Positions 1 through 64,000 of a DNA stretch of 64,000 bases are shown piece by piece. The position numbers were made by a program, and so were the translations under genes. How positions within the stretch are numbered: position 1 is the stretch's first letter; the number at the start of each line of letters is the position of its first letter. A model generated the notes under the pieces. It saw only the letters and a program-made list of their open reading frames with translations. It had not been told where the DNA came from and made no database searches. The stretch is from Rickettsiales bacterium (GTDB lineage Bacteria > Pseudomonadota > Alphaproteobacteria > Rickettsiales > JABSSG01): positions 4,904 through 68,903 of the forward strand of contig JAGVLN010000008.1 of assembly GCA_020049805.1 (NCBI GenBank), given 5' to 3'.

Positions 1-272
1 TTATTCATATCTCGATGTCTAGAAGTAGTGGCAAAAATTAGCTCTAAATCGCTTATTGCTTTTTCAAATTCTGTAAAAATCTGAGCATTTTCAACTACAT
101 GAGCGGCACCAACTGCTGTATATAAAGCAGCTTCGTTGGGCCAGCCATCACGTGGATTAACCACCCTTAAAGAACTAAATCCAAAATTTAACATAGCTCT
201 AGCAGCTGCACCAATATTTTCACCAAGTTGGGGTCGCGCTAAAATAATTACTGGAGAAGAGCTATTATTCAT
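1..272 (-). CDS. SpoU/TrmH-family RNA 2'-O-methyltransferase (TrmJ-like), N-terminal part; continues past the window start
   Basis: Hand translation of the minus strand from ATG at 272..270 gives MNNSSSPVIILARPQLGENIGAAARAMLNFGFSSLRVVNPRDGWPNEAALYTAVGAAHVVENAQIF...TTSRHRDMN, with no stop before position 1. The P..GNIGA.ARAM.NFG...L.VV.P N-terminus is typical of group-1 TrmH/TrmJ enzymes. It is missing from the ORF track because the window edge truncates it. It starts 6 nt after the cysS stop. Confidence 0.7.
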   Translation of the reverse strand, partial: MNNSSSPVIILARPQLGENIGAAARAMLNFGFSSLRVVNPRDGWPNEAALYTAVGAAHVVENAQIFTEFEKAISDLELIFATTSRHRDMN

Positions 273-277
273 GATAG

Positions 278-1651
278 TTATATTTTTCGCCAATTTGAGG
301 TTCCATCGGGTTTGTCTTCCACAATAATATCTTGAGATTTGAGTTTTTCACGAATTTGGTCTGCTAAAGCCCAATTTTTTTCCAATTTCGCTTGTATTCT
401 TTGATTAATTAATGTTTCTATAACTTGGTCTGGGCCTTGCCCAAACCATTCTTCTGCAGATGTATAAAAGAATCCTAGTAACCTTCCTGCATGATATAAA
501 ATATTAGCTAAATTTATTTTTTCATCTTCTTTTTGAGTTTTATGGAATTGTCTAGCTATATCATGCAATTTTGCTATGGCTGCTGGGAAATTTAAATCAT
601 CACATAGATCATGCGTTATTTCATCTATATTAGCTGTAGTGCTTTGAGAGTTTTTAGATTCGATTATTCGATAAAAACTATCTAAAGTTTTATGTGCATC
701 AAGTACAGTTTTATCGTTCCAGTTTAGAGGTTTACGATAATGTGTAGAAAGCAAAACATAACGTATTACTTCTCCTGGAATTTTCTTTTCTAGTAAATCA
801 TTAATAGTAAAGTAATTACCTAAGGATTTACTCATTTTTTCATTATTGACAGTTAAAAAGCCATTATGTACCCAATATCTAGCATATTGACTACCTTTAA
901 AACAGGTACAACTTTGAGCGATTTCATTAGTATGATGGGGAAAAATTAGATCCACACCGCCACCATGAATATCAAAATCATGTCCTAAATACTTGGTGCT
1001 CATGGCGGTACATTCTATATGCCATCCTGGTCTACCTTTACCCCAAGGGCTATCAAAGATAGCTGATGGATCGTCATCAATATCAGTTGGTTTCCATAAA
1101 ACAAAATCCTCAGGATTTTTTTTATTTTCGCTGACCTCTATTCTACTACCAGCTATAAGTTCATCAAGTGATCTACCAGATAATTTTGTATAATCCTTAT
1201 AAGTAGAAACGTCAAAATACACATGATTATTTGCAATGTAAGCACGGTTATTGGCAATAAGTTTTCCAATAATGTCTATCATATCTTGTATATGCTCTGT
1301 AGCTTTAGGTTCAATATTGGGAGTAAGGCAATTTAAAGCATCCATATCTTGATGAAAATAATCGATAGTTTTTTTAGTCAAAACATTTATAGCTATATTT
1401 TGTTGTTTGGCAGCATTATTTATTTTGTCATCTACATCAGTAATATTGCGGACATATAAAACTTTTTTTGCTCCATAGACTTGCCTTAATAATCTATATA
1501 ACAAATCATATACCACAGTAGATCTAGCATTACCTATATGTGGGCGTTCATAAACTGTTGGTCCACACACATACATAGTAATAAGTTCGTTATTTAACGG
1601 TTGAAAAGCCTGTTTTTGTTTGGTTAAGCTATTATATAAATTAATGATCAT
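278..1651 (-). CDS. cysS: cysteine--tRNA ligase
   Basis: 457 aa. Class I aaRS HIGH motif (RPHIGNARS) and KMSKS motif (KMSKSLGN). Length and overall sequence are typical of CysRS. Confidence 0.97.
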   Translation of the reverse strand: MIINLYNSLTKQKQAFQPLNNELITMYVCGPTVYERPHIGNARSTVVYDLLYRLLRQVYGAKKVLYVRNITDVDDKINNAAKQQNIAINVLTKKTIDYFHQDMDALNCLTPNIEPKATEHIQDMIDIIGKLIANNRAYIANNHVYFDVSTYKDYTKLSGRSLDELIAGSRIEVSENKKNPEDFVLWKPTDIDDDPSAIFDSPWGKGRPGWHIECTAMSTKYLGHDFDIHGGGVDLIFPHHTNEIAQSCTCFKGSQYARYWVHNGFLTVNNEKMSKSLGNYFTINDLLEKKIPGEVIRYVLLSTHYRKPLNWNDKTVLDAHKTLDSFYRIIESKNSQSTTANIDEITHDLCDDLNFPAAIAKLHDIARQFHKTQKEDEKINLANILYHAGRLLGFFYTSAEEWFGQGPDQVIETLINQRIQAKLEKNWALADQIREKLKSQDIIVEDKPDGTSNWRKI

Positions 1652-1724
1652 TTTTATTATGTTAAGTGTTTTTGGCTTATAACTATAAACATAATGGGAT
1701 TTTAGTGCAATAGTAGAAGGGAAG

Positions 1725-2150
1725 TTATTTCCATAATGAAAATTTTCTAGTTATTTCTGATACTTTGTCCCATGGGCCAAATAAGACGCATCCATAATAA
1801 ATAAGCTCCTCTTCTTTGCTGTTTTTAGTGCGTTCTAATTGTTCTAAATATGTACCACCAGTCATGGTATTAAGAAATATTGTATGTTTTATGTTATACT
1901 CTCGTGAAGCAAAGACGGTCTTTTTTATTTCATTAGATTTGGCTCTTAAAATTATATATGGCATTTGTGATATATTAGGATATAGGTGGCCTTCATTATC
2001 TATGTAATTATCTAATTTCAGAACCGTTTCATTTAAAGACCCACCCATACCTAAGCTCATATGAGCTAGAGCATTCATAGCTACACCTGGCTCTAATTCC
2101 TTATTGATTACAGCAACTAGTTTATTTTCAAAATTTGTCATAAGTATCAT
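1725..2150 (-). CDS. DUF2000-like small protein (function unknown)
   Basis: 141 aa. The pattern KLV.VIN..L.PG.AMNALAHM.LG...D..G..Y..I...P..IL.A and the C-terminal GP.D.V..IT..F.LW resemble my recollection of the DUF2000 family. Not verifiable here. Confidence 0.5.
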   Translation of the reverse strand: MILMTNFENKLVAVINKELEPGVAMNALAHMSLGMGGSLNETVLKLDNYIDNEGHLYPNISQMPYIILRAKSNEIKKTVFASREYNIKHTIFLNTMTGGTYLEQLERTKNSKEEELIYYGCVLFGPWDKVSEITRKFSLWK

Positions 2151-2287
2151 GAGAGAGTTGTTAAGTTAGTATTGTTTTACCATTATCTATGGTGATGATA
2201 AAGTCAATTATTAAAATATACATTAACTTGTCTGCTAAATTCTTTTATGGTATATCAATGTAGACAATAAATTGATCAAGGTTCGGG

Positions 2288-4156
2288 GTGTTTTTAAATC
2301 GTTCGCAAATTATTTTTTTATATGACCTATTAGCAGTGAATTTTAGTTTTAATATCGCTTTAGGTATTAGGCTATTGGACGAGGTTTCGTTATATAATTT
2401 GACTACTTATATTGAATATAGTTCTGTATTTTTTATTATATCTTTTATTGGGCTTTACTATTCCAAGCTTTATAAGCGTAGTTGGCGTTTCTCTTCTGAA
2501 AAGGATTACCTTTTTATAGTTCAAACGTGTTTAATAGTGACCATGTTATATGCCTTAGTAATGTTTATGGTTAATAGACTTACAGGCATACCTAGATCTG
2601 TTATATTAATGAATTGTATATTAATGCCTATGTTACTAAGTGGGAGCAGATTAATATATAAGCTAATTAGGTTTAATATCTCTAATAATAATTCTGAAGA
2701 AAAAGTTCCAGTATTAATAATAGGTGTGGATGATCGTATAGAGCTATTTTTAAGAGAAGTATTTTTTGCAGGTAATACGATTTATGAACCAGTTGGTATT
2801 ATTGACAATAATAAAACTAAAGTTGGAAGTAAAATTTATAATATAGAGGTCTATGGAGCCTTAAGTCAATTTGATCAAGTTTATGCGAAATTAAAAGCTA
2901 AAAATTTGATACCCAAAAGGTTAATAATAACAGATCGTTATAGCGAAGGAGATTATTTTAAACAGTTAATAGAGATTTCAGATCGTTATGGAATTAAATT
3001 GGCACGTTTACCGAAAGTGACAGAATTGCATTATAAATTAAATGAAACAGTAAAATCTCAACCCATAATAATTGAAGATTTGCTATTAAGAGAACAAAAT
3101 TTCCTAGATCATGATCAAGTATATTTATTTTTACGAAATAAAATAATTTTAATTACCGGTGCTGGTGGGACTATAGGTGCAGAATTAGTAAGACAACTTG
3201 CTAATTTTCAACCAGAAAAGCTTGTCATTATCGATAATTCAGAATTCAATTTATATAAAATAATAAACCAAATTACTTCTCTCCATCCTAATTTAAAACT
3301 AGCTTCTTATATTGCAGATATTAGAGATAAAGATCATTTAGAAAGGATTTTTGATAAAGAACGACCTCAAATAATATTCCATGCAGCGGCATTAAAACAT
3401 GTTCCACTTGTGGAAGAAAATATTATTGAGGGAATTAGGACAAATATTTTTGGTACAATTAATATAGCGCATCTTGCTCTTAAACATAAATCAGAGTCAA
3501 TGATTCTAATTTCTACTGATAAAGCTGTAAATCCTACAAATGTTTTAGGTGCAACTAAGCGTATTGCTGAGAAATATATTCAGGGTATTGGACAAAAATA
3601 TAGTCGTAAGAAAACTAGTTTTGTTGCAGTAAGATTTGGCAATGTTTTAGGTTCTTCTGGTTCAGTTATACCACTATTTGAACAACAAATATCTAATGGG
3701 GGACCAGTAACCATTACTGATCCTAAAATAACTAGATACTTTATGACTTTACGAGAAGCTGTTCAATTAGTTTTACAAGCAGGTAAATTAGGAGCTAGCC
3801 AGCATAAAGATTCGCATGGTCATATCTATGTACTTGATATGGGGAAACCGATTTTAATTAAAGATTTAGCAGAACAGATGATTAAATTATCTGGATTAAA
3901 TGTAGGTAAAGATATTAAAATCGAATATATAGGGCTGCGCCCAGGGGAAAAGCTCTATGAGGAATTATTTTATGATAGTGAACAGCCTACACCAACTGAA
4001 TATGAATCGATAATGGCAACTAAACAAAATGAAATAAATTTTGACGAGTTGAGTACTAAATTATCTAATTTGGAAATAAAATTTTCTTCTAAAGAAATGA
4101 GCGATCAAGAAATGAAAACTATTTTAAAAGAAATTATACCTGAGTATAATTTCTAA
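2288..4156 (+). CDS. capD: membrane-anchored polysaccharide biosynthesis protein, CapD/WbpM/PglF type (NDP-sugar 4,6-dehydratase)
   Basis: 622 aa. N-terminal hydrophobic segments are followed by an SDR fold with ITGAGGTIGAEL and FHAAALKHVP and the GNVLGS.GSV.P signature of Polysacc_synt_2. The GTG start in the track is uncertain. Confidence 0.85.
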   Translation: MFLNRSQIIFLYDLLAVNFSFNIALGIRLLDEVSLYNLTTYIEYSSVFFIISFIGLYYSKLYKRSWRFSSEKDYLFIVQTCLIVTMLYALVMFMVNRLTGIPRSVILMNCILMPMLLSGSRLIYKLIRFNISNNNSEEKVPVLIIGVDDRIELFLREVFFAGNTIYEPVGIIDNNKTKVGSKIYNIEVYGALSQFDQVYAKLKAKNLIPKRLIITDRYSEGDYFKQLIEISDRYGIKLARLPKVTELHYKLNETVKSQPIIIEDLLLREQNFLDHDQVYLFLRNKIILITGAGGTIGAELVRQLANFQPEKLVIIDNSEFNLYKIINQITSLHPNLKLASYIADIRDKDHLERIFDKERPQIIFHAAALKHVPLVEENIIEGIRTNIFGTINIAHLALKHKSESMILISTDKAVNPTNVLGATKRIAEKYIQGIGQKYSRKKTSFVAVRFGNVLGSSGSVIPLFEQQISNGGPVTITDPKITRYFMTLREAVQLVLQAGKLGASQHKDSHGHIYVLDMGKPILIKDLAEQMIKLSGLNVGKDIKIEYIGLRPGEKLYEELFYDSEQPTPTEYESIMATKQNEINFDELSTKLSNLEIKFSSKEMSDQEMKTILKEIIPEYNF

Positions 4157-4187
4157 GTTTATATAAGATTAATTATAATGGTAATTT

Positions 4188-5927
4188 ATGCCTTTTAGAC
4201 GAATGTCTATTAATAAAATAAATAATGCATATATATTGCCTTTCATTATTATGGTGCTTACAATTGGCGCCTTACTTGCTTATTTTTCTTGGGAAGAATA
4301 TCGCATTAACAAAAATAAAATTAACATTGTATTTAATTCTGAAACTGAACGTATAGAAAATGCTTTAGTTAATATTATCGATCACACCGAGTTTGTGATG
4401 AAAATCATAATTATGCAAATTACACCTAATTATGAAGATGTAGATTATATTAGCAATATTCTCAGTAAATATTCGATTAACCCTAATCTTAATAACGTCT
4501 TATCTTGGACAGTATTCAGTTGGTTAGATAAAGACCTTATAAAAAAAGTTGATAGTGTGGCCGGTGTTACTATAAAACAATCTGAACATTCGCATAGAGA
4601 ATTTTTGCAGCTATCTAAGAAGTATCCTGGAATTATGCATTTAGGAGCACCGATTTTTGGATTTACCAGTCAAAGGTACATAATTCCAGCAAGTATTGGA
4701 GTAATTAGTGGTGATAATTATATAGGTTCTTTAACTATAGGTTTTGATGTAATAAAGCTCAGTCATGTATTGGCAAATGTCGTTAAAGATCGAAACGTAT
4801 ATTTTGCGCTCGTTGATAAAAATATGAATATAATTTTGGAGTCATCTAATAGCCTTACTTCTAACGGAAATTATATTGTAGATATTGATAATTTTCAAAA
4901 TTTTATTAAGCGCAATAATATCGTTTTTGATAACTTAAATACTGTTTCAGAAGTAGATCTAATAAATAATGGTAATAACCATTATTTACATAGATTATCT
5001 AAATATCCATTTGCTATTTATTTGCATTATGACAATCAGGCGATAGCAGATAATTTTTGGAAAGAAATTACTTATAGAATAATAGAGGTTTGCGTAATTG
5101 GTTTTGTAGCTTTGATATTAGTTTTATATATATATAAACGGGAAAAGATTTTGCGTTATAAAGCAGAAATGGCCAGCAAAGTAGCTCTTGATGCTTCACA
5201 AGCTAAGACAGATTTTTTAGCTTATACTGCGCATGAACTTAGATCTCCTCTTGGATTCATAGTTACTAGTTCGGAAATGATCATGAATAAGGCGTTTGGT
5301 AGATTAAACGATAAATATCTAGAATATATTAAAAATATACACCAAGCCGGAAAAGAATTAATAGACTTTATTAATGATTTGTTGGATGAAATGCGCATAG
5401 AAGAGGGTGGTTTTCAAGTTGAGTTCTCTCCGGTTAATGTTGAAAATTTAATTAGAAGATCAGTAAAATTAAATACCATGAATTACCATTATAAAGTGGC
5501 AGTTAAAACTAATATTTCTAAGGATTTGCCAGTATTAAATTCTGATCCGCGTAGACTATTGCAAGTTTTTAACAACATTATTAGTAATGCGATGAAATAT
5601 TCTCCAGAGAATAGTGTTTTAAGCATTGAGGCTAAAATGAAAAAGAAAGAAATGCATATTACTTTCCAAGATCAGGGATACGGAATGAATGAAGAAGAAT
5701 TAAAAATATCTATGGCTAAATACGGTGTAGTGAAGCATGCAGAAACAGCAACTTCAGTAGGTTTAGGGCTTCCCTTAATTAAGCATTTGTTAGAGGCATT
5801 AGGGGCTCAATTTATTATAAATAGTAGTATAGGAAAAGGAACTAAGGTTAATATCATTTTCCCTGAAGATAAAATAGATCATAATGCAATAATAACTTCT
5901 GATAATGAAAACTCAAAAAATTCTTAA
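4188..5927 (+). CDS. sensor histidine kinase with an extracytoplasmic sensor domain flanked by two TM segments
   Basis: 579 aa. H-box AHELRSPL, N-box NNIISNAMKYSP, G1 DQGYGM, G2 GLGLPL. TM segments lie near aa 15-35 and 297-317. Confidence 0.85.
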   Translation: MPFRRMSINKINNAYILPFIIMVLTIGALLAYFSWEEYRINKNKINIVFNSETERIENALVNIIDHTEFVMKIIIMQITPNYEDVDYISNILSKYSINPNLNNVLSWTVFSWLDKDLIKKVDSVAGVTIKQSEHSHREFLQLSKKYPGIMHLGAPIFGFTSQRYIIPASIGVISGDNYIGSLTIGFDVIKLSHVLANVVKDRNVYFALVDKNMNIILESSNSLTSNGNYIVDIDNFQNFIKRNNIVFDNLNTVSEVDLINNGNNHYLHRLSKYPFAIYLHYDNQAIADNFWKEITYRIIEVCVIGFVALILVLYIYKREKILRYKAEMASKVALDASQAKTDFLAYTAHELRSPLGFIVTSSEMIMNKAFGRLNDKYLEYIKNIHQAGKELIDFINDLLDEMRIEEGGFQVEFSPVNVENLIRRSVKLNTMNYHYKVAVKTNISKDLPVLNSDPRRLLQVFNNIISNAMKYSPENSVLSIEAKMKKKEMHITFQDQGYGMNEEELKISMAKYGVVKHAETATSVGLGLPLIKHLLEALGAQFIINSSIGKGTKVNIIFPEDKIDHNAIITSDNENSKNS

Positions 5928-7029
5928 TGACTTCAAAAATATTCCATGGTTCATGGTATTGGTAATCACTATCTTGTCATGTATTGGTTTTTTAATGATG
6001 TATGATGCTGCTTATGGTTCTATGGAACCATGGGCGAGTAAGCAAATAGGTTTCTTTATAATCTTCTTTTTATTTATGTTAGCCATTGGAACTATGAGTC
6101 TTAGAACTATTTATAATTTTGCTTATATTGCCTACGGTCTATCCCTTATTTTATTAATACTAGTTGAGATTTTTGGGCATAAAGCAATGGGAGCAACTAG
6201 GTGGATTGATCTAAATATAATTAAATTGCAGCCTTCAGAGTTAATGAAGTTAACTATAGTTTTAGCTTTAGCTAAATATTTTCACTCATTATCCTATCAT
6301 AATGTATTAAAAATAAGGTTTCTAATAGTCCCAATATTTATGATTTTAATACCTGTTTTGTTAATAGTTAAACAACCAGATTTAGGTACTGCAATAATTA
6401 CTTTATTTGTAGGGGCAATTATATTTTTTATATCAGGAGTTCGCATTTGGAAATTTATTTTATCTTTCTTATTAGTGTTAGGGTCTTTACCTTTAATTTG
6501 GCATTATTTATATGATTATCAAAAACAAAGAATTTTGATTTTTTTAAACCCTGAAATGGACCCCCTGGGGGATGGATATAACATTATTCAATCGAAAATT
6601 GCTATAGGTTCTGGAGGGTTATTTGGTAAGGGAATGTTATCAGGTAGTCAGGCACAATTACAATTTTTACCTGAGCACCAAACAGATTTTGTTTTTCCGA
6701 TGTTGGCTGAAGAATTCGGATTTTTAGGAGTAATAATAGTAATGATGTTATACATGATATTAATAATGTACGGCGCTCATATTGCTTTATCTGCTAGAAA
6801 CCATTTTGGAAGATTGCTTGCATATGGTGTAACCGCAGTGTTTGCAGTACATATTTTTATTAATATGGGAATGGTGATGGGTTTATTACCAGTTGTAGGG
6901 GTGCCTTTACCTTTATTATCATATGGTGGGACAATTATGGGTACTATCCTAATATCATTTGGATTGTTGATTAATGTTCAATTAAATAGTAAAATTAGTT
7001 TGTCAGAAAAGACTTTAGGAGTAATTTAA
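5905..7029 (+). CDS. rodA: SEDS-family peptidoglycan glycosyltransferase, most likely RodA
   Basis: 374 aa polytopic protein of the FtsW/RodA/SpoVE family (QPSELMK, QPDLGTA, LPE.HTDF.F, SYGG motifs). Size and N-terminus fit RodA better than FtsW. It overlaps the kinase stop by 23 nt. Confidence 0.8.
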   Translation: MKTQKILNDFKNIPWFMVLVITILSCIGFLMMYDAAYGSMEPWASKQIGFFIIFFLFMLAIGTMSLRTIYNFAYIAYGLSLILLILVEIFGHKAMGATRWIDLNIIKLQPSELMKLTIVLALAKYFHSLSYHNVLKIRFLIVPIFMILIPVLLIVKQPDLGTAIITLFVGAIIFFISGVRIWKFILSFLLVLGSLPLIWHYLYDYQKQRILIFLNPEMDPLGDGYNIIQSKIAIGSGGLFGKGMLSGSQAQLQFLPEHQTDFVFPMLAEEFGFLGVIIVMMLYMILIMYGAHIALSARNHFGRLLAYGVTAVFAVHIFINMGMVMGLLPVVGVPLPLLSYGGTIMGTILISFGLLINVQLNSKISLSEKTLGVI

Positions 7030-7044
7030 ATAAGAGAGGGTGAT

Positions 7045-7650
7045 ATGCAAGTCTTAGTCTCTGGTCAAGGAGTAAAAATAGGAGAAGCTTTACAGGAATA
7101 CGTTAAAGATAAACTAATCAAACAAGTAACTAAGTATTTTGAGCAGGCAATTAATGCTCATGTAGTATTTCATAAAGAAGGAGTTTTCTACAAGGCAGAT
7201 ATTATCGTACATGAAGGTACAAGTCATCATCCTTTTATTAAAGGGGAGGCTAAAGCAGATGAAATTTATGCTGCGTTTGATGACGCTCTAGAAAAAGTTG
7301 ATAAGCAATTGGGCCGCTATAAAACACGTATAAAAAATCACCATAAAAGAAAACTAAGTGAAATAATTCAAGAAGATGCAGTTATTGGTACTAAGTACAT
7401 AATTAAACCTTTTATTAGCGAAGATTTAGATCAAGGTGAGTCTATAGAGGATAATCCTATAATTATTGCTGAAAAACCTACTTCTATTGAAAAACTATCG
7501 GTGGCTGACGCAGTAATGAAGATGGACTTAAATGGTCTTCCAGCAATGATTTTTGTTAATAACAATGATAATTGTTTAAATATAGTATATCATCGTCCTG
7601 ATGGTAATATTTCTTGGATTGACACTAAGCAATTTATTAGCGTTAAATGA
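7045..7650 (+). CDS. hpf: ribosome hibernation promoting factor, long form
   Basis: 201 aa. N-terminal S30AE/RaiA fold (MQVLVSGQGVKIGEALQEYV...) plus a C-terminal dimerisation domain (KPTSIEKLSVADAVMKMDL...FVNNN...NIVYHRPDG). GAGGG Shine-Dalgarno lies upstream. Confidence 0.85.
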   Translation: MQVLVSGQGVKIGEALQEYVKDKLIKQVTKYFEQAINAHVVFHKEGVFYKADIIVHEGTSHHPFIKGEAKADEIYAAFDDALEKVDKQLGRYKTRIKNHHKRKLSEIIQEDAVIGTKYIIKPFISEDLDQGESIEDNPIIIAEKPTSIEKLSVADAVMKMDLNGLPAMIFVNNNDNCLNIVYHRPDGNISWIDTKQFISVK

Positions 7651-7971
7651 CTAAATTTGCAGCCACATAGAGTTATTTCGCCCTTGCCTTTTTATAACCC
7701 CTAAATGAGGAGAGGGCGGGCTTATAGTGCCTAACAAGTTTAAGGGGAGGATTCCATCGAATGATAAGGACTCTAGCTTAAATTGATTAAAAGCATGAAA
7801 AACGGACGATATTTTCCAAGTAGCCATGTCTACTAGTCCACCGCTCATCAAATGCTCAATTCCTCTCATTATGTCATTACCGACACCTATAGATAATACA
7901 TTTTCTGTTTCAGTCGCTGCTTGCTGATGTTGATAACCCATACTCATTAAGCGCCATATAGGTTGTGTCAT
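7651..7971 (-). CDS. orphan ORF, no recognisable family (may be a gene relic or non-coding)
   Basis: 106-aa ORF from the track. It has no obvious SD, locally GC-richer codons and no motif I recognise. Kept only because nothing else explains this interval. Confidence 0.25.
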   Translation of the reverse strand: MTQPIWRLMSMGYQHQQAATETENVLSIGVGNDIMRGIEHLMSGGLVDMATWKISSVFHAFNQFKLESLSFDGILPLNLLGTISPPSPHLGVIKRQGRNNSMWLQI

Positions 7972-8153
7972 TATATATTTCTCCTCTTTAAAATCTTGAA
8001 ATATTATACATTAGTTAATTATATTTTACAAGCTTTTTCTTTAGTTTTTCGTTCTTAATATTAAAGTCTTTACTAGCCTTAAACTAAAACTATTTGCAAT
8101 TTTTTATATCATAGTATATTCATAAATACATGATTTAATCGTATGTTGAGTTT

Positions 8154-8798
8154 ATGAGTGATATTATACAAGAAGTTGCAGAGGATATAAAAACAGAAAA
8201 ATTCTTTTATGTCATTAAAAAATTTACTAAAATCTTTGTTGTTTTATCTTTAATAGCGCTTTTAGCTACTGCTGGTTTTGTATACCATAATTATAAATAT
8301 GAACAAAAACAATTAGCATTTAGCATCGATTACCATAATTTGGCTAATGCTAATATTGATTCTCCTGATTACTCCAATTTATTAAACAAGCTTACTAAGT
8401 CGGATTCAGAAGCTTACGGAGCAATGGCGAATATTTCTTATGCTAAGCAATTAATTGCTGTAAAAAACTATCAAGAAGCTTTTAAAATACTGACTTCTTT
8501 ATATAATAATAGTTCTAATAATGTAGTTTTTAGGAATATTTCACGAGTAATAATTTTGGCTACTATATTAGCTCAAGATTTAAAAGATATAAGTTTAGAT
8601 AATAAAATCAGTGAAACTACTTCTAATCAACCTTTTAACAACCTTATTAAGTTATTATATGCACAAATATTATTAGGTAATGATAAAATAGAAGAAGCTA
8701 AAGCTATACTTACAGAGTTATTGGATAAAAATAATCTGTCTGCTGACAATATATATTTTCTAGCGCATGTGTTAATGAATAATATTAGTAATAAATAG
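8154..8798 (+). CDS. YfgM-like membrane-anchored TPR-like protein
   Basis: 214 aa with one N-terminal TM (FVVLSLIALLATAGFVY) and a helical-repeat C-terminus. It sits immediately upstream of bamB-der, the same order as E. coli yfgM-bamB-der. Confidence 0.5.
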   Translation: MSDIIQEVAEDIKTEKFFYVIKKFTKIFVVLSLIALLATAGFVYHNYKYEQKQLAFSIDYHNLANANIDSPDYSNLLNKLTKSDSEAYGAMANISYAKQLIAVKNYQEAFKILTSLYNNSSNNVVFRNISRVIILATILAQDLKDISLDNKISETTSNQPFNNLIKLLYAQILLGNDKIEEAKAILTELLDKNNLSADNIYFLAHVLMNNISNK

Positions 8799-8804
8799 GC
8801 TCTT

Positions 8805-10127
8805 ATGACTATAAATAAAATATTATACCCAATATTAATAATAGTGATTTTGATTTGTGGTATGGGTTGCGAAAAGAAAACAAAAATTAAAAAACTACCA
8901 GGCCAATACACTGATTTAATGCAAGAAATTAATTATGCTAAACCTGATTCTGTACTTGCTGAAAAGCCTGTAATGCTTCCTGGAGCTCAACCTAATAATC
9001 AGTGGTTAAGTAGTAATTTTTCTTTAGTTTCCATACCAGAGAATATTAAAATTGAACCACCTTTAGCTAATAAAATTAGCAATTATAGACTATTACACTC
9101 GCATAATATTTATGGAGCTAGTATTACTCCGGTAGTAGAAAAAGGGATTTTATATATAGCTGATAATAAAGGGTTTGTGGCTGCTTATAATACCCAAAAT
9201 TTTTCAAAAGCTTTATGGACGACTCAAATTTTTAGAAATCTTCCGCTGAATGACAATGCTGGTGGTGGATTTTCACTCTATGAAGATATGTTAGTTGTGA
9301 CCTTCGGTAATGATTATTTGATAGCTTTAGATAAAAATACAGGGTCAGAAATTTGGCATTATAATTTAAGTAATGTTACCCGTGCGGCTCCTACTATTAA
9401 AAATGGCAAAGTCTTAGTTCTAACTATTGATAATAGATTATATTGTTTAAATGTACATACAGGAGAATTAATTTGGACTCATGAAGGAGCGATAGAGCAG
9501 TTAGGAGTATTTGGTTCCGCTTCACCGGCAGTGAGTGAAAAATTGGTAATAGTACCACATTCCTCTGGCCAATTACATGCCTTAGATATTAATAGTGGAC
9601 AACTAGTATGGCAGTTAAATCTGATTAAAAATACTAATAACAGTACTATGCTTTACCTTAATGATATAGACATGACACCAATTATTAATAATGGGACAGT
9701 ATATATTTCTAATTATGCTGGTACCATGTTTGCTATTGAGCTTACATCTGGTCAAATGAAATGGTATAATGATACTATAGGAGGTACCAAATTTGCTTGG
9801 ATAGCAAAAGATTATATTTATTCAGTTAACAAATTTAATCAGCTTACAGCATCTTTAAAGCAGACAGGCCAAATTAAATGGGTGGTACAAATAGCTAATA
9901 CAAATTCTAAGTCCAAAAATAATAAACTAATTATTAATGGACCAATAATGGTGAATAATATATTATATTTAACTACTACTGAAGGTAAGCTTTTAACTTA
10001 TGATCCTATTACTGGAAATGAATTGGGAGAATATAAAATTTCAAAAGCTGTTTATTCCCCACCAATCGCTGTAGATAATAACATATACTTTATTAATGAT
10101 ACAGGCACTTTATCAGTGCTTAGGTAA
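8805..10127 (+). CDS. bamB: outer-membrane protein assembly factor BamB (PQQ-like beta-propeller lipoprotein)
   Basis: 440 aa. N-terminal hydrophobic signal with Cys (LICGMGC). Repeated G..W motifs (GSEIWHY, GELIWTH, GQLVWQL, GQMKWYN, GQIKWVV) are typical of the BamB propeller. Synteny with der supports the call. Confidence 0.8.
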   Translation: MTINKILYPILIIVILICGMGCEKKTKIKKLPGQYTDLMQEINYAKPDSVLAEKPVMLPGAQPNNQWLSSNFSLVSIPENIKIEPPLANKISNYRLLHSHNIYGASITPVVEKGILYIADNKGFVAAYNTQNFSKALWTTQIFRNLPLNDNAGGGFSLYEDMLVVTFGNDYLIALDKNTGSEIWHYNLSNVTRAAPTIKNGKVLVLTIDNRLYCLNVHTGELIWTHEGAIEQLGVFGSASPAVSEKLVIVPHSSGQLHALDINSGQLVWQLNLIKNTNNSTMLYLNDIDMTPIINNGTVYISNYAGTMFAIELTSGQMKWYNDTIGGTKFAWIAKDYIYSVNKFNQLTASLKQTGQIKWVVQIANTNSKSKNNKLIINGPIMVNNILYLTTTEGKLLTYDPITGNELGEYKISKAVYSPPIAVDNNIYFINDTGTLSVLR

Positions 10128-10132
10128 AAATT

Positions 10133-11479
10133 ATGTTTAATATTGTTATTGTTGGTAGGCCAAATGTAGGTAAGTCTACACTCTTTAATAGGTTGTCAAT
10201 TAACAATAAAGCAATTGTGCAAGATATTCCAGGAGTGACTCGCGATGTCAAAGAAGGGTTAGGACAATTAGGCAATCTTTCTTTTAGGCTTTTTGATACA
10301 GCTGGTCTTGATTTTCATGCTAAAAAAGATCCTATACTAATTAAAACTATTTCTCATACTGAAGGCATTATTAATAATGCAAAAGTGGTTTTATTTGTGG
10401 TAGATGGGAAAACTGGCCTTACCAACGAAGATAAAATTTATGCTGATTGGTTGCGTAAGAAAAGTATAGAGGTAATCCTACTTATAAATAAATGTGATAA
10501 CAGGGTGGCTATTAATAATGCTAGTGAGTTTTATACCTTAGGCTTTAAGCAAATGATTTCCATATCAGCAGAACATAACCAAGGTATGGGTGATTTATTA
10601 GTAATTTTGCAGAAAATTTTGGAACAGGAAGTAACTGAGGAGGCGCAAGCAATTAAGCCAATAAAAATTACTATTGTTGGTAGGCCAAATGTAGGTAAAT
10701 CTACATTTATAAATCAATTACTTGAACAAGAAAGATTATTAGCTGGACCAGAACCTGGCTTAACCAGAGATTCGATTGCCATTAATTGGCAATATCGCCA
10801 TCATTATTTACAGCTTATTGATACTGCAGGTATTAGAAAAAAAAATAGTATATATCAATTTCTTGAAAAACTTTCTGTTAGCCAATCTATCCAATCTATT
10901 AGATTAGCTGATATAGTAATTTTGATGGTTGATGTTACTATGCCTTTGGAAAAACAGGATTTAATCATAGCAAATATGGCATATGAAGAGGGAAAACCAG
11001 TAGTATTGGTTATTAATAAAGCTGATTTAATTCAGAATAAGCAAGAAGAGACACAAGAGATAATTTTTAAGTCCCAAAAGATGTTAGAACATTTAGGAAA
11101 AAGTAAGATTAGTTTTATTTCGGCTTTATACAAAACTCAACTTAACGAAGTAATTGATTCATGTGTTGAATTATATGAAAAATGGCAAATCCAAATTTCT
11201 ACAGCCAAGCTGAACAAATGGTTAGAAATTGCCATTACTAAACATGCTTTGCCATTACTGGAAGCTGGTAGAAGAGTGAGGATTAAATTTATTAATCAAG
11301 TAAAAAGTAAACCGCCAACTTTCCAATTATTTACAAATAGGCCTGATAAGGTAACCAAAAGCTATTTAAGATATTTGACCAATTCTCTGCGAGAGTACTT
11401 TAAATTAGATGGAGTCCCGATTAGATTTACTATGAAAAAAATTGAAAATCCTTATTCGGACCGCAAAGCTAAACATTAA
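10133..11479 (+). CDS. der: ribosome-associated GTPase Der/EngA
   Basis: 448 aa with two tandem GTPase domains, each with a GRPNVGKST P-loop and DTAG, plus a C-terminal KH-like domain. Confidence 0.95.
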   Translation: MFNIVIVGRPNVGKSTLFNRLSINNKAIVQDIPGVTRDVKEGLGQLGNLSFRLFDTAGLDFHAKKDPILIKTISHTEGIINNAKVVLFVVDGKTGLTNEDKIYADWLRKKSIEVILLINKCDNRVAINNASEFYTLGFKQMISISAEHNQGMGDLLVILQKILEQEVTEEAQAIKPIKITIVGRPNVGKSTFINQLLEQERLLAGPEPGLTRDSIAINWQYRHHYLQLIDTAGIRKKNSIYQFLEKLSVSQSIQSIRLADIVILMVDVTMPLEKQDLIIANMAYEEGKPVVLVINKADLIQNKQEETQEIIFKSQKMLEHLGKSKISFISALYKTQLNEVIDSCVELYEKWQIQISTAKLNKWLEIAITKHALPLLEAGRRVRIKFINQVKSKPPTFQLFTNRPDKVTKSYLRYLTNSLREYFKLDGVPIRFTMKKIENPYSDRKAKH

Positions 11480-11545
11480 GAGTTTATCATTGACTAAATG
11501 GGTCAGATTATATAAATTGATATTAATAATCATTATTAATTAAAC

Positions 11546-11872
11546 ATGGCTATTATATATCGAATTTTCTTTATTTTTTGTTTTAGTGTAAGCTCAGCCA
11601 ATGCTGAAGTTGAATATATAGATTTAGAAATCTCAAAACATACATTTATTCCTAAAATAATATATGCTTCAGTTAATAAAATAATTAAAATTAGGGTTGC
11701 AAACTTAGATTCTACTATTGAAGAATTTGAGAGCTTTGATTTAAAACGGGAAAAAATCGTGCCAGCGAATGGTAGTATTACAGTGATTGTAGGACCACTT
11801 TCTCCTGGAGAGTACAGTTTTTTTGGGGAATTTCACCCAGAAACAGCACAAGGTAAATTGATAGTAAAATAA
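11546..11872 (+). CDS. periplasmic cupredoxin-like protein partnered with the FTR1 permease
   Basis: 108 aa with a signal peptide (FFIFCFSVSSANA/EVE). The small beta-rich domain ends ...GEYSFFGEFHPETAQGKLIVK, as in cupredoxin-like proteins encoded beside FTR1 permeases. Its stop is 1 nt from the permease start. Confidence 0.55.
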   Translation: MAIIYRIFFIFCFSVSSANAEVEYIDLEISKHTFIPKIIYASVNKIIKIRVANLDSTIEEFESFDLKREKIVPANGSITVIVGPLSPGEYSFFGEFHPETAQGKLIVK

Positions 11873-11873
11873 T

Positions 11874-12680
11874 ATGTTGCAGATTTTTATTATAGTTTTT
11901 CGAGAAATATTAGAAATTTCGGTTATTATAGGTTTAGTGCTTGCTGCGACTAAGGGATTAAAAAATCGCAATAAGTGGGTAATTTGCGGCATATTATTTG
12001 GTTTATTAGGTTCAATATTAATCGCTTTATTTACTTCTAACATTTCAAACGCTATTGAAGGCCAGGGGCAAGAGGTCTTTAATGCCATAATAATTTCTAT
12101 AATTACTATTTTACTTATTTGGACAGTAGTATGGATGAAATCTCATGGGCAAAATATAACTAAAAAAATTAAACATGTTAGCCAGAAAATTCACGAAGGC
12201 GAATCATCGTTTATACCATTAATGTTCGTTATTGCTTCAACAATTTTTCGAGAAGGAGCAGAAATTGTATTATTTGCTTATGGCTCATATGCGGCACATA
12301 ATTTAAGTTTAGTTAATATAATGATAGGAGCTGGGGGAGGTTTAGTTGTTGGTAGTATAGTAGGTATAACAATTTATCAAGGACTAATTTGTTTTACGGG
12401 GAAATATATCTTCCAGGTAACAGCATTATTGTTGAGCTTTATCGCAGCGGGAATGGCTTCTCAAGCAATTAATTTTCTACATGCTAGTGGATTGCTTAAT
12501 ATATTTTCATATACTTTGTGGAATAGTTCTAACCTTATTGCTGATTCTAGTATTCTTGGGCAGTTCTTAAATATATTGCTGGGTTATGATTCACAACCAA
12601 CGGTTATGCAAGTCATAGTATATTGTAGTACTTTATTAGTAATATATTTATTGATTAAATTACAATCTAAATCTAGTTAA
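11874..12680 (+). CDS. FTR1/EfeU-family high-affinity iron permease
   Basis: 268 aa polytopic protein with two REXXE motifs (REILE near the N-terminus, REGAE mid-protein), the hallmark of the FTR1 family. Confidence 0.8.
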   Translation: MLQIFIIVFREILEISVIIGLVLAATKGLKNRNKWVICGILFGLLGSILIALFTSNISNAIEGQGQEVFNAIIISIITILLIWTVVWMKSHGQNITKKIKHVSQKIHEGESSFIPLMFVIASTIFREGAEIVLFAYGSYAAHNLSLVNIMIGAGGGLVVGSIVGITIYQGLICFTGKYIFQVTALLLSFIAAGMASQAINFLHASGLLNIFSYTLWNSSNLIADSSILGQFLNILLGYDSQPTVMQVIVYCSTLLVIYLLIKLQSKSS

Positions 12681-13830
12681 TAGATTTTTTTCCCTTTTTA
12701 TTGTCTACAGATTTGTTTATATTTTGCTCCAGTAATTCAAAACATTCCTTACCAATAGGGCTGCCATTATCTGCGCTAATTTTATACCATTTTAGCGCTT
12801 CGGCAGTATTTACCTCAACTCCTCTACCTTGCTCATACATTGAACCAATACTTGCTTGAGCTGATTCATCACCTTTTTCGGCAGCTAAATTATACCATTT
12901 AAATGCTTCCTTATAATCTGGGGCTATATCATCATAACCACTATCATACATAGAACCTAAATTATACATAGCCTTAGCATTACCAGCTTCAGCAGCAAGT
13001 TTGTAGAATTTAAAAGCCTCTGATAAATTTTTATCTATTCCTAATCCTGCCTCGTAAAACAAGCCAAGGTTATTTTGGGCATCAGTATTTCCTTGTGCGG
13101 CCGATAATTTAAACCAACTTAATGCTTGTTTGAGGTCGCGTTCAACCCCTATACCTGATGCATATTTTTCTCCAAGAGTAAACTGTGCCTTATCGTTACC
13201 ATTTTCTGCTGCAAATTTATAACATTCGATGGCATATATAAGATTGGGAGAAATACCAATTCCATTTTCGAGCATTAAACCTAAATTATAGCCAGCTTCT
13301 GTATTGCCTTGAGCAGCGCTGGTGTAAAAGCAATTATATGCTTCAGTACTATTTGCTTCAACACCTCTACCATTTAGGTACATATAACCCAATCTTACTA
13401 AAGATTTTAACTCCCCTTTTGCAGCGGCCGATTTATATAAATTAAAAGCTTCTTTTAAATTTTGTGGTGCTATTATTCCTAGCTCATAAATATATCCAAG
13501 GTTATATTCTGCTGCGGCATTGCCACCTTGAACACTCTTTTTAAGCCAGTCTAGGCCTTCTTCAATATTTTGAGGTATCTTGTTACCTGTAACTAAATAG
13601 CTACCAAAGGTGCATTGTGCTAGTGAATTGCCCTTTTCAGCTGCATATTTATAAAGCTTTAAAGCCTCAATATCATTTTGTTTTACCCCAACACCGTGCT
13701 CATACATTAATGCTAAAATACATGATATATTTAGGTTGCCATTTTGCGACTCTTGTAGGATATAAGGTAATGCATTTACTAGATCACCTTTCTCATAATT
13801 TTGTTTAGCTTGATTATAAGATATTTCCAT
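12673..13830 (-). CDS. Sel1-like repeat (SLR/TPR-like) protein
   Basis: 385 aa made almost entirely of about 36-aa Sel1 repeats (A..WY.KAA.QGN..AQ..LG.MY..G.GV..N...A). No N-terminal signal peptide is visible. Confidence 0.9.
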   Translation of the reverse strand: MEISYNQAKQNYEKGDLVNALPYILQESQNGNLNISCILALMYEHGVGVKQNDIEALKLYKYAAEKGNSLAQCTFGSYLVTGNKIPQNIEEGLDWLKKSVQGGNAAAEYNLGYIYELGIIAPQNLKEAFNLYKSAAAKGELKSLVRLGYMYLNGRGVEANSTEAYNCFYTSAAQGNTEAGYNLGLMLENGIGISPNLIYAIECYKFAAENGNDKAQFTLGEKYASGIGVERDLKQALSWFKLSAAQGNTDAQNNLGLFYEAGLGIDKNLSEAFKFYKLAAEAGNAKAMYNLGSMYDSGYDDIAPDYKEAFKWYNLAAEKGDESAQASIGSMYEQGRGVEVNTAEALKWYKISADNGSPIGKECFELLEQNINKSVDNKKGKKSIN

Positions 13831-13896
13831 AGTTAATCTCGTAAAGTATTTTATAATTATTGTATCTTTGTTGTGTAACTAATCAATAAGATACTG

Positions 13897-14232
13897 CTAA
13901 TTATTTAAATAGAGAGTAATTTGAGCAGAAGCAGCGAGGTTTTTAAGTTTTTTATATATTATGTTGTTACCAGTAAATAATATATTTCTAATTTTTCCCT
14001 TTAATGCTAAATGACAAATAGCTGCATCATCTTGAACATTAAGCAAGAATTTTTTATAGACTTCGGGATAAGTGTGGGAAGCTAATTCTACCATATGTTC
14101 TATATATAGGAGGCCCATATAAAAAATAGCTGTTGGGGGAGTAGTGATAATCTCAGAATTTGTTCTTAAAGCTGCTAGTAATTCTTCAAGATTATTTATA
14201 ATAACTACTTGGTTTAAGCTAATTGCTGTCAT
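13897..14232 (-). CDS. small conserved hypothetical protein downstream of pgk
   Basis: 111 aa. The pattern VV...L.E.LAAL......I.T.P.A..Y.G..Y...MVELA...P.......L...DD....HLAL.G....I.F.G.....KL..LA resembles an unnamed roughly 110-aa alphaproteobacterial family I recall. It is co-directional with tkt-gap-pgk and starts 7 nt after the pgk stop. Confidence 0.5.
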   Translation of the reverse strand: MTAISLNQVVIINNLEELLAALRTNSEIITTPPTAIFYMGLLYIEHMVELASHTYPEVYKKFLLNVQDDAAICHLALKGKIRNILFTGNNIIYKKLKNLAASAQITLYLNN

Positions 14233-14239
14233 ATGTTAT

Positions 14240-15436
14240 TTATTTGCACAATACTTCAACGCCAGGTAAAATTTTACCTTCTATCCATTCAAGAAATGCA
14301 CCACCGCCAGTCGAGGTGTAAGTAAAATTATCACAAAGTCCAGCATTAGTAACAGCTGAAACTACATCTCCTCCACCTACAATGCTGATTAATTTTTTTT
14401 CTGAAGTTAATTCAGAAATGGCTTGAGCAATCGTAACAGTACCTATATCAAAAGGTTTGTGTTCAAACGCTCCTAACGGCCCATTCCAAATTACAGTTTT
14501 GTGTTCTTCTAAGGCTGTAATTAAATTCATTAAGCTTTTAGGCCCAATATCAAAAATCATATCATCATTACCAACTTTATCTGATTTCACAACTTTACAT
14601 TTAACATCATGGTTAAGAAGCTTTGAGGTTACCACATCGGTTGGTAAAATGATTTTACAACCTTTTTCTTTAGCTTGTTTTAAAATATTTTTTGCTGTTT
14701 CAAGATAATCTTTTTCGAATTTGGATTTGCCGATATTACATTCTTGAACATGTAAAAAAGTATTTGCCATTGCTCCTGCTATAAAAATGGTATTTACCTT
14801 TGCTATTAAGGAAGTAAGCAGCTCTATTTTAGTAGATACTTTAGATCCACCAACAATAGCTAATATAGGATGAGCAGGTTGTTCCAAATATTTTTTTAAA
14901 TTGTCTAATTCTTCTTGCAGTAATAATCCAGCGCCACTTGGTAGTAAATTAGCTAAAGCGCATATAGAAGCATGGGCCCTATGTGAGCAAGAAAATGTAT
15001 CGTTAATATACACTTCGCCTAAACTTGCAATATGCTTTGCAAATTCTAAATCATTTTCTTCCTCTCCTGCATGAAAACGTAAGTTTTCCATTAAAATGAT
15101 TTCACCAGGTTTTAAATTGGTTATATCATTTTTGACTGAAGTAGCTAATACATCAACACCGAATTTTATTTCTTTATTATCTAGAATTTGACTAAGTGTA
15201 TCAGTTAAAGGGGATAATGACATATCAATTGTGAATTTACCATTTGGTCTCCCATAATGAGATAAAAGCACTATTTTAGCATTCCGAGCTAATAAATACT
15301 CTATAGTAGGTATTACTCTTTTAATACGTGTTATATCTGTAACTTTACCATGAATTATAGGTACATTTAAATCTATTCTCAGAAGAATAGTTTTATTCTG
15401 TACATCCAAATCTGATAATTTACGAAAATTTTTCAT
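14240..15436 (-). CDS. pgk: phosphoglycerate kinase
   Basis: 398 aa. Typical PGK N-terminus (K.VL.R.DLNVP...G...D..RI) and C-terminal STGGGA.LE...G..LPG. Confidence 0.97.
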   Translation of the reverse strand: MKNFRKLSDLDVQNKTILLRIDLNVPIIHGKVTDITRIKRVIPTIEYLLARNAKIVLLSHYGRPNGKFTIDMSLSPLTDTLSQILDNKEIKFGVDVLATSVKNDITNLKPGEIILMENLRFHAGEEENDLEFAKHIASLGEVYINDTFSCSHRAHASICALANLLPSGAGLLLQEELDNLKKYLEQPAHPILAIVGGSKVSTKIELLTSLIAKVNTIFIAGAMANTFLHVQECNIGKSKFEKDYLETAKNILKQAKEKGCKIILPTDVVTSKLLNHDVKCKVVKSDKVGNDDMIFDIGPKSLMNLITALEEHKTVIWNGPLGAFEHKPFDIGTVTIAQAISELTSEKKLISIVGGGDVVSAVTNAGLCDNFTYTSTGGGAFLEWIEGKILPGVEVLCK

Positions 15437-15447
15437 TTCTAACTTGA

Positions 15448-16446
15448 TTAGATATTAAATAATTTTGCTACATCGATCATTCTTACGGCGAATCCCCATT
15501 CATTATCATACCAAGAAACTACTCTCACTAATTTATTATTAATTACTTGAGTTTCAAAAGGATCAAAGATTGAGCTATGAGGATTATGATTAAAATCGAT
15601 AGAGACTAAAGTAGTTTCTGTTATTGCAATTATATCTTTAAAGCTAGATTTTGCCGCTTCTGCGATATATTGATTTATCTCATTCTTATTGGTATTACGT
15701 TTAGCGTTAAATACGAAATCTATTAATGATACATTAGGGGTCGGTACTCTGACTGCAGAACCTCCAAGCTTACCAGAAAGTTCTGGAATGACTAGGCCTA
15801 TAGCCTTAGCTGCGCCAGTAGAAGTCGGGATCATTGATAATGCACAAGCCCGTGCGCGTCTGGGATCTTTGTGGCGATTATCTAATAAGTTTTGATCATT
15901 AGTATAAGAATGAATAGTTGTCATGTAGCCATCTTCTATCCCTATATTATCATTTAATATCTTAGCTATAGGGGCAAGAGCATTAGTTGTACAAGATCCA
16001 ATAGAAATTACTTCACATTCTTTAGTTAATGCTTGGTTGTTTACCCCATATACTATTGTTGCGTCTGCATCTTGACATGGTGCTGATACTATTACTTTTT
16101 TTGCGCCGGCTTTCAAATGTTTACTGGCATCAAGTTTATTAGTAAATTTACCCGTACATTCCAGAACAATATCTACATTCAATTTATCCCAAGGAATTAA
16201 TTCAGGGTTTGTTTCTGATAATATTTTTATTTTATTTTTACCTATGTGGATGTAGCCATTCTCACATTTAATCTCATTGTTATATGTTCCATGAACAGAA
16301 TCATATTTGAGTAAAGAAATATAGTCTTCGGGTTTGGTGGTGCCATTAGCTGCAACAATTTCTATACCTGATTTGTTTAATTCAGCTGCGGCACGAATAA
16401 TACACCTACCTATTCTGCCTAAACCATTAATTGCTAATCTAATCAT
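15448..16446 (-). CDS. gap: glyceraldehyde-3-phosphate dehydrogenase
   Basis: INGLGRIGR NAD-binding N-terminus, catalytic SCTTNALAP and WYDNEWG. I prefer the second Met (MIRLAINGLGRIGR, ATG at 16446) over the track start at 16458. That start gives an ATGATTAG overlap with the tkt stop. Confidence 0.96.
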   Translation of the reverse strand: MIRLAINGLGRIGRCIIRAAAELNKSGIEIVAANGTTKPEDYISLLKYDSVHGTYNNEIKCENGYIHIGKNKIKILSETNPELIPWDKLNVDIVLECTGKFTNKLDASKHLKAGAKKVIVSAPCQDADATIVYGVNNQALTKECEVISIGSCTTNALAPIAKILNDNIGIEDGYMTTIHSYTNDQNLLDNRHKDPRRARACALSMIPTSTGAAKAIGLVIPELSGKLGGSAVRVPTPNVSLIDFVFNAKRNTNKNEINQYIAEAAKSSFKDIIAITETTLVSIDFNHNPHSSIFDPFETQVINNKLVRVVSWYDNEWGFAVRMIDVAKLFNI

Positions 16447-18454
16447 GTTTGCAATCACCTCTTAATTTTATTTTGGTAATAATACGTTGGACAATATTAT
16501 TAGTATTAATATTAAAATGGTCAAATAATTTTGAAGCAGGAGCAGAAGCACCGAAATTTTCCATACCTATGAAAATTCCATGTGGGCCAATATATTTATC
16601 CCAACCAATTGATATACCGGCTTCTACTGCTACTTTAATACTATCATTACATAAAATATTAGTTATATACTCTGAAGTTTGTTTGTCAAATAATTCCATA
16701 CAAGGAACAGAAACAACTCTGGTGCCAATTTTGTTTTGTTCTAAAATATTTTTTGCTGATAATGCAATAGCTACTTCAGAGCCAGAAGCAAAAATAGTAA
16801 CATCTAATTTGTTATTAAATTCTGCAATAATATATGCGCCTTTAGAGGATAAATTTTCTGCACTATCAACTGCACGAACAGTTTCTAAATTTTGCCTAGA
16901 TAAAGCTATTACAGAAGGTGCGTTAGTGGATTTGATGGCTATTTCCCAGCATTCTATAGTTTCAATAGCGTCAGCAGGACGCATAACTAGCAAATTTGGG
17001 ATAGTTCTAAGGGAAGATAAATGTTCTATTGGTTGGTGGGTTGGCCCATCTTCTCCTAAACCTATAGAGTCGTGAGTTAATACGTAAATTACGCGCAATT
17101 CCATTAATGCTGATAACCTAATGGCTGGACGAGCATAGTCACTAAACACCAAGAATGTACCTCCATATGGTATAATTCCGCCATAAATTGATAATCCATT
17201 CATAATCGCAGCCATAGCGTGCTCACGCACCCCATAATAAATATAACGTCCATTAAAATCATCTCTGGTTACGGGTATAGTTGAAGATGTTTTAGTAAGA
17301 TTAGAAGCTGTTAGGTCAGCTGAGCCTCCTATGAGTTCAGGAATAGATTTAGTTAGTAATTCTAATATATTATGGGATGATTTACGTGAAGCTTCAGTGG
17401 GCTTATTAATAAAAGCTTGGTGTTTCGCTTGCTTAATTATGCTGGTGAGTGTTTCTGGTATAAAATCATGGTTGGCTATTTTCTTTAGCATTGATTGTTT
17501 ACTAGAAGATAATTTTGATAATTTCTCAACCCATTTATTATAATAAGAAATAGATTTTTGTCCTATATCTCGCCATGTATTAAGTAGGTGAGGTGGTATA
17601 TAAAAATGCTCAATTTTATCCCAACCGTAAGAACTTTTTACTGCATACACTTCCTTTTCTCCTAAACAACTGCCGTGCGCTTCTGCAGAGCCAGCTTTAT
17701 TTGGAGAACCATAAGCGATTATTGTTTTGCAAGCAATTATTGAAGGTAAAGAACTGTTTTTAGCATTATGTAAAGCTTTGCTAATTTGCAAATGATTATG
17801 GCCATCAATTTCTTGAGTATACCAACCTGCAGCTTTAAATCTCATTAGTTGATTGTCAGAATCTGATAAGCCTTTGTTACCATCTATTGTGATTTCATTA
17901 TCATCAAATAGGACGATCAATTTATTTAATTTAAGATTTCCTGCAAAAGAAATAGCTTCATGAGATATACCTTCCATCAAACAACCATCTCCAACTATAA
18001 CATAGGTATAATGATCAATAATATCTGTCTCTAATTTACTAGAATGAATTTTTTCTGCCAAAGCGATGCCAACAGCATTAGCAAGGCCCTGTCCAAGTGG
18101 TCCTGTAGATGTTTCAACACCAGCAGTATGTTTATATTCTGGATGACCTGGTGTTTTGCTATTCAATTGCCGAAAATTCTTTAATTCATCTAAAGTCATT
18201 TCTGGATAGCCAGTTAAATATAGTAAGGAATACAGCAACATAGATCCATGACCGGCTGATAAGATTAATCGATCACGGTTTAACCATTGAGGGTCATCAG
18301 GATTAAATTTAAGAAATTCTGCAAATAATACTGTTGCTACATCAGCCATACCCATTGGCATACCTGGATGTCCTGATTTTGCGTTTTCGACACTATCCAT
18401 TGATAACGCCCTAATACAGTTAGCTAGTTCTTTATATTGTATTGAATTACTCAT
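16439..18454 (-). CDS. tkt: transketolase
   Basis: 671 aa. SGHPG.P.G.A and the TPP motif GDGC.MEG, with full-length similarity to bacterial Tkt. Confidence 0.97.
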   Translation of the reverse strand: MSNSIQYKELANCIRALSMDSVENAKSGHPGMPMGMADVATVLFAEFLKFNPDDPQWLNRDRLILSAGHGSMLLYSLLYLTGYPEMTLDELKNFRQLNSKTPGHPEYKHTAGVETSTGPLGQGLANAVGIALAEKIHSSKLETDIIDHYTYVIVGDGCLMEGISHEAISFAGNLKLNKLIVLFDDNEITIDGNKGLSDSDNQLMRFKAAGWYTQEIDGHNHLQISKALHNAKNSSLPSIIACKTIIAYGSPNKAGSAEAHGSCLGEKEVYAVKSSYGWDKIEHFYIPPHLLNTWRDIGQKSISYYNKWVEKLSKLSSSKQSMLKKIANHDFIPETLTSIIKQAKHQAFINKPTEASRKSSHNILELLTKSIPELIGGSADLTASNLTKTSSTIPVTRDDFNGRYIYYGVREHAMAAIMNGLSIYGGIIPYGGTFLVFSDYARPAIRLSALMELRVIYVLTHDSIGLGEDGPTHQPIEHLSSLRTIPNLLVMRPADAIETIECWEIAIKSTNAPSVIALSRQNLETVRAVDSAENLSSKGAYIIAEFNNKLDVTIFASGSEVAIALSAKNILEQNKIGTRVVSVPCMELFDKQTSEYITNILCNDSIKVAVEAGISIGWDKYIGPHGIFIGMENFGASAPASKLFDHFNINTNNIVQRIITKIKLRGDCKHD

Positions 18455-18548
18455 ATAGTTGCAGTTGTTGAATTAGTGAAGTACAATATAATACAAGATT
18501 TATTAATAATTACAATTTTTTTAGGAAATTAACCTTAAGAGGCAATAA

Positions 18549-19355
18549 ATGAAAAAAATTTCTTCGTTTTTCGAAATAATATATTTGTCATTTTTTTCGG
18601 CAGAATTTTATCGGGATGTTTATAATAATTTACAAGGTAAAAAATTGAATTATTTACTCCGCTTAGTAGCTTTTGTTGCCCTAGTTATGGCGATAATTGA
18701 AAGTGCAAATATTTGGATTAATTTTAATCAATTCGATTCTACTAAAACTATTGATAATATACTTAATCAAGTACCTACAATGGTAATAAAAAATAAGGAG
18801 CTACAAATATTAAATAAAAATGTTGAAGGCCCAATTTTTGTACGTAATAGCGAAGGAAAAATATTAGTTATTATTGATGATCAAGCAAAAGACAATAAGT
18901 ATCAATCAGAGAATGCACCATTAGTTGTTATTAAAACAGGAATGTTTTTATCAGATCGAGATCAAATTAGATTTAGCTCTATGATGGATAAAGATGAGTT
19001 AATAGTTACGCATGAGGTCATTATTCAATATTGGCAAAAAACTTTAGAAATCTTTAAATTAATCCTACCTTTTATATTGTTTGTCATAACATTTTTAGAA
19101 CTAAGTATTGGCACAATATTTTATGCATTAATTTTTGCCGGAATAGTTTTATTAACACATAAAATTATGCAATATAAAAATATTTCTTTTGAGCCATTAT
19201 TTCGTTTAGCTATATTTGCAAGTTTTCCTTCTATAATAGCTATGATTCCTTTGTTTTTTATGCCTGCGTTAAGCCCAAGTTGGATTTATTTGGCCTACTT
19301 ATTTTTTGCTTACTATAATGCTCTATATGCTAATAAGAAAGGTTTAGAGGGATAA
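18549..19355 (+). CDS. DUF1189/YvdJ-like integral membrane protein
   Basis: 268 aa. The N-terminus (F..I..S.FS.EFY..V.....GK...YLL.L) and topology resemble DUF1189 as I recall it. Function unknown. Confidence 0.45.
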   Translation: MKKISSFFEIIYLSFFSAEFYRDVYNNLQGKKLNYLLRLVAFVALVMAIIESANIWINFNQFDSTKTIDNILNQVPTMVIKNKELQILNKNVEGPIFVRNSEGKILVIIDDQAKDNKYQSENAPLVVIKTGMFLSDRDQIRFSSMMDKDELIVTHEVIIQYWQKTLEIFKLILPFILFVITFLELSIGTIFYALIFAGIVLLTHKIMQYKNISFEPLFRLAIFASFPSIIAMIPLFFMPALSPSWIYLAYLFFAYYNALYANKKGLEG

Positions 19356-20828
19356 TTGTTTTAAATATTCTTTATTAAGTAATTTTACATCAATAATCCA
19401 AATGATGGTTACAATTATAAATATTACCATTAATAAGGTAGAAATTGTTAAGTAGGTGGCTGCAGGAAAAATTATAAATAGCATTGATTGTAAAAACGCA
19501 GCTCCCGATTTAGCAAATCTTGCCCCAACCACATCTACTGCTGCCTTACCTTTAGATTTTAATTGATCATCTAGAGGTATGTAAGTCATTTCTTTAGTGG
19601 GATCAAATAATGCATATTTAGTTGATTTACCTAATACATTTTGAGCCATGCCTAAAAATACGGCTAATATTAAAGGATCAAAAATAAAGAAAGTTCCTAA
19701 GTACAAATTTACAATTTCATCAAACACTACAAATATAAAAAATGCGGTACCAGTTATAAAAAAAGTTAAAGGAGTAATAATTGCGGCTGTAAACCAACTA
19801 TATCTTTTTAATATAGTTGCTCCAATTAAAATGAATATCATGGATATACCACCAGTCCATTGATTAACTCCAGCCATAAAATATACATAGTCATCAGTAG
19901 AAGGGAAAAATTCTCTTACAGTAGCTTTCCATGGTCCTTCTAACAAATTCATAGTAATGCCATAACATAATACTAAAACTGCTATATATCCTAAATAGCG
20001 TGATGACATTATCACCTTAAAGCTTTCCAATAACGGCATTTTTTCTTCAGGGTGTTTTGTTTGAATTTGTTTTAAGTATTTCTCATCAGTGATCACATGG
20101 TGATTTACATGTTCGAATAGAGCTATAATTGCTAAAGTAGAGAATATAAGGACTGTCATCATTATTTGGACTAAAAAAACAGTATCTTCGTTAAATTGTG
20201 CTTGCAAAATTGTGGAAAACTTAATAGCGCTGCCAGCAATGAAAGTTCCAAAGCTGCCTATAAATGCAAACATAGGATAAAATCTTTTTGCTTCTTTAGT
20301 TTTAGTTACTTGGTTAGCAAATTGCCAAAACAGTAAGCCATTCATTACTGTCCATAATTCAGCTACCATATAGAAAATCGCATATAGCCATTTATTGTAG
20401 ACTAGGAAAAACCATTTAAAATGCGATAAGCTAATTTTACAGAAATTGAGATCTATATCTTGATCTAGTAATTGTTCAATCTGTTGGAGATTAGGATGAA
20501 TAAGGATTTCATTCGGATATAGTACAAAGCCAAATAATAAAAAGAAACAAATGAAGAATAAAGAAATATAAAAATAAATTTTTCTAAAATTCCAAATATC
20601 AGTCATTTTAGCGTAAATTATTACGAAAATAATAGCAGCTGGTACTACACAGAAGAATTTAATAAAACTAATGGCTTCAGCGCCAATATTTGGTACAACT
20701 AAGCTATCCTTGAAAGATCGTAAAGCATTATAATTGAATAAAGTGAAAAACAACATCAGAGACATGGGCAGGAATTTTTTTAGCTCTTCTTTCTTAATCG
20801 GCCAAATAAATTCTTTAATTTTACTCAT
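19344..20828 (-). CDS. tlc: ATP/ADP translocase (NTT/Tlc family nucleotide transporter), copy 2
   Basis: 494 aa with about 12 TM segments. N-terminus IWPIKKEELKKFLPMSLMLFF.LFNYNALRSFKDSLVV..IGAEAISF.K, and KGKAAVDVVGARFAKSG near the C-terminus, both characteristic of Rickettsia/Chlamydia Tlc/Npt. Confidence 0.9.
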   Translation of the reverse strand: MSKIKEFIWPIKKEELKKFLPMSLMLFFTLFNYNALRSFKDSLVVPNIGAEAISFIKFFCVVPAAIIFVIIYAKMTDIWNFRKIYFYISLFFICFFLLFGFVLYPNEILIHPNLQQIEQLLDQDIDLNFCKISLSHFKWFFLVYNKWLYAIFYMVAELWTVMNGLLFWQFANQVTKTKEAKRFYPMFAFIGSFGTFIAGSAIKFSTILQAQFNEDTVFLVQIMMTVLIFSTLAIIALFEHVNHHVITDEKYLKQIQTKHPEEKMPLLESFKVIMSSRYLGYIAVLVLCYGITMNLLEGPWKATVREFFPSTDDYVYFMAGVNQWTGGISMIFILIGATILKRYSWFTAAIITPLTFFITGTAFFIFVVFDEIVNLYLGTFFIFDPLILAVFLGMAQNVLGKSTKYALFDPTKEMTYIPLDDQLKSKGKAAVDVVGARFAKSGAAFLQSMLFIIFPAATYLTISTLLMVIFIIVTIIWIIDVKLLNKEYLKQLSL

Positions 20829-20902
20829 ACAGTATATGATGTCTCTAAAGACATAATTATGTAGCTGAAAATATTGAAGTAGTCAACTGTTAAATGAAAG
20901 CT

Positions 20903-20927
20903 GTATATTTATTTTAAATAAATATAC
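20903..20927. repeat. 25-nt perfect palindrome between the two tlc genes
   Basis: gtatatttattt-t-aaataaatatac has 12-nt arms around a single central base. It lies 42 nt downstream of the upstream tlc stop. It is all A/T apart from the terminal G/C pair. Confidence 0.6.
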
Positions 20928-20968
20928 TTCTTAATCGAAGTTGTTGAGTGTAAAGATCTTTAGCTAAA

Positions 20969-22483
20969 TCAATATTTGTTTTCATTCTTTTTAGCTTGAA
21001 GCAAGGAATTATAGGCGCGGTTTAATATTCTTAAATCTAATAACCATAGTATTAATACTATAATAAATATAATCATTAAATATGGTGCTATTGTAGTAAA
21101 AGTTGCGGTAGGGAAGAGCATAAATAATAGAGTTTGGACAAAAGCTCCACCAGATTTTGCTAACCTTGCTCCTACAACATCAACTGCGGCTTTACCTTTT
21201 GATTTTATTTCATCATCTGCAGGGATATAAGTCATTTCCTTGGTAGAGTCAAATAATGAATATTTAGTAGCTTTACTTAAAACGTTTTGAGCTGTGCCTA
21301 GCATCACTGCTATCCATAAAGGATCAAATATCATTATGGTAAGTTGGGTAGTGATATTGTCATCAAATACTATAAAACTAAAGAAACCTACGCCAGTAAC
21401 TAAAATCATGATAGGTGTCATCATTGCAGCAACATACCATCCATACGCTCTGAGTATGTTAGCACCTAAAATCATAAATATCATTGCGCATGCTCCGCTT
21501 AATTGGATTACATTACCCATGAAATGTGCATAATCTTTGGTGTTGGGATATAATTCGCCTATTTTGGCTTTCCATGGTCCTTCAACTAGATTGATCGAAA
21601 TACCATAACAAAAGATCAAGATTACTATATAGCCCAAATACTTTGAAGAAAAGATGACCTTGAATCCTTCCAATAAAGGTAATTTAGAGCGTATCCCTTC
21701 GGATTTGTTTGCTTTCCCTGCATAGCGTACTTTAGTCAAAACATTTGTATTAATGTATTTGAATAGTCCCATGGTGCAGATTAATGCAATAGAAGTAAAT
21801 ATCATGAATATAGTTATTAGTCCTTGATCTCCTTCCCCAAAAAATTCAGTATGACCATGGGAATAATATTTCACTAATGCACCTGATACCACTGGCCCAA
21901 TATGACCAATTAACCCAAACATAGGATAAAATCTTTTTGCTTCCTCAGTGCTCGTAGTTTGATTAGCAAACTGCCAGAACATTAAAAATATCATTGCTGA
22001 GCCCCAAAGTTCAGCGATGATATAAAATAGGGCAAAGGGCCATTTTCCAAAAATTAATAAAAACCATTTAAAGTGATCCATGCTAATCGTAAAAAAACCA
22101 AAATCAATAGAAGAGTTGATAAGAGCCTGGATTTTGGCACTACTAGGATTAATTAGCTCTTGGTTAGGGTATAAAATAAAGGCAAAAATCAAGAAAAACG
22201 CTAAGAAAAATATTGAAATGTAATAGAAGATTTTTTGAAAAGGTAAGATGCTAGTTAGTTTCGCATAAATAATTGTAAATAAAATAGCTGAAGGTACTAC
22301 AAAATATAATTTCACAAAACTTATAGCTTCAGCACCAATATTTGGAACTATTAGGCTATCTTTAAATGATCTTAGGGCATTATAATTAAATAATACGAAG
22401 AAAAGCATTAATGCCATAGGAAGGAATTTTCCTAATTCCTTTTTTTTAATCGGCCATAAAATTTCTCTTAGTTTCACTATCAC
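20969..22483 (-). CDS. tlc: ATP/ADP translocase (NTT/Tlc family nucleotide transporter), copy 1
   Basis: 504 aa, clearly paralogous to 19344..20828 and carrying the same signature blocks. It has an apparent GTG start 1 nt after the pntB stop. The first in-frame ATG would delete the conserved N-terminal block. Confidence 0.9.
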   Translation of the reverse strand: MIVKLREILWPIKKKELGKFLPMALMLFFVLFNYNALRSFKDSLIVPNIGAEAISFVKLYFVVPSAILFTIIYAKLTSILPFQKIFYYISIFFLAFFLIFAFILYPNQELINPSSAKIQALINSSIDFGFFTISMDHFKWFLLIFGKWPFALFYIIAELWGSAMIFLMFWQFANQTTSTEEAKRFYPMFGLIGHIGPVVSGALVKYYSHGHTEFFGEGDQGLITIFMIFTSIALICTMGLFKYINTNVLTKVRYAGKANKSEGIRSKLPLLEGFKVIFSSKYLGYIVILIFCYGISINLVEGPWKAKIGELYPNTKDYAHFMGNVIQLSGACAMIFMILGANILRAYGWYVAAMMTPIMILVTGVGFFSFIVFDDNITTQLTIMIFDPLWIAVMLGTAQNVLSKATKYSLFDSTKEMTYIPADDEIKSKGKAAVDVVGARLAKSGGAFVQTLLFMLFPTATFTTIAPYLMIIFIIVLILWLLDLRILNRAYNSLLQAKKNENKY

Positions 22484-22484
22484 T

Positions 22485-23879
22485 TTATAATTTCTCTGAT
22501 TCCTTTACTATATTTTCTAACATTTTTTTGGCATCACCAAATAACATTAATGTATTTTCTCTAAAGAACAATTCATTTTCTACGCCAGCATAGCCTGATG
22601 CCATACCTCTTTTTACAAATAATACCGTTTTGGCGTGTGCTACATCTAAAATTGGCATTCCATAAATTGGGCTAGATTTATCTGTTTTTGCTGCTGGGTT
22701 AGTAACGTCATTAGCTCCTATGACTAAAGCAACATCTGCTGATCCAAAATCACGATTTATATCTTCTAATTCAAAGACTTTATCGTAATTAATTCCTGCT
22801 TCAGCTAGTAAAACATTCATATGACCAGGCATACGTCCTGCTACTGGATGAATGGCATACCTTATGTTGACCCCATGGTTTTCTAATATTGTTTCCATCT
22901 CCTTAAGGGCATGTTGTGCTTGAGCTACAGCCATACCATATCCAGGTACAATTATTACTGATTTAGCATTATTTAGAAGAAAAGCAGCTTCTTCTGGGTT
23001 GCTTTGCTTAACCGCTTTTTCTTCACTGTTTATTTGCTGATTTTTTATTTCTTCACCACCAAAACCACCAAATATTACGTTTATTATAGATCTATTCATA
23101 GCTTTACACATTATATAACTTAGAATAGCGCCACTAGCACCAACAAGTGCACCAGTAATGATTAATAAGCTATTAGCAAGTGTAAAACCAATACCTGCTG
23201 CTGCCCATCCTGAATAGGAATTGAGCATAGAAATTACTACAGGCATGTCAGCACCGCCTATAGGTATAATCAATAATACTCCAAGTGCGGCTGCAATCAA
23301 TATTATTAAAATGAATAGGATATAAGATTCAGTGGCAAAGAATATTATCGAAAATATTAATAAGGTAGCTGCTAACAGTAAATTGACATAATTATGATAT
23401 TTTATTTTTATTGGTTTCCCTGACATCAATCCTTGTAACTTAGCAAAAGCTATGATCGATCCCGTGAATGTTATTGCCCCAATTGCAGCACCTAAGGCCA
23501 TTTCAATTAAATTAGATAATTTTAGATTTCCACTTAAGCCTAATCCATAATTTTCGGGATCTATCAAGGCGCTAAGGGCAATAAAAGTTGCCGCTAGACC
23601 AACTAAAGAATGAAAGCCGGCAACTAACTGAGGCATGTCAGTCATTTTGATTTTTTTAGCAATATACCATCCTATAGTACCGCCTATAATAATTCCGCTA
23701 AGGATTATAAATTTACTATGGACTATAGGGTTAAACATAGTGGCTAATATAGCAAGAGTCATAGCTATAATGCCGTAAAAATTACCTTGTCTTGCAGTTT
23801 GAGGGGAAGATAAGCCCTTTAACGACAAAATAAATAATACCCCTGAAATCAAATAAATTATAGAAATTAAGTTAGCCAT
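22485..23879 (-). CDS. pntB: NAD(P) transhydrogenase subunit beta
   Basis: 464 aa with a polytopic N-terminal half and a C-terminal NADP(H) domain ([23 protein letters not shown]). Confidence 0.96.
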
Positions 23880-23883
23880 AAAA

Positions 23884-24279
23884 TTATTTTTTCTTAAACA
23901 TTTCTAACATTCTATTAGTAACAATAAAGCCACCAAATATATTGATTGAAGCAATAATCACTGCGACTAATCCTAAAAATTGACTGAAGCCAAAACCTTC
24001 AGGGCCAACAGCTATCATCGCTCCTATAATAATAATGCCTGATATTGCATTAGTAACTGCCATCAAAGGAGTGTGTAAAGAAGGTGTTACTTTCCATACA
24101 ACATAATAACCTATAAAACAAGATAATACAAAAATTGTTAAAGCGAAAATAAATGGATCAATAGAAGTTGCTCCCCCACTTGTTGGCATAACCATTAATT
24201 CATTAATTTTTTCTGATAATTTATAAGCCTCATCAGAAACTTGTTGGGCTTGTTTGGCTATGATCGCTATGTTACTCAT
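23884..24279 (-). CDS. pntAB: NAD(P) transhydrogenase subunit alpha, membrane part 2
   Basis: 131-aa hydrophobic protein lying between pntAA and pntB, the split-alpha arrangement typical of alphaproteobacteria. Confidence 0.9.
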
Positions 24280-24285
24280 ACATCT

Positions 24286-25434
24286 CTATTTAGCAATAAG
24301 TTTATTAATAGTTTTCCCTGCATGTGTAATGATACATGAATTTATTATTTCATCATCAAAATCTAATTTTATTTTTTTATTATCTTTATCATAAAGCATA
24401 GTGACTATGTTTAATAAATTACGTGAGTATAATCTGCTAGCTTCACATGCAATTCTAGAAGGATAATTAGTATGACCAATAATATGAACGCCGTTATGGT
24501 TAATAACCTCATCTGGTTTGGTTAATACGCAATTTCCGCCATTAACAGCCGCTAAATCTACTATTACTGAACCTTTACTCATTTCATCAACCATTTCTGT
24601 GGTTATAAGTTTAGGAGCTTCTTTTCCTGGTATTAAAGCTGTGGTTATTACTATATTTTGTTTTTTAATTGTCTCAGCTATAAGTTGAGCTTGTTTTTTC
24701 TTGTACTCTTGACTTACTTCTTGAGCATAGCCGCCTTTAGTTTCTAAATTTTGCTGTGTATCAGTTTTTACTTCAATAAAAGTTGCTCCTAAACTCTCTA
24801 CTTGTTCTTTAGCACTTGGCCTTACATCGAATGCTGAGACAATTGCTCCTAAACGTTTTGCGGTTGCAATTGCTTGTAATCCAGCTACGCCAGCGCCTAT
24901 AACTAATACCCTTGCTGGTGATGCTGTACCTGCTGCTGTCATCATCATTGGAAAAACTTTTTTGTATTTATACGCAGCATCAATTACTGCTCTATAACCT
25001 GAAAGATTACTTTGTGAAGAAAGTACATCCATAGATTGTGCACGAGTGATTCTAGGAAGTAGTTCTACTGAAAATGAGGTAATATGTTTTTTATTAAATT
25101 CTTTAAAGAGAGATTGATTATTATGCGGAGATAATATTCCTATAACGATTGCTCCTTCCTTTATGAAATTTAATTCATTATCTTTTTTATTGGAAGTTAT
25201 AGGTGAGGGTTGTACTTTTAAAATTATGTCAGCATCGCTAACTGTATCTGATATATTTTTGGTTATTTTAGCACCAGCTTCGCGATAATCAGCATCTGAG
25301 ATTTCAGATTCAGTACCTGCATCGCTTTCTACATGTACATCAAAGCCTAAATTGATTAAAGATTTTACGGTGTCTGAAGATGTTGCTACCCTCTTTTCGT
25401 GAACTGCTCTTTCTTTCAAAACAGCAACTTTCAT
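24286..25434 (-). CDS. pntAA: NAD(P) transhydrogenase subunit alpha, soluble part 1
   Basis: 382 aa. Alanine-dehydrogenase/PNT fold with VLVIGAGVAGLQAIATAKRLGA. Confidence 0.95.
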   Translation of the reverse strand: MKVAVLKERAVHEKRVATSSDTVKSLINLGFDVHVESDAGTESEISDADYREAGAKITKNISDTVSDADIILKVQPSPITSNKKDNELNFIKEGAIVIGILSPHNNQSLFKEFNKKHITSFSVELLPRITRAQSMDVLSSQSNLSGYRAVIDAAYKYKKVFPMMMTAAGTASPARVLVIGAGVAGLQAIATAKRLGAIVSAFDVRPSAKEQVESLGATFIEVKTDTQQNLETKGGYAQEVSQEYKKKQAQLIAETIKKQNIVITTALIPGKEAPKLITTEMVDEMSKGSVIVDLAAVNGGNCVLTKPDEVINHNGVHIIGHTNYPSRIACEASRLYSRNLLNIVTMLYDKDNKKIKLDFDDEIINSCIITHAGKTINKLIAK

Positions 25435-25480
25435 TCCGTTACTCTCATTAATGATTATTTATTTCAATGCTTATTAAATT

Positions 25481-25508
25481 AATATACTAAGAGTTACTTG
25501 CTTGGCAA
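25481..25508 (-). promoter_or_regulatory. candidate sigma-70 promoter of the pnt(-tlc) operon
   Basis: The minus strand reads TTGCCA-16 nt-TATATT, each hexamer matching consensus at 5 of 6 positions. The -10 hexamer ends about 46 nt upstream of the pntAA ATG. Sequence match only. Confidence 0.35.
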
Positions 25509-25611
25509 GAAGTAAATATAAAAATTTAAATATTATTCGAGCTAGAGACATAAAAACTTATTGCCATTTATAAAATTGTTGTTAAGTTGTTTAATAACAT
25601 TAAGTAACAGA

Positions 25612-25688
<77 letters not shown>

Positions 25689-25691
25689 AAT

Positions 25692-26474
25692 TTATTTAGT
25701 CCCATAAAAAGTAACAATTTCAAAAGTAGCAAGTAATTTTCCATTTTCGCTATATTTCTCTTGATAGATGGAATTAGCTAGATCTATAGTGTTACGAGAT
25801 AGAGGTGGAAGATGGCCAAGACAATTTGATTGAGCCATACCCTGAAGGTCAGACATTAAGTGATTTAAATTTGTATAAGAAACAGTTAGAGTAATACTAT
25901 CTGTTACTGGTTTTAAGAATTTTGTTCTTTGAAGCAGTGTAGCAGCATCTGCAGCATCAATCATTGGTGAGATATGGGATGCTACCGGATGATTTAATAT
26001 TCCTTCAGCTTCTATTAGCACTTTGCGCAATTCAATTAAACTTTTACCACCAATAATCGAGCCGATAAATATACCTTGAGGTTTAAGTATTCTATTAATT
26101 TGTGAAAGTGTTCCAGGTAAATCATTTACCCAGTGAAGGTTTAAATTGCTGACAACTAAGTCGAAAATATTCTCTGTGAATGGCAATAATTCTTCATCAA
26201 GTTGAACTCTGTTTCCAAAAGTGCTTTGAAGCATTTTAAAAGAAATATCAGCTTGAATTAAATTCTCTATAACCAAGTTATTATTTAAAAGTTTTTTTGA
26301 GAATTGCCCTGTGCCACAGCCAAGATCTAGTGCTAGGCTATATGTTTTATTGTGATCTTGGATTCGTTCTAATAGATCTTGTAATGTATGGTTTAAAAGA
26401 AAATCATGTTGATGAAAATTACTAACTGCTCGATCACGATGGAGTTTTACTAGTTTTCTATTATATATTAGCAT
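25692..26474 (-). CDS. class I SAM-dependent methyltransferase (BioC/NDUFAF5-like)
   Basis: 260 aa. SAM motif I LDLGCGTG and post-I/II acidic residues. Overall layout resembles the BioC-like methyltransferases of alphaproteobacteria. Confidence 0.75.
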   Translation of the reverse strand: MLIYNRKLVKLHRDRAVSNFHQHDFLLNHTLQDLLERIQDHNKTYSLALDLGCGTGQFSKKLLNNNLVIENLIQADISFKMLQSTFGNRVQLDEELLPFTENIFDLVVSNLNLHWVNDLPGTLSQINRILKPQGIFIGSIIGGKSLIELRKVLIEAEGILNHPVASHISPMIDAADAATLLQRTKFLKPVTDSITLTVSYTNLNHLMSDLQGMAQSNCLGHLPPLSRNTIDLANSIYQEKYSENGKLLATFEIVTFYGTK

Positions 26475-26479
26475 TTTAA

Positions 26480-27238
26480 TTAGCGAATAAAAATATATTG
26501 CTTTTCATTAGAAAGTTTGTCTTTAAATTTATAACCTGCTTCGTTAAAGAGTTGTAAACCTTCATGATGAGTAATTTTATTTTTAATAATAAAATTGGTC
26601 ATTAATCCTCTAGCTTTTTTGGCAAATAATCCAATAATTTTATATTCATTATCGCGTTTTTCTTTGAAAATTACGGTAATCAGTTTGGCAGTTATCTTAT
26701 CTTGATTTATAGCATCAAAATATTCATTTGATGCTAAATTAATTAAATAATTATTATGATCGGCTAATTTATTGATTTCATTAGTAATTTTATCATCCCA
26801 AAATTGATATAAATCATTTCCATGAGGGGTTTTTAGTTTTATACCCATTTCTAAACGATAAGGTTGAATTAAATCTAGTGGTCTAAGTAAGCCATATAAA
26901 CCAGATAAGATACGTAAATGTTGTTGGGCAAAATTAAAATCTTCTTTAGTATAATTATTTACATCCAAGCCTTCATAAACATCTCCTTTAAAGCTTAGAA
27001 TAGATGGTTTAGCATTATTTAAAGTAAATTGTTTTTGAAATTTCTGATAACGTTCATAATTCAATTTTGCTAAGGATTCACTGATGCCCATTAATAATTT
27101 CAATTCAGCAACAGATTTTTGGCTTAATATTTTAACTAATTCTATAATTTCATTATTAAATATAGGGGTAGTATAAGCCAGGTTTAATTTTGTTTGGCTA
27201 AAATCCTGAGTTTTGGAAGGGGATATAACAACAATCAT
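26480..27238 (-). CDS. yaaA: peroxide stress protein YaaA (DUF328/UPF0246)
   Basis: 252 aa. N-terminus MIVVISPSKTQDF, then GDVY.GL and LRILSGLYGLLRP.D.I.PYRLEM, as in YaaA. Confidence 0.85.
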   Translation of the reverse strand: MIVVISPSKTQDFSQTKLNLAYTTPIFNNEIIELVKILSQKSVAELKLLMGISESLAKLNYERYQKFQKQFTLNNAKPSILSFKGDVYEGLDVNNYTKEDFNFAQQHLRILSGLYGLLRPLDLIQPYRLEMGIKLKTPHGNDLYQFWDDKITNEINKLADHNNYLINLASNEYFDAINQDKITAKLITVIFKEKRDNEYKIIGLFAKKARGLMTNFIIKNKITHHEGLQLFNEAGYKFKDKLSNEKQYIFIR

Positions 27239-27395
27239 GAGTATCTTATACTAATTCTATTTTAACACACATTAAAACAATAAATATTAACTTATTCAAT
27301 CTAAAAGATAATAGTTGATTTACAATTCTTATAATGAAGATATATTTTAATTGATAAAGTAAGTTAGATTTAAATTTAGTAAGTAAGAAAAAGTA

Positions 27396-27887
27396 GTGAA
27401 GACGTTATATTTATTAAGGCATGCTGACGCAGAGAAGCTTAATCTAAATAGTGATTTTAATAGAATAGTCAGCATAAAAGGTATTAAAGAAGTTGAGCAA
27501 TTATCAATATTTTTGCAGAAAAAAAATTTATATATTGATGAAGTAATTTGCTCTCCAGCTATCCGAACCAAACAAACTTGGGAATACCTCAACGACAAAC
27601 TCAAGTTTCAGATTAAAGTGACATTTCCTGATAAGTTATATAATATCTCTGTCCAGGATATGGTAAACTTACTGCAAAATATTAGCGATCAAAGCAATTC
27701 AGTTTTGCTTGTGGGCCATAATCCCACTATTAGTCAAATTGCTAATGAATTACTTAATAACCAACCTAATACGCTTAGTTTAGGAACTTGTAATATTGTT
27801 TGTATTAGTTTTGATGTTGCAAGTTGGCAAGAAATTACCGATAATCCTGGTAAACTTGAATGGTTATATTCAGCTAGTAATGGATAA
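27396..27887 (+). CDS. sixA: phosphohistidine phosphatase SixA (histidine phosphatase superfamily)
   Basis: 163 aa. LYLLRHADAE (RHG-type catalytic motif), SPA.RT.QT and LLVGHNP. GTG start. Confidence 0.75.
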   Translation: MKTLYLLRHADAEKLNLNSDFNRIVSIKGIKEVEQLSIFLQKKNLYIDEVICSPAIRTKQTWEYLNDKLKFQIKVTFPDKLYNISVQDMVNLLQNISDQSNSVLLVGHNPTISQIANELLNNQPNTLSLGTCNIVCISFDVASWQEITDNPGKLEWLYSASNG

Positions 27888-30800
27888 CACAGAAATTGCT
27901 TCAAATCCTCTTTATAATATTTGGATTTCTGCGTCGGCAGGATCTGGTAAAACTAAATTATTGACCGATCGAGTATTACGATTATTGCTTGCAGGGGTTA
28001 ATCCTGCAAAAATCTTATGTTTAACTTATACTAAAGCAGCTGCAGCTGAGATGTTGCACAGGATTACATCTGAGCTTAGTAACTGGATTACATTAGATGA
28101 TACAAAGCTGCATTCTCAAATTTTGACATTAACAGGTACAGAACCAAACGTTGAAATACTTAAGTTTGCTAGGACTTTATTAATTAGTATTTTAGATTCT
28201 AAGTACACTATTAAAATCCAAACTATACATTCATTCTGCCAATCAATAATTGCTAAATTTCCTATTGAAGCAGGGGTAAATTTAAAAACCCAAATTCTTG
28301 ATGAGTATCAGAAACAAATTTTATTATCTCAGGCTACTCAAAATTTACTTAAAAGCTATAATCAAAGTGCTGGACAACAGCTGACGTTAAAACCTTTATT
28401 AAATAATATACATGAATTCAGTTTTTATTCACTTGTGGAAAATGCATTATTATATAGACACAAGGTAAAGGATATTTTACAGCTAGGTAAAGATAGCGAT
28501 ATTATTAGGGAAGTTTATAATAGATTTGGAATAGATTACACTGGATCTACAGAAGAAATATTTAAAGAGTTTGCCTCTATTTATGATAAATTGATAAGTT
28601 GTTACGAAAATATACTTAAGACTATTTTGCTAGAAGAAGAAAAACCATTTTTAGTGGTTTTATTAGAATTTTATAACGCGTCTTTAGAGGAAAAACAAAA
28701 AATATTTTCAAAGCTATATGAGTCTTTTTATACTACTAATCATAGTTTTCGTAAAATTTTACTAAGTAATAAATTAGTTGAACAATATAGCTTAGAGGAT
28801 TTTATATTTCAGTTGCGAAATATAGTAGCTGATTATGTGGAACTAAGTAATACATATAAAATTGCGGAATATACCTCGAGCTTTGTTTATTTGATCTATT
28901 TAGTACACCATCATTATGAAGAGCTTAAAAAGGAAGGCTCTTATATGGACTATGATGATTTAATCAATACTACTCTAAAATTATTAAGTTCAGAGCAGTT
29001 TTTACAATGGGTTGCCTTTAAATTAGACAATAAAATTGAGCATCTACTAGTTGATGAAAGTCAAGATGTTAGTTTAGATCAGTGGCAGATTATTACCTCT
29101 TTAACTGAAAACTTTTTTTATGATTTAGGGCAAAATAATATGCCACGCACTATATTTTGTGTAGGAGATCAAAAGCAATCTATTTTTAGTTTTCAGGGCG
29201 CAGATCCTAGATTATTTAGTAGTATAAAAAATCAGTATCATGAATATACTTCAACATTTGATATTAAATTACATAATATTACGTTGAATAAGTCTTTTCG
29301 CTCTGGAATCGCTATTCTTCAAGCTGTTGATGCTACATTTAACCAATTGATTTTGAATAATCCCCAAGCTTTTGTTGAAAATTATGTTAATCATATAGCT
29401 CATAAAATAAACATATCTAGCAGGGTAGAAGTATGGCCAGCTGTTTTATATAAGAAACAAACTTCAAAAGAAGGTTATACTTGGCAGTTTAATGTAGAAC
29501 GATGTGAAGTATATGATCCAGCAAAAATTTTGGCTAATGTTATCGCTAATGAAATTAAGCATTGGTTAAAGCAACCTAGTCAAATTCAACCTCAAGATAT
29601 TATGATTCTTGTTCGCAAACGTGATAGATTTAGTGAATATTTAGTTAGGTCCTTACGTCATAATGATATACCGATTACTGGTCTTGATCGTATTAAATTA
29701 TTTAATAACATTGTTATTAAAGACTTAATTGCCCTAGGTAATTTTATTCTATTACCTCATGATGATTATAATCTGGCTTCTTTATTAAAATCTCCGCTTA
29801 TTAACTTAACTGCTGAGCAATTATTTTTATTGTCACAGAGAGAAAATAGGAGTTTATGGCAAAACCTAAAATTATTGGCTAATAGTAATGATGAGTTTTC
29901 TAGGATTTATTTGTTTTTAGATAGTATTTTAAGTACTTATTCTATGCAGGTGTATAATTTATACGCATATATATTAGAAACTAAGGAACTTCGTAAGAAT
30001 ATTATTGCAAGGTTTGGTATTCATATTAATGAAATTTTAGATGAATTTTTAAATATATGCTTAGAATATGAACAGAAGGAGAATAAATCATTACAACAAT
30101 TTCTTCAGTGGTTTGCAACTAGTAATGTTGAAATAAAACGAGAAATAGATACTAACATTAATTCTGTAAGAATTATGACAGTACATGCGGCCAAAGGTTT
30201 ACAAGCAAAAATAGTTATTATAGCAGACACATTAGGGTTACCTAAACATCATAAACAAGTGATCTGGTCAGAAGAGTTAAACTTACCTATATATAATGGG
30301 AACGGGCAAAATAATAATAAACTTTATAATGATACTATTTCTGAGATAGAAACGCACTCTCTTCAAGAATATTATAGATTATTATATGTTGCTATGACAA
30401 GAGCTCAGGAAAAACTAGTGATGTGTGGCTGGAGTATGTATGATAATATTTCTAATAATTCATGGTACAATGTTGTTAAATTAGGGGTACAAAATATTGG
30501 ACAAATTGAATCTTGTAATTCCCTAGGGGAGTATGAGATTATTGCCGATTCTATGACTACGGGTACTCCTTATTTTTATTCAAATACTAAAGAAAAAATC
30601 ATTCTGGAAAATAAGGGGCAGGTTAGCGACCATAAAGTAGATATAAATGATGATCACAGAAGAAGCTCTGATTTACCAGAGTGCATTTTATCCAAACCAA
30701 ATCCTAGTGGTAACAAGAAACACATATCTGCTTCTCATTTAAGGAGTAGTAAATTTTTATACTCTCCTTTAGATTTTAATTCTGATGCTAATTTCGGTAA

Positions 30801-31284
30801 TATTATTCACAAAATATTAGAAATTAGTATTAAAAGCTCAAATAATATTAATCTATCAAATTTGATAATTAAATATGCTGACCATTATAAAATAAAACTT
30901 AGTGAAAAAATTGTTAGCAATATAGAAGAATTAGTACAAAAATTAAAAGCTTCTTTTTCACCTACTACTAAAATCTTACCTGAAGCAAGTGTTGCGGCTA
31001 GCTTAACTCAGGCAAATATAAAAGGTACTATTGATTTGTTAGTTGTAGATGAAGGGCTAGTTACTATAATTGATTATAAAACTAAATTATTCAATAATAT
31101 GGAGGAGATTCCCATACAATATATTGCACAACTTGCTGTTTATAAATATTTGGTTTCAAATATCTATGTAGGAAAATCAATTAAATGTTTGATAATTTCA
31201 ACTATTAATGGTCAATTTTTTGAGATCAATAATGGTATATTGGATGAGCAATTTATAGAGCACTTGATTCATTGTAAAAGTTAA
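27880..31284 (+). CDS. addA: double-strand break repair helicase-nuclease AddA (UvrD/Rep superfamily 1 plus PD-(D/E)XK nuclease)
   Basis: Walker A SASAGSGKT and LLVDESQD. The C-terminal nuclease motif is GTIDLLVVDEG..TIIDYKT. I place the start at MDNTEIASNP (ATG 27880), an ATGGATAA overlap with the sixA stop. The 28-codon upstream extension in the track runs inside sixA. Confidence 0.85.
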   Translation: MDNTEIASNPLYNIWISASAGSGKTKLLTDRVLRLLLAGVNPAKILCLTYTKAAAAEMLHRITSELSNWITLDDTKLHSQILTLTGTEPNVEILKFARTLLISILDSKYTIKIQTIHSFCQSIIAKFPIEAGVNLKTQILDEYQKQILLSQATQNLLKSYNQSAGQQLTLKPLLNNIHEFSFYSLVENALLYRHKVKDILQLGKDSDIIREVYNRFGIDYTGSTEEIFKEFASIYDKLISCYENILKTILLEEEKPFLVVLLEFYNASLEEKQKIFSKLYESFYTTNHSFRKILLSNKLVEQYSLEDFIFQLRNIVADYVELSNTYKIAEYTSSFVYLIYLVHHHYEELKKEGSYMDYDDLINTTLKLLSSEQFLQWVAFKLDNKIEHLLVDESQDVSLDQWQIITSLTENFFYDLGQNNMPRTIFCVGDQKQSIFSFQGADPRLFSSIKNQYHEYTSTFDIKLHNITLNKSFRSGIAILQAVDATFNQLILNNPQAFVENYVNHIAHKINISSRVEVWPAVLYKKQTSKEGYTWQFNVERCEVYDPAKILANVIANEIKHWLKQPSQIQPQDIMILVRKRDRFSEYLVRSLRHNDIPITGLDRIKLFNNIVIKDLIALGNFILLPHDDYNLASLLKSPLINLTAEQLFLLSQRENRSLWQNLKLLANSNDEFSRIYLFLDSILSTYSMQVYNLYAYILETKELRKNIIARFGIHINEILDEFLNICLEYEQKENKSLQQFLQWFATSNVEIKREIDTNINSVRIMTVHAAKGLQAKIVIIADTLGLPKHHKQVIWSEELNLPIYNGNGQNNNKLYNDTISEIETHSLQEYYRLLYVAMTRAQEKLVMCGWSMYDNISNNSWYNVVKLGVQNIGQIESCNSLGEYEIIADSMTTGTPYFYSNTKEKIILENKGQVSDHKVDINDDHRRSSDLPECILSKPNPSGNKKHISASHLRSSKFLYSPLDFNSDANFGNIIHKILEISIKSSNNINLSNLIIKYADHYKIKLSEKIVSNIEELVQKLKASFSPTTKILPEASVAASLTQANIKGTIDLLVVDEGLVTIIDYKTKLFNNMEEIPIQYIAQLAVYKYLVSNIYVGKSIKCLIISTINGQFFEINNGILDEQFIEHLIHCKS

Positions 31285-31285
31285 A

Positions 31286-31951
31286 TCATTCCAACATAAG
31301 AGCTTTTTTAACTAAAGGAATAGTAATTTTTTTGTTTTGAGAAAGAGAGACTTTATCTAATAACTCTATAGTGTGTTTTACAGCTTCATAAGAACGATCA
31401 ATATGAGTAGTTAAGAATTTTATTACTTCTTCATTCACTAAAATTTGTAGATCTGAGAAGCTTTTAACTAACATTTGTTCTATTAATTCTTCGTTGGGTG
31501 GCATAATTTCATAAGTTATGAAAGATTGCAGACGAGAACGTAAATCAGGAGTATGAATTGTTAAATTATGAAGTTTGGTTCTGGCTGTTATTAATAAGAA
31601 TCTTTTATTTTCAATAACATAGTTGATAAAATGAAGTAAGTTATGCTCATTAATTAACAATTGTTCGATATCATCTATTAAGTAACTTTCTGCAAGATCT
31701 CGATATGAAAACTGTTCTAAATCTCTTAAAGTAATTTTATATGCGGAAGCTTTTATTTGCCAAATATGAGCTAAATGAGTTTTTCCTGAGCCTTTAGGTC
31801 CATAAATACAAGTAATATTAGGAAAAATGCTACCTTGCCAATTTGGCCAATTATCTATCCATTTTTTTGCTATAAAGTTGGAAGAAGCTATAATAAAATC
31901 CTCTTCAAGATAACTAGAATCAAATTTTAAATTAAGAGCGTATTGGTGCAA
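31286..31951 (-). CDS. hda: DnaA regulatory inactivator Hda/HdaA-like AAA+ protein
   Basis: 221 aa. YAL.L......L.EDF....SN..A..WIDNWPNW then a GPKGSGKTHLAHIW P-loop. Size and layout match alphaproteobacterial HdaA. Confidence 0.75.
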   Translation of the reverse strand: MHQYALNLKFDSSYLEEDFIIASSNFIAKKWIDNWPNWQGSIFPNITCIYGPKGSGKTHLAHIWQIKASAYKITLRDLEQFSYRDLAESYLIDDIEQLLINEHNLLHFINYVIENKRFLLITARTKLHNLTIHTPDLRSRLQSFITYEIMPPNEELIEQMLVKSFSDLQILVNEEVIKFLTTHIDRSYEAVKHTIELLDKVSLSQNKKITIPLVKKALMLE

Positions 31952-31952
31952 T

Positions 31953-33041
31953 TCAGTCTCCTAAATTTACCTTTTTAATTCTTTTAGGGTTATTACCTAA
32001 ATAAAAGTTACTACTGTAATATTGATCTAATGTAAACCTTATTAGAACATTTAATACTGCCGCGCAAGGTATAGCTGCTAACATTCCTGCAAATCCGAAG
32101 AAGTCTGCGCCAACCAATAGTGCAAAAATAAGCCATACTGGGTGAAGCCCTATTTTGTTTCCAATTAATTTAGGTGATAAAGTGTTTTCTATTATGCTGC
32201 CAATTACGAATACTCCGATAACTAGCAGTACCTTATTAAGAGAGAAAAACTGTAAATATACTACTAACAATGAACAAATAAACCCACTTAAAAAACCTAC
32301 AAATGGAATAAAAGCTAAAATACCGGTAGTAATACCGATAAATATACTAAAATTTATTCCTATAGTTGTAAGTGCCAGAGAGTAATATAAAGCTAATACT
32401 AAACAAACATTTATCTGACCTCTTATAAAGCCTGAAAGAGCATTATCAATTCTTGAAGTTAAAACTTTGAAATTTCTTTGGGTGTTTTTTGGTACGACAT
32501 TCGTAATATCTTTTGACATGTTAGGCCAATCTCTAACGAGATAAAACGTGATGAATGGTACTAATACTAACATTGAAATGATATTAATAAAGGCCATTCC
32601 AGATTGCCAAATATGTTGAATGAAGTTAGCAGTATATTGAAATATTACTGTAAAAATATTATTAAGATTATCTTCTACCTTACTGACGTAGGTCGGGTCA
32701 ATTAAATTTACATAATGTGTTACAAATGGAATAATAGTCATTTTAACATAAGACTTATATTTAGGGATTTGTTGGATGAAATGCTGAATCTGGTCGAAAA
32801 TTAAAGGAACAATTAGTAGCCATAAGCATATTAATAATATAATTATTATCGATATAATTATTAATGCGCTTATAGTTCTGCTAATAGAAAATCTTGTTTG
32901 TAGGTAATTAGCAATTGGTACAAAGAAGTATGAAAATATAAGAGACATAATAAATGGCATTAAAATGCCATTTACTGCATAAAGAACTAGACCAGCTATA
33001 ATGATTGTGATAAGCCAAAACAAAATTTTTGTATTTTTCAT
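31953..33041 (-). CDS. AI-2E family transporter (PerM/YhhT, UPF0118)
   Basis: 362 aa, about 8 TM segments, with a typical PerM-like C-terminal block (IPF.G...G........L....)P..IG.K.GLHPV. Confidence 0.8.
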   Translation of the reverse strand: MKNTKILFWLITIIIAGLVLYAVNGILMPFIMSLIFSYFFVPIANYLQTRFSISRTISALIIISIIIILLICLWLLIVPLIFDQIQHFIQQIPKYKSYVKMTIIPFVTHYVNLIDPTYVSKVEDNLNNIFTVIFQYTANFIQHIWQSGMAFINIISMLVLVPFITFYLVRDWPNMSKDITNVVPKNTQRNFKVLTSRIDNALSGFIRGQINVCLVLALYYSLALTTIGINFSIFIGITTGILAFIPFVGFLSGFICSLLVVYLQFFSLNKVLLVIGVFVIGSIIENTLSPKLIGNKIGLHPVWLIFALLVGADFFGFAGMLAAIPCAAVLNVLIRFTLDQYYSSNFYLGNNPKRIKKVNLGD

Positions 33042-33110
33042 AATAATCTATAAAATAAAATCATATTTGTAAGGATTGTAGCAAATATTATCTATTATTA
33101 AAATATATTT

Positions 33111-34184
33111 ATGCATTATATTAATTTCGTTAGATCCATAGAGACTTTGGGGCCATATGAAGATAGTCCAGTTATTGCAGTTGCAGTATCTGGGGGAATT
33201 GATTCTTTAGCTTTGACCTTTCTTGCTCATGAATGGGTTAAATCAATTCGAGGTAAGGTTATTGCTCTAACAGTGAACCATAATTTACGTCCAGAATCAT
33301 TAAATGAAGCACAAGCCATTAATACCCTTTTATGCGAAAATAATATTGAACATCATATTTTAAATTGGAATCATGATAATGTTAACAGAAATATTCATCA
33401 CCACGCTAGGGAAGCGAGATTCAAGTTGTTAACTGATTGGTGTAATCAAAATAATATTTTACATTTATTATTAGCGCATCATCAACAAGATCAGGCTGAA
33501 ACACTTTTTATTAATATGTGCCGTGGTTCAGGATTGAATGGGTTAACAGGTATACCTGCAGTAAATATAATAAATAAGATACGGATATTAAGGCCGTTAC
33601 TTTATTTTTCTAAAGATCAATTAAAAGAGATTGTATTATCATATACTAATTGGTGGATTGAAGATCCGTCTAATCATAATTTAAAATTTATGCGTAGTTA
33701 TGCACGTAAGCTATTTGAATTCGAACCTCTATTGCAGCTAGTAAATGTTAAACAGAATAAACCGAGAGTTTTATTAGAAAGATTGGGTTTAATGATGCGG
33801 AACCTTAGTAGAGTCCGTTCTTATATAGAAAATGAATCAGCTCGATATATGGCTCAAATAGTTAAAATTTATCCTCAAAATTATTTATTGATAGATTATC
33901 AAGGTTTGATTAGGTTAGATAAAGAAATAGCTCTAAATATTTTAGCTTCATGTTTAATGACGATTTCAGGAAGACATACAAAAAGGCCTAGGTTTAAATC
34001 TCTTGAAAGATTACTAGAAGAGCTTTTACAGTTTAAATCTCAAAGCCATACTTTATGGAATTGTAAACTTAAAGCTATAAAAGATAAAAACTTTATTAAA
34101 ATTTCTCCTGAAATAAAAATTGTTTCCTCTAATGATTTATTTATACCATCTATACCTCTTGCACAAAAGCAATCTGATTATTAA
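33111..34184 (+). CDS. tilS: tRNA(Ile)-lysidine synthase
   Basis: 357 aa. PP-loop VAVSGGIDSLAL, VNH.LR..S and LLAHHQQDQAET. Located upstream of ftsH, as in many bacteria. Confidence 0.85.
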   Translation: MHYINFVRSIETLGPYEDSPVIAVAVSGGIDSLALTFLAHEWVKSIRGKVIALTVNHNLRPESLNEAQAINTLLCENNIEHHILNWNHDNVNRNIHHHAREARFKLLTDWCNQNNILHLLLAHHQQDQAETLFINMCRGSGLNGLTGIPAVNIINKIRILRPLLYFSKDQLKEIVLSYTNWWIEDPSNHNLKFMRSYARKLFEFEPLLQLVNVKQNKPRVLLERLGLMMRNLSRVRSYIENESARYMAQIVKIYPQNYLLIDYQGLIRLDKEIALNILASCLMTISGRHTKRPRFKSLERLLEELLQFKSQSHTLWNCKLKAIKDKNFIKISPEIKIVSSNDLFIPSIPLAQKQSDY

Positions 34185-34286
34185 ATAATACAGTATAAAT
34201 TGATCTATGCATTAAAAGTGGTTCACTTTATGTGCAATATTTATTAATATAACTCCAATGCAAAATTTTATCTTGGTTAATAAATT

Positions 34287-36173
34287 ATGAATTATAGAAA
34301 AAACCTTTTAATTTGGGTAGCAATTTCAATAGGGTTACTATTGGTTTTTGATTATTTTAGTAATTCAAATTATGCTGGAAATAATAATTTATCCTTCTCA
34401 GAATTTTTACGCAAGGTAGAAGAAAATCAAGTTACTGATGTGGATATTAAGGGTCCATCAATTAGCGGACATTTTTCTGATGGGCGTAGTTTTTCTACTT
34501 ATGCCCCAGATTATCCCGGCCTAGTAGATCAACTTAAACAATATGATGTGACTATTAGGGCTGAGCCTTTAGAAACTAAAATGAATTCCTTACTAGGTAT
34601 TCTTTTATCATGGTTTCCGATGTTGTTGTTAATTGGTGTGTGGATTTTCTTTATGCGGCAAATGCAGGGAGGAGCAGGTAAAGCCATGGGTTTTGGTAAA
34701 TCTAAGGCCAGATTAATGGGTGAAAAATTAGAAAAAGTTACTTTTCAAAACGTAGCAGGCATTGATGAGGCAAAAGAAGAGTTGCAAGAAATAGTGGATT
34801 TTTTAAAGAACCCATCTAAATTTCAAGCCTTGGGGGGTAGAATTCCAAAAGGTTGTTTATTAGTTGGTCCTCCAGGTACTGGTAAAACTTTAATTGCTAG
34901 AGCGGTAGCAGGTGAAGCTAATGTGCCATTTTTCACCATTTCTGGTTCAGATTTTGTAGAGATGTTTGTGGGTGTAGGCGCTAGTAGAGTGCGTGATATG
35001 TTCGAACAAGGTAAAAAACATGCCCCTTGTATTATTTTCATAGATGAAATTGACGCTGTGGGACGTCATCGTGGTATAGGATTAGGTGGCGGCAATGATG
35101 AGCGTGAGCAAACACTAAATCAGTTGCTTGTAGAAATGGATGGGTTTGAAGCTAATGAAAGTGTGATTATAATAGCAGCTACCAACCGTCCAGATGTACT
35201 TGATCCGGCATTACTTAGACCTGGTAGGTTTGATCGTCAAATTGTAGTACCTCTTCCTGATATCAATGGCCGGGAACAAATCCTAAATGTCCATTTGAAA
35301 AAAGTAGTTATATCTCCTGATGTAGATTCTAGAGTGATTGCACGAGGCACACCAGGTTTTTCAGGGGCTGATTTAGCAAATCTTGTCAATGAAGCAGCTT
35401 TACTTGCAGCGAGATCGAATAAAAAGATTATTTCAATGAAAGAACTGGAAGAAGCTAAAGATAAGGTAATGATGGGGCCAGAACGAAGATCATTAATTAT
35501 GAGCGAAGCTGAAAAGAAGCTTACTGCTTATCATGAAGGTGGTCATGCTCTAGTTTCTCTATATACTCCTGAATCTGATCCAATTCATAAAGCTACCATT
35601 ATTCCACGGGGGCGAGCATTAGGCCTTGTTATGAGATTACCAGAATCAGATAAATTTTCTGTTACACGAGCTAAATTAAAATCTGATTTAGCAGTGGCAA
35701 TGGGTGGGCGTGTAGCGGAAGAGAAAATTTTTGGTTATGACAAGGTAACAAGTGGTGCTTCATCTGATATAAAGCAGGCCACTAAATTAGCTAGATCAAT
35801 GGTAAGAGAATGGGGAATGAGTGATGATATAGGGCCAGTGTTTTATGGAAATGATAGTCCTGATATGTATGCTAGTGGTAATACTCACAAACTTTACTCT
35901 ACTCAAACTGAAGATTTAATAGATCATGAAGTTAAAAGAGTTGTAGAAGAAGGGTATAGGTTAGCTCAGAAAATTATTAGTGATCATGAAGATCAGTTAC
36001 ACATTATTGCTAAAGCATTACTTGCTCGTGAGACATTAACAGGTCAAGAAATTAGAGAATTATTACATATCAAAGAACCTATTAAAAAGTCTGGAGCAGA
36101 GCCTAAGGTTAAAGCTAAATCTGTTCCTACTAAAAAGACTAGCAAAAAGGTCACTAAAAAACCATCGGAATAG
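34287..36173 (+). CDS. ftsH: ATP-dependent zinc metalloprotease FtsH
   Basis: 628 aa. Walker A GPPGTGKT, Walker [33 protein letters not shown] and zinc motif HEGGH. Confidence 0.98.
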
Positions 36174-36179
36174 TAAATT

Positions 36180-37538
36180 ATGGTAGGTAAAAAATTTTTT
36201 GGTACTGACGGAATTAGGGGCACAGCGAATAAAGGCTTAATGACAGCCGAAACTGCTCTAAAGTTAGGGATGGCAGTAGGTACTTTATTTAAACGAGGTG
36301 ATCATCGCCATTTAGTTATTATAGGTAAAGATACACGTTTATCTGGTTATTTGCTTGAGCCAGCTTTAACATCTGGATTAATTTCTGTTGGTATGGATGT
36401 TTTATTAGTGGGTCCAATGCCTACTCCTGCCATTGCTATGCTAACCAAGTCTTTGCGAGCAGATATTGGTATAATGCTTTCTGCTTCACATAATCCTTAT
36501 TATGATAATGGAATCAAAATTTTCGGGCCAGAAGGGTTAAAACTTAGTGATAAAACTGAATTGGTTATTGAAGATTTAATGAGTAATTATCCTAAAAGTG
36601 TAGATTTTGCTAAGCCAAGAGACTTAGGAAGGGCTAGACGATTAGATGATGCGCCTGGTAGATATGTAGAATATGTGAAAAATAGTTTTCCTAAAGGTAA
36701 AAAATTAAGTGATTTTAAATTAGTAGTAGATAGTTCTAATGGATCTGCCTACCATATAGCTGGTAAAATTTTTTGGGAGTTAGGTGCAGAAGTAATTAAT
36801 ATTGGCGATAAACCGGATGGGTTTAACATAAATGAAAATTGTGGTTCTCAACATCCACAAGCTGCTATTAATGCTGTATTAGAGCATAAAGCTGACCTTG
36901 GTATAGTTTTAGATGGTGATGCAGATAGATTGGTTATTATTGATAATAAGGGTAAAGTAATTAATGGAGACCAAATTTTAGCAGTAATTGCTACCCATAT
37001 GCATAAACATAATTTGTTAATTAATGATACAGTGGTTAGCACACATATGGCTAACATAGGATTAGAAAATTATCTTAGAAGTAAAGGAATCGATTTAGTT
37101 CGGACGGATGTTGGTGATAGATATGTAGCTGAAGTTATGCATAATTCTGGTTATAATCTAGGTGGTGAACAATCTGGTCATATAATTTTGTCAGACTATT
37201 CTACTACTGGTGATGGTATAATTGCAGCTCTAAGCTGTTTAGATTGCGTTATTGAAAATCAAGCACAAAAATCAGTTGCAGAATTTTTCAATTGTTTTAT
37301 TCCAGTGCCTCAAGTTATACATAATATTAAATATGATTCTCAAATAGCTAATATTTTAGAGCAAGATAGGTTAATTGCTAAAATAAATGAAGCTAAAACT
37401 AAATTAAAAGATGGTAGGCTTATTGTTCGCAAGTCTGGTACTGAGCCTATTATTAGGATCATGGTGGAAAGTACTGAACCAGATCTGATAAATATTATTA
37501 TTTCTGAGTTGGAGTCGGAGATAAAACAAGTTATTTAG
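36180..37538 (+). CDS. glmM: phosphoglucosamine mutase
   Basis: 452 aa. FGTDGIRG N-terminus, active-site SASHNP, and DGDADR and GGEQSGH motifs. Confidence 0.95.
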   Translation: MVGKKFFGTDGIRGTANKGLMTAETALKLGMAVGTLFKRGDHRHLVIIGKDTRLSGYLLEPALTSGLISVGMDVLLVGPMPTPAIAMLTKSLRADIGIMLSASHNPYYDNGIKIFGPEGLKLSDKTELVIEDLMSNYPKSVDFAKPRDLGRARRLDDAPGRYVEYVKNSFPKGKKLSDFKLVVDSSNGSAYHIAGKIFWELGAEVINIGDKPDGFNINENCGSQHPQAAINAVLEHKADLGIVLDGDADRLVIIDNKGKVINGDQILAVIATHMHKHNLLINDTVVSTHMANIGLENYLRSKGIDLVRTDVGDRYVAEVMHNSGYNLGGEQSGHIILSDYSTTGDGIIAALSCLDCVIENQAQKSVAEFFNCFIPVPQVIHNIKYDSQIANILEQDRLIAKINEAKTKLKDGRLIVRKSGTEPIIRIMVESTEPDLINIIISELESEIKQVI

Positions 37539-37546
37539 TTAAGTTT

Positions 37547-39541
37547 CTAGCTTTTCAATACAGCATTGCGCTCAATTTCACTAATTTGATCACGGATTTT
37601 TGCAGCTTGTTCGAAATCCAGATTATTAGCGTGTGTAATCATTTGTTTTTTGAGTTGTTTAATTAATTTATCGATTTGCTCAGTTGATAATTCTGTTTGA
37701 GGATCGTTCAGCTCAACCAATGGGCTATCTTTTTCATATACACTATCAAAAATAGTACTTAAGGATTTTTGGATCGATTGAGGGGTAATATTATGTTTCT
37801 TGTTATATTCCATTTGAATATTACGACGACGATCAGTTTCTGATAAGGCTTTTTGTATAGATTGAGTCATTACATCAGCATATAGAATTACTTTGCCTTC
37901 AACATTTCTTGCAGCTCGACCTATGGTCTGAATTAGAGATGTAGTTGAGCGTAAAAACCCTTCTTTATCAGCATCTAAAATTGCTACTAAAGCGCATTCT
38001 GGCACATCTAACCCTTCGCGTAATAAGTTAATGCCTACAATTACGTCAATATCACCACGGCGTAATTGTCCAATAATTTCGATCCGTTCTAAAGTTTGAA
38101 TTTCGGAATGTAAGTATGCTACTTTTATACCTATTTCTAAGAAATATTTAGTTAGTTCTTCTGCCATTTTCTTGGTCAAAGTAGTTACTAGAACTCGCTG
38201 TTTCTGAGCTGCGCATTTTTGTACTTCATGTAATAGATCATCGACTTGATTAGAAACCGGACGTATTTCACATATTGGATCAATTAATCCAGTTGGTCTG
38301 ATTATTTGTTCTACTATTTCTCCTTGTACTAATTCTAATTCATAATTAGCAGGTGTGGCTGAGACAAAAATTGTTTGAGGGCGCATATGATCCCATTCTT
38401 CAAACTTTAAAGGTCGATTATCTAATGCTGAGGGTAATCTAAATCCATATTCTACTAAAGTAGTTTTGCGAGCGCGATCTCCATTATACATGCCATTGAT
38501 TTGCGGAACAGTAACATGACTTTCATCTATAAACAAAATAGCATCTTTAGGTAAGTATTTGAACAGCGTTGGTGGAGGCTGGCCAGGAGCTCCTCCGTTT
38601 AAGAAACGAGTATAATTTTCAATACCTTTGCAAGACCCAGTTTCGATTAGCATCTCGATGTCATACTCAGTCCTTTGTTGTAATCTCTGAGCTTCTACTA
38701 ATTTGTTTTGAGCATAGAATACTTCTAACCTTTCTTTCAGTTCAATTTTAATTTGCTCAATAGCGTTAAGCACCACAGACCTAGGAGTAACGTAATGGTT
38801 ACTTGCATAAATTACTATTTTATCGAGTACGGCTAGCTTATTTCCAGTTATAGAATCAAATTCCGTGATCCGATCAATTTCATCGCCAAAAAATTCTACT
38901 TTCCAGCCTTTATCAGCATAATGTGCTGGAAAAATATCTATAGCATCGCCTCGTACTCTAAAGTGCCCGCGAGAGAAATCAATATCATTACGTTCATATT
39001 GAAGATTAACTAAATCTCTAATTACCTCATCTCGTTTAATTTTCATGCCTTTATTAAGTCTAATTACCATTGAGTAATATAATTCAGGGGATCCAAGTCC
39101 GTAAATGCATGAAACGGAAGAAACGATGATAACATCTTTGCGTTCTAGTAAAGAGCGTGTTGCCGAATGGCGCATTAAATCAATTTGCTCATTAATTGAA
39201 GAATCTTTTTCTATATAGACGTCAGTTCTGGGAATGTAAGCCTCGGGTTGGTAGTAATCATAGTAAGAAACAAAATATTCAACAGCATTTTCAGGAAAAA
39301 ATTCTTTCATTTCGCCATAAATTTGTGCAGCCAAAGTTTTATTATGAGCCATTATTAAGGCGGTTCTACCAGTGTTTTGTATAACATGGGCCATAGAAAA
39401 GGTTTTACCTGAACCGGTAACTCCTAATAATACTTGATTTTTTTTGTCTTGATTCAGGCCATTTACTAATTGTTCTACCGCTTGTGGCTGGTCGCCGGCT
39501 AAATTAAATGGAGAATGTATTTTAAAAGGTGAAGCTTTCAT
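37547..39541 (-). CDS. uvrB: excinuclease ABC subunit B
   Basis: 664 aa. [13 protein letters not shown] and the C-terminal UVR domain ([11 protein letters not shown]). Confidence 0.98.
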
Positions 39542-39604
39542 TGTATTTAATATTGTAGTAGGATATTGTCATAATGTAAATAATAATCAAACCTAGAGGT
39601 AGAG

Positions 39605-39859
39605 ATGGCAAAGATAGTAATTTACACTAAATCTAATTGCCCTTATTGTGTAAAAGCCAAGCAATTATTAAATATTAAAGGTGCAAAATATCAAGAAATT
39701 GATGTTGGAAATGATCCTGAAGCTAGATCGCAATTAACAATAAAAGCTAATGGTAGAAAAACTGTACCGCAAATTTTTATTGATGATTTCCATGTAGGTG
39801 GTTGCGATGATTTGATGGCTCTAAATGATGCTGGTAAACTAGATCAATTACTTAAGTAA
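39605..39859 (+). CDS. grxC: glutaredoxin 3
   Basis: 84 aa. CPYC active site, TVPQIFI and GGCDD. Confidence 0.9.
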   Translation: MAKIVIYTKSNCPYCVKAKQLLNIKGAKYQEIDVGNDPEARSQLTIKANGRKTVPQIFIDDFHVGGCDDLMALNDAGKLDQLLK

Positions 39860-40523
39860 ATATTGCGCTACCAATGCGAAGTAAGGTGCTGCCAAATTGT
39901 ATAGCTGTACTATAGTCATTACTCATACCCATGCTAAGTTGTGCAATATTATTACGTTTGGCTATTTCTTTCAGTAAGGCGAAATAAGGAAAAGATGGTT
40001 TAGATAATGGAGCAATTCCCATTAGGCCAGAGATTCTTAAGCCAAGGTCATGCTGACAGGTTTTGATAAACTCATCGACTTCTTTAGGGTTGATCCCAGA
40101 TTTTTGAGGCTCTTCTCCAATATTTACCTGAATGAATAACTCTAATTGTTTATCTTGTTTTTGCATTTCTTGATGTAAAGCCGAAGCTAATTTATAATTA
40201 TCTATGGTTTCAATAGCGTCAAATAATTCTACTGCTTGTTTTACTTTATTAGTCTGTAACTTGCCAATCATATGTAATTTTATATCAGGAAATAGCAGTT
40301 TTAGTTGAGGCCATTTTTCAAGAGCTTCTTGGACACGATTTTCGCCAAATAATCTTTGTCCATTATCTAATAATAATTTAATATTATTTGAATTTTGCCC
40401 TTTAGTTACTGCTAAAAGTTGAGGAGGAAAATTATTAACTAATAAACTATATTGTTTAAGATAACCTCTGTGTAACAGGCTTATTTCCTTAGATAAGGTT
40501 TGATAGTTATTTAATATGGGCAT
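39852..40523 (-). CDS. yggS: YggS-family pyridoxal-phosphate homeostasis protein
   Basis: 223 aa. LLAVTK (PLP lysine), GENRVQE, H.IG.LQ.NK and LSMGMS.D. Confidence 0.9.
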   Translation of the reverse strand: MPILNNYQTLSKEISLLHRGYLKQYSLLVNNFPPQLLAVTKGQNSNNIKLLLDNGQRLFGENRVQEALEKWPQLKLLFPDIKLHMIGKLQTNKVKQAVELFDAIETIDNYKLASALHQEMQKQDKQLELFIQVNIGEEPQKSGINPKEVDEFIKTCQHDLGLRISGLMGIAPLSKPSFPYFALLKEIAKRNNIAQLSMGMSNDYSTAIQFGSTLLRIGSAIFT

Positions 40524-40617
40524 TTTAATTTTTAATAATTAGTTAAAATCTTCTATGATAATTATACAACAAACTTTAATAAAGATTAGATTAGAAGTTT
40601 AAATCATTTACCTGAAC

Positions 40618-40645
40618 TTGCATACTATAAAGTAACTAATATATA
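40618..40645 (+). promoter_or_regulatory. candidate sigma-70 promoter upstream of the porin gene
   Basis: TTGCAT-16 nt-TATATA, about 85 nt upstream of the ATG. In such AT-rich DNA this match is weak evidence. Confidence 0.25.
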
Positions 40646-40729
40646 CTGACAACAAGATAGCTTTAGTTATCTGTATTTTGAGAAACTTGTACTCAAATTA
40701 ATTAATATTAATAAAACAGGAAAGCAATT

Positions 40730-42133
40730 ATGAAAAATATATTATTAACAACAACAGCTTTAGCTACTTTGTTTGCAGGTGTTGCTGCAGCTAGTACTAA
40801 ATCTGATGAAGGACTATCTGTTACACTCGGTGGTGAATTCGAAGCACAAGCTGGTTTCAGAAACCAAGCAAGTAAATATTTAAACACAACTCAAACAGGT
40901 TTAAATGCTCTTAACCCAGGGTCAACTGTGCCTGATAACAATACTGTCTTTAAACAAGGGTTAACTCCTGGCAATCAAAACGTAGCATTTGATACTGTAA
41001 CTGCAGTACATGCTTCTGTTAAAAACAAAACTGCTAGCGGTTTAGTTTATGGTGCTCAAATTGGTATTCAAACTACAACACGTAGTCAATTACCAGCAGG
41101 TGATAATGCATTAGATAGAACCTTTATTTTTGTGCAAAATGATATGGGTCGAGTTGAATTGGGTAGTAATAATGCTGTAACTTCAACCATGAGAACTGGT
41201 GCTGATAGCATAGCTCGAGCAACTGGTGGTATTGATGGTCAATGGAAAAATTATGTGAATTTAAGTACATTTGATCCAAATGGTACTCCTTATACAACTG
41301 TAGCAGTGAATTCTAATAACTTTATTTTGAATCCTACTACATACTTGACTAACTATCAAACAAGTGGTACTCCATCTTCTACATTTATGGAAGGTGATGA
41401 AAAGTCACGTAAGATCACTTATTATACTCCAGAATATAATGGTTTCCAAGCTGGTTTAAGCTATACTCCAGATACACGTAACTCTGGTCAAGATTATCTT
41501 AACCAATTAGGCCAAAATTCTTCAGGTATGACTCTTGGGCAATATAATTTACCAACAGCAAAAAATGCAGTTGCTGCTGGTGTTAGCTGGACTGGTAATT
41601 TTGAGAAAAATCAATCACTTAAAATTTCTGCAGTTGGCGAAACAGCAAGTGTGAAAGCAAATGCTCAAGATCAAGTTGCTGGAAATTCATTTAAAAGTGT
41701 GAGATCAGGTATCGTTGGTGCACAATATAATATTGAGAATTTCTCAGTTGCAGGTTCTTATGGTAACCAAGGCAAAAGTATGTATTCAAATGCATATGCT
41801 AGCAGCATGAAAGCTGGTAGCTTCTATACATTAGGTGCTGCTTATGTTCAAGGTCCTGTTGGTGCAAGCTTAACCTATATGAAAAGTACTCAAAATAAAA
41901 ATACTTTGAACGTTGTTTCATTAGGTGTAGATTACCAAGTAGCTCCAGGTTTATTACCATATGCTGAGGTTACATACTTCACTATGAAACAAAAAAATGC
42001 ATATACAGCTCCTAATGCTATGAATGGGGTAGCTGTTAATCCAACTGGTGAGCAAACACAAGCTGGTAATGTTGCTACAAACTTCAAAAACAGTGGTACA
42101 GCCTTTATTCTTGGTACCAGAATCAACTTCTAA
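40730..42133 (+). CDS. outer-membrane porin (beta-barrel), probable major OMP
   Basis: 467 aa. Signal peptide (ALATLFAGVAAAS/TK) and alternating amphipathic beta-strand pattern rich in G/Y/T/N/A. YTPEYNGFQAGLSY porin-like motif and a C-terminal aromatic residue (...GTRINF). Followed by a strong terminator. Confidence 0.7.
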   Translation: MKNILLTTTALATLFAGVAAASTKSDEGLSVTLGGEFEAQAGFRNQASKYLNTTQTGLNALNPGSTVPDNNTVFKQGLTPGNQNVAFDTVTAVHASVKNKTASGLVYGAQIGIQTTTRSQLPAGDNALDRTFIFVQNDMGRVELGSNNAVTSTMRTGADSIARATGGIDGQWKNYVNLSTFDPNGTPYTTVAVNSNNFILNPTTYLTNYQTSGTPSSTFMEGDEKSRKITYYTPEYNGFQAGLSYTPDTRNSGQDYLNQLGQNSSGMTLGQYNLPTAKNAVAAGVSWTGNFEKNQSLKISAVGETASVKANAQDQVAGNSFKSVRSGIVGAQYNIENFSVAGSYGNQGKSMYSNAYASSMKAGSFYTLGAAYVQGPVGASLTYMKSTQNKNTLNVVSLGVDYQVAPGLLPYAEVTYFTMKQKNAYTAPNAMNGVAVNPTGEQTQAGNVATNFKNSGTAFILGTRINF

Positions 42134-42157
42134 TATTTAATATTAGATCTGAAATTT

Positions 42158-42188
42158 AAAGGGCAGCTTCGGTTGCCCTTTATTTTTT
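42158..42188 (+). terminator. rho-independent terminator after the porin gene (possibly bidirectional)
   Basis: aaagggcagc-UUCG-gttgcccttt forms a stem of up to 10 bp with a UUCG tetraloop, followed by atttttt. It lies between the convergent porin and hydrolase genes. Confidence 0.8.
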
Positions 42189-42235
42189 GTTGTAGAAGAG
42201 AATATGAGATACCTGTGGATAAATCTCAATTTATC

Positions 42236-43144
42236 TTAAATTTTTATCCAATTTTCAATAGCTGCATCGAATAACGCTGAATTCTCAAAATGGGGCCAAT
42301 GGCTAGTATTTCCACAATCTATGATTGTGAAATTGGAAGGTTTAGGGTGGGCTTTCCATAATTCTAATGGCACACAATCATAATCTAATTTTCCGCCAAA
42401 AAGAATTACAGGAATGCTTATTTTATCTATATTTATAACTAGGTCATGGTTAGGTAAAAGCGTATCAAATAAATGAGCGCAGATTTTATCGTCAACCTCT
42501 ATATCTTTCCATAATTCTTCTAAAAACTGTCTGGATATATTAAAATCAGCCCAATATCTTGCAGAATTTGCTTCATAAGCATTTAATGAAACTTCTGATT
42601 CAATTGGTTTTTTAATTTTAAGGAAATTCTCTTTACGAATTTTATCATTATTTTTACGTTCTAAGGACGCGTGTTTTTCAAAATAATCATTTGCGTATTG
42701 AATTACATGGTTATTCCAGGCAGGAGGTGATCCTACCATAATAACTCCTTTTATTGCTGGATGTGATCTCTTAGCCGCTTCTAATGCAATAATCCCAAAA
42801 ACTGAATGAGCTAATAATATTAAATTTTTTAATCTTAATAACTCTATAACCCTGAATATATCATCAATAATTTTGTTTATTGTTAAATTATGTGGATTTT
42901 CAAGGCTATGGGTTTCAATCCAATATAAATCGCAAGAATATAGAGTAACCAATTCTTTGAATTTATCAGATAGAGTTCTTTGCATTAATGTACCAATTCC
43001 TATACAAAGGCAAGCTATTTCTTCACTGCCTTGAATAGTTATAGGGTATTCTTTATTATCTAGAGTTATATTAATTTTTTTTACTAGAGGCTCTTTAGAA
43101 TTAGTGTTAGGTTGCATAATAATACTTTGGTTAAAATTCGCCAT
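42236..43144 (-). CDS. alpha/beta-fold hydrolase
   Basis: 302 aa. Nucleophile elbow LLAHSVFG (G/A-H-S-x-G-like) and C-terminal ...GNTSHWPHFE supplying the catalytic His. Substrate unknown. Confidence 0.65.
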   Translation of the reverse strand: MANFNQSIIMQPNTNSKEPLVKKINITLDNKEYPITIQGSEEIACLCIGIGTLMQRTLSDKFKELVTLYSCDLYWIETHSLENPHNLTINKIIDDIFRVIELLRLKNLILLAHSVFGIIALEAAKRSHPAIKGVIMVGSPPAWNNHVIQYANDYFEKHASLERKNNDKIRKENFLKIKKPIESEVSLNAYEANSARYWADFNISRQFLEELWKDIEVDDKICAHLFDTLLPNHDLVINIDKISIPVILFGGKLDYDCVPLELWKAHPKPSNFTIIDCGNTSHWPHFENSALFDAAIENWIKI

Positions 43145-43198
43145 TTGGATAATTTAAAGATAACATATAAAAAATGTCAACTAATTGAGGAACATAAA

Positions 43199-43546
43199 AT
43201 GAACAAAATAATCATTCACCTGGAAGGGTTAATGGTACTAATATTAAGCTTATATATCTATTCAATGTATGGTTTTAGTTGGCGTATATTTGCCTTTTTA
43301 TTCTTTGTGCCTGATATTTTTATGTGTGGTTATTTTATAAATAAAAAGATAGGGGCTATAACTTATAATTTATCTCATAATTACGTTCTTCCGCTTATTT
43401 TAATTAGTGTAGCTCTGTATCTAACACTAAATGACTTCTTAATGGTGGGAATTATATGGGTAGCTCATATAGGCTTCGATCGAATGCTAGGATTTGGTTT
43501 AAAATACCCAACAGGATTTAGAGATACCCATTTACAAAGACTATAG
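43199..43546 (+). CDS. DUF4260-like small membrane protein
   Basis: I prefer the start at MNKIIIHLEGL (ATG 43199). The track's 29-codon extension overlaps the divergent hydrolase gene. Three to four TM segments. The F.PD..M.GY......GA..YN..H....P pattern fits DUF4260 as I recall it. Confidence 0.5.
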   Translation: MNKIIIHLEGLMVLILSLYIYSMYGFSWRIFAFLFFVPDIFMCGYFINKKIGAITYNLSHNYVLPLILISVALYLTLNDFLMVGIIWVAHIGFDRMLGFGLKYPTGFRDTHLQRL

Positions 43547-43557
43547 GCTAATATCTT

Positions 43558-45042
43558 TTACTTTTCTTTGACAGAAAACGGTATAAAGATAGATTGGCCT
43601 TGGCGATTAATCAGCAATAATATGGTTTTTTTACCTGAAGATCTAGCTTTGTTTATAATATCATTAAGTTGTTCAACACTCTTTAAGTTGATTTGATTTG
43701 CTGATACTACAACATCACCAATTTTCAACCCGCGTAGTGACCATTGGGTTTTACGGTTTACTTTAAGTATTATCAAGCCGTTAGCATCTTTAGCAATACC
43801 AAATTTCTTTTTTAAATCATCATTTAGAGCTGCTAAAGTTCCGCCCATCACTTCCTTTGCACCGTATTGTTTCAATTCAGCACCAGGTTCAGCACTTTCT
43901 TCTTCTGGTTGTTCATCTTTACTTTCGATTAAGGTAGCTTTAAGTATCTTCTTATTGCCATTACGAAGTATTGTAACCTCGGTTTCCTTGCCGATAGGGG
44001 ATTCAGCTACTATGCGTGGTAATTTCTTTAGGGAAGTAACTTGTTGATTACCAAAAGCTGTTATCACGTCTCCTACTTCGATACCAGCTTTTTCTGCTGG
44101 GCTATCTTTACCAACTTCAACTACTAAAGCGCCTTGGTCTACACCTATGCCCAAAGATTCAGCTATATCTTCAGTTATTGATTGTATTTTAACGCCTAAT
44201 AACCCTCTAATAACTTTTCCTGTTTTCTTTAACTGCTCAATAACAAGCTTAGCTGTTGAAGAAGGAGTAGCAAAACCGATGCCAATGTTTACTCCAGAAG
44301 GAGAATAGATTGCGGTATTAATACCAATCACTTCACCCTGCATATTAAACATAGGTCCGCCCGAATTTCCACGATTGATTGCAGCATCTGTTTGAATATA
44401 ATTATCAACAATACCTACTGTATTAATATCTCTACCGCTTGCTGAAATAATACCGGCTGTAACAGTGCCTCCTAAACCGAATGGGTTACCGATAGCAATA
44501 ATCCAATCGCCAACCCTTGATTTATCGGAATCACCAAATTGTACAAATGGTAATGGTTTATCGGTTTCTACTTTAAGGAGAGAGAGATCAGTTTTAGCAT
44601 CAAAGCCGACAATTTTAGCTTTAAGTTGTTTACCATCACTAAATTTTACATTGATTTCATCAGCTTCAGCTATTACGTGGTGATTAGTAACAATATAGCC
44701 AGAGCTATCAATTACAAATCCAGAACCAAGTGATACAGCTTTTCTGTCTTCATCTTCTTCGTCAGGAAGCATCGGTTGACCGAATCTCTCAAAAAATTGA
44801 TTAAATTCTTCGAATGGAGATCCTTCTGGAAAAGGCATTGGTCTTCCTTCCCCTGTGTTTTTTGAAGGTTTTTGTACCGTAGAGATATTTACTACAGCAT
44901 AAATAAGAGGTTCAACTAAATCAGCAAAGCCTGGAGGTACTACAGCCGTTGCATAAGCTGTAGCTGTATTAGTTATAATTCCTAATATTATTACTGTTTT
45001 GAATAATTTTTTTTGAAAATGATTTAGGATATTAATTTTCAT
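43558..45042 (-). CDS. degP: periplasmic serine endoprotease DegP/DegQ (HtrA family) with two PDZ domains
   Basis: 494 aa. Signal peptide, catalytic His (TNHHV), Asp (DLSLLK) and Ser (GNSGGP), followed by two PDZ domains. Confidence 0.93.
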   Translation of the reverse strand: MKINILNHFQKKLFKTVIILGIITNTATAYATAVVPPGFADLVEPLIYAVVNISTVQKPSKNTGEGRPMPFPEGSPFEEFNQFFERFGQPMLPDEEDEDRKAVSLGSGFVIDSSGYIVTNHHVIAEADEINVKFSDGKQLKAKIVGFDAKTDLSLLKVETDKPLPFVQFGDSDKSRVGDWIIAIGNPFGLGGTVTAGIISASGRDINTVGIVDNYIQTDAAINRGNSGGPMFNMQGEVIGINTAIYSPSGVNIGIGFATPSSTAKLVIEQLKKTGKVIRGLLGVKIQSITEDIAESLGIGVDQGALVVEVGKDSPAEKAGIEVGDVITAFGNQQVTSLKKLPRIVAESPIGKETEVTILRNGNKKILKATLIESKDEQPEEESAEPGAELKQYGAKEVMGGTLAALNDDLKKKFGIAKDANGLIILKVNRKTQWSLRGLKIGDVVVSANQINLKSVEQLNDIINKARSSGKKTILLLINRQGQSIFIPFSVKEK

Positions 45043-45054
45043 GCACTCACTCTA

Positions 45055-45912
45055 CTAATTATTAAAATAACGTAAGAATTCTCCCTTTGGTGATAATATT
45101 ATAGAAGTATTTTCCTTATTATTAAACGATTTTTTATAGGCTTCTAAAGATCGATAAAAATTATAAAATTCAGGATCAACCTTAAAGGCATCTGCATATA
45201 TTTTTCCTGCAGTAGCATCCCCTTCTCCTTTAAGAATTTGTGCTTCTTTATATGCTTTAGATAAGATTATAGTTCTTTCTTTTTCAGAAGTTGATTGAAT
45301 GATTTGAGCTTCTTCTTCCCCTTGAGCGCGGAATTCTTTTGCTTCTTTTTCACGATCAGCTTGCATTCTTTTATAAATAGCGGCGCTATTTTCATTTGGT
45401 AAATCAGCGCGCAAAATTCTGACATCAACTACATCTATACCAAATTTTAAAGATTCGCGGTTTACGATTTGTTGTATATCCTGCATAATATTAGCTCTAG
45501 CATCACTTAATAAGCTGGATAGGGGCTCCTCTCCAATTACTTGGCGTAGAGAAGAATCTAAGATATTATTAAGTCTAGCTTCTAAACCTTTTACAGTTTT
45601 TACAGTTTGATAAAATTTTAGTGGATCAGTGATCTCGTATTTAGCATAAGCGCTTATAATTACTCTTTTTTGATCTTTAGCTATTAATTCCTTTTCATCA
45701 GCAGTTAAACTTAATAACCTATTATCGAAATACATAACATTTTGAATGAACGGTATTTTAAAATGTAAACCAGGATCTTTCTCTATTCTTTTAGATTCAC
45801 CGAATTGCAAAACAATTGCTTGTTGAGTTTGATCAACAATAAAAAACGAACTTATTAGCAAAATAATAGCTGCAACTGCTAAGATTATATATTTAATATT
45901 CTTATCCTTCAT
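45055..45912 (-). CDS. hflC: protease modulator HflC (SPFH/band-7)
   Basis: 285 aa with an N-terminal TM and an SPFH domain. It overlaps hflK by 11 nt in the canonical hflK-hflC order. Confidence 0.9.
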   Translation of the reverse strand: MKDKNIKYIILAVAAIILLISSFFIVDQTQQAIVLQFGESKRIEKDPGLHFKIPFIQNVMYFDNRLLSLTADEKELIAKDQKRVIISAYAKYEITDPLKFYQTVKTVKGLEARLNNILDSSLRQVIGEEPLSSLLSDARANIMQDIQQIVNRESLKFGIDVVDVRILRADLPNENSAAIYKRMQADREKEAKEFRAQGEEEAQIIQSTSEKERTIILSKAYKEAQILKGEGDATAGKIYADAFKVDPEFYNFYRSLEAYKKSFNNKENTSIILSPKGEFLRYFNN

Positions 45913-47020
45913 TTTCTGTACTGCTACTCACCTTATTATCTTTATTAAGTAATAAATATGGCACTACTGATTTTCCAGCTTCATCACCAATAATAAATTT
46001 TGTTGCGTCTTGAAGAATATCCTCCATTGCTTCAAGATACATCCTTTTTTTAGTTACTTCTTTTGCATTAGCGTATTGCTTATAAATATCAGAAAATCTA
46101 TTAGCTTCTCCTCGAGCTTTTTCAATAACGTTTGATTTATATCCCTCAGCATCTTGAATCATTTTAGCAGCTTCTCCTCGAGCTTTTGGCAAGATATCGT
46201 TACTATAGGCTTCAGCTTGGTTAATTAATCTTTCTTTATCAGCACGTGCAGTTTGTACGTCACGAAATGCATCTATCACTTCTGTTGGTGGGTCAACTTT
46301 CAATAAATGCAGATTTTCTATAATAATGCCGCTTTGATATTTATCTAGAATCTTTTGCAATAGGATTTTAGCTTCTTCCTCGATTTTAGCTCTACCTTCA
46401 GTTTGAGCGGCAGCAATTGGTGTGTTGCCAATTACCTCACGCATTGCGCTTTCTGCAGCACTTTTTACAGTATCTTTAACACTCACCACATTGTATAGAT
46501 AATCTTTTAAATTTGAAATATGCCATTGTACAGAAAAGTTAATATCGACAATATTCTCATCTCCTGTGAGCATTAAACTCTCTTGAGGAATCAAAGCTAA
46601 TTTATCATTACCAGTAATTTTAACATAATTAGCAGCTTTACTATTAGTTGGTACAGAACGGAAGCCTATCTCCTCCTTTTGACTATGTTCTACATTTACA
46701 ACCTGAACTTGTTCAAATGGAGCTGGTAGATGATAATTTGGTCCTGGTGTTGCGATACGTGCAAATTTCCCGAAACGTGTAACGGCTGCTTGTTCGCCTT
46801 CATTCACTATATAAAATCCTGAGAGTAGCCAAAATAATAGAATTATTCCTCCAATAATAGAGAATAAAGCTTTATTTGGAGAATTAAAGAAATTATTTTT
46901 GCCATTAAAAAGATCGCGTAATTTATTAGCGCTTTTCTTTAACCTAGCTTCTATGGTTTCTTCATTAGAAGAATTTGCTGGCTTACCCCAAGGAGATTTA
47001 TAATTTTTATCATCAAACAC
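45902..47020 (-). CDS. hflK: protease modulator HflK (SPFH/band-7)
   Basis: 372 aa. N-terminus ...PWG.P, a TM segment, then an SPFH domain with a coiled-coil C-terminal region. Confidence 0.9.
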   Translation of the reverse strand: MFDDKNYKSPWGKPANSSNEETIEARLKKSANKLRDLFNGKNNFFNSPNKALFSIIGGIILLFWLLSGFYIVNEGEQAAVTRFGKFARIATPGPNYHLPAPFEQVQVVNVEHSQKEEIGFRSVPTNSKAANYVKITGNDKLALIPQESLMLTGDENIVDINFSVQWHISNLKDYLYNVVSVKDTVKSAAESAMREVIGNTPIAAAQTEGRAKIEEEAKILLQKILDKYQSGIIIENLHLLKVDPPTEVIDAFRDVQTARADKERLINQAEAYSNDILPKARGEAAKMIQDAEGYKSNVIEKARGEANRFSDIYKQYANAKEVTKKRMYLEAMEDILQDATKFIIGDEAGKSVVPYLLLNKDNKVSSSTENEG

Positions 47021-47126
47021 TTACTTTTCTCTGTCTTTTCTAATGATTCTTATTTATTTTCAATTATATTCTTAGAGTAGTAACTATATTTACATATATA
47101 AACATTATCTTAGAATTACGCAAGTC

Positions 47127-48170
47127 ATGATCGATATAATTAAAAAAATAAATAACCTGTTATCTAATGTTGAGATTAACAATCAAACTTTGGATTTAAT
47201 TAAATTAAAATATATTGCGGGTGTTAAAGCGAAGGATGGTGAGGTTGGAATTGTATTGAATGTAACCAAGGAAAACCATTTGCAAATTGAAGAAATACAA
47301 AAGGTAGTGACAAACTTAGTAAAAGATTTACCGCAAGTAAAAAAAGTAAATATAGTGTTAACTGGTGATCAAGAATATAAATTAGTTAAGCAGCCTATAG
47401 CGGTAACTAAACAAAAAATTATTTTACCTGGGGTAAAAAAAATTATTGCTGTTGCTTCAGGCAAAGGAGGAGTAGGTAAATCTACTACGGCAGTAAATTT
47501 AGCACTTGCTTTAGCACAGCAGGGATACAAGGTTGGTTTAGCTGATGCCGATATTTATGGTCCATCAATTCCTACGCTGTTAGGGATTAAACAAAAACCC
47601 GAATCTCAAGAGCAAAAGATAATTCCGATTGATAAATACGGAATAAAAACTATGTCCATAGGATACTTAATACCAGAAGCAGCAGCTCTTGCTTGGCGAG
47701 GGGCTATGGTAGTTAAGGCTTTGTATCAAGTATTACATGGCACTAGATGGGGAGATTTAGACTTTTTAATTATTGATATGCCTCCAGGAACTGGAGACAT
47801 TCATTTAAGTTTAGCGGAAAATTATAAAATTGATGGTATTGTAATTGTTTCTACTCCACAGAATGTAGCTTTAGCTGACGTTACAAGAGCAATAAGTATG
47901 TATAAAAAAGTCCAAATTCCAATTATTGGATGTGTTGAAAATATGAGCTACTTTCTGGATCCGGCAACTGGTAACAAAAGTTATATTTTTGGCCAGGAGG
48001 GGTTAAAAAAAATAGCTAAAGAGACGGATTTAGCTCTGCTTGCTGAAATCCCTTTAAATATAAAGATCCGTGAGCAAGGCGATTTAGGGCGGTCAGTTAT
48101 GGGAAATGAAGAATTAGCTAAAATATATCTTAATTTAGCAACACAAATTACAAAGGCAATTTATAGTTGA
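47127..48170 (+). CDS. apbC: Fe-S cluster carrier ATPase Mrp/ApbC/NBP35
   Basis: 347 aa. Deviant Walker A VASGKGGVGKST, DADIYGPS, DMPPGTGD and the CVENMS motif. Confidence 0.9.
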   Translation: MIDIIKKINNLLSNVEINNQTLDLIKLKYIAGVKAKDGEVGIVLNVTKENHLQIEEIQKVVTNLVKDLPQVKKVNIVLTGDQEYKLVKQPIAVTKQKIILPGVKKIIAVASGKGGVGKSTTAVNLALALAQQGYKVGLADADIYGPSIPTLLGIKQKPESQEQKIIPIDKYGIKTMSIGYLIPEAAALAWRGAMVVKALYQVLHGTRWGDLDFLIIDMPPGTGDIHLSLAENYKIDGIVIVSTPQNVALADVTRAISMYKKVQIPIIGCVENMSYFLDPATGNKSYIFGQEGLKKIAKETDLALLAEIPLNIKIREQGDLGRSVMGNEELAKIYLNLATQITKAIYS

Positions 48171-48240
48171 GGTTAATTATTGACACCTTAATTAGATACA
48201 TGTTATCAAAATATGAGACAACTTTTTTAATTGGAATTAA

Positions 48241-48942
48241 ATGACTCAAATTTTTTCTGATGCTAGTACAGCCCTTAAAGACATTCTACGTAATGATTTA
48301 ACAATTATGGCTGGAGGTTTTGGGTTATGCGGGGTGCCTGAAAATCTTATCCAAGCAATTTATGATTCTAAAGTTACCGGTTTAACTATTATCAGTAATA
48401 ATTGTGGTACTGATGATGAGGGGTTGGGTATATTATTAAAAAATCGCCAAATTAAGAAAATGATTGGCTCATATGTTGGTGAAAATAAAACTTTTGAGCA
48501 ACATGTTTTAAATGGCGAATTAGAATTAGAACTGAACCCTCAAGGTACGCTGGCTGAAAGAATTCGTGCAGGTGGTGCCGGCATTCCTGCTTTTTTCACT
48601 CCTACAGGTTATGGTACTATTGTTGCAGAAGGCAAGGAAGTGCGTGAATTTAATGGCAAAAAATATATTATGGAGCAAGCTTTATATGCAGATTTAGCGA
48701 TTGTTAAAGGTGATAAAGCAGATAAGGCTGGGAATATGATTTATAATAAAACTGCTAGAAATTTTAATCCAATGATGGCTGCGGCTGCTAAATTTACAGT
48801 AGCTGAAGTTGAGGAAATAGTTGAAACAGGAGAGCTCGATCCGAATTTTATTCATACTCCATGCATTTATGTTCATAGATTGCTTAAAGGTAAAGGCTAT
48901 CGTAAACCTATTGAAAAACTAACAACTAGACCAAGAATTTGA
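48241..48942 (+). CDS. scoA: succinyl-CoA:3-ketoacid CoA-transferase subunit A
   Basis: 233 aa. GGFGLCG.PE, the class I CoA-transferase A-subunit signature. Confidence 0.9.
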
Positions 48943-48949
48943 GGAAATT

Positions 48950-49582
48950 ATGGCTTGGACTCATGAGCAAATTTGTGCAATTGCTGCTAAACATGAATTG
49001 AAAAATGGTATGTATGTCAACCTCGGTATTGGCATACCCACTGAAGTTGCTAATCATGTACCCGCTGGAATTAAAGTATTGCTGCAAAGTGAAAATGGCA
49101 TGTTAGGTATGGGGCCTTTTCCATACGAAGGTGACCAAGATCCAGACTTAATTAATGCTGGTAAGCAAACTATTACTGAATTGCCCGAATCAAGTTATTT
49201 TAGTAGTGCTGATTCTTTTGCGATGATCAGAGGAGGGCATATTGATTTAACTATCCTAGGTGCTTTGCAGGTTTCGCAAAATGGCGATCTAGCTAATTGG
49301 ACAATACCAGGTAAAATGATGAAAGGTATGGGCGGAGCTATGGATTTAGTAGCTGGTGCTAAGCGAGTGGTAGTGATAATGGATCATGTTGCCAAAAATG
49401 GCGATGCTAAATTAGTTAAGAAATGTACCTTGCCTTTGACTGGAGTAAATGTAGTTAATAGGGTTATTACTAATTTGGCAATTTTTGATTTTATTGATAG
49501 TAAATTATGCTTAAAAGAACTAGCGCCAGAAGTAAGCCTCGAGCAACTTAAAAGCTGCACCGAGGCTGAATTTATTACTTAA
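48950..49582 (+). CDS. scoB: succinyl-CoA:3-ketoacid CoA-transferase subunit B
   Basis: 210 aa. LQSENG.LG (catalytic Glu) and GMGGAMDL. Confidence 0.9.
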   Translation: MAWTHEQICAIAAKHELKNGMYVNLGIGIPTEVANHVPAGIKVLLQSENGMLGMGPFPYEGDQDPDLINAGKQTITELPESSYFSSADSFAMIRGGHIDLTILGALQVSQNGDLANWTIPGKMMKGMGGAMDLVAGAKRVVVIMDHVAKNGDAKLVKKCTLPLTGVNVVNRVITNLAIFDFIDSKLCLKELAPEVSLEQLKSCTEAEFIT

Positions 49583-49591
49583 AATTTTTTA

Positions 49592-50740
49592 TTATCTTCC
49601 TAGCTTCTCTGCTTCTGATAATCTTCCTCGTCTTCTTGCATGTTGATCAGGTGCTTTTTTTGCAGCAGCTGCTGCAGCAGTTGCTAAAGACATTAAGGCA
49701 GTTGTGCCTCTAAGTACTCGGCCTCCTCCCCCAGGTTTTATATATCCTACCATCGGCTCGCCTCCAGCTCCAACCATAGGTACATGCTCTGCTCCACTTG
49801 GAGACTTAAATGATCCATTAGCTGTAGGTTGTAAACGACCTGGTGTTTTAGGAGGAATTCTTGGTAATGCACCAGCCGCTGTACGCATTGGGCTTAATTC
49901 TGCTTCTTCGCTTTCCCATGCAGAGTCTCTCATATTTCTTGCCACATCAGCAAACCCAACGCCTGCTCCTGATCTTCTTCTAGCTCCAATTCTACTTGCT
50001 ATTGAGCCTCCGGTTCCAGGTGTTGTACCGCTACCACCTCTTGCTGGCCTATCATCGCCATGACTACCATGACCTGAATGGACGCTGTCAGTAATTGATC
50101 TGGTAGGAGTACGTTCTCGTCCTCGACGATGTGTTTGTCCTAATTGCGCTTGTAATTGTGCTAATTGTGCTTGTAATTGTGCTACTTGGGGATTTGGTTG
50201 TTGCGGAAATCCATCATTCCTTCCAAAAATATTATGAGCAAAGTTAGTTATAGCATTACTGAACATATACACTGCTCCTACTAAAGCGGAAGTAATAATT
50301 CCAGGTAAACGGTTTGTAATGTATGGCATGTTGCTTTGGAGCATTTCAGTTGTAGCATTTTCCTCATAGTTTGTATGTAGCTCTTCTATTTCTTGTTGTT
50401 GCCCTGGGCTAATTGTACGAGCTGCTGAAGATATTATTAATAAACTTGTTGCTGTGACAGTAGAAGAAAGTAAAGTGCTATATATACTGCCGTTTCTTGA
50501 GGTCATGCTATGCCCATAAACAGCCAAAGAAGTAGCGGCGATCCATGGTAAAGCATCTATAATCATTAAACTTTGTGTAGTTGATAAACCAAGCGATGGA
50601 CCGTAGCTGAGAAGTGAAGCAGGATTAGAAAACGCTGCCCAACCTGCTGCTGCTGTTGTTCCTAAAAAAGCTGCTTGAGCTAGTACTTTAGTTATTGTCC
50701 CTATAGATAAATTTATAGGTAAATTTTGAATTCTTAGCAT
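49592..50740 (-). CDS. unknown polytopic membrane protein, paralog A: conserved N-terminal module, Gln-rich coiled coil and a long GC-rich Gly/Arg/Pro/Ala disordered tail
   Basis: 382 aa. Four hydrophobic segments lie in aa 1-165. AQLQAQLAQLQAQL is at aa 187-200. The tail, aa ~205-382, has RGRER, ARRRSG, GGGG and AAAAAAKK, and ends ARRRGRLSEAEKLGR. The N-terminal module is paralogous to 50784..51521. I recognise no family. Confidence 0.7.
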   Translation of the reverse strand: MLRIQNLPINLSIGTITKVLAQAAFLGTTAAAGWAAFSNPASLLSYGPSLGLSTTQSLMIIDALPWIAATSLAVYGHSMTSRNGSIYSTLLSSTVTATSLLIISSAARTISPGQQQEIEELHTNYEENATTEMLQSNMPYITNRLPGIITSALVGAVYMFSNAITNFAHNIFGRNDGFPQQPNPQVAQLQAQLAQLQAQLGQTHRRGRERTPTRSITDSVHSGHGSHGDDRPARGGSGTTPGTGGSIASRIGARRRSGAGVGFADVARNMRDSAWESEEAELSPMRTAAGALPRIPPKTPGRLQPTANGSFKSPSGAEHVPMVGAGGEPMVGYIKPGGGGRVLRGTTALMSLATAAAAAAKKAPDQHARRRGRLSEAEKLGR

Positions 50741-50750
50741 CTTTAAACCT
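50264..50750 (-). repeat. duplicated module, copy A (N-terminal ~160 codons plus the RBS of paralog A)
   Basis: Aligns with 51057..51531 at an offset of about 793 nt at the 3' ends and 781 nt at the 5' ends (a 4-codon indel). It includes a 54-nt perfectly identical run (50373..50426 = 51166..51219) and an identical aggtttaaagATG start context. Confidence 0.85.
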
Positions 50751-50783
50751 CAATTTTATTTAAATTCATTGTACTTACATTAA

Positions 50784-51521
50784 TTACCTGGAAGCGCCAG
50801 TTGCTATAGACGATCTTCTTCTTCCTGCAACTCTACCGGCTACTGTTCCTTCTGAGAGATTACTATTAGCAGGGGTCGGAGGTGATAGATCAGTAAGTCG
50901 TTGTTGTAATTCATTTGTGGTTGATTCTAGCGCTCTTACTCGTTCTAATGCTGCATTTCGTTCTTCCAGTAATCGAGTCGTGTCTCGTTCTAATTGTAAT
51001 CGTCTCTGATCTCTTCCTAAGAATCTATTAGCTAAGTTAATCAAACCATTACCGACCATATACACTGCTCCTAATAAAGCAGAAGTAATCATTCCAGGTA
51101 AATGGTTTGTAATATTTGGCATGTTGCTTTGGAGCATTTCAGCTGTAGCATTTTCCTGATAGTTGGTATGTAGCTCTTCTATTTCTTGTTGTTGCCCTGG
51201 GCTAATTGTACGAGCTGCTAAAAATAAAGTTGATATGCCGGCTGTTGCGATAAGAGAAGAAAGTAAAGTGCTAAACATGCTTCCATTTCTTGTAGTATTA
51301 CTATGGATATAAACTCCTAAAGAAGTAGCGGCGATCCAAGGTAAGGCATCTATAACAATTAAACTTTTTGTAAGTGATAAACCAAGGGATGTTGAGTAGC
51401 CTAAAATTGAAGCTGGGTTAAAATAAGCTGCTGCACCTATAGCTGCTATCGTTCCTATAATAGCTGCTTGGGTTAGTATTTTAGTACTTTTACCTACTGG
51501 TGAATTTTGGATAGTTAACAT
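50784..51521 (-). CDS. unknown polytopic membrane protein, paralog B: the same N-terminal module with an unrelated coiled-coil/Arg-rich tail
   Basis: 245 aa. It shares AARTISPGQQQEIEELHTNY exactly, and most of aa 1-155, with paralog A. The tail is RRLQLERDTTRLLEERNAALERVRALESTTNELQQRL...GRRRSSIATGASR. Confidence 0.7.
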   Translation of the reverse strand: MLTIQNSPVGKSTKILTQAAIIGTIAAIGAAAYFNPASILGYSTSLGLSLTKSLIVIDALPWIAATSLGVYIHSNTTRNGSMFSTLLSSLIATAGISTLFLAARTISPGQQQEIEELHTNYQENATAEMLQSNMPNITNHLPGMITSALLGAVYMVGNGLINLANRFLGRDQRRLQLERDTTRLLEERNAALERVRALESTTNELQQRLTDLSPPTPANSNLSEGTVAGRVAGRRRSSIATGASR

Positions 51522-51531
51522 CTTTAAACCT
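51057..51531 (-). repeat. duplicated module, copy B
   Basis: See copy A (50264..50750). Confidence 0.85.
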
Positions 51532-51666
51532 TATGTTTGTTGCATATGGATTAATTACCTAAAAATTAATTAATGTCAATAATAATATATAGAAATTAAT
51601 AAAATATATATAAATTAATAAAAGTTTGTAGAAATTAAATTAAACACTCAAATAATTAAAAATATG

Positions 51667-51694
51667 TTGACAAGTTTTAATAAGATCATAGTAT
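51667..51694 (+). promoter_or_regulatory. candidate sigma-70 promoter for the 51754 gene
   Basis: Consensus TTGACA (51667..51672), a 16-nt spacer, then TAGTAT (51689..51694). The -10 hexamer ends about 60 nt upstream of the ATG. Confidence 0.35.
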
Positions 51695-51753
51695 CTATGC
51701 ACAAACTAATAAAATTTTCAATTAGTAGTTATTTAACTTAATAAGGTTTTTCT

Positions 51754-53262
51754 ATGATAAACAAACAATTCTCTAGGTGTTTAACAATTGCATTATTAAC
51801 TTCTGCGCTTACTACTTCCATTACCTCTATGGCAGCAGAAAAATTTACTCCAAATACTAAAGAGCAAGGTAAAGCTGCTGATGCGCTGGCACTTAATTTT
51901 GGCGTTGCACAGGAGGAAAAAGGCTATCGCGATATGGTAAAGGCTGAGGAAAGTATTGTAAAAAATGAAATTGCTGCAACTCAAACTAGAGGTATATCAA
52001 CTTTAGAGAGGTTTAGCACATCACAGGTTAGAGTAGTTGAGAAACATTTTGGTCAGGAACTGGCGGCTATCAGAGAACAAATTCAAGGTCCTCTAAATAA
52101 TGGAGTAAAAGGTTCACTTATTAGTGAAGCTAGAGCTGCTGCTGACACAGCTGCTGCTGCAAATGTTGTAAAAGGAGAGCAAGAGTCAGCTGCTGATGTT
52201 GAAGTTGTGTCATCTCCTTTGCCAAGTACTCCTACTTCTATTCCTGAAGTAAACCCAACAAGCGGTGCTCAATCTTCAGCATCACCTGAAATATCTCCAA
52301 CTATACAAGCAGTATTAGTTGCTAGATCAGCAGAAGATTTACCTTCAACACCATCGCCTACCCCATCATCAAATGGTGGAAAACCAACAAGCGGTGCTCA
52401 ATCTTCAGCATCACCTGAAGCGTCGCCAAGCGTTCAGCCTACTTTTGGTGCAGATGGAGATACCAAGCCCACTTTTACACCAGATCAGCCGGGATTTACA
52501 AAATTAACTGATTATTTAGAAGGCAATGCTGAATTTGACTATAGCATATTTGCTGCAGTAAGCAAGAAAACATATTCTAATCTTAACGCACGGGTGCAGG
52601 ATTTAAGTGTCAAAGCAAATTCAACTCCATCTGATACATTGGATTTATCGGCGCACGAAAGAGCAGTTGATGGACTTGTGAGCCAAGCTGATAGCGATGT
52701 AGATAGCGCAGTATCAACAGCAGTGGAAGATGCGGCTGCCCAGCTTTTACAAAAAAATGTTAGTGATGCATTTATTCGAGTGCAAAAAGCATTTGAAGAA
52801 GCAGTTCGTAAAGCTGAGCAAGAAGAAAGTGATAAGCTAGATGAACTTGTACGTCAAAAAGAAAAAATGGAACAAGCAGCAGGTGAAGCTGCTAAAAACT
52901 TTGAAGCATTTAGAGAAAAAGTTAAAGCAGCAAAAGCTAAAATTAGATCAGAGAGAAAGAAAGGTAAAGAATATTCATCTGCTGAGCAAGGGAAGAAATC
53001 TAGTGAAAAGGTAAAAACTGTATACACTGAAGAGAAATCAAAACTTGATGCTGAAGAAAAAGCTTTACTTGAATTAATTCAAAGAAGCTCAAAGGCGACA
53101 CCAGTTTCTGTATTGCGCGCTGCTTCTTCTAAGTTCGCTACTTTCAGTATGCCACAAGGGTCTAGATTATCAGCTGTTGGTGCGAGAGCTACAGAAAGAT
53201 TTACACCTAGTAAAACTACAAGTGGTTTATTCGGTTTGGCTAATAAAGGCGTGAATAGTTAA
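51754..53262 (+). CDS. secreted/surface protein of unknown family with Ser/Pro/Thr-rich tandem repeats and a Lys/Glu-rich coiled coil
   Basis: 502 aa. Sec-type signal peptide (CLTIALLTSALTTSITSMA/AEK) and a helical N-domain. A degenerate 43-aa repeat has the core PTSGAQSSASPE. The K/E-rich helical region is aa ~340-440. No TPS-domain NPNL/NPNG motifs seen. Confidence 0.75.
   Translation: MINKQFSRCLTIALLTSALTTSITSMAAEKFTPNTKEQGKAADALALNFGVAQEEKGYRDMVKAEESIVKNEIAATQTRGISTLERFSTSQVRVVEKHFGQELAAIREQIQGPLNNGVKGSLISEARAAADTAAAANVVKGEQESAADVEVVSSPLPSTPTSIPEVNPTSGAQSSASPEISPTIQAVLVARSAEDLPSTPSPTPSSNGGKPTSGAQSSASPEASPSVQPTFGADGDTKPTFTPDQPGFTKLTDYLEGNAEFDYSIFAAVSKKTYSNLNARVQDLSVKANSTPSDTLDLSAHERAVDGLVSQADSDVDSAVSTAVEDAAAQLLQKNVSDAFIRVQKAFEEAVRKAEQEESDKLDELVRQKEKMEQAAGEAAKNFEAFREKVKAAKAKIRSERKKGKEYSSAEQGKKSSEKVKTVYTEEKSKLDAEEKALLELIQRSSKATPVSVLRAASSKFATFSMPQGSRLSAVGARATERFTPSKTTSGLFGLANKGVNS
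52255..52419 (+). repeat. in-frame tandem repeat (129-nt period) with a perfect 36-nt core
   Basis: ccaacaagcggtgctcaatcttcagcatcacctgaa occurs identically at 52255..52290 and 52384..52419. The flanks are degenerate (LPSTPTSIPEVN- versus LPSTPSPTPSSNGGK-). Confidence 0.9.
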
Positions 53263-53274
53263 AATTTTAATATT

Positions 53275-53312
53275 AAGATAATTATGGCTATACAAATAGT
53301 CATAATTATCTT
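53275..53312 (+). terminator. long AT-rich hairpin 13 nt after the 51754..53262 stop (terminator or processing/attenuation element)
   Basis: aagataattatg (53275..53286) pairs perfectly with cataattatctt (53301..53312). The stem extends by g-t, ctat/atag to about 17 bp with an acaa loop. There is no immediate U-tract (atgttaataaaaaa follows). Confidence 0.4.
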
Positions 53313-53348
53313 ATGTTAATAAAAAATTGTAATTGAGTTTTGGAGACA

Positions 53349-53600
53349 ATGATAAAAAAACAAATCTTTCTTACTATATTAATTATACTAGTGACACAAT
53401 CTCAGTTAGCTTTAGCTCAACAAGATGAAGCTGCTTCAGAGTTAAATCAACTTAAGCCTAACGATCTCATGGTACCAGACATTGGTATACCTGAGGAAGA
53501 AAAGGAATCAGAAGAGGAAGAAAAATTATTGCTTCAAAGTTATGATTTTGAAAGTAATAAATCAGTTAAATTATTCAAATTAAATCAAATCATATTGTAG
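53349..53600 (+). pseudogene. truncated duplicate of the tpsB 5' end (83-aa ORF: signal peptide, acidic linker and the first POTRA strand)
   Basis: MIKKQIFLTILIILVTQSQLALAQQDEAASELNQLKP...SVKLFKLNQIIL* aligns with MIKKTTFLTIVTILIICSQLALAQQNETASELNQFKP...AVKPFKLNEIIV of the next gene. The upstream ttgagtttt box is also duplicated (53333 and 53601). It keeps its own GGAGA SD, so it could be expressed as a small secreted peptide. Confidence 0.55.
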
Positions 53601-53621
53601 TTGAGTTTTAGTAGAGGGACG

Positions 53622-55403
53622 ATGATAAAAAAAACAACCTTTTTAACTATAGTAACTATATTAATAATATGTAGCCAATTAGCCTTGGCACAACAAAATG
53701 AAACTGCTTCGGAATTAAATCAATTTAAGCCTGATCATACAATACCACAAGAGGCGATAAAATCCATAGAATCAAAAGAAACTTCTGTGCCAATTAAAGT
53801 ATTTCCGCCAAGCAAAAAAGAGGAACTGTCTATCCAAAATTATGATATTGAAGGTGAAAAAGCAGTCAAACCATTTAAATTAAATGAAATAATTGTGGAA
53901 AATGGCCATACTTTTACAGATAGTAGATTTGTGCCTTTATATAAAGATATGATTGGGCAGACAGTTAATTTTAATGACCTAAATAAAATCGCTAATAAAA
54001 TATCTGAATTTTATATCGAACAAGGTTTTCTATTAACCCATGCTTATGTTGATTATAAACAAAATTTTAAAGCTGGGGCTGCTAGAATAAAAGTTATTAA
54101 TGGTGGTATTAGGCAAGTGCATGTTTTAGGTGCTGATCAAGATAATAATTTTATTAAAGAATACCAAAAGAAAATCATTAGTTCTAAACCAGTAACTAAA
54201 AAGTTAGTGCAAAGATATGTTAAATTGATCGATCAAATGCCTGGTTACGAAGTTCAATTGGTGAAAATTCTTCCTGTTCCAGATCATATGCGTACAAGCT
54301 TTGAGGAATATGCTGATTTAGTAATAGTTGTAAAAAAGATTGATAAAGAAGTTAAGCTAAAAGTCAGCAATGACATCAATAAACATTATGGTGATTATAA
54401 AGCCAATGCATCCTTCTCTATGTTCTCACCATTTAAAAAAGGTGAGGAAATTAAGGTAGTATATCTTACATCTAATAAAACAAATGCTCTAAAAAATGCT
54501 GGTGTAATTTATACTCAACCTCTTAATACAGAAGGCACAGCACTTAGAACAATACTCTCTTATGCTGAGAGCAATCAAAGCGCGGTGTCATCTAATAATT
54601 TACCATCACAAAAAAATAATACGGATTATTATGTTGATTTAGAATTATCTCATCCGTTTATCCTAACCAATAAATTTAGCCTTAAAGGCGCTATTGGGTT
54701 AAATTATGACCGAGATACTCAATATAATAATGTGGGTCTGTATAGAAGAAACACCAATTTCGAATTAGATGTTTCTACTACTATGCAATATAAGGATGCT
54801 ATAAAAGGTATAAACTATTTAGTACTTGCTTATGGTCGTGGATTACCTAATAGTAGTTATAAAATTTATCAAACAGCTGCTAATGCATATCAAGTTGAAG
54901 GAAATTATAATAAACTTAACCTAGATTATTATAGGTTACAGCCACTTGTACAAAATCTTTATTTTACAGCTTTAGCTACTGGGCAATATTCTAATAAACC
55001 ATTGCCAAGTGGGCAAAAAATCACCTTTGGTGGGCAAAGTTTAGTTAGAGGATATAAATCAGAATTATTAGCTGCTTCTAAAGGTGCTGGTTTAGCACTT
55101 GAGTTAAATTATTTTATTAATTTAAATCAGCCTTATTTTAAACGTGCTGAATTATATGGATTTTATGATCAAGCAAAAATTATGACTATGGATAATGAGA
55201 CAGCTCTTAACCAAACTTCTACTAAATATTTAGCTTCTACAGGTTATGGTGTAAAAACTAATATAGCTGGTAATTTAAAAGCAGGTTTGGAAATTGCCTA
55301 TCCATTGAAATCTTTTAAGACATATCAAAATTATGCCCCTATTAATGTTCATAAGAATAAAGCACAGACTACTGTCTTCTTAGAACACTCAGTTGAATGG
55401 TAG
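53622..55403 (+). CDS. ShlB/FhaC/HecB-type two-partner-secretion transporter (TpsB; Omp85 superfamily)
   Basis: Signal peptide ending ALA/QQ. POTRA-type block FKLNEIIVENGHTFTDSRF..LYKDMIGQTVNFNDLNKIANKISEFYIEQGFLLTHAYV...G.ARIKVINGGI. Conserved loop-6 VRGY (GGQSLVRGYKS). Beta-barrel pattern with a C-terminal aromatic residue (...EHSVEW). I place the start at ATG 53622 (SD agaggg), not the TTG at 53601. Confidence 0.75.
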   Translation: MIKKTTFLTIVTILIICSQLALAQQNETASELNQFKPDHTIPQEAIKSIESKETSVPIKVFPPSKKEELSIQNYDIEGEKAVKPFKLNEIIVENGHTFTDSRFVPLYKDMIGQTVNFNDLNKIANKISEFYIEQGFLLTHAYVDYKQNFKAGAARIKVINGGIRQVHVLGADQDNNFIKEYQKKIISSKPVTKKLVQRYVKLIDQMPGYEVQLVKILPVPDHMRTSFEEYADLVIVVKKIDKEVKLKVSNDINKHYGDYKANASFSMFSPFKKGEEIKVVYLTSNKTNALKNAGVIYTQPLNTEGTALRTILSYAESNQSAVSSNNLPSQKNNTDYYVDLELSHPFILTNKFSLKGAIGLNYDRDTQYNNVGLYRRNTNFELDVSTTMQYKDAIKGINYLVLAYGRGLPNSSYKIYQTAANAYQVEGNYNKLNLDYYRLQPLVQNLYFTALATGQYSNKPLPSGQKITFGGQSLVRGYKSELLAASKGAGLALELNYFINLNQPYFKRAELYGFYDQAKIMTMDNETALNQTSTKYLASTGYGVKTNIAGNLKAGLEIAYPLKSFKTYQNYAPINVHKNKAQTTVFLEHSVEW

Positions 55404-55535
55404 AAGATTGAACTGTGCTGCAACTTATACAGTGGTCAGAATAGTGGTTTATAATTCTTTTGTTTAGTACTTATAATTTTTTTCATCGTGAAGCTGGTGT
55501 ATAATTAAGTTATAACTATAATTAATAGTGAGCTT

Positions 55536-57302
55536 ATGCATCATACAGTTGATATTCACCGCTTATCTCATAATTCATTAAAAATATTTGAGAAGTACCA
55601 GATTTTATTAAGCAAAATTTTTAAAAACGACTCATTCCAAAATCAAGAATCTCTTTTTGAACCTATTGAAATAAACAAAGTTTTTATTGATGTATTTTCT
55701 AGTTTGTATTCTCATCCTAAGAAGATGCTAGAGCTACAAGCTCAATATGTAAAAGACTACATAGAGCTATTAAATTATAGTTTAAAAAAATTTTCTGGAG
55801 AAAACCCAGAACCTTTATATCAACCCACGCATAAAGATAAAAGATTCATAGATAAAGCATGGGACGATAATTTTTTCTTCGATTTAGTTAAACAAACTTA
55901 TTTAATGAATACTCAGTGGTTAGAAACCTTGTTAAAGGATGCAAAAGTAGAAAACAAAACTAAATTAAGAGCTAATTTTTTTATTAAACAAATGATGAAT
56001 GCACTAGCTCCTTCTAATTTTATTTCTACTAATCCCATAGTACTTAAAGAAACTATAGAAACTCATGGAGAAAATTTACTTAAAGGTCTAAATAATTTCA
56101 TTGAAGATTTAGAAAATAGTAAACAGATATTTGATATTAAACGTATCGATAATAAGGCATTTAAAATTGGTAAAAATATTGCTAACACTAAAGGACAGGT
56201 CATTTATGAAAATGAGTTAATGCAGTTAATTCATTATACACCTACTACTGACCAGACCTACTCTATTCCTTTGCTTATAGTGCCGCCATGGATAAATAAA
56301 TATTATATACTAGATCTGACAGAAAAGGACTCATTTGTTAAATGGATTCTGGACCAGGGTTTTAGTGTTTTCTTAATTTCATGGGTGAATCCTGATTCTA
56401 GTTTAGCTAATAAGTCATTTGATGATTATATGTTGCAAGGGCCTATTGAAGCCATTAATTTTATAAAAAAAATAACAGGTACTAAGCATATAAATTTATT
56501 AGGATATTGTTTAGGAGGTACTCTTAGCTGTATGACAGAGGCCTATCTAAATAGTAAGGGTGATGATACCATAAAATCAGCTACGTTGCTTACTACGTTA
56601 CTTGATTTTAAAGATGCAGGTGACATTTTAGTTTTTATTGACGATGCGAAGTTAAAACGTATTGAAGAAAAAATGTCTGAAGATGGCTATTATGATGGTG
56701 ACTATGTGAGTGCCACTTTTAGCTTGCTTAGGTCGAATGACATGATTTGGTCATTTTTTGTCAATAATTATTTACTTGGAAAAGAACCACTGCCATTTGA
56801 TATATTATATTGGAATGCTGATTCTACAAGGCTACCTGCTAAAATGCATAGTTTTTATCTGAAAAATATGTATTTAGAAAATAACTTAGCTAAACCTAAC
56901 AAGTTAAAAATAGCAGGTACCCCTATTAATTTAGCTAATGTAAAAATACCGTGCTACTTTCTTACGGCTATCGATGACCATATAGCACCATGGGAAGCAG
57001 TATATCAAGCACATAAATTAATTAGTGGGCCTATAAAATTTACACTATCAGGTTCTGGGCATGTAGGAGGAGTAGTAAATCCTCCAAGTAAAAATAAATA
57101 TTGTTATTGGACCAATAAAGCTAATGATCTAACTGGTTCGAAATGGTTAAGTCATGCTATCAAGCATGAGGGTTCATGGTGGCCAGATTGGGCTAATTGG
57201 TTGAAGGATTACTCTGGAAAGTTAGGTAAGCCTATATCTGCAACTGATATGAAAAAATATTTTATTGAGAATGCTCCAGGAAGATACGTTCTAGTAAAAT
57301 AG
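55536..57302 (+). CDS. phaC: class I poly(3-hydroxyalkanoate) synthase
   Basis: 588 aa. Lipase-box GYCLGG with catalytic Cys, PPWINKYYILDL, and the conserved C-terminal His region (GSGHVGGVVNPP). Confidence 0.92.
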   Translation: MHHTVDIHRLSHNSLKIFEKYQILLSKIFKNDSFQNQESLFEPIEINKVFIDVFSSLYSHPKKMLELQAQYVKDYIELLNYSLKKFSGENPEPLYQPTHKDKRFIDKAWDDNFFFDLVKQTYLMNTQWLETLLKDAKVENKTKLRANFFIKQMMNALAPSNFISTNPIVLKETIETHGENLLKGLNNFIEDLENSKQIFDIKRIDNKAFKIGKNIANTKGQVIYENELMQLIHYTPTTDQTYSIPLLIVPPWINKYYILDLTEKDSFVKWILDQGFSVFLISWVNPDSSLANKSFDDYMLQGPIEAINFIKKITGTKHINLLGYCLGGTLSCMTEAYLNSKGDDTIKSATLLTTLLDFKDAGDILVFIDDAKLKRIEEKMSEDGYYDGDYVSATFSLLRSNDMIWSFFVNNYLLGKEPLPFDILYWNADSTRLPAKMHSFYLKNMYLENNLAKPNKLKIAGTPINLANVKIPCYFLTAIDDHIAPWEAVYQAHKLISGPIKFTLSGSGHVGGVVNPPSKNKYCYWTNKANDLTGSKWLSHAIKHEGSWWPDWANWLKDYSGKLGKPISATDMKKYFIENAPGRYVLVK

Positions 57303-57303
57303 A

Positions 57304-58524
57304 TTATTTAGAATATTGCTTTAAATAATTTATTAATTCTTCGCTAGTAGATGAAAAGTTAGAGCTTACCCAGTGATCTTCTGCTCTTTGTAATAATTTT
57401 TTGATTATTGGTCCTGGTTTTACATTTAATTTTTCTATTATATTTTGCCCAGTTATTGGTAAAGGAGGAAAAGTTTGGCTTTGTAGCTCAGTAATTGAGC
57501 TATATGCTGTGTTATTTATTTCATTTTTGTTAGCTAAATAAAATATAAGGCTATCCACAACTTGGTCTTTGCCATATTTATAAGCTAAGTTCAATATTGG
57601 ATATTCATCAAATAAAGAGCTTATTTTTTGTAAGTTTAACAAATATGTTTTTTGTTTATTAGATAGTTTAAATTCTTGGCTCAAAATATTAATTGTTTGA
57701 GGTGTGTCCTTAATTAAAGCAAAAAGCTTAATTAAATAATTAAGATCATAGCCTAATAATTTTTCTATATCAGATAGAGCTTGTAATACTTTAGAAAAAT
57801 TTGGTCTAATCTCATTAATCAATGCCTGTAAGACATTTACTTCATACATCAGATTGAGTGTTTTTAAACTATTTTGGGCTTGCAGTATTTTAAATAATTC
57901 TTTGCTTTTTCTTTCTCCAGATAAATTATGTATTTTGGTAATATTATTTTGGCAAGCATCTAAAGAAGATTGATCTAATTGTGAATCGCCATAATAAGCT
58001 AAGAATCTAAAATATCTTAATATCCTTAAATGGTCTTCTAATATTCGTTGAGTTGGATCACCGATGAATTTGATTATTCCATGCTTAAGGTCTTTAAGGC
58101 CTGTAAAATAATCGTATAATTTATTTTGAACAGGGCAGTAACTCATGGCATTTATTGTAAAGTCCCTTCTGTGGGCATCTTTTTTCCAGTCATTAGTAAA
58201 TTTAACAACCGCTCTTCTGCCATCAGTACTTACATCTTCGCGTAAAGAAGTGATTTCATATTGATGGTTATAAATAATTGCAGTAATTGTGCCATGCTCG
58301 ATACCTAAGGGAAGGTTTTTAATACGCTTTTTGGTTAAAGCTAGCTGAATCTGTTCTGGTAATAGTGTGGTAGCGATATCTATATCAACAAAATTTCTTT
58401 CGAGGAGTGTATCTCTAACGCATCCTCCAATGAATCTATTTTCTCCTCCCAGTGCGCTTAAAGCTGAGAAAATAACATCTGCATGAGGAAAATTAGTTAA
58501 ATTATCTAAATTACTTAGTTTCAT
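57304..58524 (-). CDS. cca: CCA-adding tRNA nucleotidyltransferase / poly(A) polymerase family protein
   Basis: 406 aa. GGCVRD.LL, DIDIAT and RRDFTINA motifs of class II nucleotidyltransferases. Confidence 0.85.
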   Translation of the reverse strand: MKLSNLDNLTNFPHADVIFSALSALGGENRFIGGCVRDTLLERNFVDIDIATTLLPEQIQLALTKKRIKNLPLGIEHGTITAIIYNHQYEITSLREDVSTDGRRAVVKFTNDWKKDAHRRDFTINAMSYCPVQNKLYDYFTGLKDLKHGIIKFIGDPTQRILEDHLRILRYFRFLAYYGDSQLDQSSLDACQNNITKIHNLSGERKSKELFKILQAQNSLKTLNLMYEVNVLQALINEIRPNFSKVLQALSDIEKLLGYDLNYLIKLFALIKDTPQTINILSQEFKLSNKQKTYLLNLQKISSLFDEYPILNLAYKYGKDQVVDSLIFYLANKNEINNTAYSSITELQSQTFPPLPITGQNIIEKLNVKPGPIIKKLLQRAEDHWVSSNFSSTSEELINYLKQYSK

Positions 58525-58586
58525 AAGCTACAGTATTGTTTTAATAAAAATACTATAACTTATGAAATAAGAAAATAATTTAATGA

Positions 58587-60806
58587 CTAAAAGAACTTCT
58601 TTTTATTATTAGAACGATCGTCAAATTTTTTATTTGATTTATTATTGCTTGGCTTAGGTTCGGTAGGAATAAAATCTGGGTCAAGATCTTCACCTGTTGT
58701 TTGATCTACGCATTTCATACTTAACCTGACTTTACCTTTATCAAGGCCGATAACTTTTACTTTAACATTATCACCTTCTTTTAGAACTTCGCTTACATCA
58801 TTAATGCGTTCATTTTTTATTTCGCTTATGTGTAATAGTCCATCTTTTGAACCAAGGAAGTTTACAAAAGCTCCAAATTCCATAAGTTTTACTACTTTTC
58901 CATCATATATTGTGCCAATTTCAGCTTCAGCTACGATATCATTAATCATTTTGATTGCTTTAGCTGATGCTTCAGCGTTAACTGCTGAAACACTTATAAC
59001 TCCATTATCATCGATGTCAATTTTAGCGCCACTAACTTCACAAATTTCTCTGATGACTTTACCACCGCTACCAATAACTTCCCTAATTTTATCTTTATTG
59101 ATAGTGAAAGAAGTAATTGTTGGAGCGTTTTTGCTAACAGAATTGCGAGCTTGAGTTAAAGATTCACTCATTTTTTCTAGAATATGCAAACGGCCTTCTT
59201 TTGCTTGATTTAATGATATTTGCATAATTTCAGGAGTAATGCCATTAATTTTAATATCCATCTGTAAAGCTGTAATCCCTTGGGCTGTACCGGCTACTTT
59301 AAAGTCCATATCTCCTAGATGATCTTCATCTCCCATAATATCAGATAATACTACAAATTTTTCACCTTCTTTTACGAGGCCCATAGCAATACCTGCTACT
59401 GGGTTTTTAATTGGAACACCAGCATCCATTAAAGCAAGAGAAGCTCCACAAACGGTTGCCATAGAAGAAGAACCATTAGATTCAGTAATTTCTGAAACGC
59501 ATCTAATCGTATATGGGAATTTATCTTTTGTTGGTAAGAGAGGATGAATTGCACGCCATGCTAATTTTCCATGACCAATTTCCCTTCTACCTGGTGCTCT
59601 AACAGGCGTATGTTCACCTACAGAATACGGTGGAAAATTATAATGTAACATAAAATGTAATTTAGAATCACCATCTAAAGAATCAATAATTTGTTCATCT
59701 TGAGCGCTACCTAAAGTAGTAACTACGATTGCTTGGGTTTCTCCCCTAGTGAATAAAGAAGAACCATGTGTCCTTGCTAGTACTTCTACTTCTGTAGCAA
59801 TTGGACGAATTGTTTTTGGATCTCTACCATCAATCCTTATACCTTTTTCAAGTATATTATTTCTTACAATTTGTTCTTTGAGTTTATTGAAAGCACTTAC
59901 TATTTCAGCTTCAAGAAATTCTTCGTGTGGAGTGCCTTCTGTACCTAAATTAATCTTTATTTTTTGATTCTCTTTTAAATTACTCTTTATTTTTTGAATT
60001 TTTTCAGCACGTAATTGTTTTTGGGGCTCTTTTAATGCTTCTCTTAATTCATTTTCAATTAATACAGCAACTACTGCGTCTAGCTTAGTAGAATCATTTT
60101 CATGAATTACAGGAATTAAAGGTTTGTTTACTTCTTGAGATAATTCATTAATTATTTGAATAATTGGTTGCATAGCGTTATGGCCAAATACTACTGCTTC
60201 AAGCATTTTTTCTTCAGATAACTCAGATGCTTCAGATTCAACCATTAACACTGAATCCTTAGTACCAGCAACTACTAAATCTAAACTAGATAGGGCAAGG
60301 TCTTTTATTGCTGGATTTATTACAAACTGATCATCGATGAGAGCCACTCTTGAAGCTGCAATTGGGCCACCAAAAGGCACACCAGAAATTGATAAGGCAG
60401 CTGATGCACCAATTAATGCTACAATATCAGAATCATTAATTCCATCATACGATAAAACTGTACAAATAATCTGAACTTCGTTAAAGAAATTTGTTGGGAA
60501 TAAAGGTCTTATAGGTCTATCAATTAAACGTGAAGTTAAAACTTCTTTCTCTGAAGGTTTGCCTTCTCTTTTAAAAAATCCTCCAGGAATTTTACCTGCT
60601 GCAAAGGACATTTCCTTGTAATGAACTGTAAGAGGGAAAAAATCTCTATTACTATCTGGCGTTTTTTGAGCAACAACGGTACATAAAACCGAAGTTTCTC
60701 CATAAGTAGCTATGACCGCGCCATCCGCTTGTCTTGCTATTTTACCAGTTTCGAGTGTTAACTTTTTACCAGCCCATTCTATCTCTTTGCGTATGATATT
60801 AAACAT
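58587..60806 (-). CDS. pnp: polyribonucleotide nucleotidyltransferase (PNPase)
   Basis: 739 aa with two RNase PH domains, KH and S1 domains and a basic tail. Canonical position after rpsO. Confidence 0.98.
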
Positions 60807-60831
60807 TTAATTATCCTTATATTCTTTAAAT

Positions 60832-61101
60832 TTATTTGCGAAGACCAAGATCTTTAATTAATTTTTCGTATCTAGTCGCGTCTTTACGCTTTAAGTAATC
60901 CAATAACCTTCTTCTTCTACTTACCATCATTAATAATCCACGTCTTGAATGGAAATCTTTGTTATTAGTTTTAAAATGAATAGTTAAACTATTAATGCGT
61001 TCAGTTAAAATAGCACATTGTACTTCTGTTGAACCAGTGTCATTCTTATCTAGTTGGTGTTTTTTGATAATTTCTTTTTTATGTTCTAAACTTATCGACA
61101 T
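60832..61101 (-). CDS. rpsO: 30S ribosomal protein S15
   Basis: 89 aa. ...[18 protein letters not shown]....D.HSRRGLL..V..RR.LL.YL. Confidence 0.97.
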
Positions 61102-61116
61102 CGATACCTCACTTAA

Positions 61117-62028
61117 TTATAGGTTAAATACTCTAGTAGGTTTGAAATAGCTGTTTGTTATAATTCCGAGCGCAATTGGTAAATTATTTACCTTTACTAA
61201 CACAGATCCATTTATGTTTTTGTTTACAAAAATGGTTTGTCCATTTTTAATAAGTGGTACTATGTCTTCAGAAAGAAACAACACCGGGATGTCGTCCAGC
61301 ACTATATCAACCGACCTTAATTCTCTTTCGAGAGAGTCATTATGCATCATTTGCTTAATATTTTCTAGTAAAATTAATTTTTTTTCACAAAATAAACCTA
61401 CTTTTGTTCTTCTCAAGGCTGAAACATAAGCACAGGAGCCAAGATTAAGAGCTATATCACGAGCAAGAGACCTAATATAGGTGCCTTTGGCGCATTCCAC
61501 TTTAACAGCAGCAATTTTAGTAGTTTCGGAAAAATCGACCAGTTGTATTGAGCTAACGTTGATTAACCTAGGTTGTAATTCAAAATTTTCTGATTTACGT
61601 GCTAAATTATATGCTCTTTGCCCATTAATTTTTAATGCTGAGAAATGAGGAGGAGTTTGCCAAGTTTCTCCTAAAAATTTAGGTAATATATTTTCAATAT
61701 CAGTCTTAGAGGGAGTTATATCTGATTCTAATACTATTTTACCTTCAGGATCCAAGGTATCAGTTTGTTTACCAAATTGCATATCAAAAATATATTCTTT
61801 ATTATAATTTTGAGCAAAAGCTATAGTCTTAGTAGCTTCGCCAATTGCTAATGGTAAGACGCCACTTGCAAAAGGATCTAATGTTCCCGCATGTCCAACT
61901 TTTATTTTTTTTCCAATGCTTTTATATTTTTTAAAATAGCATTTTACTATTGAAACAATATGTGCCGAAGACATACCACAGGGTTTATCAACTGCGATCC
62001 AGCCAGATGGGACGTTATATAAGGTCAT
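61117..62028 (-). CDS. truB: tRNA pseudouridine-55 synthase
   Basis: 303 aa. GW..VDKP.GMSS and catalytic GHAGTLDP.ASG.LP. Confidence 0.93.
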   Translation of the reverse strand: MTLYNVPSGWIAVDKPCGMSSAHIVSIVKCYFKKYKSIGKKIKVGHAGTLDPFASGVLPLAIGEATKTIAFAQNYNKEYIFDMQFGKQTDTLDPEGKIVLESDITPSKTDIENILPKFLGETWQTPPHFSALKINGQRAYNLARKSENFELQPRLINVSSIQLVDFSETTKIAAVKVECAKGTYIRSLARDIALNLGSCAYVSALRRTKVGLFCEKKLILLENIKQMMHNDSLERELRSVDIVLDDIPVLFLSEDIVPLIKNGQTIFVNKNINGSVLVKVNNLPIALGIITNSYFKPTRVFNL

Positions 62029-62031
62029 GAG

Positions 62032-62394
62032 TTAATCTTTTAATAGGTCTTGGATTTTTGCAGCTTCATCAAAGCTCGTATCAAATTTAAATTTAAGTTC
62101 AGGTGAATAACGTAACTCTACTTTATTGGTAACCAAATAACGAATTTTTGGTGATAGATTTTTTAGATGCTTTATTAATTCATTAGAGCTAATTATAGAA
62201 TTAAACAGGGGTAATACATAAACATTAGCCTGTTTTAAATCAGGTGTAACTTTTACTTCTGGAATAGTTAATGAAATTTTTTCAAGTATTGGATCATATA
62301 AGTCATTACTTATTACTTCTATTAATACTCGTCTTAAAATTTCTCCTACTTTTAATTGCCTATTAGAACTGGGCAGTTTGTTATTTCTAACCAT
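62032..62394 (-). CDS. rbfA: ribosome-binding factor A
   Basis: RbfA-like sequence (R..KV.E.LRR.L.E.I........V.V..DL..A.VY) in the canonical infB-rbfA-truB position. I prefer the ATG at 62394 (1 nt after the infB stop) to the track start at 62418, which overlaps infB. The start is uncertain. Confidence 0.85.
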   Translation of the reverse strand: MVRNNKLPSSNRQLKVGEILRRVLIEVISNDLYDPILEKISLTIPEVKVTPDLKQANVYVLPLFNSIISSNELIKHLKNLSPKIRYLVTNKVELRYSPELKFKFDTSFDEAAKIQDLLKD

Positions 62395-62395
62395 T

Positions 62396-64000
62396 TTATA
62401 AAGTTCTTTTTTCTTCAATTAATTCAAACACTTCAACTTTATCATTTTCTTTTATGTCGTCGTAATTTTCAAAAGCGATACCACATTCATAACCAGCTTT
62501 AACTTCTTTAACATCATCTTTAAACCGTTTTAAAGTTTTCAGTTTGCCTTCATGAATTACTATATCATTACGTAGTAATCTAACCTTTGCACCACGCTTA
62601 ATTAAACCCTCTACTACAAAGGATCCTGCCACTTTACCTATTTTTGTAATATTATAAACCTTTCTTATTTCAACTAAACCTAGGAACTCCTCACGAATAT
62701 TAGGTGAAAGCATACCGCTTAACATAAGTTTAATATCATCAAGTAAGTCATAAATAATTGAATAATATCTAATATCTACTGCTGATTTTTCAGCTAGTTT
62801 TTTGGCTTGTTCATTAGCTCTAACATTAAACCCTAAGATCAATGCTTTAGATGCTTCTGCTAAGGCAACATCAGATTCGTTGATACCACCAACTGCTTTA
62901 TGTAATATTTTTACCTTAACTTCATTAGTAGAGATTTTTTCTAATGTATTGGCAATAGCTTCAACTGAACCATTAACATCTGCTTTAATAATCAAAGGTA
63001 ATTCTTTTACTTTACTACCGCCAGAAGCTTTAGCAAATAATTCTTCTAGAGTGCCTTTAGACGCAGTTGAAGTGCGGATTTCTCTTGCTCTACGCAATCT
63101 ATATTCGCTTATATCTCTTGCTTGCTTTTCAGTATCAACTACTACAAAGTCTTCTCCTGCTTCAGGTGAGCCATCCAAACCTGATATTTCTACCGGTGTT
63201 GATGGGTCTGCATCTTCTATGGTACGATTTTTATCATCGGTCATAAATCTGATCCTGCCAGAATGAGCACCGGCAATTAATATATCACCTATCCTTAAAG
63301 TGCCTTTTTGTACTAATAAGGTAGTTACTACACCGCGCGACTTATCTATTTTCGATTCAATTACCACTCCGCGTGCTTTAGTAGTAGGATCAGCTTTTAA
63401 ATCCAGCATTTCGGCTTGTAGTAATATTCCTTCAATAAGTTTATCCAGATTGATTTTTTTGAGAGCAGATACCTCGATAACCATTATATCACCACCCATA
63501 GACTCAGCTACTAATTCATGATTTAACAGTTCATTAATTACATTTTGAGGATTAGCGCCCGGAGCATCTATTTTATTAATCGCAACAATGATAGGAACAC
63601 CAGCAGCTTTTGCATGGCTAATTGCTTCAATAGTTTGTTCCTTAATACCATCGTCTGCTGCGACAACTAAAATTACTATATCTGTAACTTTAGCCCCTCT
63701 AGCTCTCATTGCAGTAAATGCTTTATGGCCTGGAGTATCGATAAATGTTACAAGAGCTCCATTTTCAAGCTTAACTTGGTAAGCACCAATATGTTGAGTA
63801 ATTCCTCCAGCTTCATGTAAAGCTACATCACTTGATCTTAGAGCGTCTAGAAGTGAAGTTTTACCATGATCTACATGTCCCATAACTGTTACCACCGGAG
63901 GACGAGAAACTAACTTACTTAAATCTTGTGATTCATCAATAAGAATGTTTTCTACATCTGCTTCAGTAACTCTTTTAACTTTATGGCCGAATTCATGGAT
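62396..64000 (-). CDS. infB: translation initiation factor IF-2, C-terminal ~534 aa; N-terminus lies beyond the window end
   Basis: [21 protein letters not shown]-domain, DTPGH and NKID. Hand translation shows the frame stays open from 63895 to 64000 ([35 protein letters not shown]...), so the track's GTG-derived M is internal. Confidence 0.97.

Follow-up and report, generated by a model that had tools for sequence, protein, structure and literature searches.

A clade-restricted locus between scoAB and phaC of a Rickettsiales bacterium, predicted to encode a TpsB-type transporter with no TPS-domain partner nearby

TpsB proteins, the outer-membrane transporters of type Vb secretion systems, recognize their cargo through a TPS domain, and roles have been described for helix H1 and the linker of the TpsB protein FhaC (PMC5422565). 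Canonical TpsBs have a TPS-domain partner, and the canonical cargo is a large β-helix. A ShlB-type barrel and POTRA also operate without a TPS domain in the type Vd protein PlpD, whose passenger is fused to the barrel (PMC5422565). In the Rickettsiales, FhaBC homologs are considered ancestral and kept by few crown lineages; FhaBC-like systems occur in basal families, Deianiraeaceae, Gamibacteraceae and a few crown lineages, and are tentatively tied to host attachment (PMC10847448). In effectors of type IVA systems (VirB/D4, rvh) the C-terminal signal is often positively charged, and transmembrane effectors of moderate hydrophobicity evade SRP targeting (PMC12981334).

Here we describe a 5.8-kb block between scoAB and phaC in a 64-kb stretch (the window) from an uncultured, Rickettsia-like intracellular member of the Rickettsiales. 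The locus appears to be built around a predicted-functional TpsB-type transporter whose classical TPS-domain partner has been lost. This TpsB has in common with FhaC, ShlB, CdiB and TpsB4/LepB a signal peptide, a ShlB-type POTRA, a ShlB/Omp85 barrel, VRGY, an FxDxG-like motif and a C-terminal aromatic residue. However, it has no TPS-domain partner, either adjacent or in the window; canonical, partnered TpsBs are only about 26% identical to it; its candidate cargo, sp502, is a 502-aa protein predicted to be helical and disordered; and the block carries an additional, free-standing copy of the N-terminal pre-POTRA segment. Unlike PlpD, the window's TpsB has a standard N-terminus and no fused passenger. 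The block resembles Rickettsiales FhaBC in its FhaC-family gene, ancestral and patchily kept in that system, but shows the FhaC-like half only, and the survey of those systems gives presence or absence of homologs rather than the gene arrangement seen here (PMC10847448).

Layout of the block and its relatives

A sequence-only reading had placed five ORFs between scoAB and phaC, and each was verified at its coordinates. The features are:

49592–50740, minus strand: mem382, ORF of 382 aa
50784–51521, minus strand: mem245, ORF of 245 aa
51522–51753, no strand: divergent, AT-rich intergenic region (about 19% GC) between the mem genes and sp502
51754–53262, plus strand: sp502, ORF of 502 aa
53340–53600, plus strand: mini-ORF, likely real start ATG at 53349, giving 83 aa
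53601/53622–55403, plus strand: tpsB, 593 aa from the ATG at 53622 (600 aa from an alternative TTG at 53601)
55495–55505, plus strand: extended −10-like element TGGTGTATAAT upstream of phaC, from alignment and position

The flanking genes match the Pfam families CoA_trans (scoA, 1.7e-71; scoB, 3.4e-46) and PhaC_N (phaC, 3.4e-69). The remainder of the window consists of housekeeping genes, as first read, among them two tandem TLC ATP/ADP translocases. The same reading had seen no sign of a mobile element; indeed, the ORF list of the block holds no integrase or transposase, no flanking tRNA or meaningful flanking repeat was found, and the single tRNA of the window lies at 25612. The three internal duplications proposed earlier (mem382/mem245, the mini-ORF and the tpsB 5′ end, and a repeat in sp502) were all confirmed, and by duplicating these three parts the locus expanded in the window's lineage.

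That the block interrupts a scoB-phaC adjacency, a claim to be checked in relatives, is borne out by the relative L003, where the two genes lie 158 bp apart. In L082 the interval between scoB and phaC holds an orthologous block with genes for a membrane protein and a signal-peptide protein followed by tpsB, and L083 has an sp-tpsB-phaC arrangement that shares the tpsB-phaC side. The three proteins said to fit no known family, sp502 and the two membrane proteins, had no match in Pfam, NCBIfam or the PDB. About 5.8 billion clustered proteins contained no relative, and 1.84 billion representatives, searched exhaustively by profile, yielded none either; their sole known relatives were located by synteny.

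The paired membrane proteins

In mem382, four helical segments of weak hydrophobicity lie within the N-terminal ~175 aa; the other ~205 aa form a Gly/Arg/Pro/Ala-rich tail, apparently disordered judging by composition. RRRS occurs in this tail at residue 254; around residue 342 comes a fifth hydrophobic stretch, rich in Ala, and the C-terminus is basic (...HARRRGRLSEAEKLGR). mem245 is a shorter paralog (50% identical overall, E 1e-69; 66% in the N-terminal domain) in which the same four-segment domain is followed by a coiled-coil-like stretch and a C-terminal end just past a shared GRVAGRRRS motif; its AF2 model is all-helical and of low confidence (pLDDT 48). The proposed paralogy therefore holds, but the tails are not fully unrelated as had been thought, since G-x-[VI]-A-x-R-[VI]-x-x-RRRS is common to both, near the end of mem245 and in the middle of the mem382 tail. 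The duplication, with an N-domain dN/dS of 0.63, arose in the window's lineage only; L082 carries a single copy, a 383-aa protein that is likely the ortholog of mem382 (N-domain z = 11 against shuffles, BLASTP E 2e-8; z 11–14 for orthology of the membrane N-domains). In the strain of the X1 run, positions 49583–49867 were unaligned at 80% identity while tpsB was at least 99.5% identical, and no part of the block diverged more than the mem382 region, consistent with rapid evolution.

On biophysical features, mem382 and mem245 are candidate transmembrane effectors of the Rickettsiales VirB/D4-type (rvh) type IV system. Moderate hydrophobicity, a long C-terminal tail and an Arg-rich, positive C-terminus are shared with type IVA effectors (PMC12981334), although the two proteins have no sequence homology to the known ones and four transmembrane segments where those mostly have one or two. 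There is a little less than an even chance that they are instead ordinary proteins of the inner membrane, with four transmembrane segments, both termini inside and a disordered basic tail in the cytoplasm, unexported and functionally unrelated to TpsB. Their charges (basic N-terminus, acidic loop 3, Arg-rich tail) follow the positive-inside rule and fit an N-in/C-in protein equally well; four helices are predicted, signal peptides are absent, and the 64-kb window contains no type IV secretion gene. Such a protein would sit less easily with hydrophobic peaks (KD19 1.3–1.9) markedly below those of the window's housekeeping inner-membrane proteins (mean 2.12, n = 59), or with very fast evolution and a tail that differs between near-identical strains. 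Over the last 40 residues the net charge of the membrane proteins is +4 to +6, and RRRS occurs in 3/3 homologs. Both RRRS and the Arg-rich C-terminus are kept in the L082 ortholog despite ~26% N-domain identity, which also counts against an ordinary inner-membrane protein.

The exporter and its candidate cargo

The product of tpsB matches POTRA_2 (5.2e-14), ShlB (9.9e-16) and Omp85 (1.2e-5) in Pfam, in line with the earlier identification of a full ShlB/FhaC-type transporter, and the 593/600-aa ORF is predicted to encode a genuine member of the ShlB/FhaC/HecB family of Omp85 transporters. It comprises a signal peptide (cleavage between ...QLALA and QQ), a POTRA domain, a barrel and a C-terminal ...EHSVEW; the L6 motif VRGY at residue 475 is invariant in the clade alignment, and residue 514 begins FYDQA where relatives have FxDxG. 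PDB relatives are CdiB (6wim, 1.4e-11) and the TpsB4 POTRA (2mhj, 6.6e-8). Homologs 42–55% identical occur on only four other contig families, the next falling to 26%; this conservation argues that the gene is under constraint and not a relic. No sequence hallmark of the family is lacking. Evidence of expression consists of tpsB and phaC fragments in two runs, whose RNA label is a guess.

Directly upstream, the mini-ORF repeats part of the tpsB 5′ end in tandem: it takes in the ribosome-binding site, signal peptide and N-terminal pre-POTRA segment and ends exactly at the POTRA1 start. As first described, it is an 83-aa truncated copy (52% identity with the N-terminus of TpsB, E 3e-23), and it matches the clade TpsB profile at 5e-11. 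Its pre-POTRA segment corresponds, by position only, to helix H1 plus linker of FhaC. Against the tpsB N-terminus it has a dN/dS of 0.34 with dS about 1, a comparison of low power over 83 codons; L082 and L083 lack it.

sp502 has a Sec-type signal peptide (likely cleavage between ...TSMA and AEKF); its orthologs carry signal peptides too. The N-region that follows is helical, the centre is of low complexity, rich in Pro/Ser/Thr, and contains an internal repeat of 43 aa (nt 52251–52300 and 52380–52429; at the DNA level 50 nt with 90% identity, at a distance of 129 nt), and the C-region is helical and rich in Lys/Glu. Its AF2 model, of low confidence (pLDDT 51), shows helices and disorder and no β-helix. 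Weak orthologs are L083_520 (z 6.4) and the N-terminus of L082_599 (z 4.6), which match each other at z 12. The intergenic region contains a 19-nt tandem repeat in three copies (51578–51638) and a σ70-like promoter for sp502 (TTGACA at 51667–51672, a 16-nt spacer, TAGTAT at 51689–51694). In the alignment, the block AATTAAAA-T-TTGACA....TTAATA is kept ahead of the sp gene in three genomes (window, L082, L083), although the protein itself is barely alignable.

No TPS domain was found in the 64-kb window by Pfam search or a local TPS HMM (positive control 1.4e-206), nor in the related loci by the same HMM, and hhalign gave sp502 a probability of 0.05 against the TPS domain. More distant, canonical TpsB homologs (~26% identity) have tpsA directly downstream, so the upstream gene would not be a positional descendant of tpsA. 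At all 5 tpsB loci, however, an ORF without a Pfam match lies directly upstream on the same strand, and L081 keeps it despite a changed downstream context (comEC, not phaC). The upstream ORFs of L081 and L084 are partial and have no detectable similarity to sp502; the pairings in the window, L082 and L083 (3/5) share ancestry and are therefore not independent evidence.

sp502 is a candidate non-canonical cargo of the downstream TpsB, and the explanation we tentatively put first, while giving it slightly under half of our confidence, is that the two form a non-canonical type Vb module, with TpsB carrying sp502 to the cell surface. sp502 would be made from the conserved σ70-type promoter and exported by Sec to the periplasm via its signal peptide; the co-oriented TpsB, as the conserved gene pairing suggests, would pass it through the Omp85 barrel to the cell surface or medium, where it would act as a fast-evolving surface protein of extended, helical and disordered structure. 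The mem proteins would be inner-membrane proteins with a cytoplasmic tail or transmembrane effectors delivered by rvh.

It is possible, but rather unlikely, that TpsB serves an unlinked canonical TpsA elsewhere and that sp502 is an unrelated periplasmic or surface protein, adjoining by inherited synteny, as the shared ancestry of three pairings would allow. All characterized TpsB proteins recognize the TPS domain, and some handle more than one TpsA or show greater promiscuity than others (PMC5422565); some Rickettsiales have FhaB- and FhaC-like genes (PMC10847448); the visible part of this genome is 64 kb only. The lack of a TPS domain from the window and every related locus searched, the conserved sp promoter, and the persistence of the upstream ORF beside tpsB in L081 point away from an unlinked partner.

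Age and base composition of the block

The block had been read as an accessory island, and recent gain by horizontal transfer would accommodate the adjacency of scoB and phaC in L003, the local GC peak and the orphan status of three proteins. The sharp GC peak is real (0.48–0.50 at 49700–50150 against a window mean of 0.32), but its reading as an anomaly of foreign origin does not hold: it stems from codon positions 1 and 2 alone (0.62/0.63); GC3, at 0.18, does not differ from that of housekeeping genes, and the ortholog in L082 behaves likewise. The peak reflects the Gly/Ala/Arg/Pro-rich tail and not a foreign-DNA signal; with GC3 of 0.18–0.23 across all block genes, the same as in housekeeping genes, base composition by codon position suggests that they are native. 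Moreover, L082, which has the orthologous block at the same site, is nearer to the island-less L003 (ScoA/ScoB about 90%) than to the window (80–85%), so that an ancestral locus lost in L003 would be the simplest history. With part of the block in L083 and the lack of mobile-element hallmarks, recent acquisition is very improbable; the block appears to be an old, native locus restricted to one Rickettsia-like, intracellular clade. That the proteins are associated with PHB granules (phasin- or PhaM-like), as the position between two PHB/ketone-body genes, their Ala-rich, helical, low-complexity nature and the basic tail of PhaM-type proteins might suggest, is highly unlikely: the phasin/PHA-granule Pfam families all score above E 0.1, sp502 carries a signal peptide and its gene sits with that of an outer-membrane exporter, L003 and L001 have phaC without block genes, and phaC retains its own promoter, downstream of the block, given that TGGTGTATAAT is kept in aligned genomes with and without it.

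Between the window and L082, identity falls from 85% for ScoB to about 55% for TpsB and about 26% for the membrane N-domain, and the signal-peptide protein is barely alignable; the unknown genes of the block thus evolve much faster than their neighbors. For this old, clade-restricted locus, a role at the host interface is plausible.

Gene content of the scoB–phaC interval

The block at 49592–55403 is flanked by scoA and scoB on one side and by phaC on the other (Pfam). The coordinates of its five ORFs in the sequence-only reading were exact, and the starts of the last two were refined from the DNA itself.

Coding features of the window discussed here (position, strand, description)
12673–13830, minus: Sel1-repeat protein, 385 aa, eight repeats (1.7e-73)
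19344–20828 and 20969–22483, minus: two tandem paralogous TLC ATP/ADP translocases (Pfam TLC, 1e-158 and 6e-169), adjoining pntB and pntA
42236–43144, minus: 302-aa ORF in the porin/htrA interval; no Pfam match at 1e-5, alpha/beta-hydrolase-like by eye
49592–50740, minus: mem382, membrane protein (ORF scan)
49704–50063, plus: 119-aa ORF antisense to the GC-rich part of mem382 (ORF scan)
50784–51521, minus: mem245, paralog of mem382 (ORF scan)
51754–53262, plus: sp502, 502-aa signal-peptide protein (ORF scan)
53340–53600, plus: small ORF (mini-ORF); ATG at 53349 after a GGAG-like ribosome-binding site (RBS) gives an 83-aa mini-protein
53601–55403, plus: tpsB, 600-aa ORF; ATG at 53622 after a GGAG-like RBS gives 593 aa

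Outside the block the window is housekeeping DNA, including cysS, rodA, bamB, der, pgk, gap, tkt, pntAB, an addA-like gene, ftsH, glmM, uvrB, a porin, htrA, hflKC, mrp, cca, pnp, truB, and infB. The energy-parasitic, intracellular lifestyle that had been assumed is borne out by the two tandem ATP/ADP translocases. Eukaryote-like repeat proteins such as those of the Sel1 type are frequently linked to host interaction in intracellular bacteria, and the Sel1-repeat protein may match the block in its relevance to host interaction. The antisense ORF within mem382 is probably not a gene; in our opinion, the scarcity of stop codons in GC-rich sequence keeps it open. In L001, a related locus, the same porin–htrA slot (3260–4036) holds two different small ORFs instead of the 302-aa ORF, and this slot may be another site of variation within a stretch that is syntenic elsewhere. 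Exact look-ups of the window's proteins matched no record, and the clusters of five housekeeping proteins held nothing beyond the window's own contig.

A TpsB transporter and its neighbors

The large ORF is firmly placed by Pfam in the TpsB family (ShlB/FhaC/HecB), with a ShlB-type POTRA domain (POTRA_2, PF08479, 5.2e-14, residues 92–168) and a barrel matched by ShlB (PF03865, 9.9e-16, residues 250–552) and Omp85 (PF01103, 1.2e-5). Homologs at 42–55% identity occur on four other contig families, and the five members of this clade can be aligned end to end. VRGY in the L6 loop is invariant in all five (residue 475 in the window protein), the C-terminus ...EH-VEW is kept across the clade, and the four relatives carry FxDxG; at this site the window protein has FYDQA, a Gly-to-Ala change, and was counted as carrying the barrel motif. 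VRGY/F and F/GxDxG are defined as TpsB hallmarks (reviewed in PMC5422565). The closest solved relatives, found at the profile level when the clade was compared with the PDB, are CdiB (6wim, 1.4e-11) and the POTRA domain of Pseudomonas aeruginosa TpsB4 (2mhj, 6.6e-8); a JGI metagenome scan with the clade alignment returned nothing.

TpsB proteins are conventionally viewed as dedicated exporters of TPS-domain proteins, and the usual same-operon partner in a complete type Vb system, a TpsA with an N-terminal PF05860 domain, is missing locally. Pfam found PF05860 in none of the block proteins. A local TPS HMM built from four TpsA N-termini, which scored a control TpsA at 1.4e-206, matched no six-frame ORF of the window or of the related loci L081–L084 and L001–L003. 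When an alignment of sp502 with its counterparts beside tpsB in L082 and L083 (L082_599 and L083_520) was compared with a TPS-domain alignment in hhalign, the probability was 0.05. A canonical TPS-domain gene lies directly downstream of each of the next-nearest TpsB homologs (~26% identity); therefore, the clade has departed from the canonical arrangement. Whereas canonical two-partner systems pair TpsB with a TpsA bearing the TPS domain, TpsB of the window clade has no local TPS partner; since the local search did not recover that partner, the locus does not belong to the canonical two-partner systems.

What the clade does conserve is a module: a co-oriented ORF of no known domain lies upstream of tpsB in 5/5 loci, including L081, where comEC replaces phaC downstream of tpsB. 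Homology between L082_599 and L083_520 is clear (z 12 for the whole proteins and 26 for the N-terminus); sp502 is also related, but has diverged very strongly (z 6.4 against L083_520 and 4.6 against the N-terminus of L082_599). A search of 5.8 billion proteins with sp502 recovered only the window's own gene, and a PDB sequence search gave chance-level matches only. Its AF2 model (pLDDT 51) contains helices and disorder but no beta-helix, and is too poor for fold comparison. The protein has a plausible Sec signal peptide; it would be exported via Sec and might then be delivered to the surface through TpsB, making the locus a type Vb-like module without a classical TpsA.

Three noncoding elements accompany these genes.

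Noncoding elements of the block and its phaC border (position, description)
51578–51638: about three copies of the 19-nt unit AATAAAATATATAGAAATT, in the 19%-GC divergent mem245/sp502 intergenic region
51650–51682 (L082, ~2650–2690; L083, ~355–395): promoter-like block AATTAAAA..T.TTGACA....TTAATA upstream of the sp gene
55495–55505: extended −10-like element TGGTGTATAAT, ~30 nt upstream of the phaC start

Counts of promoter- and terminator-like sites in the block were not clearly above those in shuffles, and promoter evidence is limited to the block conserved across genomes. In the window, L082, and L083, this block aligns ahead of the sp gene, and the sp proteins of these genomes are themselves barely alignable. 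The window, L003, L083, and L001 all retain the −10-like element of phaC, regardless of what lies upstream. The 19-nt array could be a regulator binding array or merely AT-rich slippage. Sequencing runs marked "RNA?" contain tpsB and phaC fragments only, in low-depth Logan contigs that do not establish expression.

A partial tandem duplication of the tpsB 5′ end accounts for the mini-ORF, which comprises the RBS and signal peptide and ends exactly at the start of POTRA1. In TpsB, ~65 residues separate the signal-peptide cleavage site from POTRA1, a spacing compatible with the plug helix H1 and ~30-residue linker that members of the family carry there. The dN/dS between copy and parent is 0.34, a value from only 83 codons with saturated dS. 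The mini-protein may be a decaying duplicate; alternatively, it may act as a free "H1 plus linker" and compete for the POTRA groove. In FhaC, the linker sits in the cargo-binding site (PMC5422565).

History of the locus

A PhaC scan of one genome per species identified L001 and L002 (72% identity) and L003 (69%) as the nearest relatives, the next being at ≤50%; these three are lake and other MAGs labelled Rickettsia. L003 has the gene order of the window (htrA, hflC, hflK, mrp, scoA, scoB, phaC, cca, pnp) with a scoB–phaC gap of 158 bp, so that the block is an insertion relative to L003; L001 is without scoAB. The comparison of this interval suggested by the sequence-only reading thus found the two genes adjacent in one relative, but an orthologous block in another: L082 (GCA_964562565.1) reads scoA, scoB, a 383-aa protein (minus strand), a 599-aa protein (plus strand), tpsB, and phaC, and L083 retains the tpsB–phaC side (a 520-aa protein, tpsB, phaC), with a possible divergent hydrophobic N-terminus at the contig end. 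The L082 383-aa protein is genuinely homologous to the window membrane proteins (BLASTP E 2e-8; z 11–14 against shuffles). It shares their four hydrophobic segments and likewise has a Gly/Arg-rich tail, RRRS, and a basic C-terminus. ScoA and ScoB of L082 and L003 are ~90% identical, and each is 80–85% identical to those of the window. The most economical history, a likely one given the thin support that two genes lend to such a tree, is that the locus is ancestral, was cleanly lost in L003, and was expanded by duplication in the window lineage. In the window, scoB and the membrane-protein gene are convergent with 9 bp between their stop codons (49583–49591), in L082 they overlap by 8 bp (1226–1233), and no terminator-like site was found between them; this tight packing fits long co-residence.

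The three internal duplications described from sequence are all real: the membrane-protein pair, the tpsB 5′ copy, and the sp502 repeat (50 nt, 90% identical, copies 129 nt apart). The GC anomaly is also real, but it is not a signal of foreign DNA. The peak (0.48–0.50 against a window mean of 0.32) lies in the tail-coding region of mem382, where GC by codon position is 0.62/0.63/0.18; the orthologous tail in L082 has the same pattern (0.73/0.66/0.20). Every block gene has a GC3 of 0.18–0.23, like scoA, pnp, hflK, and the translocase. Since the peak resides in codon positions 1 and 2 and GC3 is that of housekeeping genes, it reflects a Gly/Ala/Arg/Pro-rich protein encoded with native codon usage.

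A recent horizontal island is rejected on this GC3 and on the lack of mobility genes or a tRNA boundary: the block has no integrase, transposase, or flanking tRNA, as had been noticed, the sole tRNA of the window being at 25612, 24 kb off. The search for a flanking direct repeat gave only a 22-nt, 82% match. Nor is the block an assembly artefact, because pieces of it recur at 97–100% identity in independent contigs, of low depth, from wastewater, drinking-water, and marine metagenomes. A PHA-granule or phasin role is rejected, with no phasin, PhaP, or PHA_gran_rgn match in Pfam/NCBIfam at E ≤ 0.1.

Orphan membrane proteins and the locus as a whole

Apart from tpsB, the block genes are orphan and fast-evolving. 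That they fall outside known families, as first supposed, agrees with searches of Pfam, NCBIfam, the PDB, and billions of proteins. mem245 retrieved only the window's own genes from 5.8 billion proteins, an exhaustive search of 1.84 billion representatives, run with a profile of the N-terminal domain of the two paralogs, retrieved only mem382 and mem245, and the PDB sequence search with this domain gave chance-level matches only. A JGI metagenome scan with the membrane-protein alignment found nothing, and profile searches of 89 loci added no members to either the membrane-protein or the sp family; the L082 membrane-protein ortholog was found via synteny, not homology search. The mem245 AF2 model (pLDDT 48) is too poor for fold comparison.

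mem382 and mem245 share an N-terminal domain of 173–177 aa (66% identity, dN/dS 0.63) and have tails that are 59–65% Gly/Ala/Pro/Arg/Ser/Thr. RRRS occurs in 3/3 homologs (mem382, mem245, and the L082 protein); mem245 looks like a truncated paralog because it ends just past this motif, which is mid-tail in mem382. Between mem382 and the L082 protein, tail similarity is not significant overall (z 0.9), and the last 110 residues show only weak similarity (z 3.0); the evidence for conserved tail motifs is therefore weak. In the strain of public sequencing run X1, tpsB and phaC are ≥99.5% identical to the window, the mem382 region (window 49583–50260) is 90–95% identical, and the last ~285 nt of mem382 are unalignable at 80%; these contigs, of low depth (3–7x), suggest strain-to-strain hypervariability of the tail.

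Transmembrane effectors of VirB/D4-type systems have moderate hydrophobicity and a positively charged C-terminus (PMC12981334), and Rickettsiales carry such systems (PMC12981334, PMC10847448). The four hydrophobic segments of the membrane proteins peak at KD19 1.27–1.87, compared with a mean of 2.12 (median 2.13, n = 59) for housekeeping inner-membrane proteins of the same window, and so have the moderate hydrophobicity of type IVA transmembrane effectors. Net charge over the final 40 residues is +6 (mem382), +4 (mem245), and +6 (L082 ortholog), as in type IVA C-terminal signals, a feature that is permissive and not specific. No rvh/virB genes are among the window's ORFs, and an ordinary inner-membrane protein of N-in/C-in topology fits these features equally well. 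Type IV delivery might be proposed for the membrane proteins, as the weakest step of the mechanism.

A reading that joins a cargo switch of TpsB, gating in trans by the mini-protein, and rvh-delivered membrane effectors is considered improbable as a whole. In it, a Rickettsiales-restricted TpsB clade may have swapped its beta-helical TPS cargo for a small helical/disordered, hypervariable surface protein. Recognition of this protein would use a short sequence motif of its mature N-terminus, which reads PF-x-P-[NS]-[ST] in L082 and L083 and KFTPNT in the window. In the window lineage, the 83-aa "signal peptide plus H1-linker" would be a periplasmic plug or competitor gating TpsB in trans, and the membrane proteins would be rvh type IV transmembrane effectors whose conserved RRRS, an R-R-x-S basophilic kinase consensus, would undergo modification in the host.

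For Rickettsiales, earlier work recorded FhaBC homologs as presence/absence (PMC10847448); a limited literature search found no description of the present arrangement or of the two orphan families. The unusual context of this TpsB is well supported and makes testable predictions, the practical weakness being that the organism is uncultured and has been seen, at low depth, in water and wastewater metagenomes only. The locus supplies candidate surface and effector proteins of poorly known, metabolically richer Rickettsia-related lineages, which carry PHB genes together with ATP/ADP translocases. Duplicated genes, loss from one relative, and a tail that seems hypervariable among strains make it a small natural experiment at a host-interface-like locus; and an intact, conserved TpsB clade without a TPS partner, in which a fast-evolving signal-peptide protein always precedes tpsB, would, if export is shown, widen the substrate rules of type Vb secretion.

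What the first reader, a model, noticed from the sequence alone, without database searches (positions are those of the whole stretch)
49592..51531. Tandem paralogs: one conserved 4-TM N-terminal module fused to two unrelated tails, with a 54-nt perfectly identical core
The two ORFs 49592..50740 and 50784..51521 share about 155-160 N-terminal residues, including an identical 20-aa run AARTISPGQQQEIEELHTNY and an identical start context aggtttaaagATG.
- A 54-nt stretch is base-for-base identical (50373..50426 = 51166..51219), while the surrounding codons have diverged. This mosaic suggests gene conversion or strong constraint on that segment.
- Downstream of the module the proteins are unrelated. 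One has a Gln-rich zipper plus a ~180-aa Gly/Arg/Pro/Ala tail; the other has a classic heptad coiled coil.
- Both tails are net-basic at the extreme C-terminus (…ARRRGRLSEAEKLGR and …GRRRSSIATGASR). That is the kind of Arg-rich C-terminus used as a signal by VirB/VirD4-type T4SS substrates.
- Both tails carry an RRRS motif (ARRRSG and GRRRSS), which matches the basophilic R-R-x-S eukaryotic kinase consensus.
A constant anchor with a variable business end is typical of effector or inclusion-membrane protein families.
Basis: partly seen in the sequence, partly recalled or inferred. Interest (0 to 1): 0.7.

Follow-up and report, generated by a model that had tools for sequence, protein, structure and literature searches.

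The report
Duplicated orphan membrane-protein gene pair
Two neighbouring genes in an uncultured intracellular bacterium are diverged copies of one gene found nowhere else; they encode weakly hydrophobic, arginine-tailed proteins that may be delivered into host membranes, but their function is still unproven.

Summary
The core observation is real. Two minus-strand genes, geneB (50784..51521, 245 aa) and geneA (49592..50740, 382 aa), share a ~175-aa N-terminal module at 66% identity. They also share an identical SD/start 13-mer and a 54-nt identical run.

Synonymous divergence falls from 0.49 to 0.09 across a ~165-nt tract (loop plus helix 4), which indicates gene conversion.

The tails are not unrelated. 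Both start with a coiled coil next to the last helix and share a homologous GxxAxRxxxRRRS motif, also seen at DNA level. GeneA carries an extra ~92-125 aa.

The family is an orphan: nothing matched in 5.8 billion proteins, an exhaustive HMM search of 1.84 billion representatives, Pfam, NCBIfam, PHROGs, PADLOC or PDB sequences.

The host genome is a 33% GC alphaproteobacterium with two ATP/ADP translocases, so it is obligately intracellular. Close strains occur in drinking-water, wastewater and groundwater metagenomes.

The four helices are almost charge-free but far less hydrophobic than every inner-membrane protein tested in the window. Both proteins are extreme Arg-over-Lys outliers. GeneA is the divergence hotspot between near-identical strains, while geneB is almost invariant.

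Best reading, by inference only: translocated transmembrane-effector-like proteins. A resident bacterial membrane role is nearly as likely.

The parts
50784..51521 (-). geneB, upstream paralog, 245 aa
   Evidence: ORF with an AAGG Shine-Dalgarno 8 nt before the ATG. Nearly invariant in strains X1, X2 and X11.
49592..50740 (-). geneA, downstream paralog, 382 aa, 43 nt after geneB, probably co-transcribed
   Evidence: ORF with a GAGG Shine-Dalgarno. No terminator-like site lies in the spacer. Fragments with in-frame variation occur in X1, X3, X6 and X11.
50216..50740 (-). geneA N-terminal module (aa 1-175). Charge-free helices at about aa 19-37 (50630-50686), 50-76 (50513-50593), 86-107 (50420-50485) and 146-170 (50231-50305). 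Acidic loop at aa 108-145 (50306-50419).
   Evidence: Hydropathy and charge-free runs. Loop net charge is -4.
51009..51521 (-). geneB N-terminal module (aa 1-171), same four helices and acidic loop
   Evidence: 66% aa identity to the geneA module. Hydropathy.
50373..50426 (-). 54-nt run identical to 51166..51219 (geneA copy)
   Evidence: Exact identity verified. Permutation P = 4e-4.
51166..51219 (-). 54-nt run identical to 50373..50426 (geneB copy)
50261..50426 (-). Gene-conversion tract in geneA (codons 106-160: acidic loop plus start of helix 4). The partner tract is 51054..51219 in geneB.
   Evidence: dS is 0.09 here against 0.49 upstream and 0.34 downstream. Third-position Fisher P = 2.5e-4. 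RNA folding z-scores are +1.4 and +1.0.
51054..51219 (-). Gene-conversion tract in geneB (codons 102-156)
50738..50750 (-). Duplicated SD/start 13-mer AGGTTTAAAGATG (geneA). The second copy is at 51519..51531 (geneB).
   Evidence: These are the only two exact matches in the window. Homology continues about 20-40 nt upstream (D10 and D13).
50135..50188 (-). 21-nt x 2.6 tandem repeat encoding the geneA Gln/Leu heptad zipper (aa ~185-202)
   Evidence: TRF. About 10% diverged in X1 and X11.
50886..51011 (-). geneB coiled coil next to helix 4 (aa ~171-212)
   Evidence: This is the only part of the AF2 model with pLDDT 63-83, and it forms one continuous helix with helix 4.
49971..50009 (-). Homologous tail motif GxxAxRxxxRRRS in geneA. 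The partner is 50812..50850 in geneB.
   Evidence: 77% identity over 39 nt (D11). Local DNA alignment codon-shuffle P = 0.003. Protein shuffle P = 0.011.
50812..50850 (-). Homologous tail motif in geneB
49595..49954 (-). geneA-specific Gly/Ala/Arg/Pro-rich C-terminal extension (aa 263-382)
   Evidence: No counterpart in geneB apart from a possible S[IL]AT match. GC1 and GC2 are ~0.61 but GC3 is 0.18. No homologues.
49583..49867 (-). Segment of geneA (last ~91 codons) that is hypervariable between strains
   Evidence: In X1 the contig carries 270 nt here that do not align at >=80%, a length difference of 15 nt. The visible 13 codons stay in frame. X3 has a window-like allele with an in-frame 3-nt deletion at 49856.
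51522..51753 (.). AT-rich divergent intergenic region between geneB and the orphan 502-aa gene, containing a 19-nt x 3.1 tandem repeat (51578..51638)
   Evidence: Promoter-like sites were not more frequent than chance.

Best explanation
Shown:
- One lineage-specific gene was duplicated in tandem, as a whole, in an obligately intracellular alphaproteobacterium. The duplicated unit comprised the SD/start context, four charge-free helices, an acidic 40-aa loop, a coiled coil next to the last helix and an Arg-rich tail with an RRRS motif.
- The copies then diverged, with module dN/dS ~0.55.
- GeneA carries a ~92-125-aa Gly/Ala/Arg/Pro-rich addition and is a divergence hotspot between strains. GeneB is almost invariant.
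- A ~165-nt tract encoding the loop and the start of helix 4 was later homogenised by gene conversion.

Inferred:
- The proteins are membrane-inserting and dimerise through the coiled coil, possibly as A-B heterodimers that share the homogenised loop and helix 4.
- By the positive-inside rule the topology is N-in/C-in, with the acidic loop on the far side and the Arg-rich disordered tails on the cytosolic side.
- The hydrophobic density of the helices is far below that of every resident inner-membrane protein tested in the same window, and lies in the range described for secreted transmembrane substrates.
- The most likely mechanism is therefore that they escape SRP/Sec insertion in the bacterium, are exported by a type IV-like system recognising the basic Arg-rich C-terminus, and insert into a host membrane with the tails facing the host cytosol.

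The stated confidence applies to this functional reading. The evolutionary anatomy is about 0.9.
For: Paralogy and anatomy.

Gene conversion.

The genes are real:
- Long ORFs in a 33% GC genome.
- SD sequences.
- dN below dS.
- In-frame indels and an open frame in other strains.
- GC3 is native.

Orphan status.

Intracellular host genome: two TLC ATP/ADP translocases and a Sel1 protein.

Membrane-like but weakly hydrophobic:
- 4-5 charge-free runs of >=19 aa, as in the polytopic proteins of the window; 32 of 49 ORFs have 0-1 such runs.
- Minimum simple-sum dG(12-17 aa) is +0.21 (A) and -0.33 (B), against -3.2 to -7.1 for 12 inner-membrane proteins of the window.
- Secreted T3SS/T4BSS transmembrane substrates are reported at -1.5 to +0.5, and SRP substrates near -2 (PMC6110835).

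Basic Arg-rich C-termini:
- Net charge of the last 30 aa.
- R/(R+K) is 0.85 and 0.80 against a median of 0.27.
- T4ASS signals are often positively charged C-termini, and N-in/C-in topology predominates among T4SS transmembrane effectors (PMC12981334).

Fast evolution of geneA:
- 5-10% diverged, and >20% in the last 285 nt, in strains otherwise 99.5-100% identical.
- 8 nonsynonymous to 8 synonymous changes, against 1 to 9 in adjacent scoB within the same diverged tract.
Against:
- Four helices and a 40-aa far-side loop are atypical. Most known T4SS transmembrane effectors have 1-2 segments and loops under 30 aa, and larger periplasmic domains hinder translocation (PMC12981334).
- GeneB's near-invariance looks like a housekeeping constraint.
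- The hydrophobicity scale was a position-independent approximation recalled from memory, not the full dG predictor.
- The structure predictions were uninformative (pLDDT 48 and 40).
- No expression data were found.
Confidence: 0.4

Rival explanations
1. Resident bacterial membrane proteins. The four helices insert into the symbiont's own inner membrane, possibly after translation through YidC. The acidic loop is periplasmic. The Arg-rich coiled-coil tails act inside the bacterial cytoplasm, for example as a scaffold or as a tether for nucleic acid or the envelope. The protein is lineage-specific, with no role in the host.
For: - The positive-inside pattern fits N-in/C-in in the bacterial membrane: basic N-terminus, one Arg in the loop between helices 2 and 3, a loop of net charge -4, and basic tails.
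- Charge-free runs resemble those of the polytopic proteins of the window.
- GeneB is nearly invariant between strains.
- The chromosomal context is housekeeping, with no secretion genes nearby.
- The 4-helix, 40-aa-loop layout is unlike typical translocated transmembrane effectors (PMC12981334).
Against: - Hydrophobic density is 3-7 kcal/mol weaker than in all 12 inner-membrane proteins of the same window.
- GeneA's tail is hypervariable between near-identical strains.
- The extreme Arg-over-Lys bias, maintained against AT pressure, is unexplained by this model.
Confidence: 0.3
2. Proteins associated with PHB granules or storage bodies, working like PhaF, PhaM or lipid-droplet tethers. The weakly hydrophobic helices sit on the granule surface, the zipper oligomerises, and the basic tail binds the nucleoid.
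For: - The pair is flanked by PHB-related genes: scoA/scoB directly downstream and class I PHA synthase phaC 4.8 kb away.
- The order 'hydrophobic N-terminus, leucine zipper, basic tail' recalls PhaF (my own knowledge of that family).
- GeneA contains one AAAAAAKKAP stretch.
Against: - No phasin or PHA-granule Pfam or NCBIfam model matches, even at E <= 1.
- The helices are uncharged rather than amphipathic.
- The tails are Arg-rich, not Lys/Ala/Pro repeats.
- A secreted-looking orphan protein and a TpsB outer-membrane transporter lie between the pair and phaC.
Confidence: 0.07
3. Sub-claim rival: the 54-nt identity and the ~165-nt high-identity tract reflect selection on the nucleotide sequence itself, such as an embedded RNA element or regulatory site, or simply strong protein constraint. 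On this view there was no gene conversion.
For: - The 20 aa encoded by the core are identical, so protein constraint certainly exists.
- Variants that make geneA resemble geneB in other strains can equally be retained ancestral states.
Against: - Protein constraint does not remove synonymous differences. dS falls five-fold, and third-position differences are 4/55 inside against 37/116 outside.
- Inside the tract the few differences are mostly nonsynonymous (7 against 3). That pattern suggests recent homogenisation followed by new change.
- There is no RNA-folding signal.
Confidence: 0.1
4. Decaying pseudogenes or spurious ORFs with no function.
For: There are no homologues anywhere, no expression evidence, and the structure predictions have low confidence.
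Against: - ORFs of 382 and 245 codons in a 33% GC genome, each with an SD sequence.
- dN is below dS.
- Length changes in other strains are in frame, at 3 nt and 15 nt.
- GeneB is almost invariant.
- GC-rich first and second codon positions are maintained while GC3 stays at the genome norm.
Confidence: 0.03

Closest known systems
Transmembrane effectors of type III/IV secretion systems (e.g. Salmonella SseF/SseG, EPEC Tir, Legionella and Coxiella TMD effectors), as characterised in PMC6110835 and PMC12981334
   Same: - Intermediate hydrophobic density that should evade SRP.
- Predicted N-in/C-in orientation.
- Long cytosolic C-terminal tail with a positively charged end.
- Lineage-restricted.
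- Found in an intracellular bacterium.
   Different: - No sequence or domain similarity to any of them.
- Four hydrophobic helices and a 40-aa loop, instead of the usual 1-2 segments with short loops.
- No secretion system or chaperone gene seen nearby.
- Translocation is untested.
Chlamydial inclusion-membrane (Inc) proteins
   Same: A hydrophobic N-terminal membrane anchor is followed by coiled-coil or disordered tails that would face the host cytosol. The family expands by tandem duplication and evolves fast. These are general features of Incs from my own knowledge.
   Different: - The defining bilobed hydrophobic domain, two adjacent helices within ~40-60 aa, is absent.
- The organism is an alphaproteobacterium, not a chlamydia.
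- No Inc Pfam model matches.
- Whether the host cell forms a vacuole around this bacterium is unknown.
PhaF/PhaM-type PHB-granule-to-nucleoid tethers
   Same: The order 'surface-binding N-terminus, leucine zipper, basic C-terminal tail' is shared. PHB genes lie close by on the chromosome.
   Different: - No phasin domain.
- The helices are uncharged rather than amphipathic.
- The tails are Arg-rich, not Lys/Ala/Pro repeats.
Tandem paralog arrays kept partly identical by gene conversion in intracellular Alphaproteobacteria (e.g. Anaplasma msp2/p44, Rickettsiales virB2/virB6 duplicates; my own knowledge)
   Same: Adjacent paralogs show a mosaic of homogenised and diverged segments.
   Different: - There are only two copies, and no cassette or expression-site organisation.
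- The proteins are alpha-helical and not outer-membrane beta-barrels.
- No TrbC/VirB2 or TrbL/VirB6 Pfam match.

Membership tests
Any curated protein family (Pfam-A, NCBIfam, PHROGs, PADLOC, PDB sequences) | Significant profile match above the family threshold | tested here: not met
   The best hits are far below their cut-offs: DUF7398 at E = 0.025 (14.7 bits against a cut-off of 27), for geneA only; PDB 6bfi at E = 0.095; one PHROG at E = 0.043.
Any uncharacterised protein family in public genomes and metagenomes | At least one homologue outside this locus | tested here: not met
   Only the two paralogs were found among 5.8 billion clustered proteins and in an exhaustive HMM search of 1.84 billion representatives. 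Scans of genome, metagenome, viral and plasmid collections were negative. Only near-identical strains appear in SRA runs.
Chlamydial Inc proteins | Bilobed hydrophobic domain (two adjacent TM helices within ~40-60 aa, short hairpin loop) | tested here: not met
   Four separate hydrophobic helices are spread over ~150 aa, with loops of about 12, 10 and 40 aa.
Chlamydial Inc proteins | Type III secretion and localisation to the inclusion membrane | not testable with these tools
   No T3SS genes lie in the window. The rest of the genome and any localisation data are unavailable.
T4SS transmembrane effectors (operational class, PMC12981334) | Positively charged C-terminal signal region (T4ASS type) | tested here: met
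   Net charge of the last 30 aa is +5 (A) and +4 (B). Both proteins are Arg-dominated.
T4SS transmembrane effectors (operational class, PMC12981334) | Moderate TMS hydrophobicity outside the SRP-recognition range | tested here: met
   Minimum simple-sum dG(12-17 aa) is +0.21 and -0.33, against -3.2 to -7.1 for 12 inner-membrane proteins of the window. The scale used is approximate.
T4SS transmembrane effectors (operational class, PMC12981334) | Simple topology: one or two TMS, with extramembranous loops mostly under 30 aa | tested here: not met
   There are four helices and a 40-aa acidic loop between helices 3 and 4.
T4SS transmembrane effectors (operational class, PMC12981334) | A T4SS with a coupling protein in the same genome, and demonstrated translocation | not testable with these tools
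   Only 64 kb of a 73.6-kb contig is available, and it contains no vir, rvh, dot or icm genes.
Phasins / PhaF / PhaM | Phasin or PHA-granule-binding domain | tested here: not met
   No phasin family matches at E <= 1 in Pfam or at E <= 0.1 in NCBIfam.
Phasins / PhaF / PhaM | Lys/Ala/Pro-rich histone-H1-like DNA-binding tail | tested here: not met
   R/(R+K) is 0.80-0.85, and there is a single AAAAAAKKAP stretch with no repeats.
Phasins / PhaF / PhaM | Genomic linkage to pha genes | tested here: inconclusive
   scoAB is adjacent and phaC lies 4.8 kb away, but a secreted-looking orphan gene and tpsB lie in between.
VirB2/TrbC pilins and VirB6/TrbL (tandemly duplicated in Rickettsiales) | Match to the TrbC or TrbL/VirB6 profile | tested here: not met
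   No such Pfam hit at E <= 1.
Phage holins | Small (about 60-150 aa) membrane protein with a basic C-tail, next to an endolysin or other phage genes | tested here: not met
   The proteins are 245 and 382 aa. There is no significant PHROG match and no phage genes in the neighbourhood.

The most novel reading that the evidence does not exclude
A previously unseen family of multi-pass transmembrane effectors, Inc-like in function, in a non-chlamydial alphaproteobacterial symbiont of water-system protists. The family would work as a pair. GeneB is an invariant partner. GeneA is a partner whose Arg-rich tail, facing the host, exists as sharply different alleles. Gene conversion keeps the shared loop and helix-4 interface identical so that the two can still heterodimerise.
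Probability: 0.25. Interest if true: 0.65.

Novelty: new variant of a known kind. Interest (0 to 1): 0.4.

Why it matters
If the pair is translocated, it would be a new transmembrane-effector family, unrelated in sequence to known ones, from a poorly known group of intracellular Alphaproteobacteria that is widespread in drinking water, wastewater and groundwater.

It would also be a compact natural example of two things. One is gene conversion preserving a single interface while the rest of two paralogs diverges. The other is hydrophobicity tuned below the bacterium's own membrane-insertion range.

If the pair is instead a resident membrane protein, it is an ordinary lineage-specific orphan. 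The main lesson is then methodological: 'unrelated tails' can be diverged homologues, and a basic C-terminus alone does not identify an effector.

Tried and rejected
- **Homology searches.** All were negative beyond the two paralogs:
  - the full geneA protein and the tail alone;
  - an exhaustive profile search;
  - Pfam, NCBIfam, PHROGs, PADLOC and PDB sequences;
  - GTDB genomes, JGI metagenomes by peptide patterns and by a degenerate IDALPWIAAT pattern, IMG/VR and plasmids.
- **Weak hits judged to be chance.** These were DUF7398 (E = 0.025, geneA only), VIN1 (6bfi) and phrog_20061.
- **Structure.** Both AlphaFold2 runs used 2-sequence alignments and gave pLDDT 47.8 and 39.8. I did not run fold searches because the matches would be meaningless. 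Only secondary structure and the geneB coiled coil were used.
- **Recent horizontal transfer as the cause of the GC-rich tail.** Rejected: GC3 is 0.16-0.19, the genome norm.
- **RNA structure as the cause of the identical core.** Rejected: z-scores are +1.4 and +1.0.
- **Promoter and terminator scans.** Counts were no higher than in shuffled sequence.
- **Further module copies.** None in the window by tblastn. No extra paralog contigs at >=80% identity in runs X1, X2 and X3, though those assemblies are shallow.
- **Positional orthologue in the syntenic relative L078.** None. A single unrelated gene sits between pnp and hflK there.
- **Expression.** No usable RNA run was found.
- **Variants in other strains that match geneB's state.** I first read these as proof of ongoing conversion, then downgraded them. 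Retained ancestral states explain them equally well.
- **Other identities.** Holin, phasin, VirB2/VirB6 and TpsA were considered and rejected; see the membership tests.
Full report
**1. What is in the sequence**

The two ORFs lie on the minus strand. GeneB (50784..51521, 245 aa) is upstream. GeneA (49592..50740, 382 aa) follows after a 43-nt spacer. Each ATG has a Shine-Dalgarno sequence 8 nt upstream.

- BLASTP between the two proteins gives E = 1e-69.
- The N-terminal ~175 aa are 66% identical, with one 4-aa indel.
- The run AARTISPGQQQEIEELHTNY is identical in both.
- The 54-nt stretch 50373..50426 equals 51166..51219 exactly and is the longest shared run.
- The 13-mer AGGTTTAAAGATG occurs exactly only at the two starts. 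Homology continues 20-40 nt upstream of both starts (D10 and D13). The duplicated unit therefore included the translation-initiation region.
- The 10-mer that ends geneB (TTAATTACCT on the plus strand, which includes its stop codon) recurs just upstream of geneB at 51551-51560. This may mark the duplication junction.

**2. The mosaic is best explained by gene conversion**

Nei-Gojobori estimates:

| Codons | dS | dN |
|---|---|---|
| 1-105 | 0.49 | 0.26 |
| 106-160 | 0.09 | 0.056 |
| 161-175 | 0.34 | 0.42 |

- Third-position differences are 4/55 inside the tract and 37/116 outside it (Fisher P = 2.5e-4).
- A 54-nt identical run has P = 4e-4 under permutation of the differences.
- No permutation out of 5000 produced a 165-nt window with as few as 10 differences.
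- Protein constraint alone cannot remove synonymous differences.
- RNA folding of either tract is no better than shuffled sequence (z = +1.4 and +1.0).
- Inside the tract the few differences are mostly nonsynonymous (7 against 3). That is what recent homogenisation followed by new change would look like.
- Some geneA variants in other strains match the geneB state. Retained ancestral states explain these equally well, so I do not count them as proof.

**3. The tails are diverged homologues, not unrelated sequences**

- Both tails begin with a helix continuous with helix 4. In geneB it is a heptad coiled coil, the only region with moderate AF2 confidence. In geneA it is a Gln/Leu zipper encoded by a 21-nt x 2.6 tandem repeat.
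- Both then carry G-x-[IV]-A-x-R-[IV]-x-x-RRRS at a colinear, in-frame position.
  - Protein shuffle P = 0.011.
  - DNA identity is 77% over 39 nt (D11).
  - Codon-shuffle P = 0.003.
- An in-frame 13/14-nt match links geneB's SSIATG to geneA's MSLATA (aa 350-354). This suggests geneB's tail equals geneA's tail minus ~92 codons.
- The event was therefore a whole-gene duplication, and the 'two RRRS motifs' are one inherited motif.

**4. The genes are real and native**

- The ORFs are long for a 33% GC genome, and dN is below dS.
- Length differences in other strains are in frame. There is a 3-nt deletion in X3, and a 15-nt difference in X1 where the visible flanking codons remain open.
- The tails are GC-rich (47-48% against ~33%) only because of first and second codon positions (~0.6).
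- GC3 is 0.16-0.19, the same as in neighbouring housekeeping genes. This is not recent horizontal transfer. It reflects selection for Gly/Ala/Arg/Pro against AT pressure.
- R/(R+K) is 0.85 (B) and 0.80 (A). The median of the 49 ORFs is 0.27 and the next-highest value is 0.50.
- Neither protein contains cysteine.

**5. Organism and distribution**

- The window is a housekeeping chromosomal region of an alphaproteobacterium. Its PNPase is at most 62-64% identical to any species representative, including Rickettsiales endosymbionts and Holosporales-like MAGs.
- It encodes two tandem TLC ATP/ADP translocases and a Sel1-repeat protein. These are hallmarks of an obligately intracellular lifestyle.
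- Near-identical strains occur at low depth in drinking-water, food-production, wastewater and groundwater metagenomes, and both genes are present there.
- Relative to L078, which keeps truB-pnp-(one gene)-hflK-hflC-degP, the window has 11.5 kb inserted at that point.
- The neighbouring 502-aa secreted-looking protein is also an orphan.

**6. The family is an orphan**

No homologue was found in any of these searches:

- 5.8 billion clustered proteins.
- An exhaustive HMM search of 1.84 billion representatives.
- Pfam, NCBIfam, PHROGs, PADLOC and PDB sequences.
- GTDB genomes, JGI metagenomes, IMG/VR and plasmids.
- The geneA tail searched alone.

AF2 models were of low confidence (pLDDT 48 and 40), so I ran no fold search.

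**7. Physical character of the module**

- Residues 1-106 contain only five charged residues. One of them is a conserved mid-helix Asp in IIDALPW.
- Each protein has 4-5 charge-free runs of at least 19 aa, like the polytopic membrane proteins of the window. By contrast, 32 of 49 ORFs have 0-1 such runs.
- Hydrophobicity is nevertheless marginal. KD-19 peaks are 1.3-1.8, against up to 2.4-3.5 in bona fide membrane proteins.
- Minimum simple-sum dG over 12-17 aa is +0.21 (A) and -0.33 (B). All 12 inner-membrane proteins tested in the same window lie between -3.2 and -7.1. The scale was recalled from memory and is position-independent, so it is approximate.
- Published work places SRP substrates near -2 kcal/mol. 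Type III and type IVB secreted transmembrane substrates lie between -1.5 and +0.5, an 'intermediate hydrophobicity niche' (PMC6110835).
- The charge pattern predicts N-in/C-in topology, with the 40-aa loop (net charge -4) on the far side and the basic tails on the cytosolic side.

**8. Population pattern**

- Strain X1 is 99.5-100% identical to the window over most of 42-62 kb. Examples are 0/551, 0/460, 0/796, 0/455 and 5/1076 differences.
- A tract from about 49252 to about 50981 is diverged instead. This looks like an imported allele.
  - The 3' half of scoB is ~4% diverged, and 9 of the 10 listed changes are synonymous.
  - GeneA is 5% diverged in helix 3 and the loop, 10% in the zipper, and cannot be aligned at >=80% over its last 285 nt. 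Its listed changes are 8 nonsynonymous to 8 synonymous.
  - GeneB is ~0.8% diverged.
- X6 and X11 show the same contrast. X3 carries a window-like geneA tail.
- GeneA's C-terminal tail therefore exists as sharply different alleles, while geneB is almost fixed.

**9. Interpretation**

Shown:

- Whole-gene tandem duplication of an orphan gene.
- Partial homogenisation by gene conversion.
- A native origin, with strong selection on amino-acid composition.
- Unusual intermediate hydrophobicity.
- Asymmetric evolutionary rates between the two copies.

Inferred, at about 0.4: the proteins are transmembrane-effector-like. On this reading they escape insertion into the bacterial membrane and are exported via the basic Arg-rich C-terminus. 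Positively charged C-termini are typical T4ASS signals (PMC12981334). They would then insert into a host membrane with the tails facing the host cytosol.

Against this reading:

- No secretion system is visible in the window.
- Four helices and a 40-aa loop are atypical for known T4SS transmembrane effectors.
- GeneB's invariance looks like a housekeeping constraint.

Alternatives:

- A resident inner-membrane role is almost as likely (0.3).
- A role as a PHB-granule tether is suggested only by the flanking scoAB and phaC genes and by the order 'zipper then basic tail'. It fails the domain and composition tests (0.07).
- Pseudogenes or spurious ORFs are unlikely (0.03).
- The kinase-consensus reading of RRRS is pattern matching on a short, inherited motif in an Arg-rich tail, and cannot be assessed here.

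**10. Verdict**

The description 'unrelated tails' is wrong. The effector idea remains a reasonable but untested hypothesis, with new circumstantial support and some counter-indications.

This is a new, orphan protein family of a familiar general kind: lineage-specific, tandemly duplicated, membrane-associated proteins of an intracellular bacterium. Interest is moderate.

Noticed in passing
window 19344..20828 and 20969..22483 (-); 12673..13830 (-): Two tandem TLC ATP/ADP translocase genes (Pfam E = 1e-158 and 6e-169) and a protein with eight Sel1 repeats. Together they point to an obligately intracellular, energy-parasitic lifestyle.
   Followed up: partly
window 51754..53262 (+): A 502-aa protein transcribed divergently from geneB. 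It has a signal-peptide-like N-terminus, a Ser/Thr/Pro-rich internal 129-nt repeat (52251-52300 and 52380-52429, 90% identical) and a Lys-rich coiled-coil C-terminus. It too is an orphan, with only a self hit among 5.8 billion proteins.
   Followed up: partly
window 53340..53600 (+) and 53601..55403 (+): An 86-aa ORF is a tandem partial duplicate of the 5' end of the adjacent ShlB/FhaC-type TpsB transporter gene (repeats D2 at 77% and D5 at 74%). No TPS-domain TpsA partner was recognised nearby.
   Followed up: no
window 51578..51638: A 19-nt x 3.1 tandem repeat (AATAAAATATATAGAAATT) lies in the AT-rich divergent promoter region between geneB and the 502-aa gene. It could be a regulator-binding array.
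   Followed up: no
window 50780..50789 and 51551..51560: The 10-mer TTAATTACCT, which contains geneB's last codon and its stop, recurs about 30 nt upstream of geneB's start. It may be the duplication junction, a microhomology, or the remnant of a lost third copy (D13).
   Followed up: no
window ~49252..~50981: In strain X1 this tract is diverged, while the surrounding 20 kb is 99.5-100% identical. The tract covers the 3' half of scoB, geneA and the geneB tail. It looks like a recombination import of a foreign allele, and the scoB changes are 9/10 synonymous.
   Followed up: partly
window 47021..58586 compared with L078 3661..5123: A Holosporales-like MAG (Alphaproteobacteria bacterium 16-39-46) keeps truB-pnp-(one gene)-hflK-hflC-degP. 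The window has 11.5 kb at that point, carrying mrp, scoAB, geneA, geneB, the 502-aa gene, tpsB, phaC and cca. This is therefore a variable region.
   Followed up: partly
window 42236..43144 (-): A 302-aa ORF with no Pfam match at E <= 1e-5, next to a Porin_4 gene (40730..42133). It may be another lineage-specific protein.
   Followed up: no
window 49592..49582 junction: geneA and scoB converge with only 9 nt between their stop codons, and no terminator-like hairpin lies between them.
   Followed up: no
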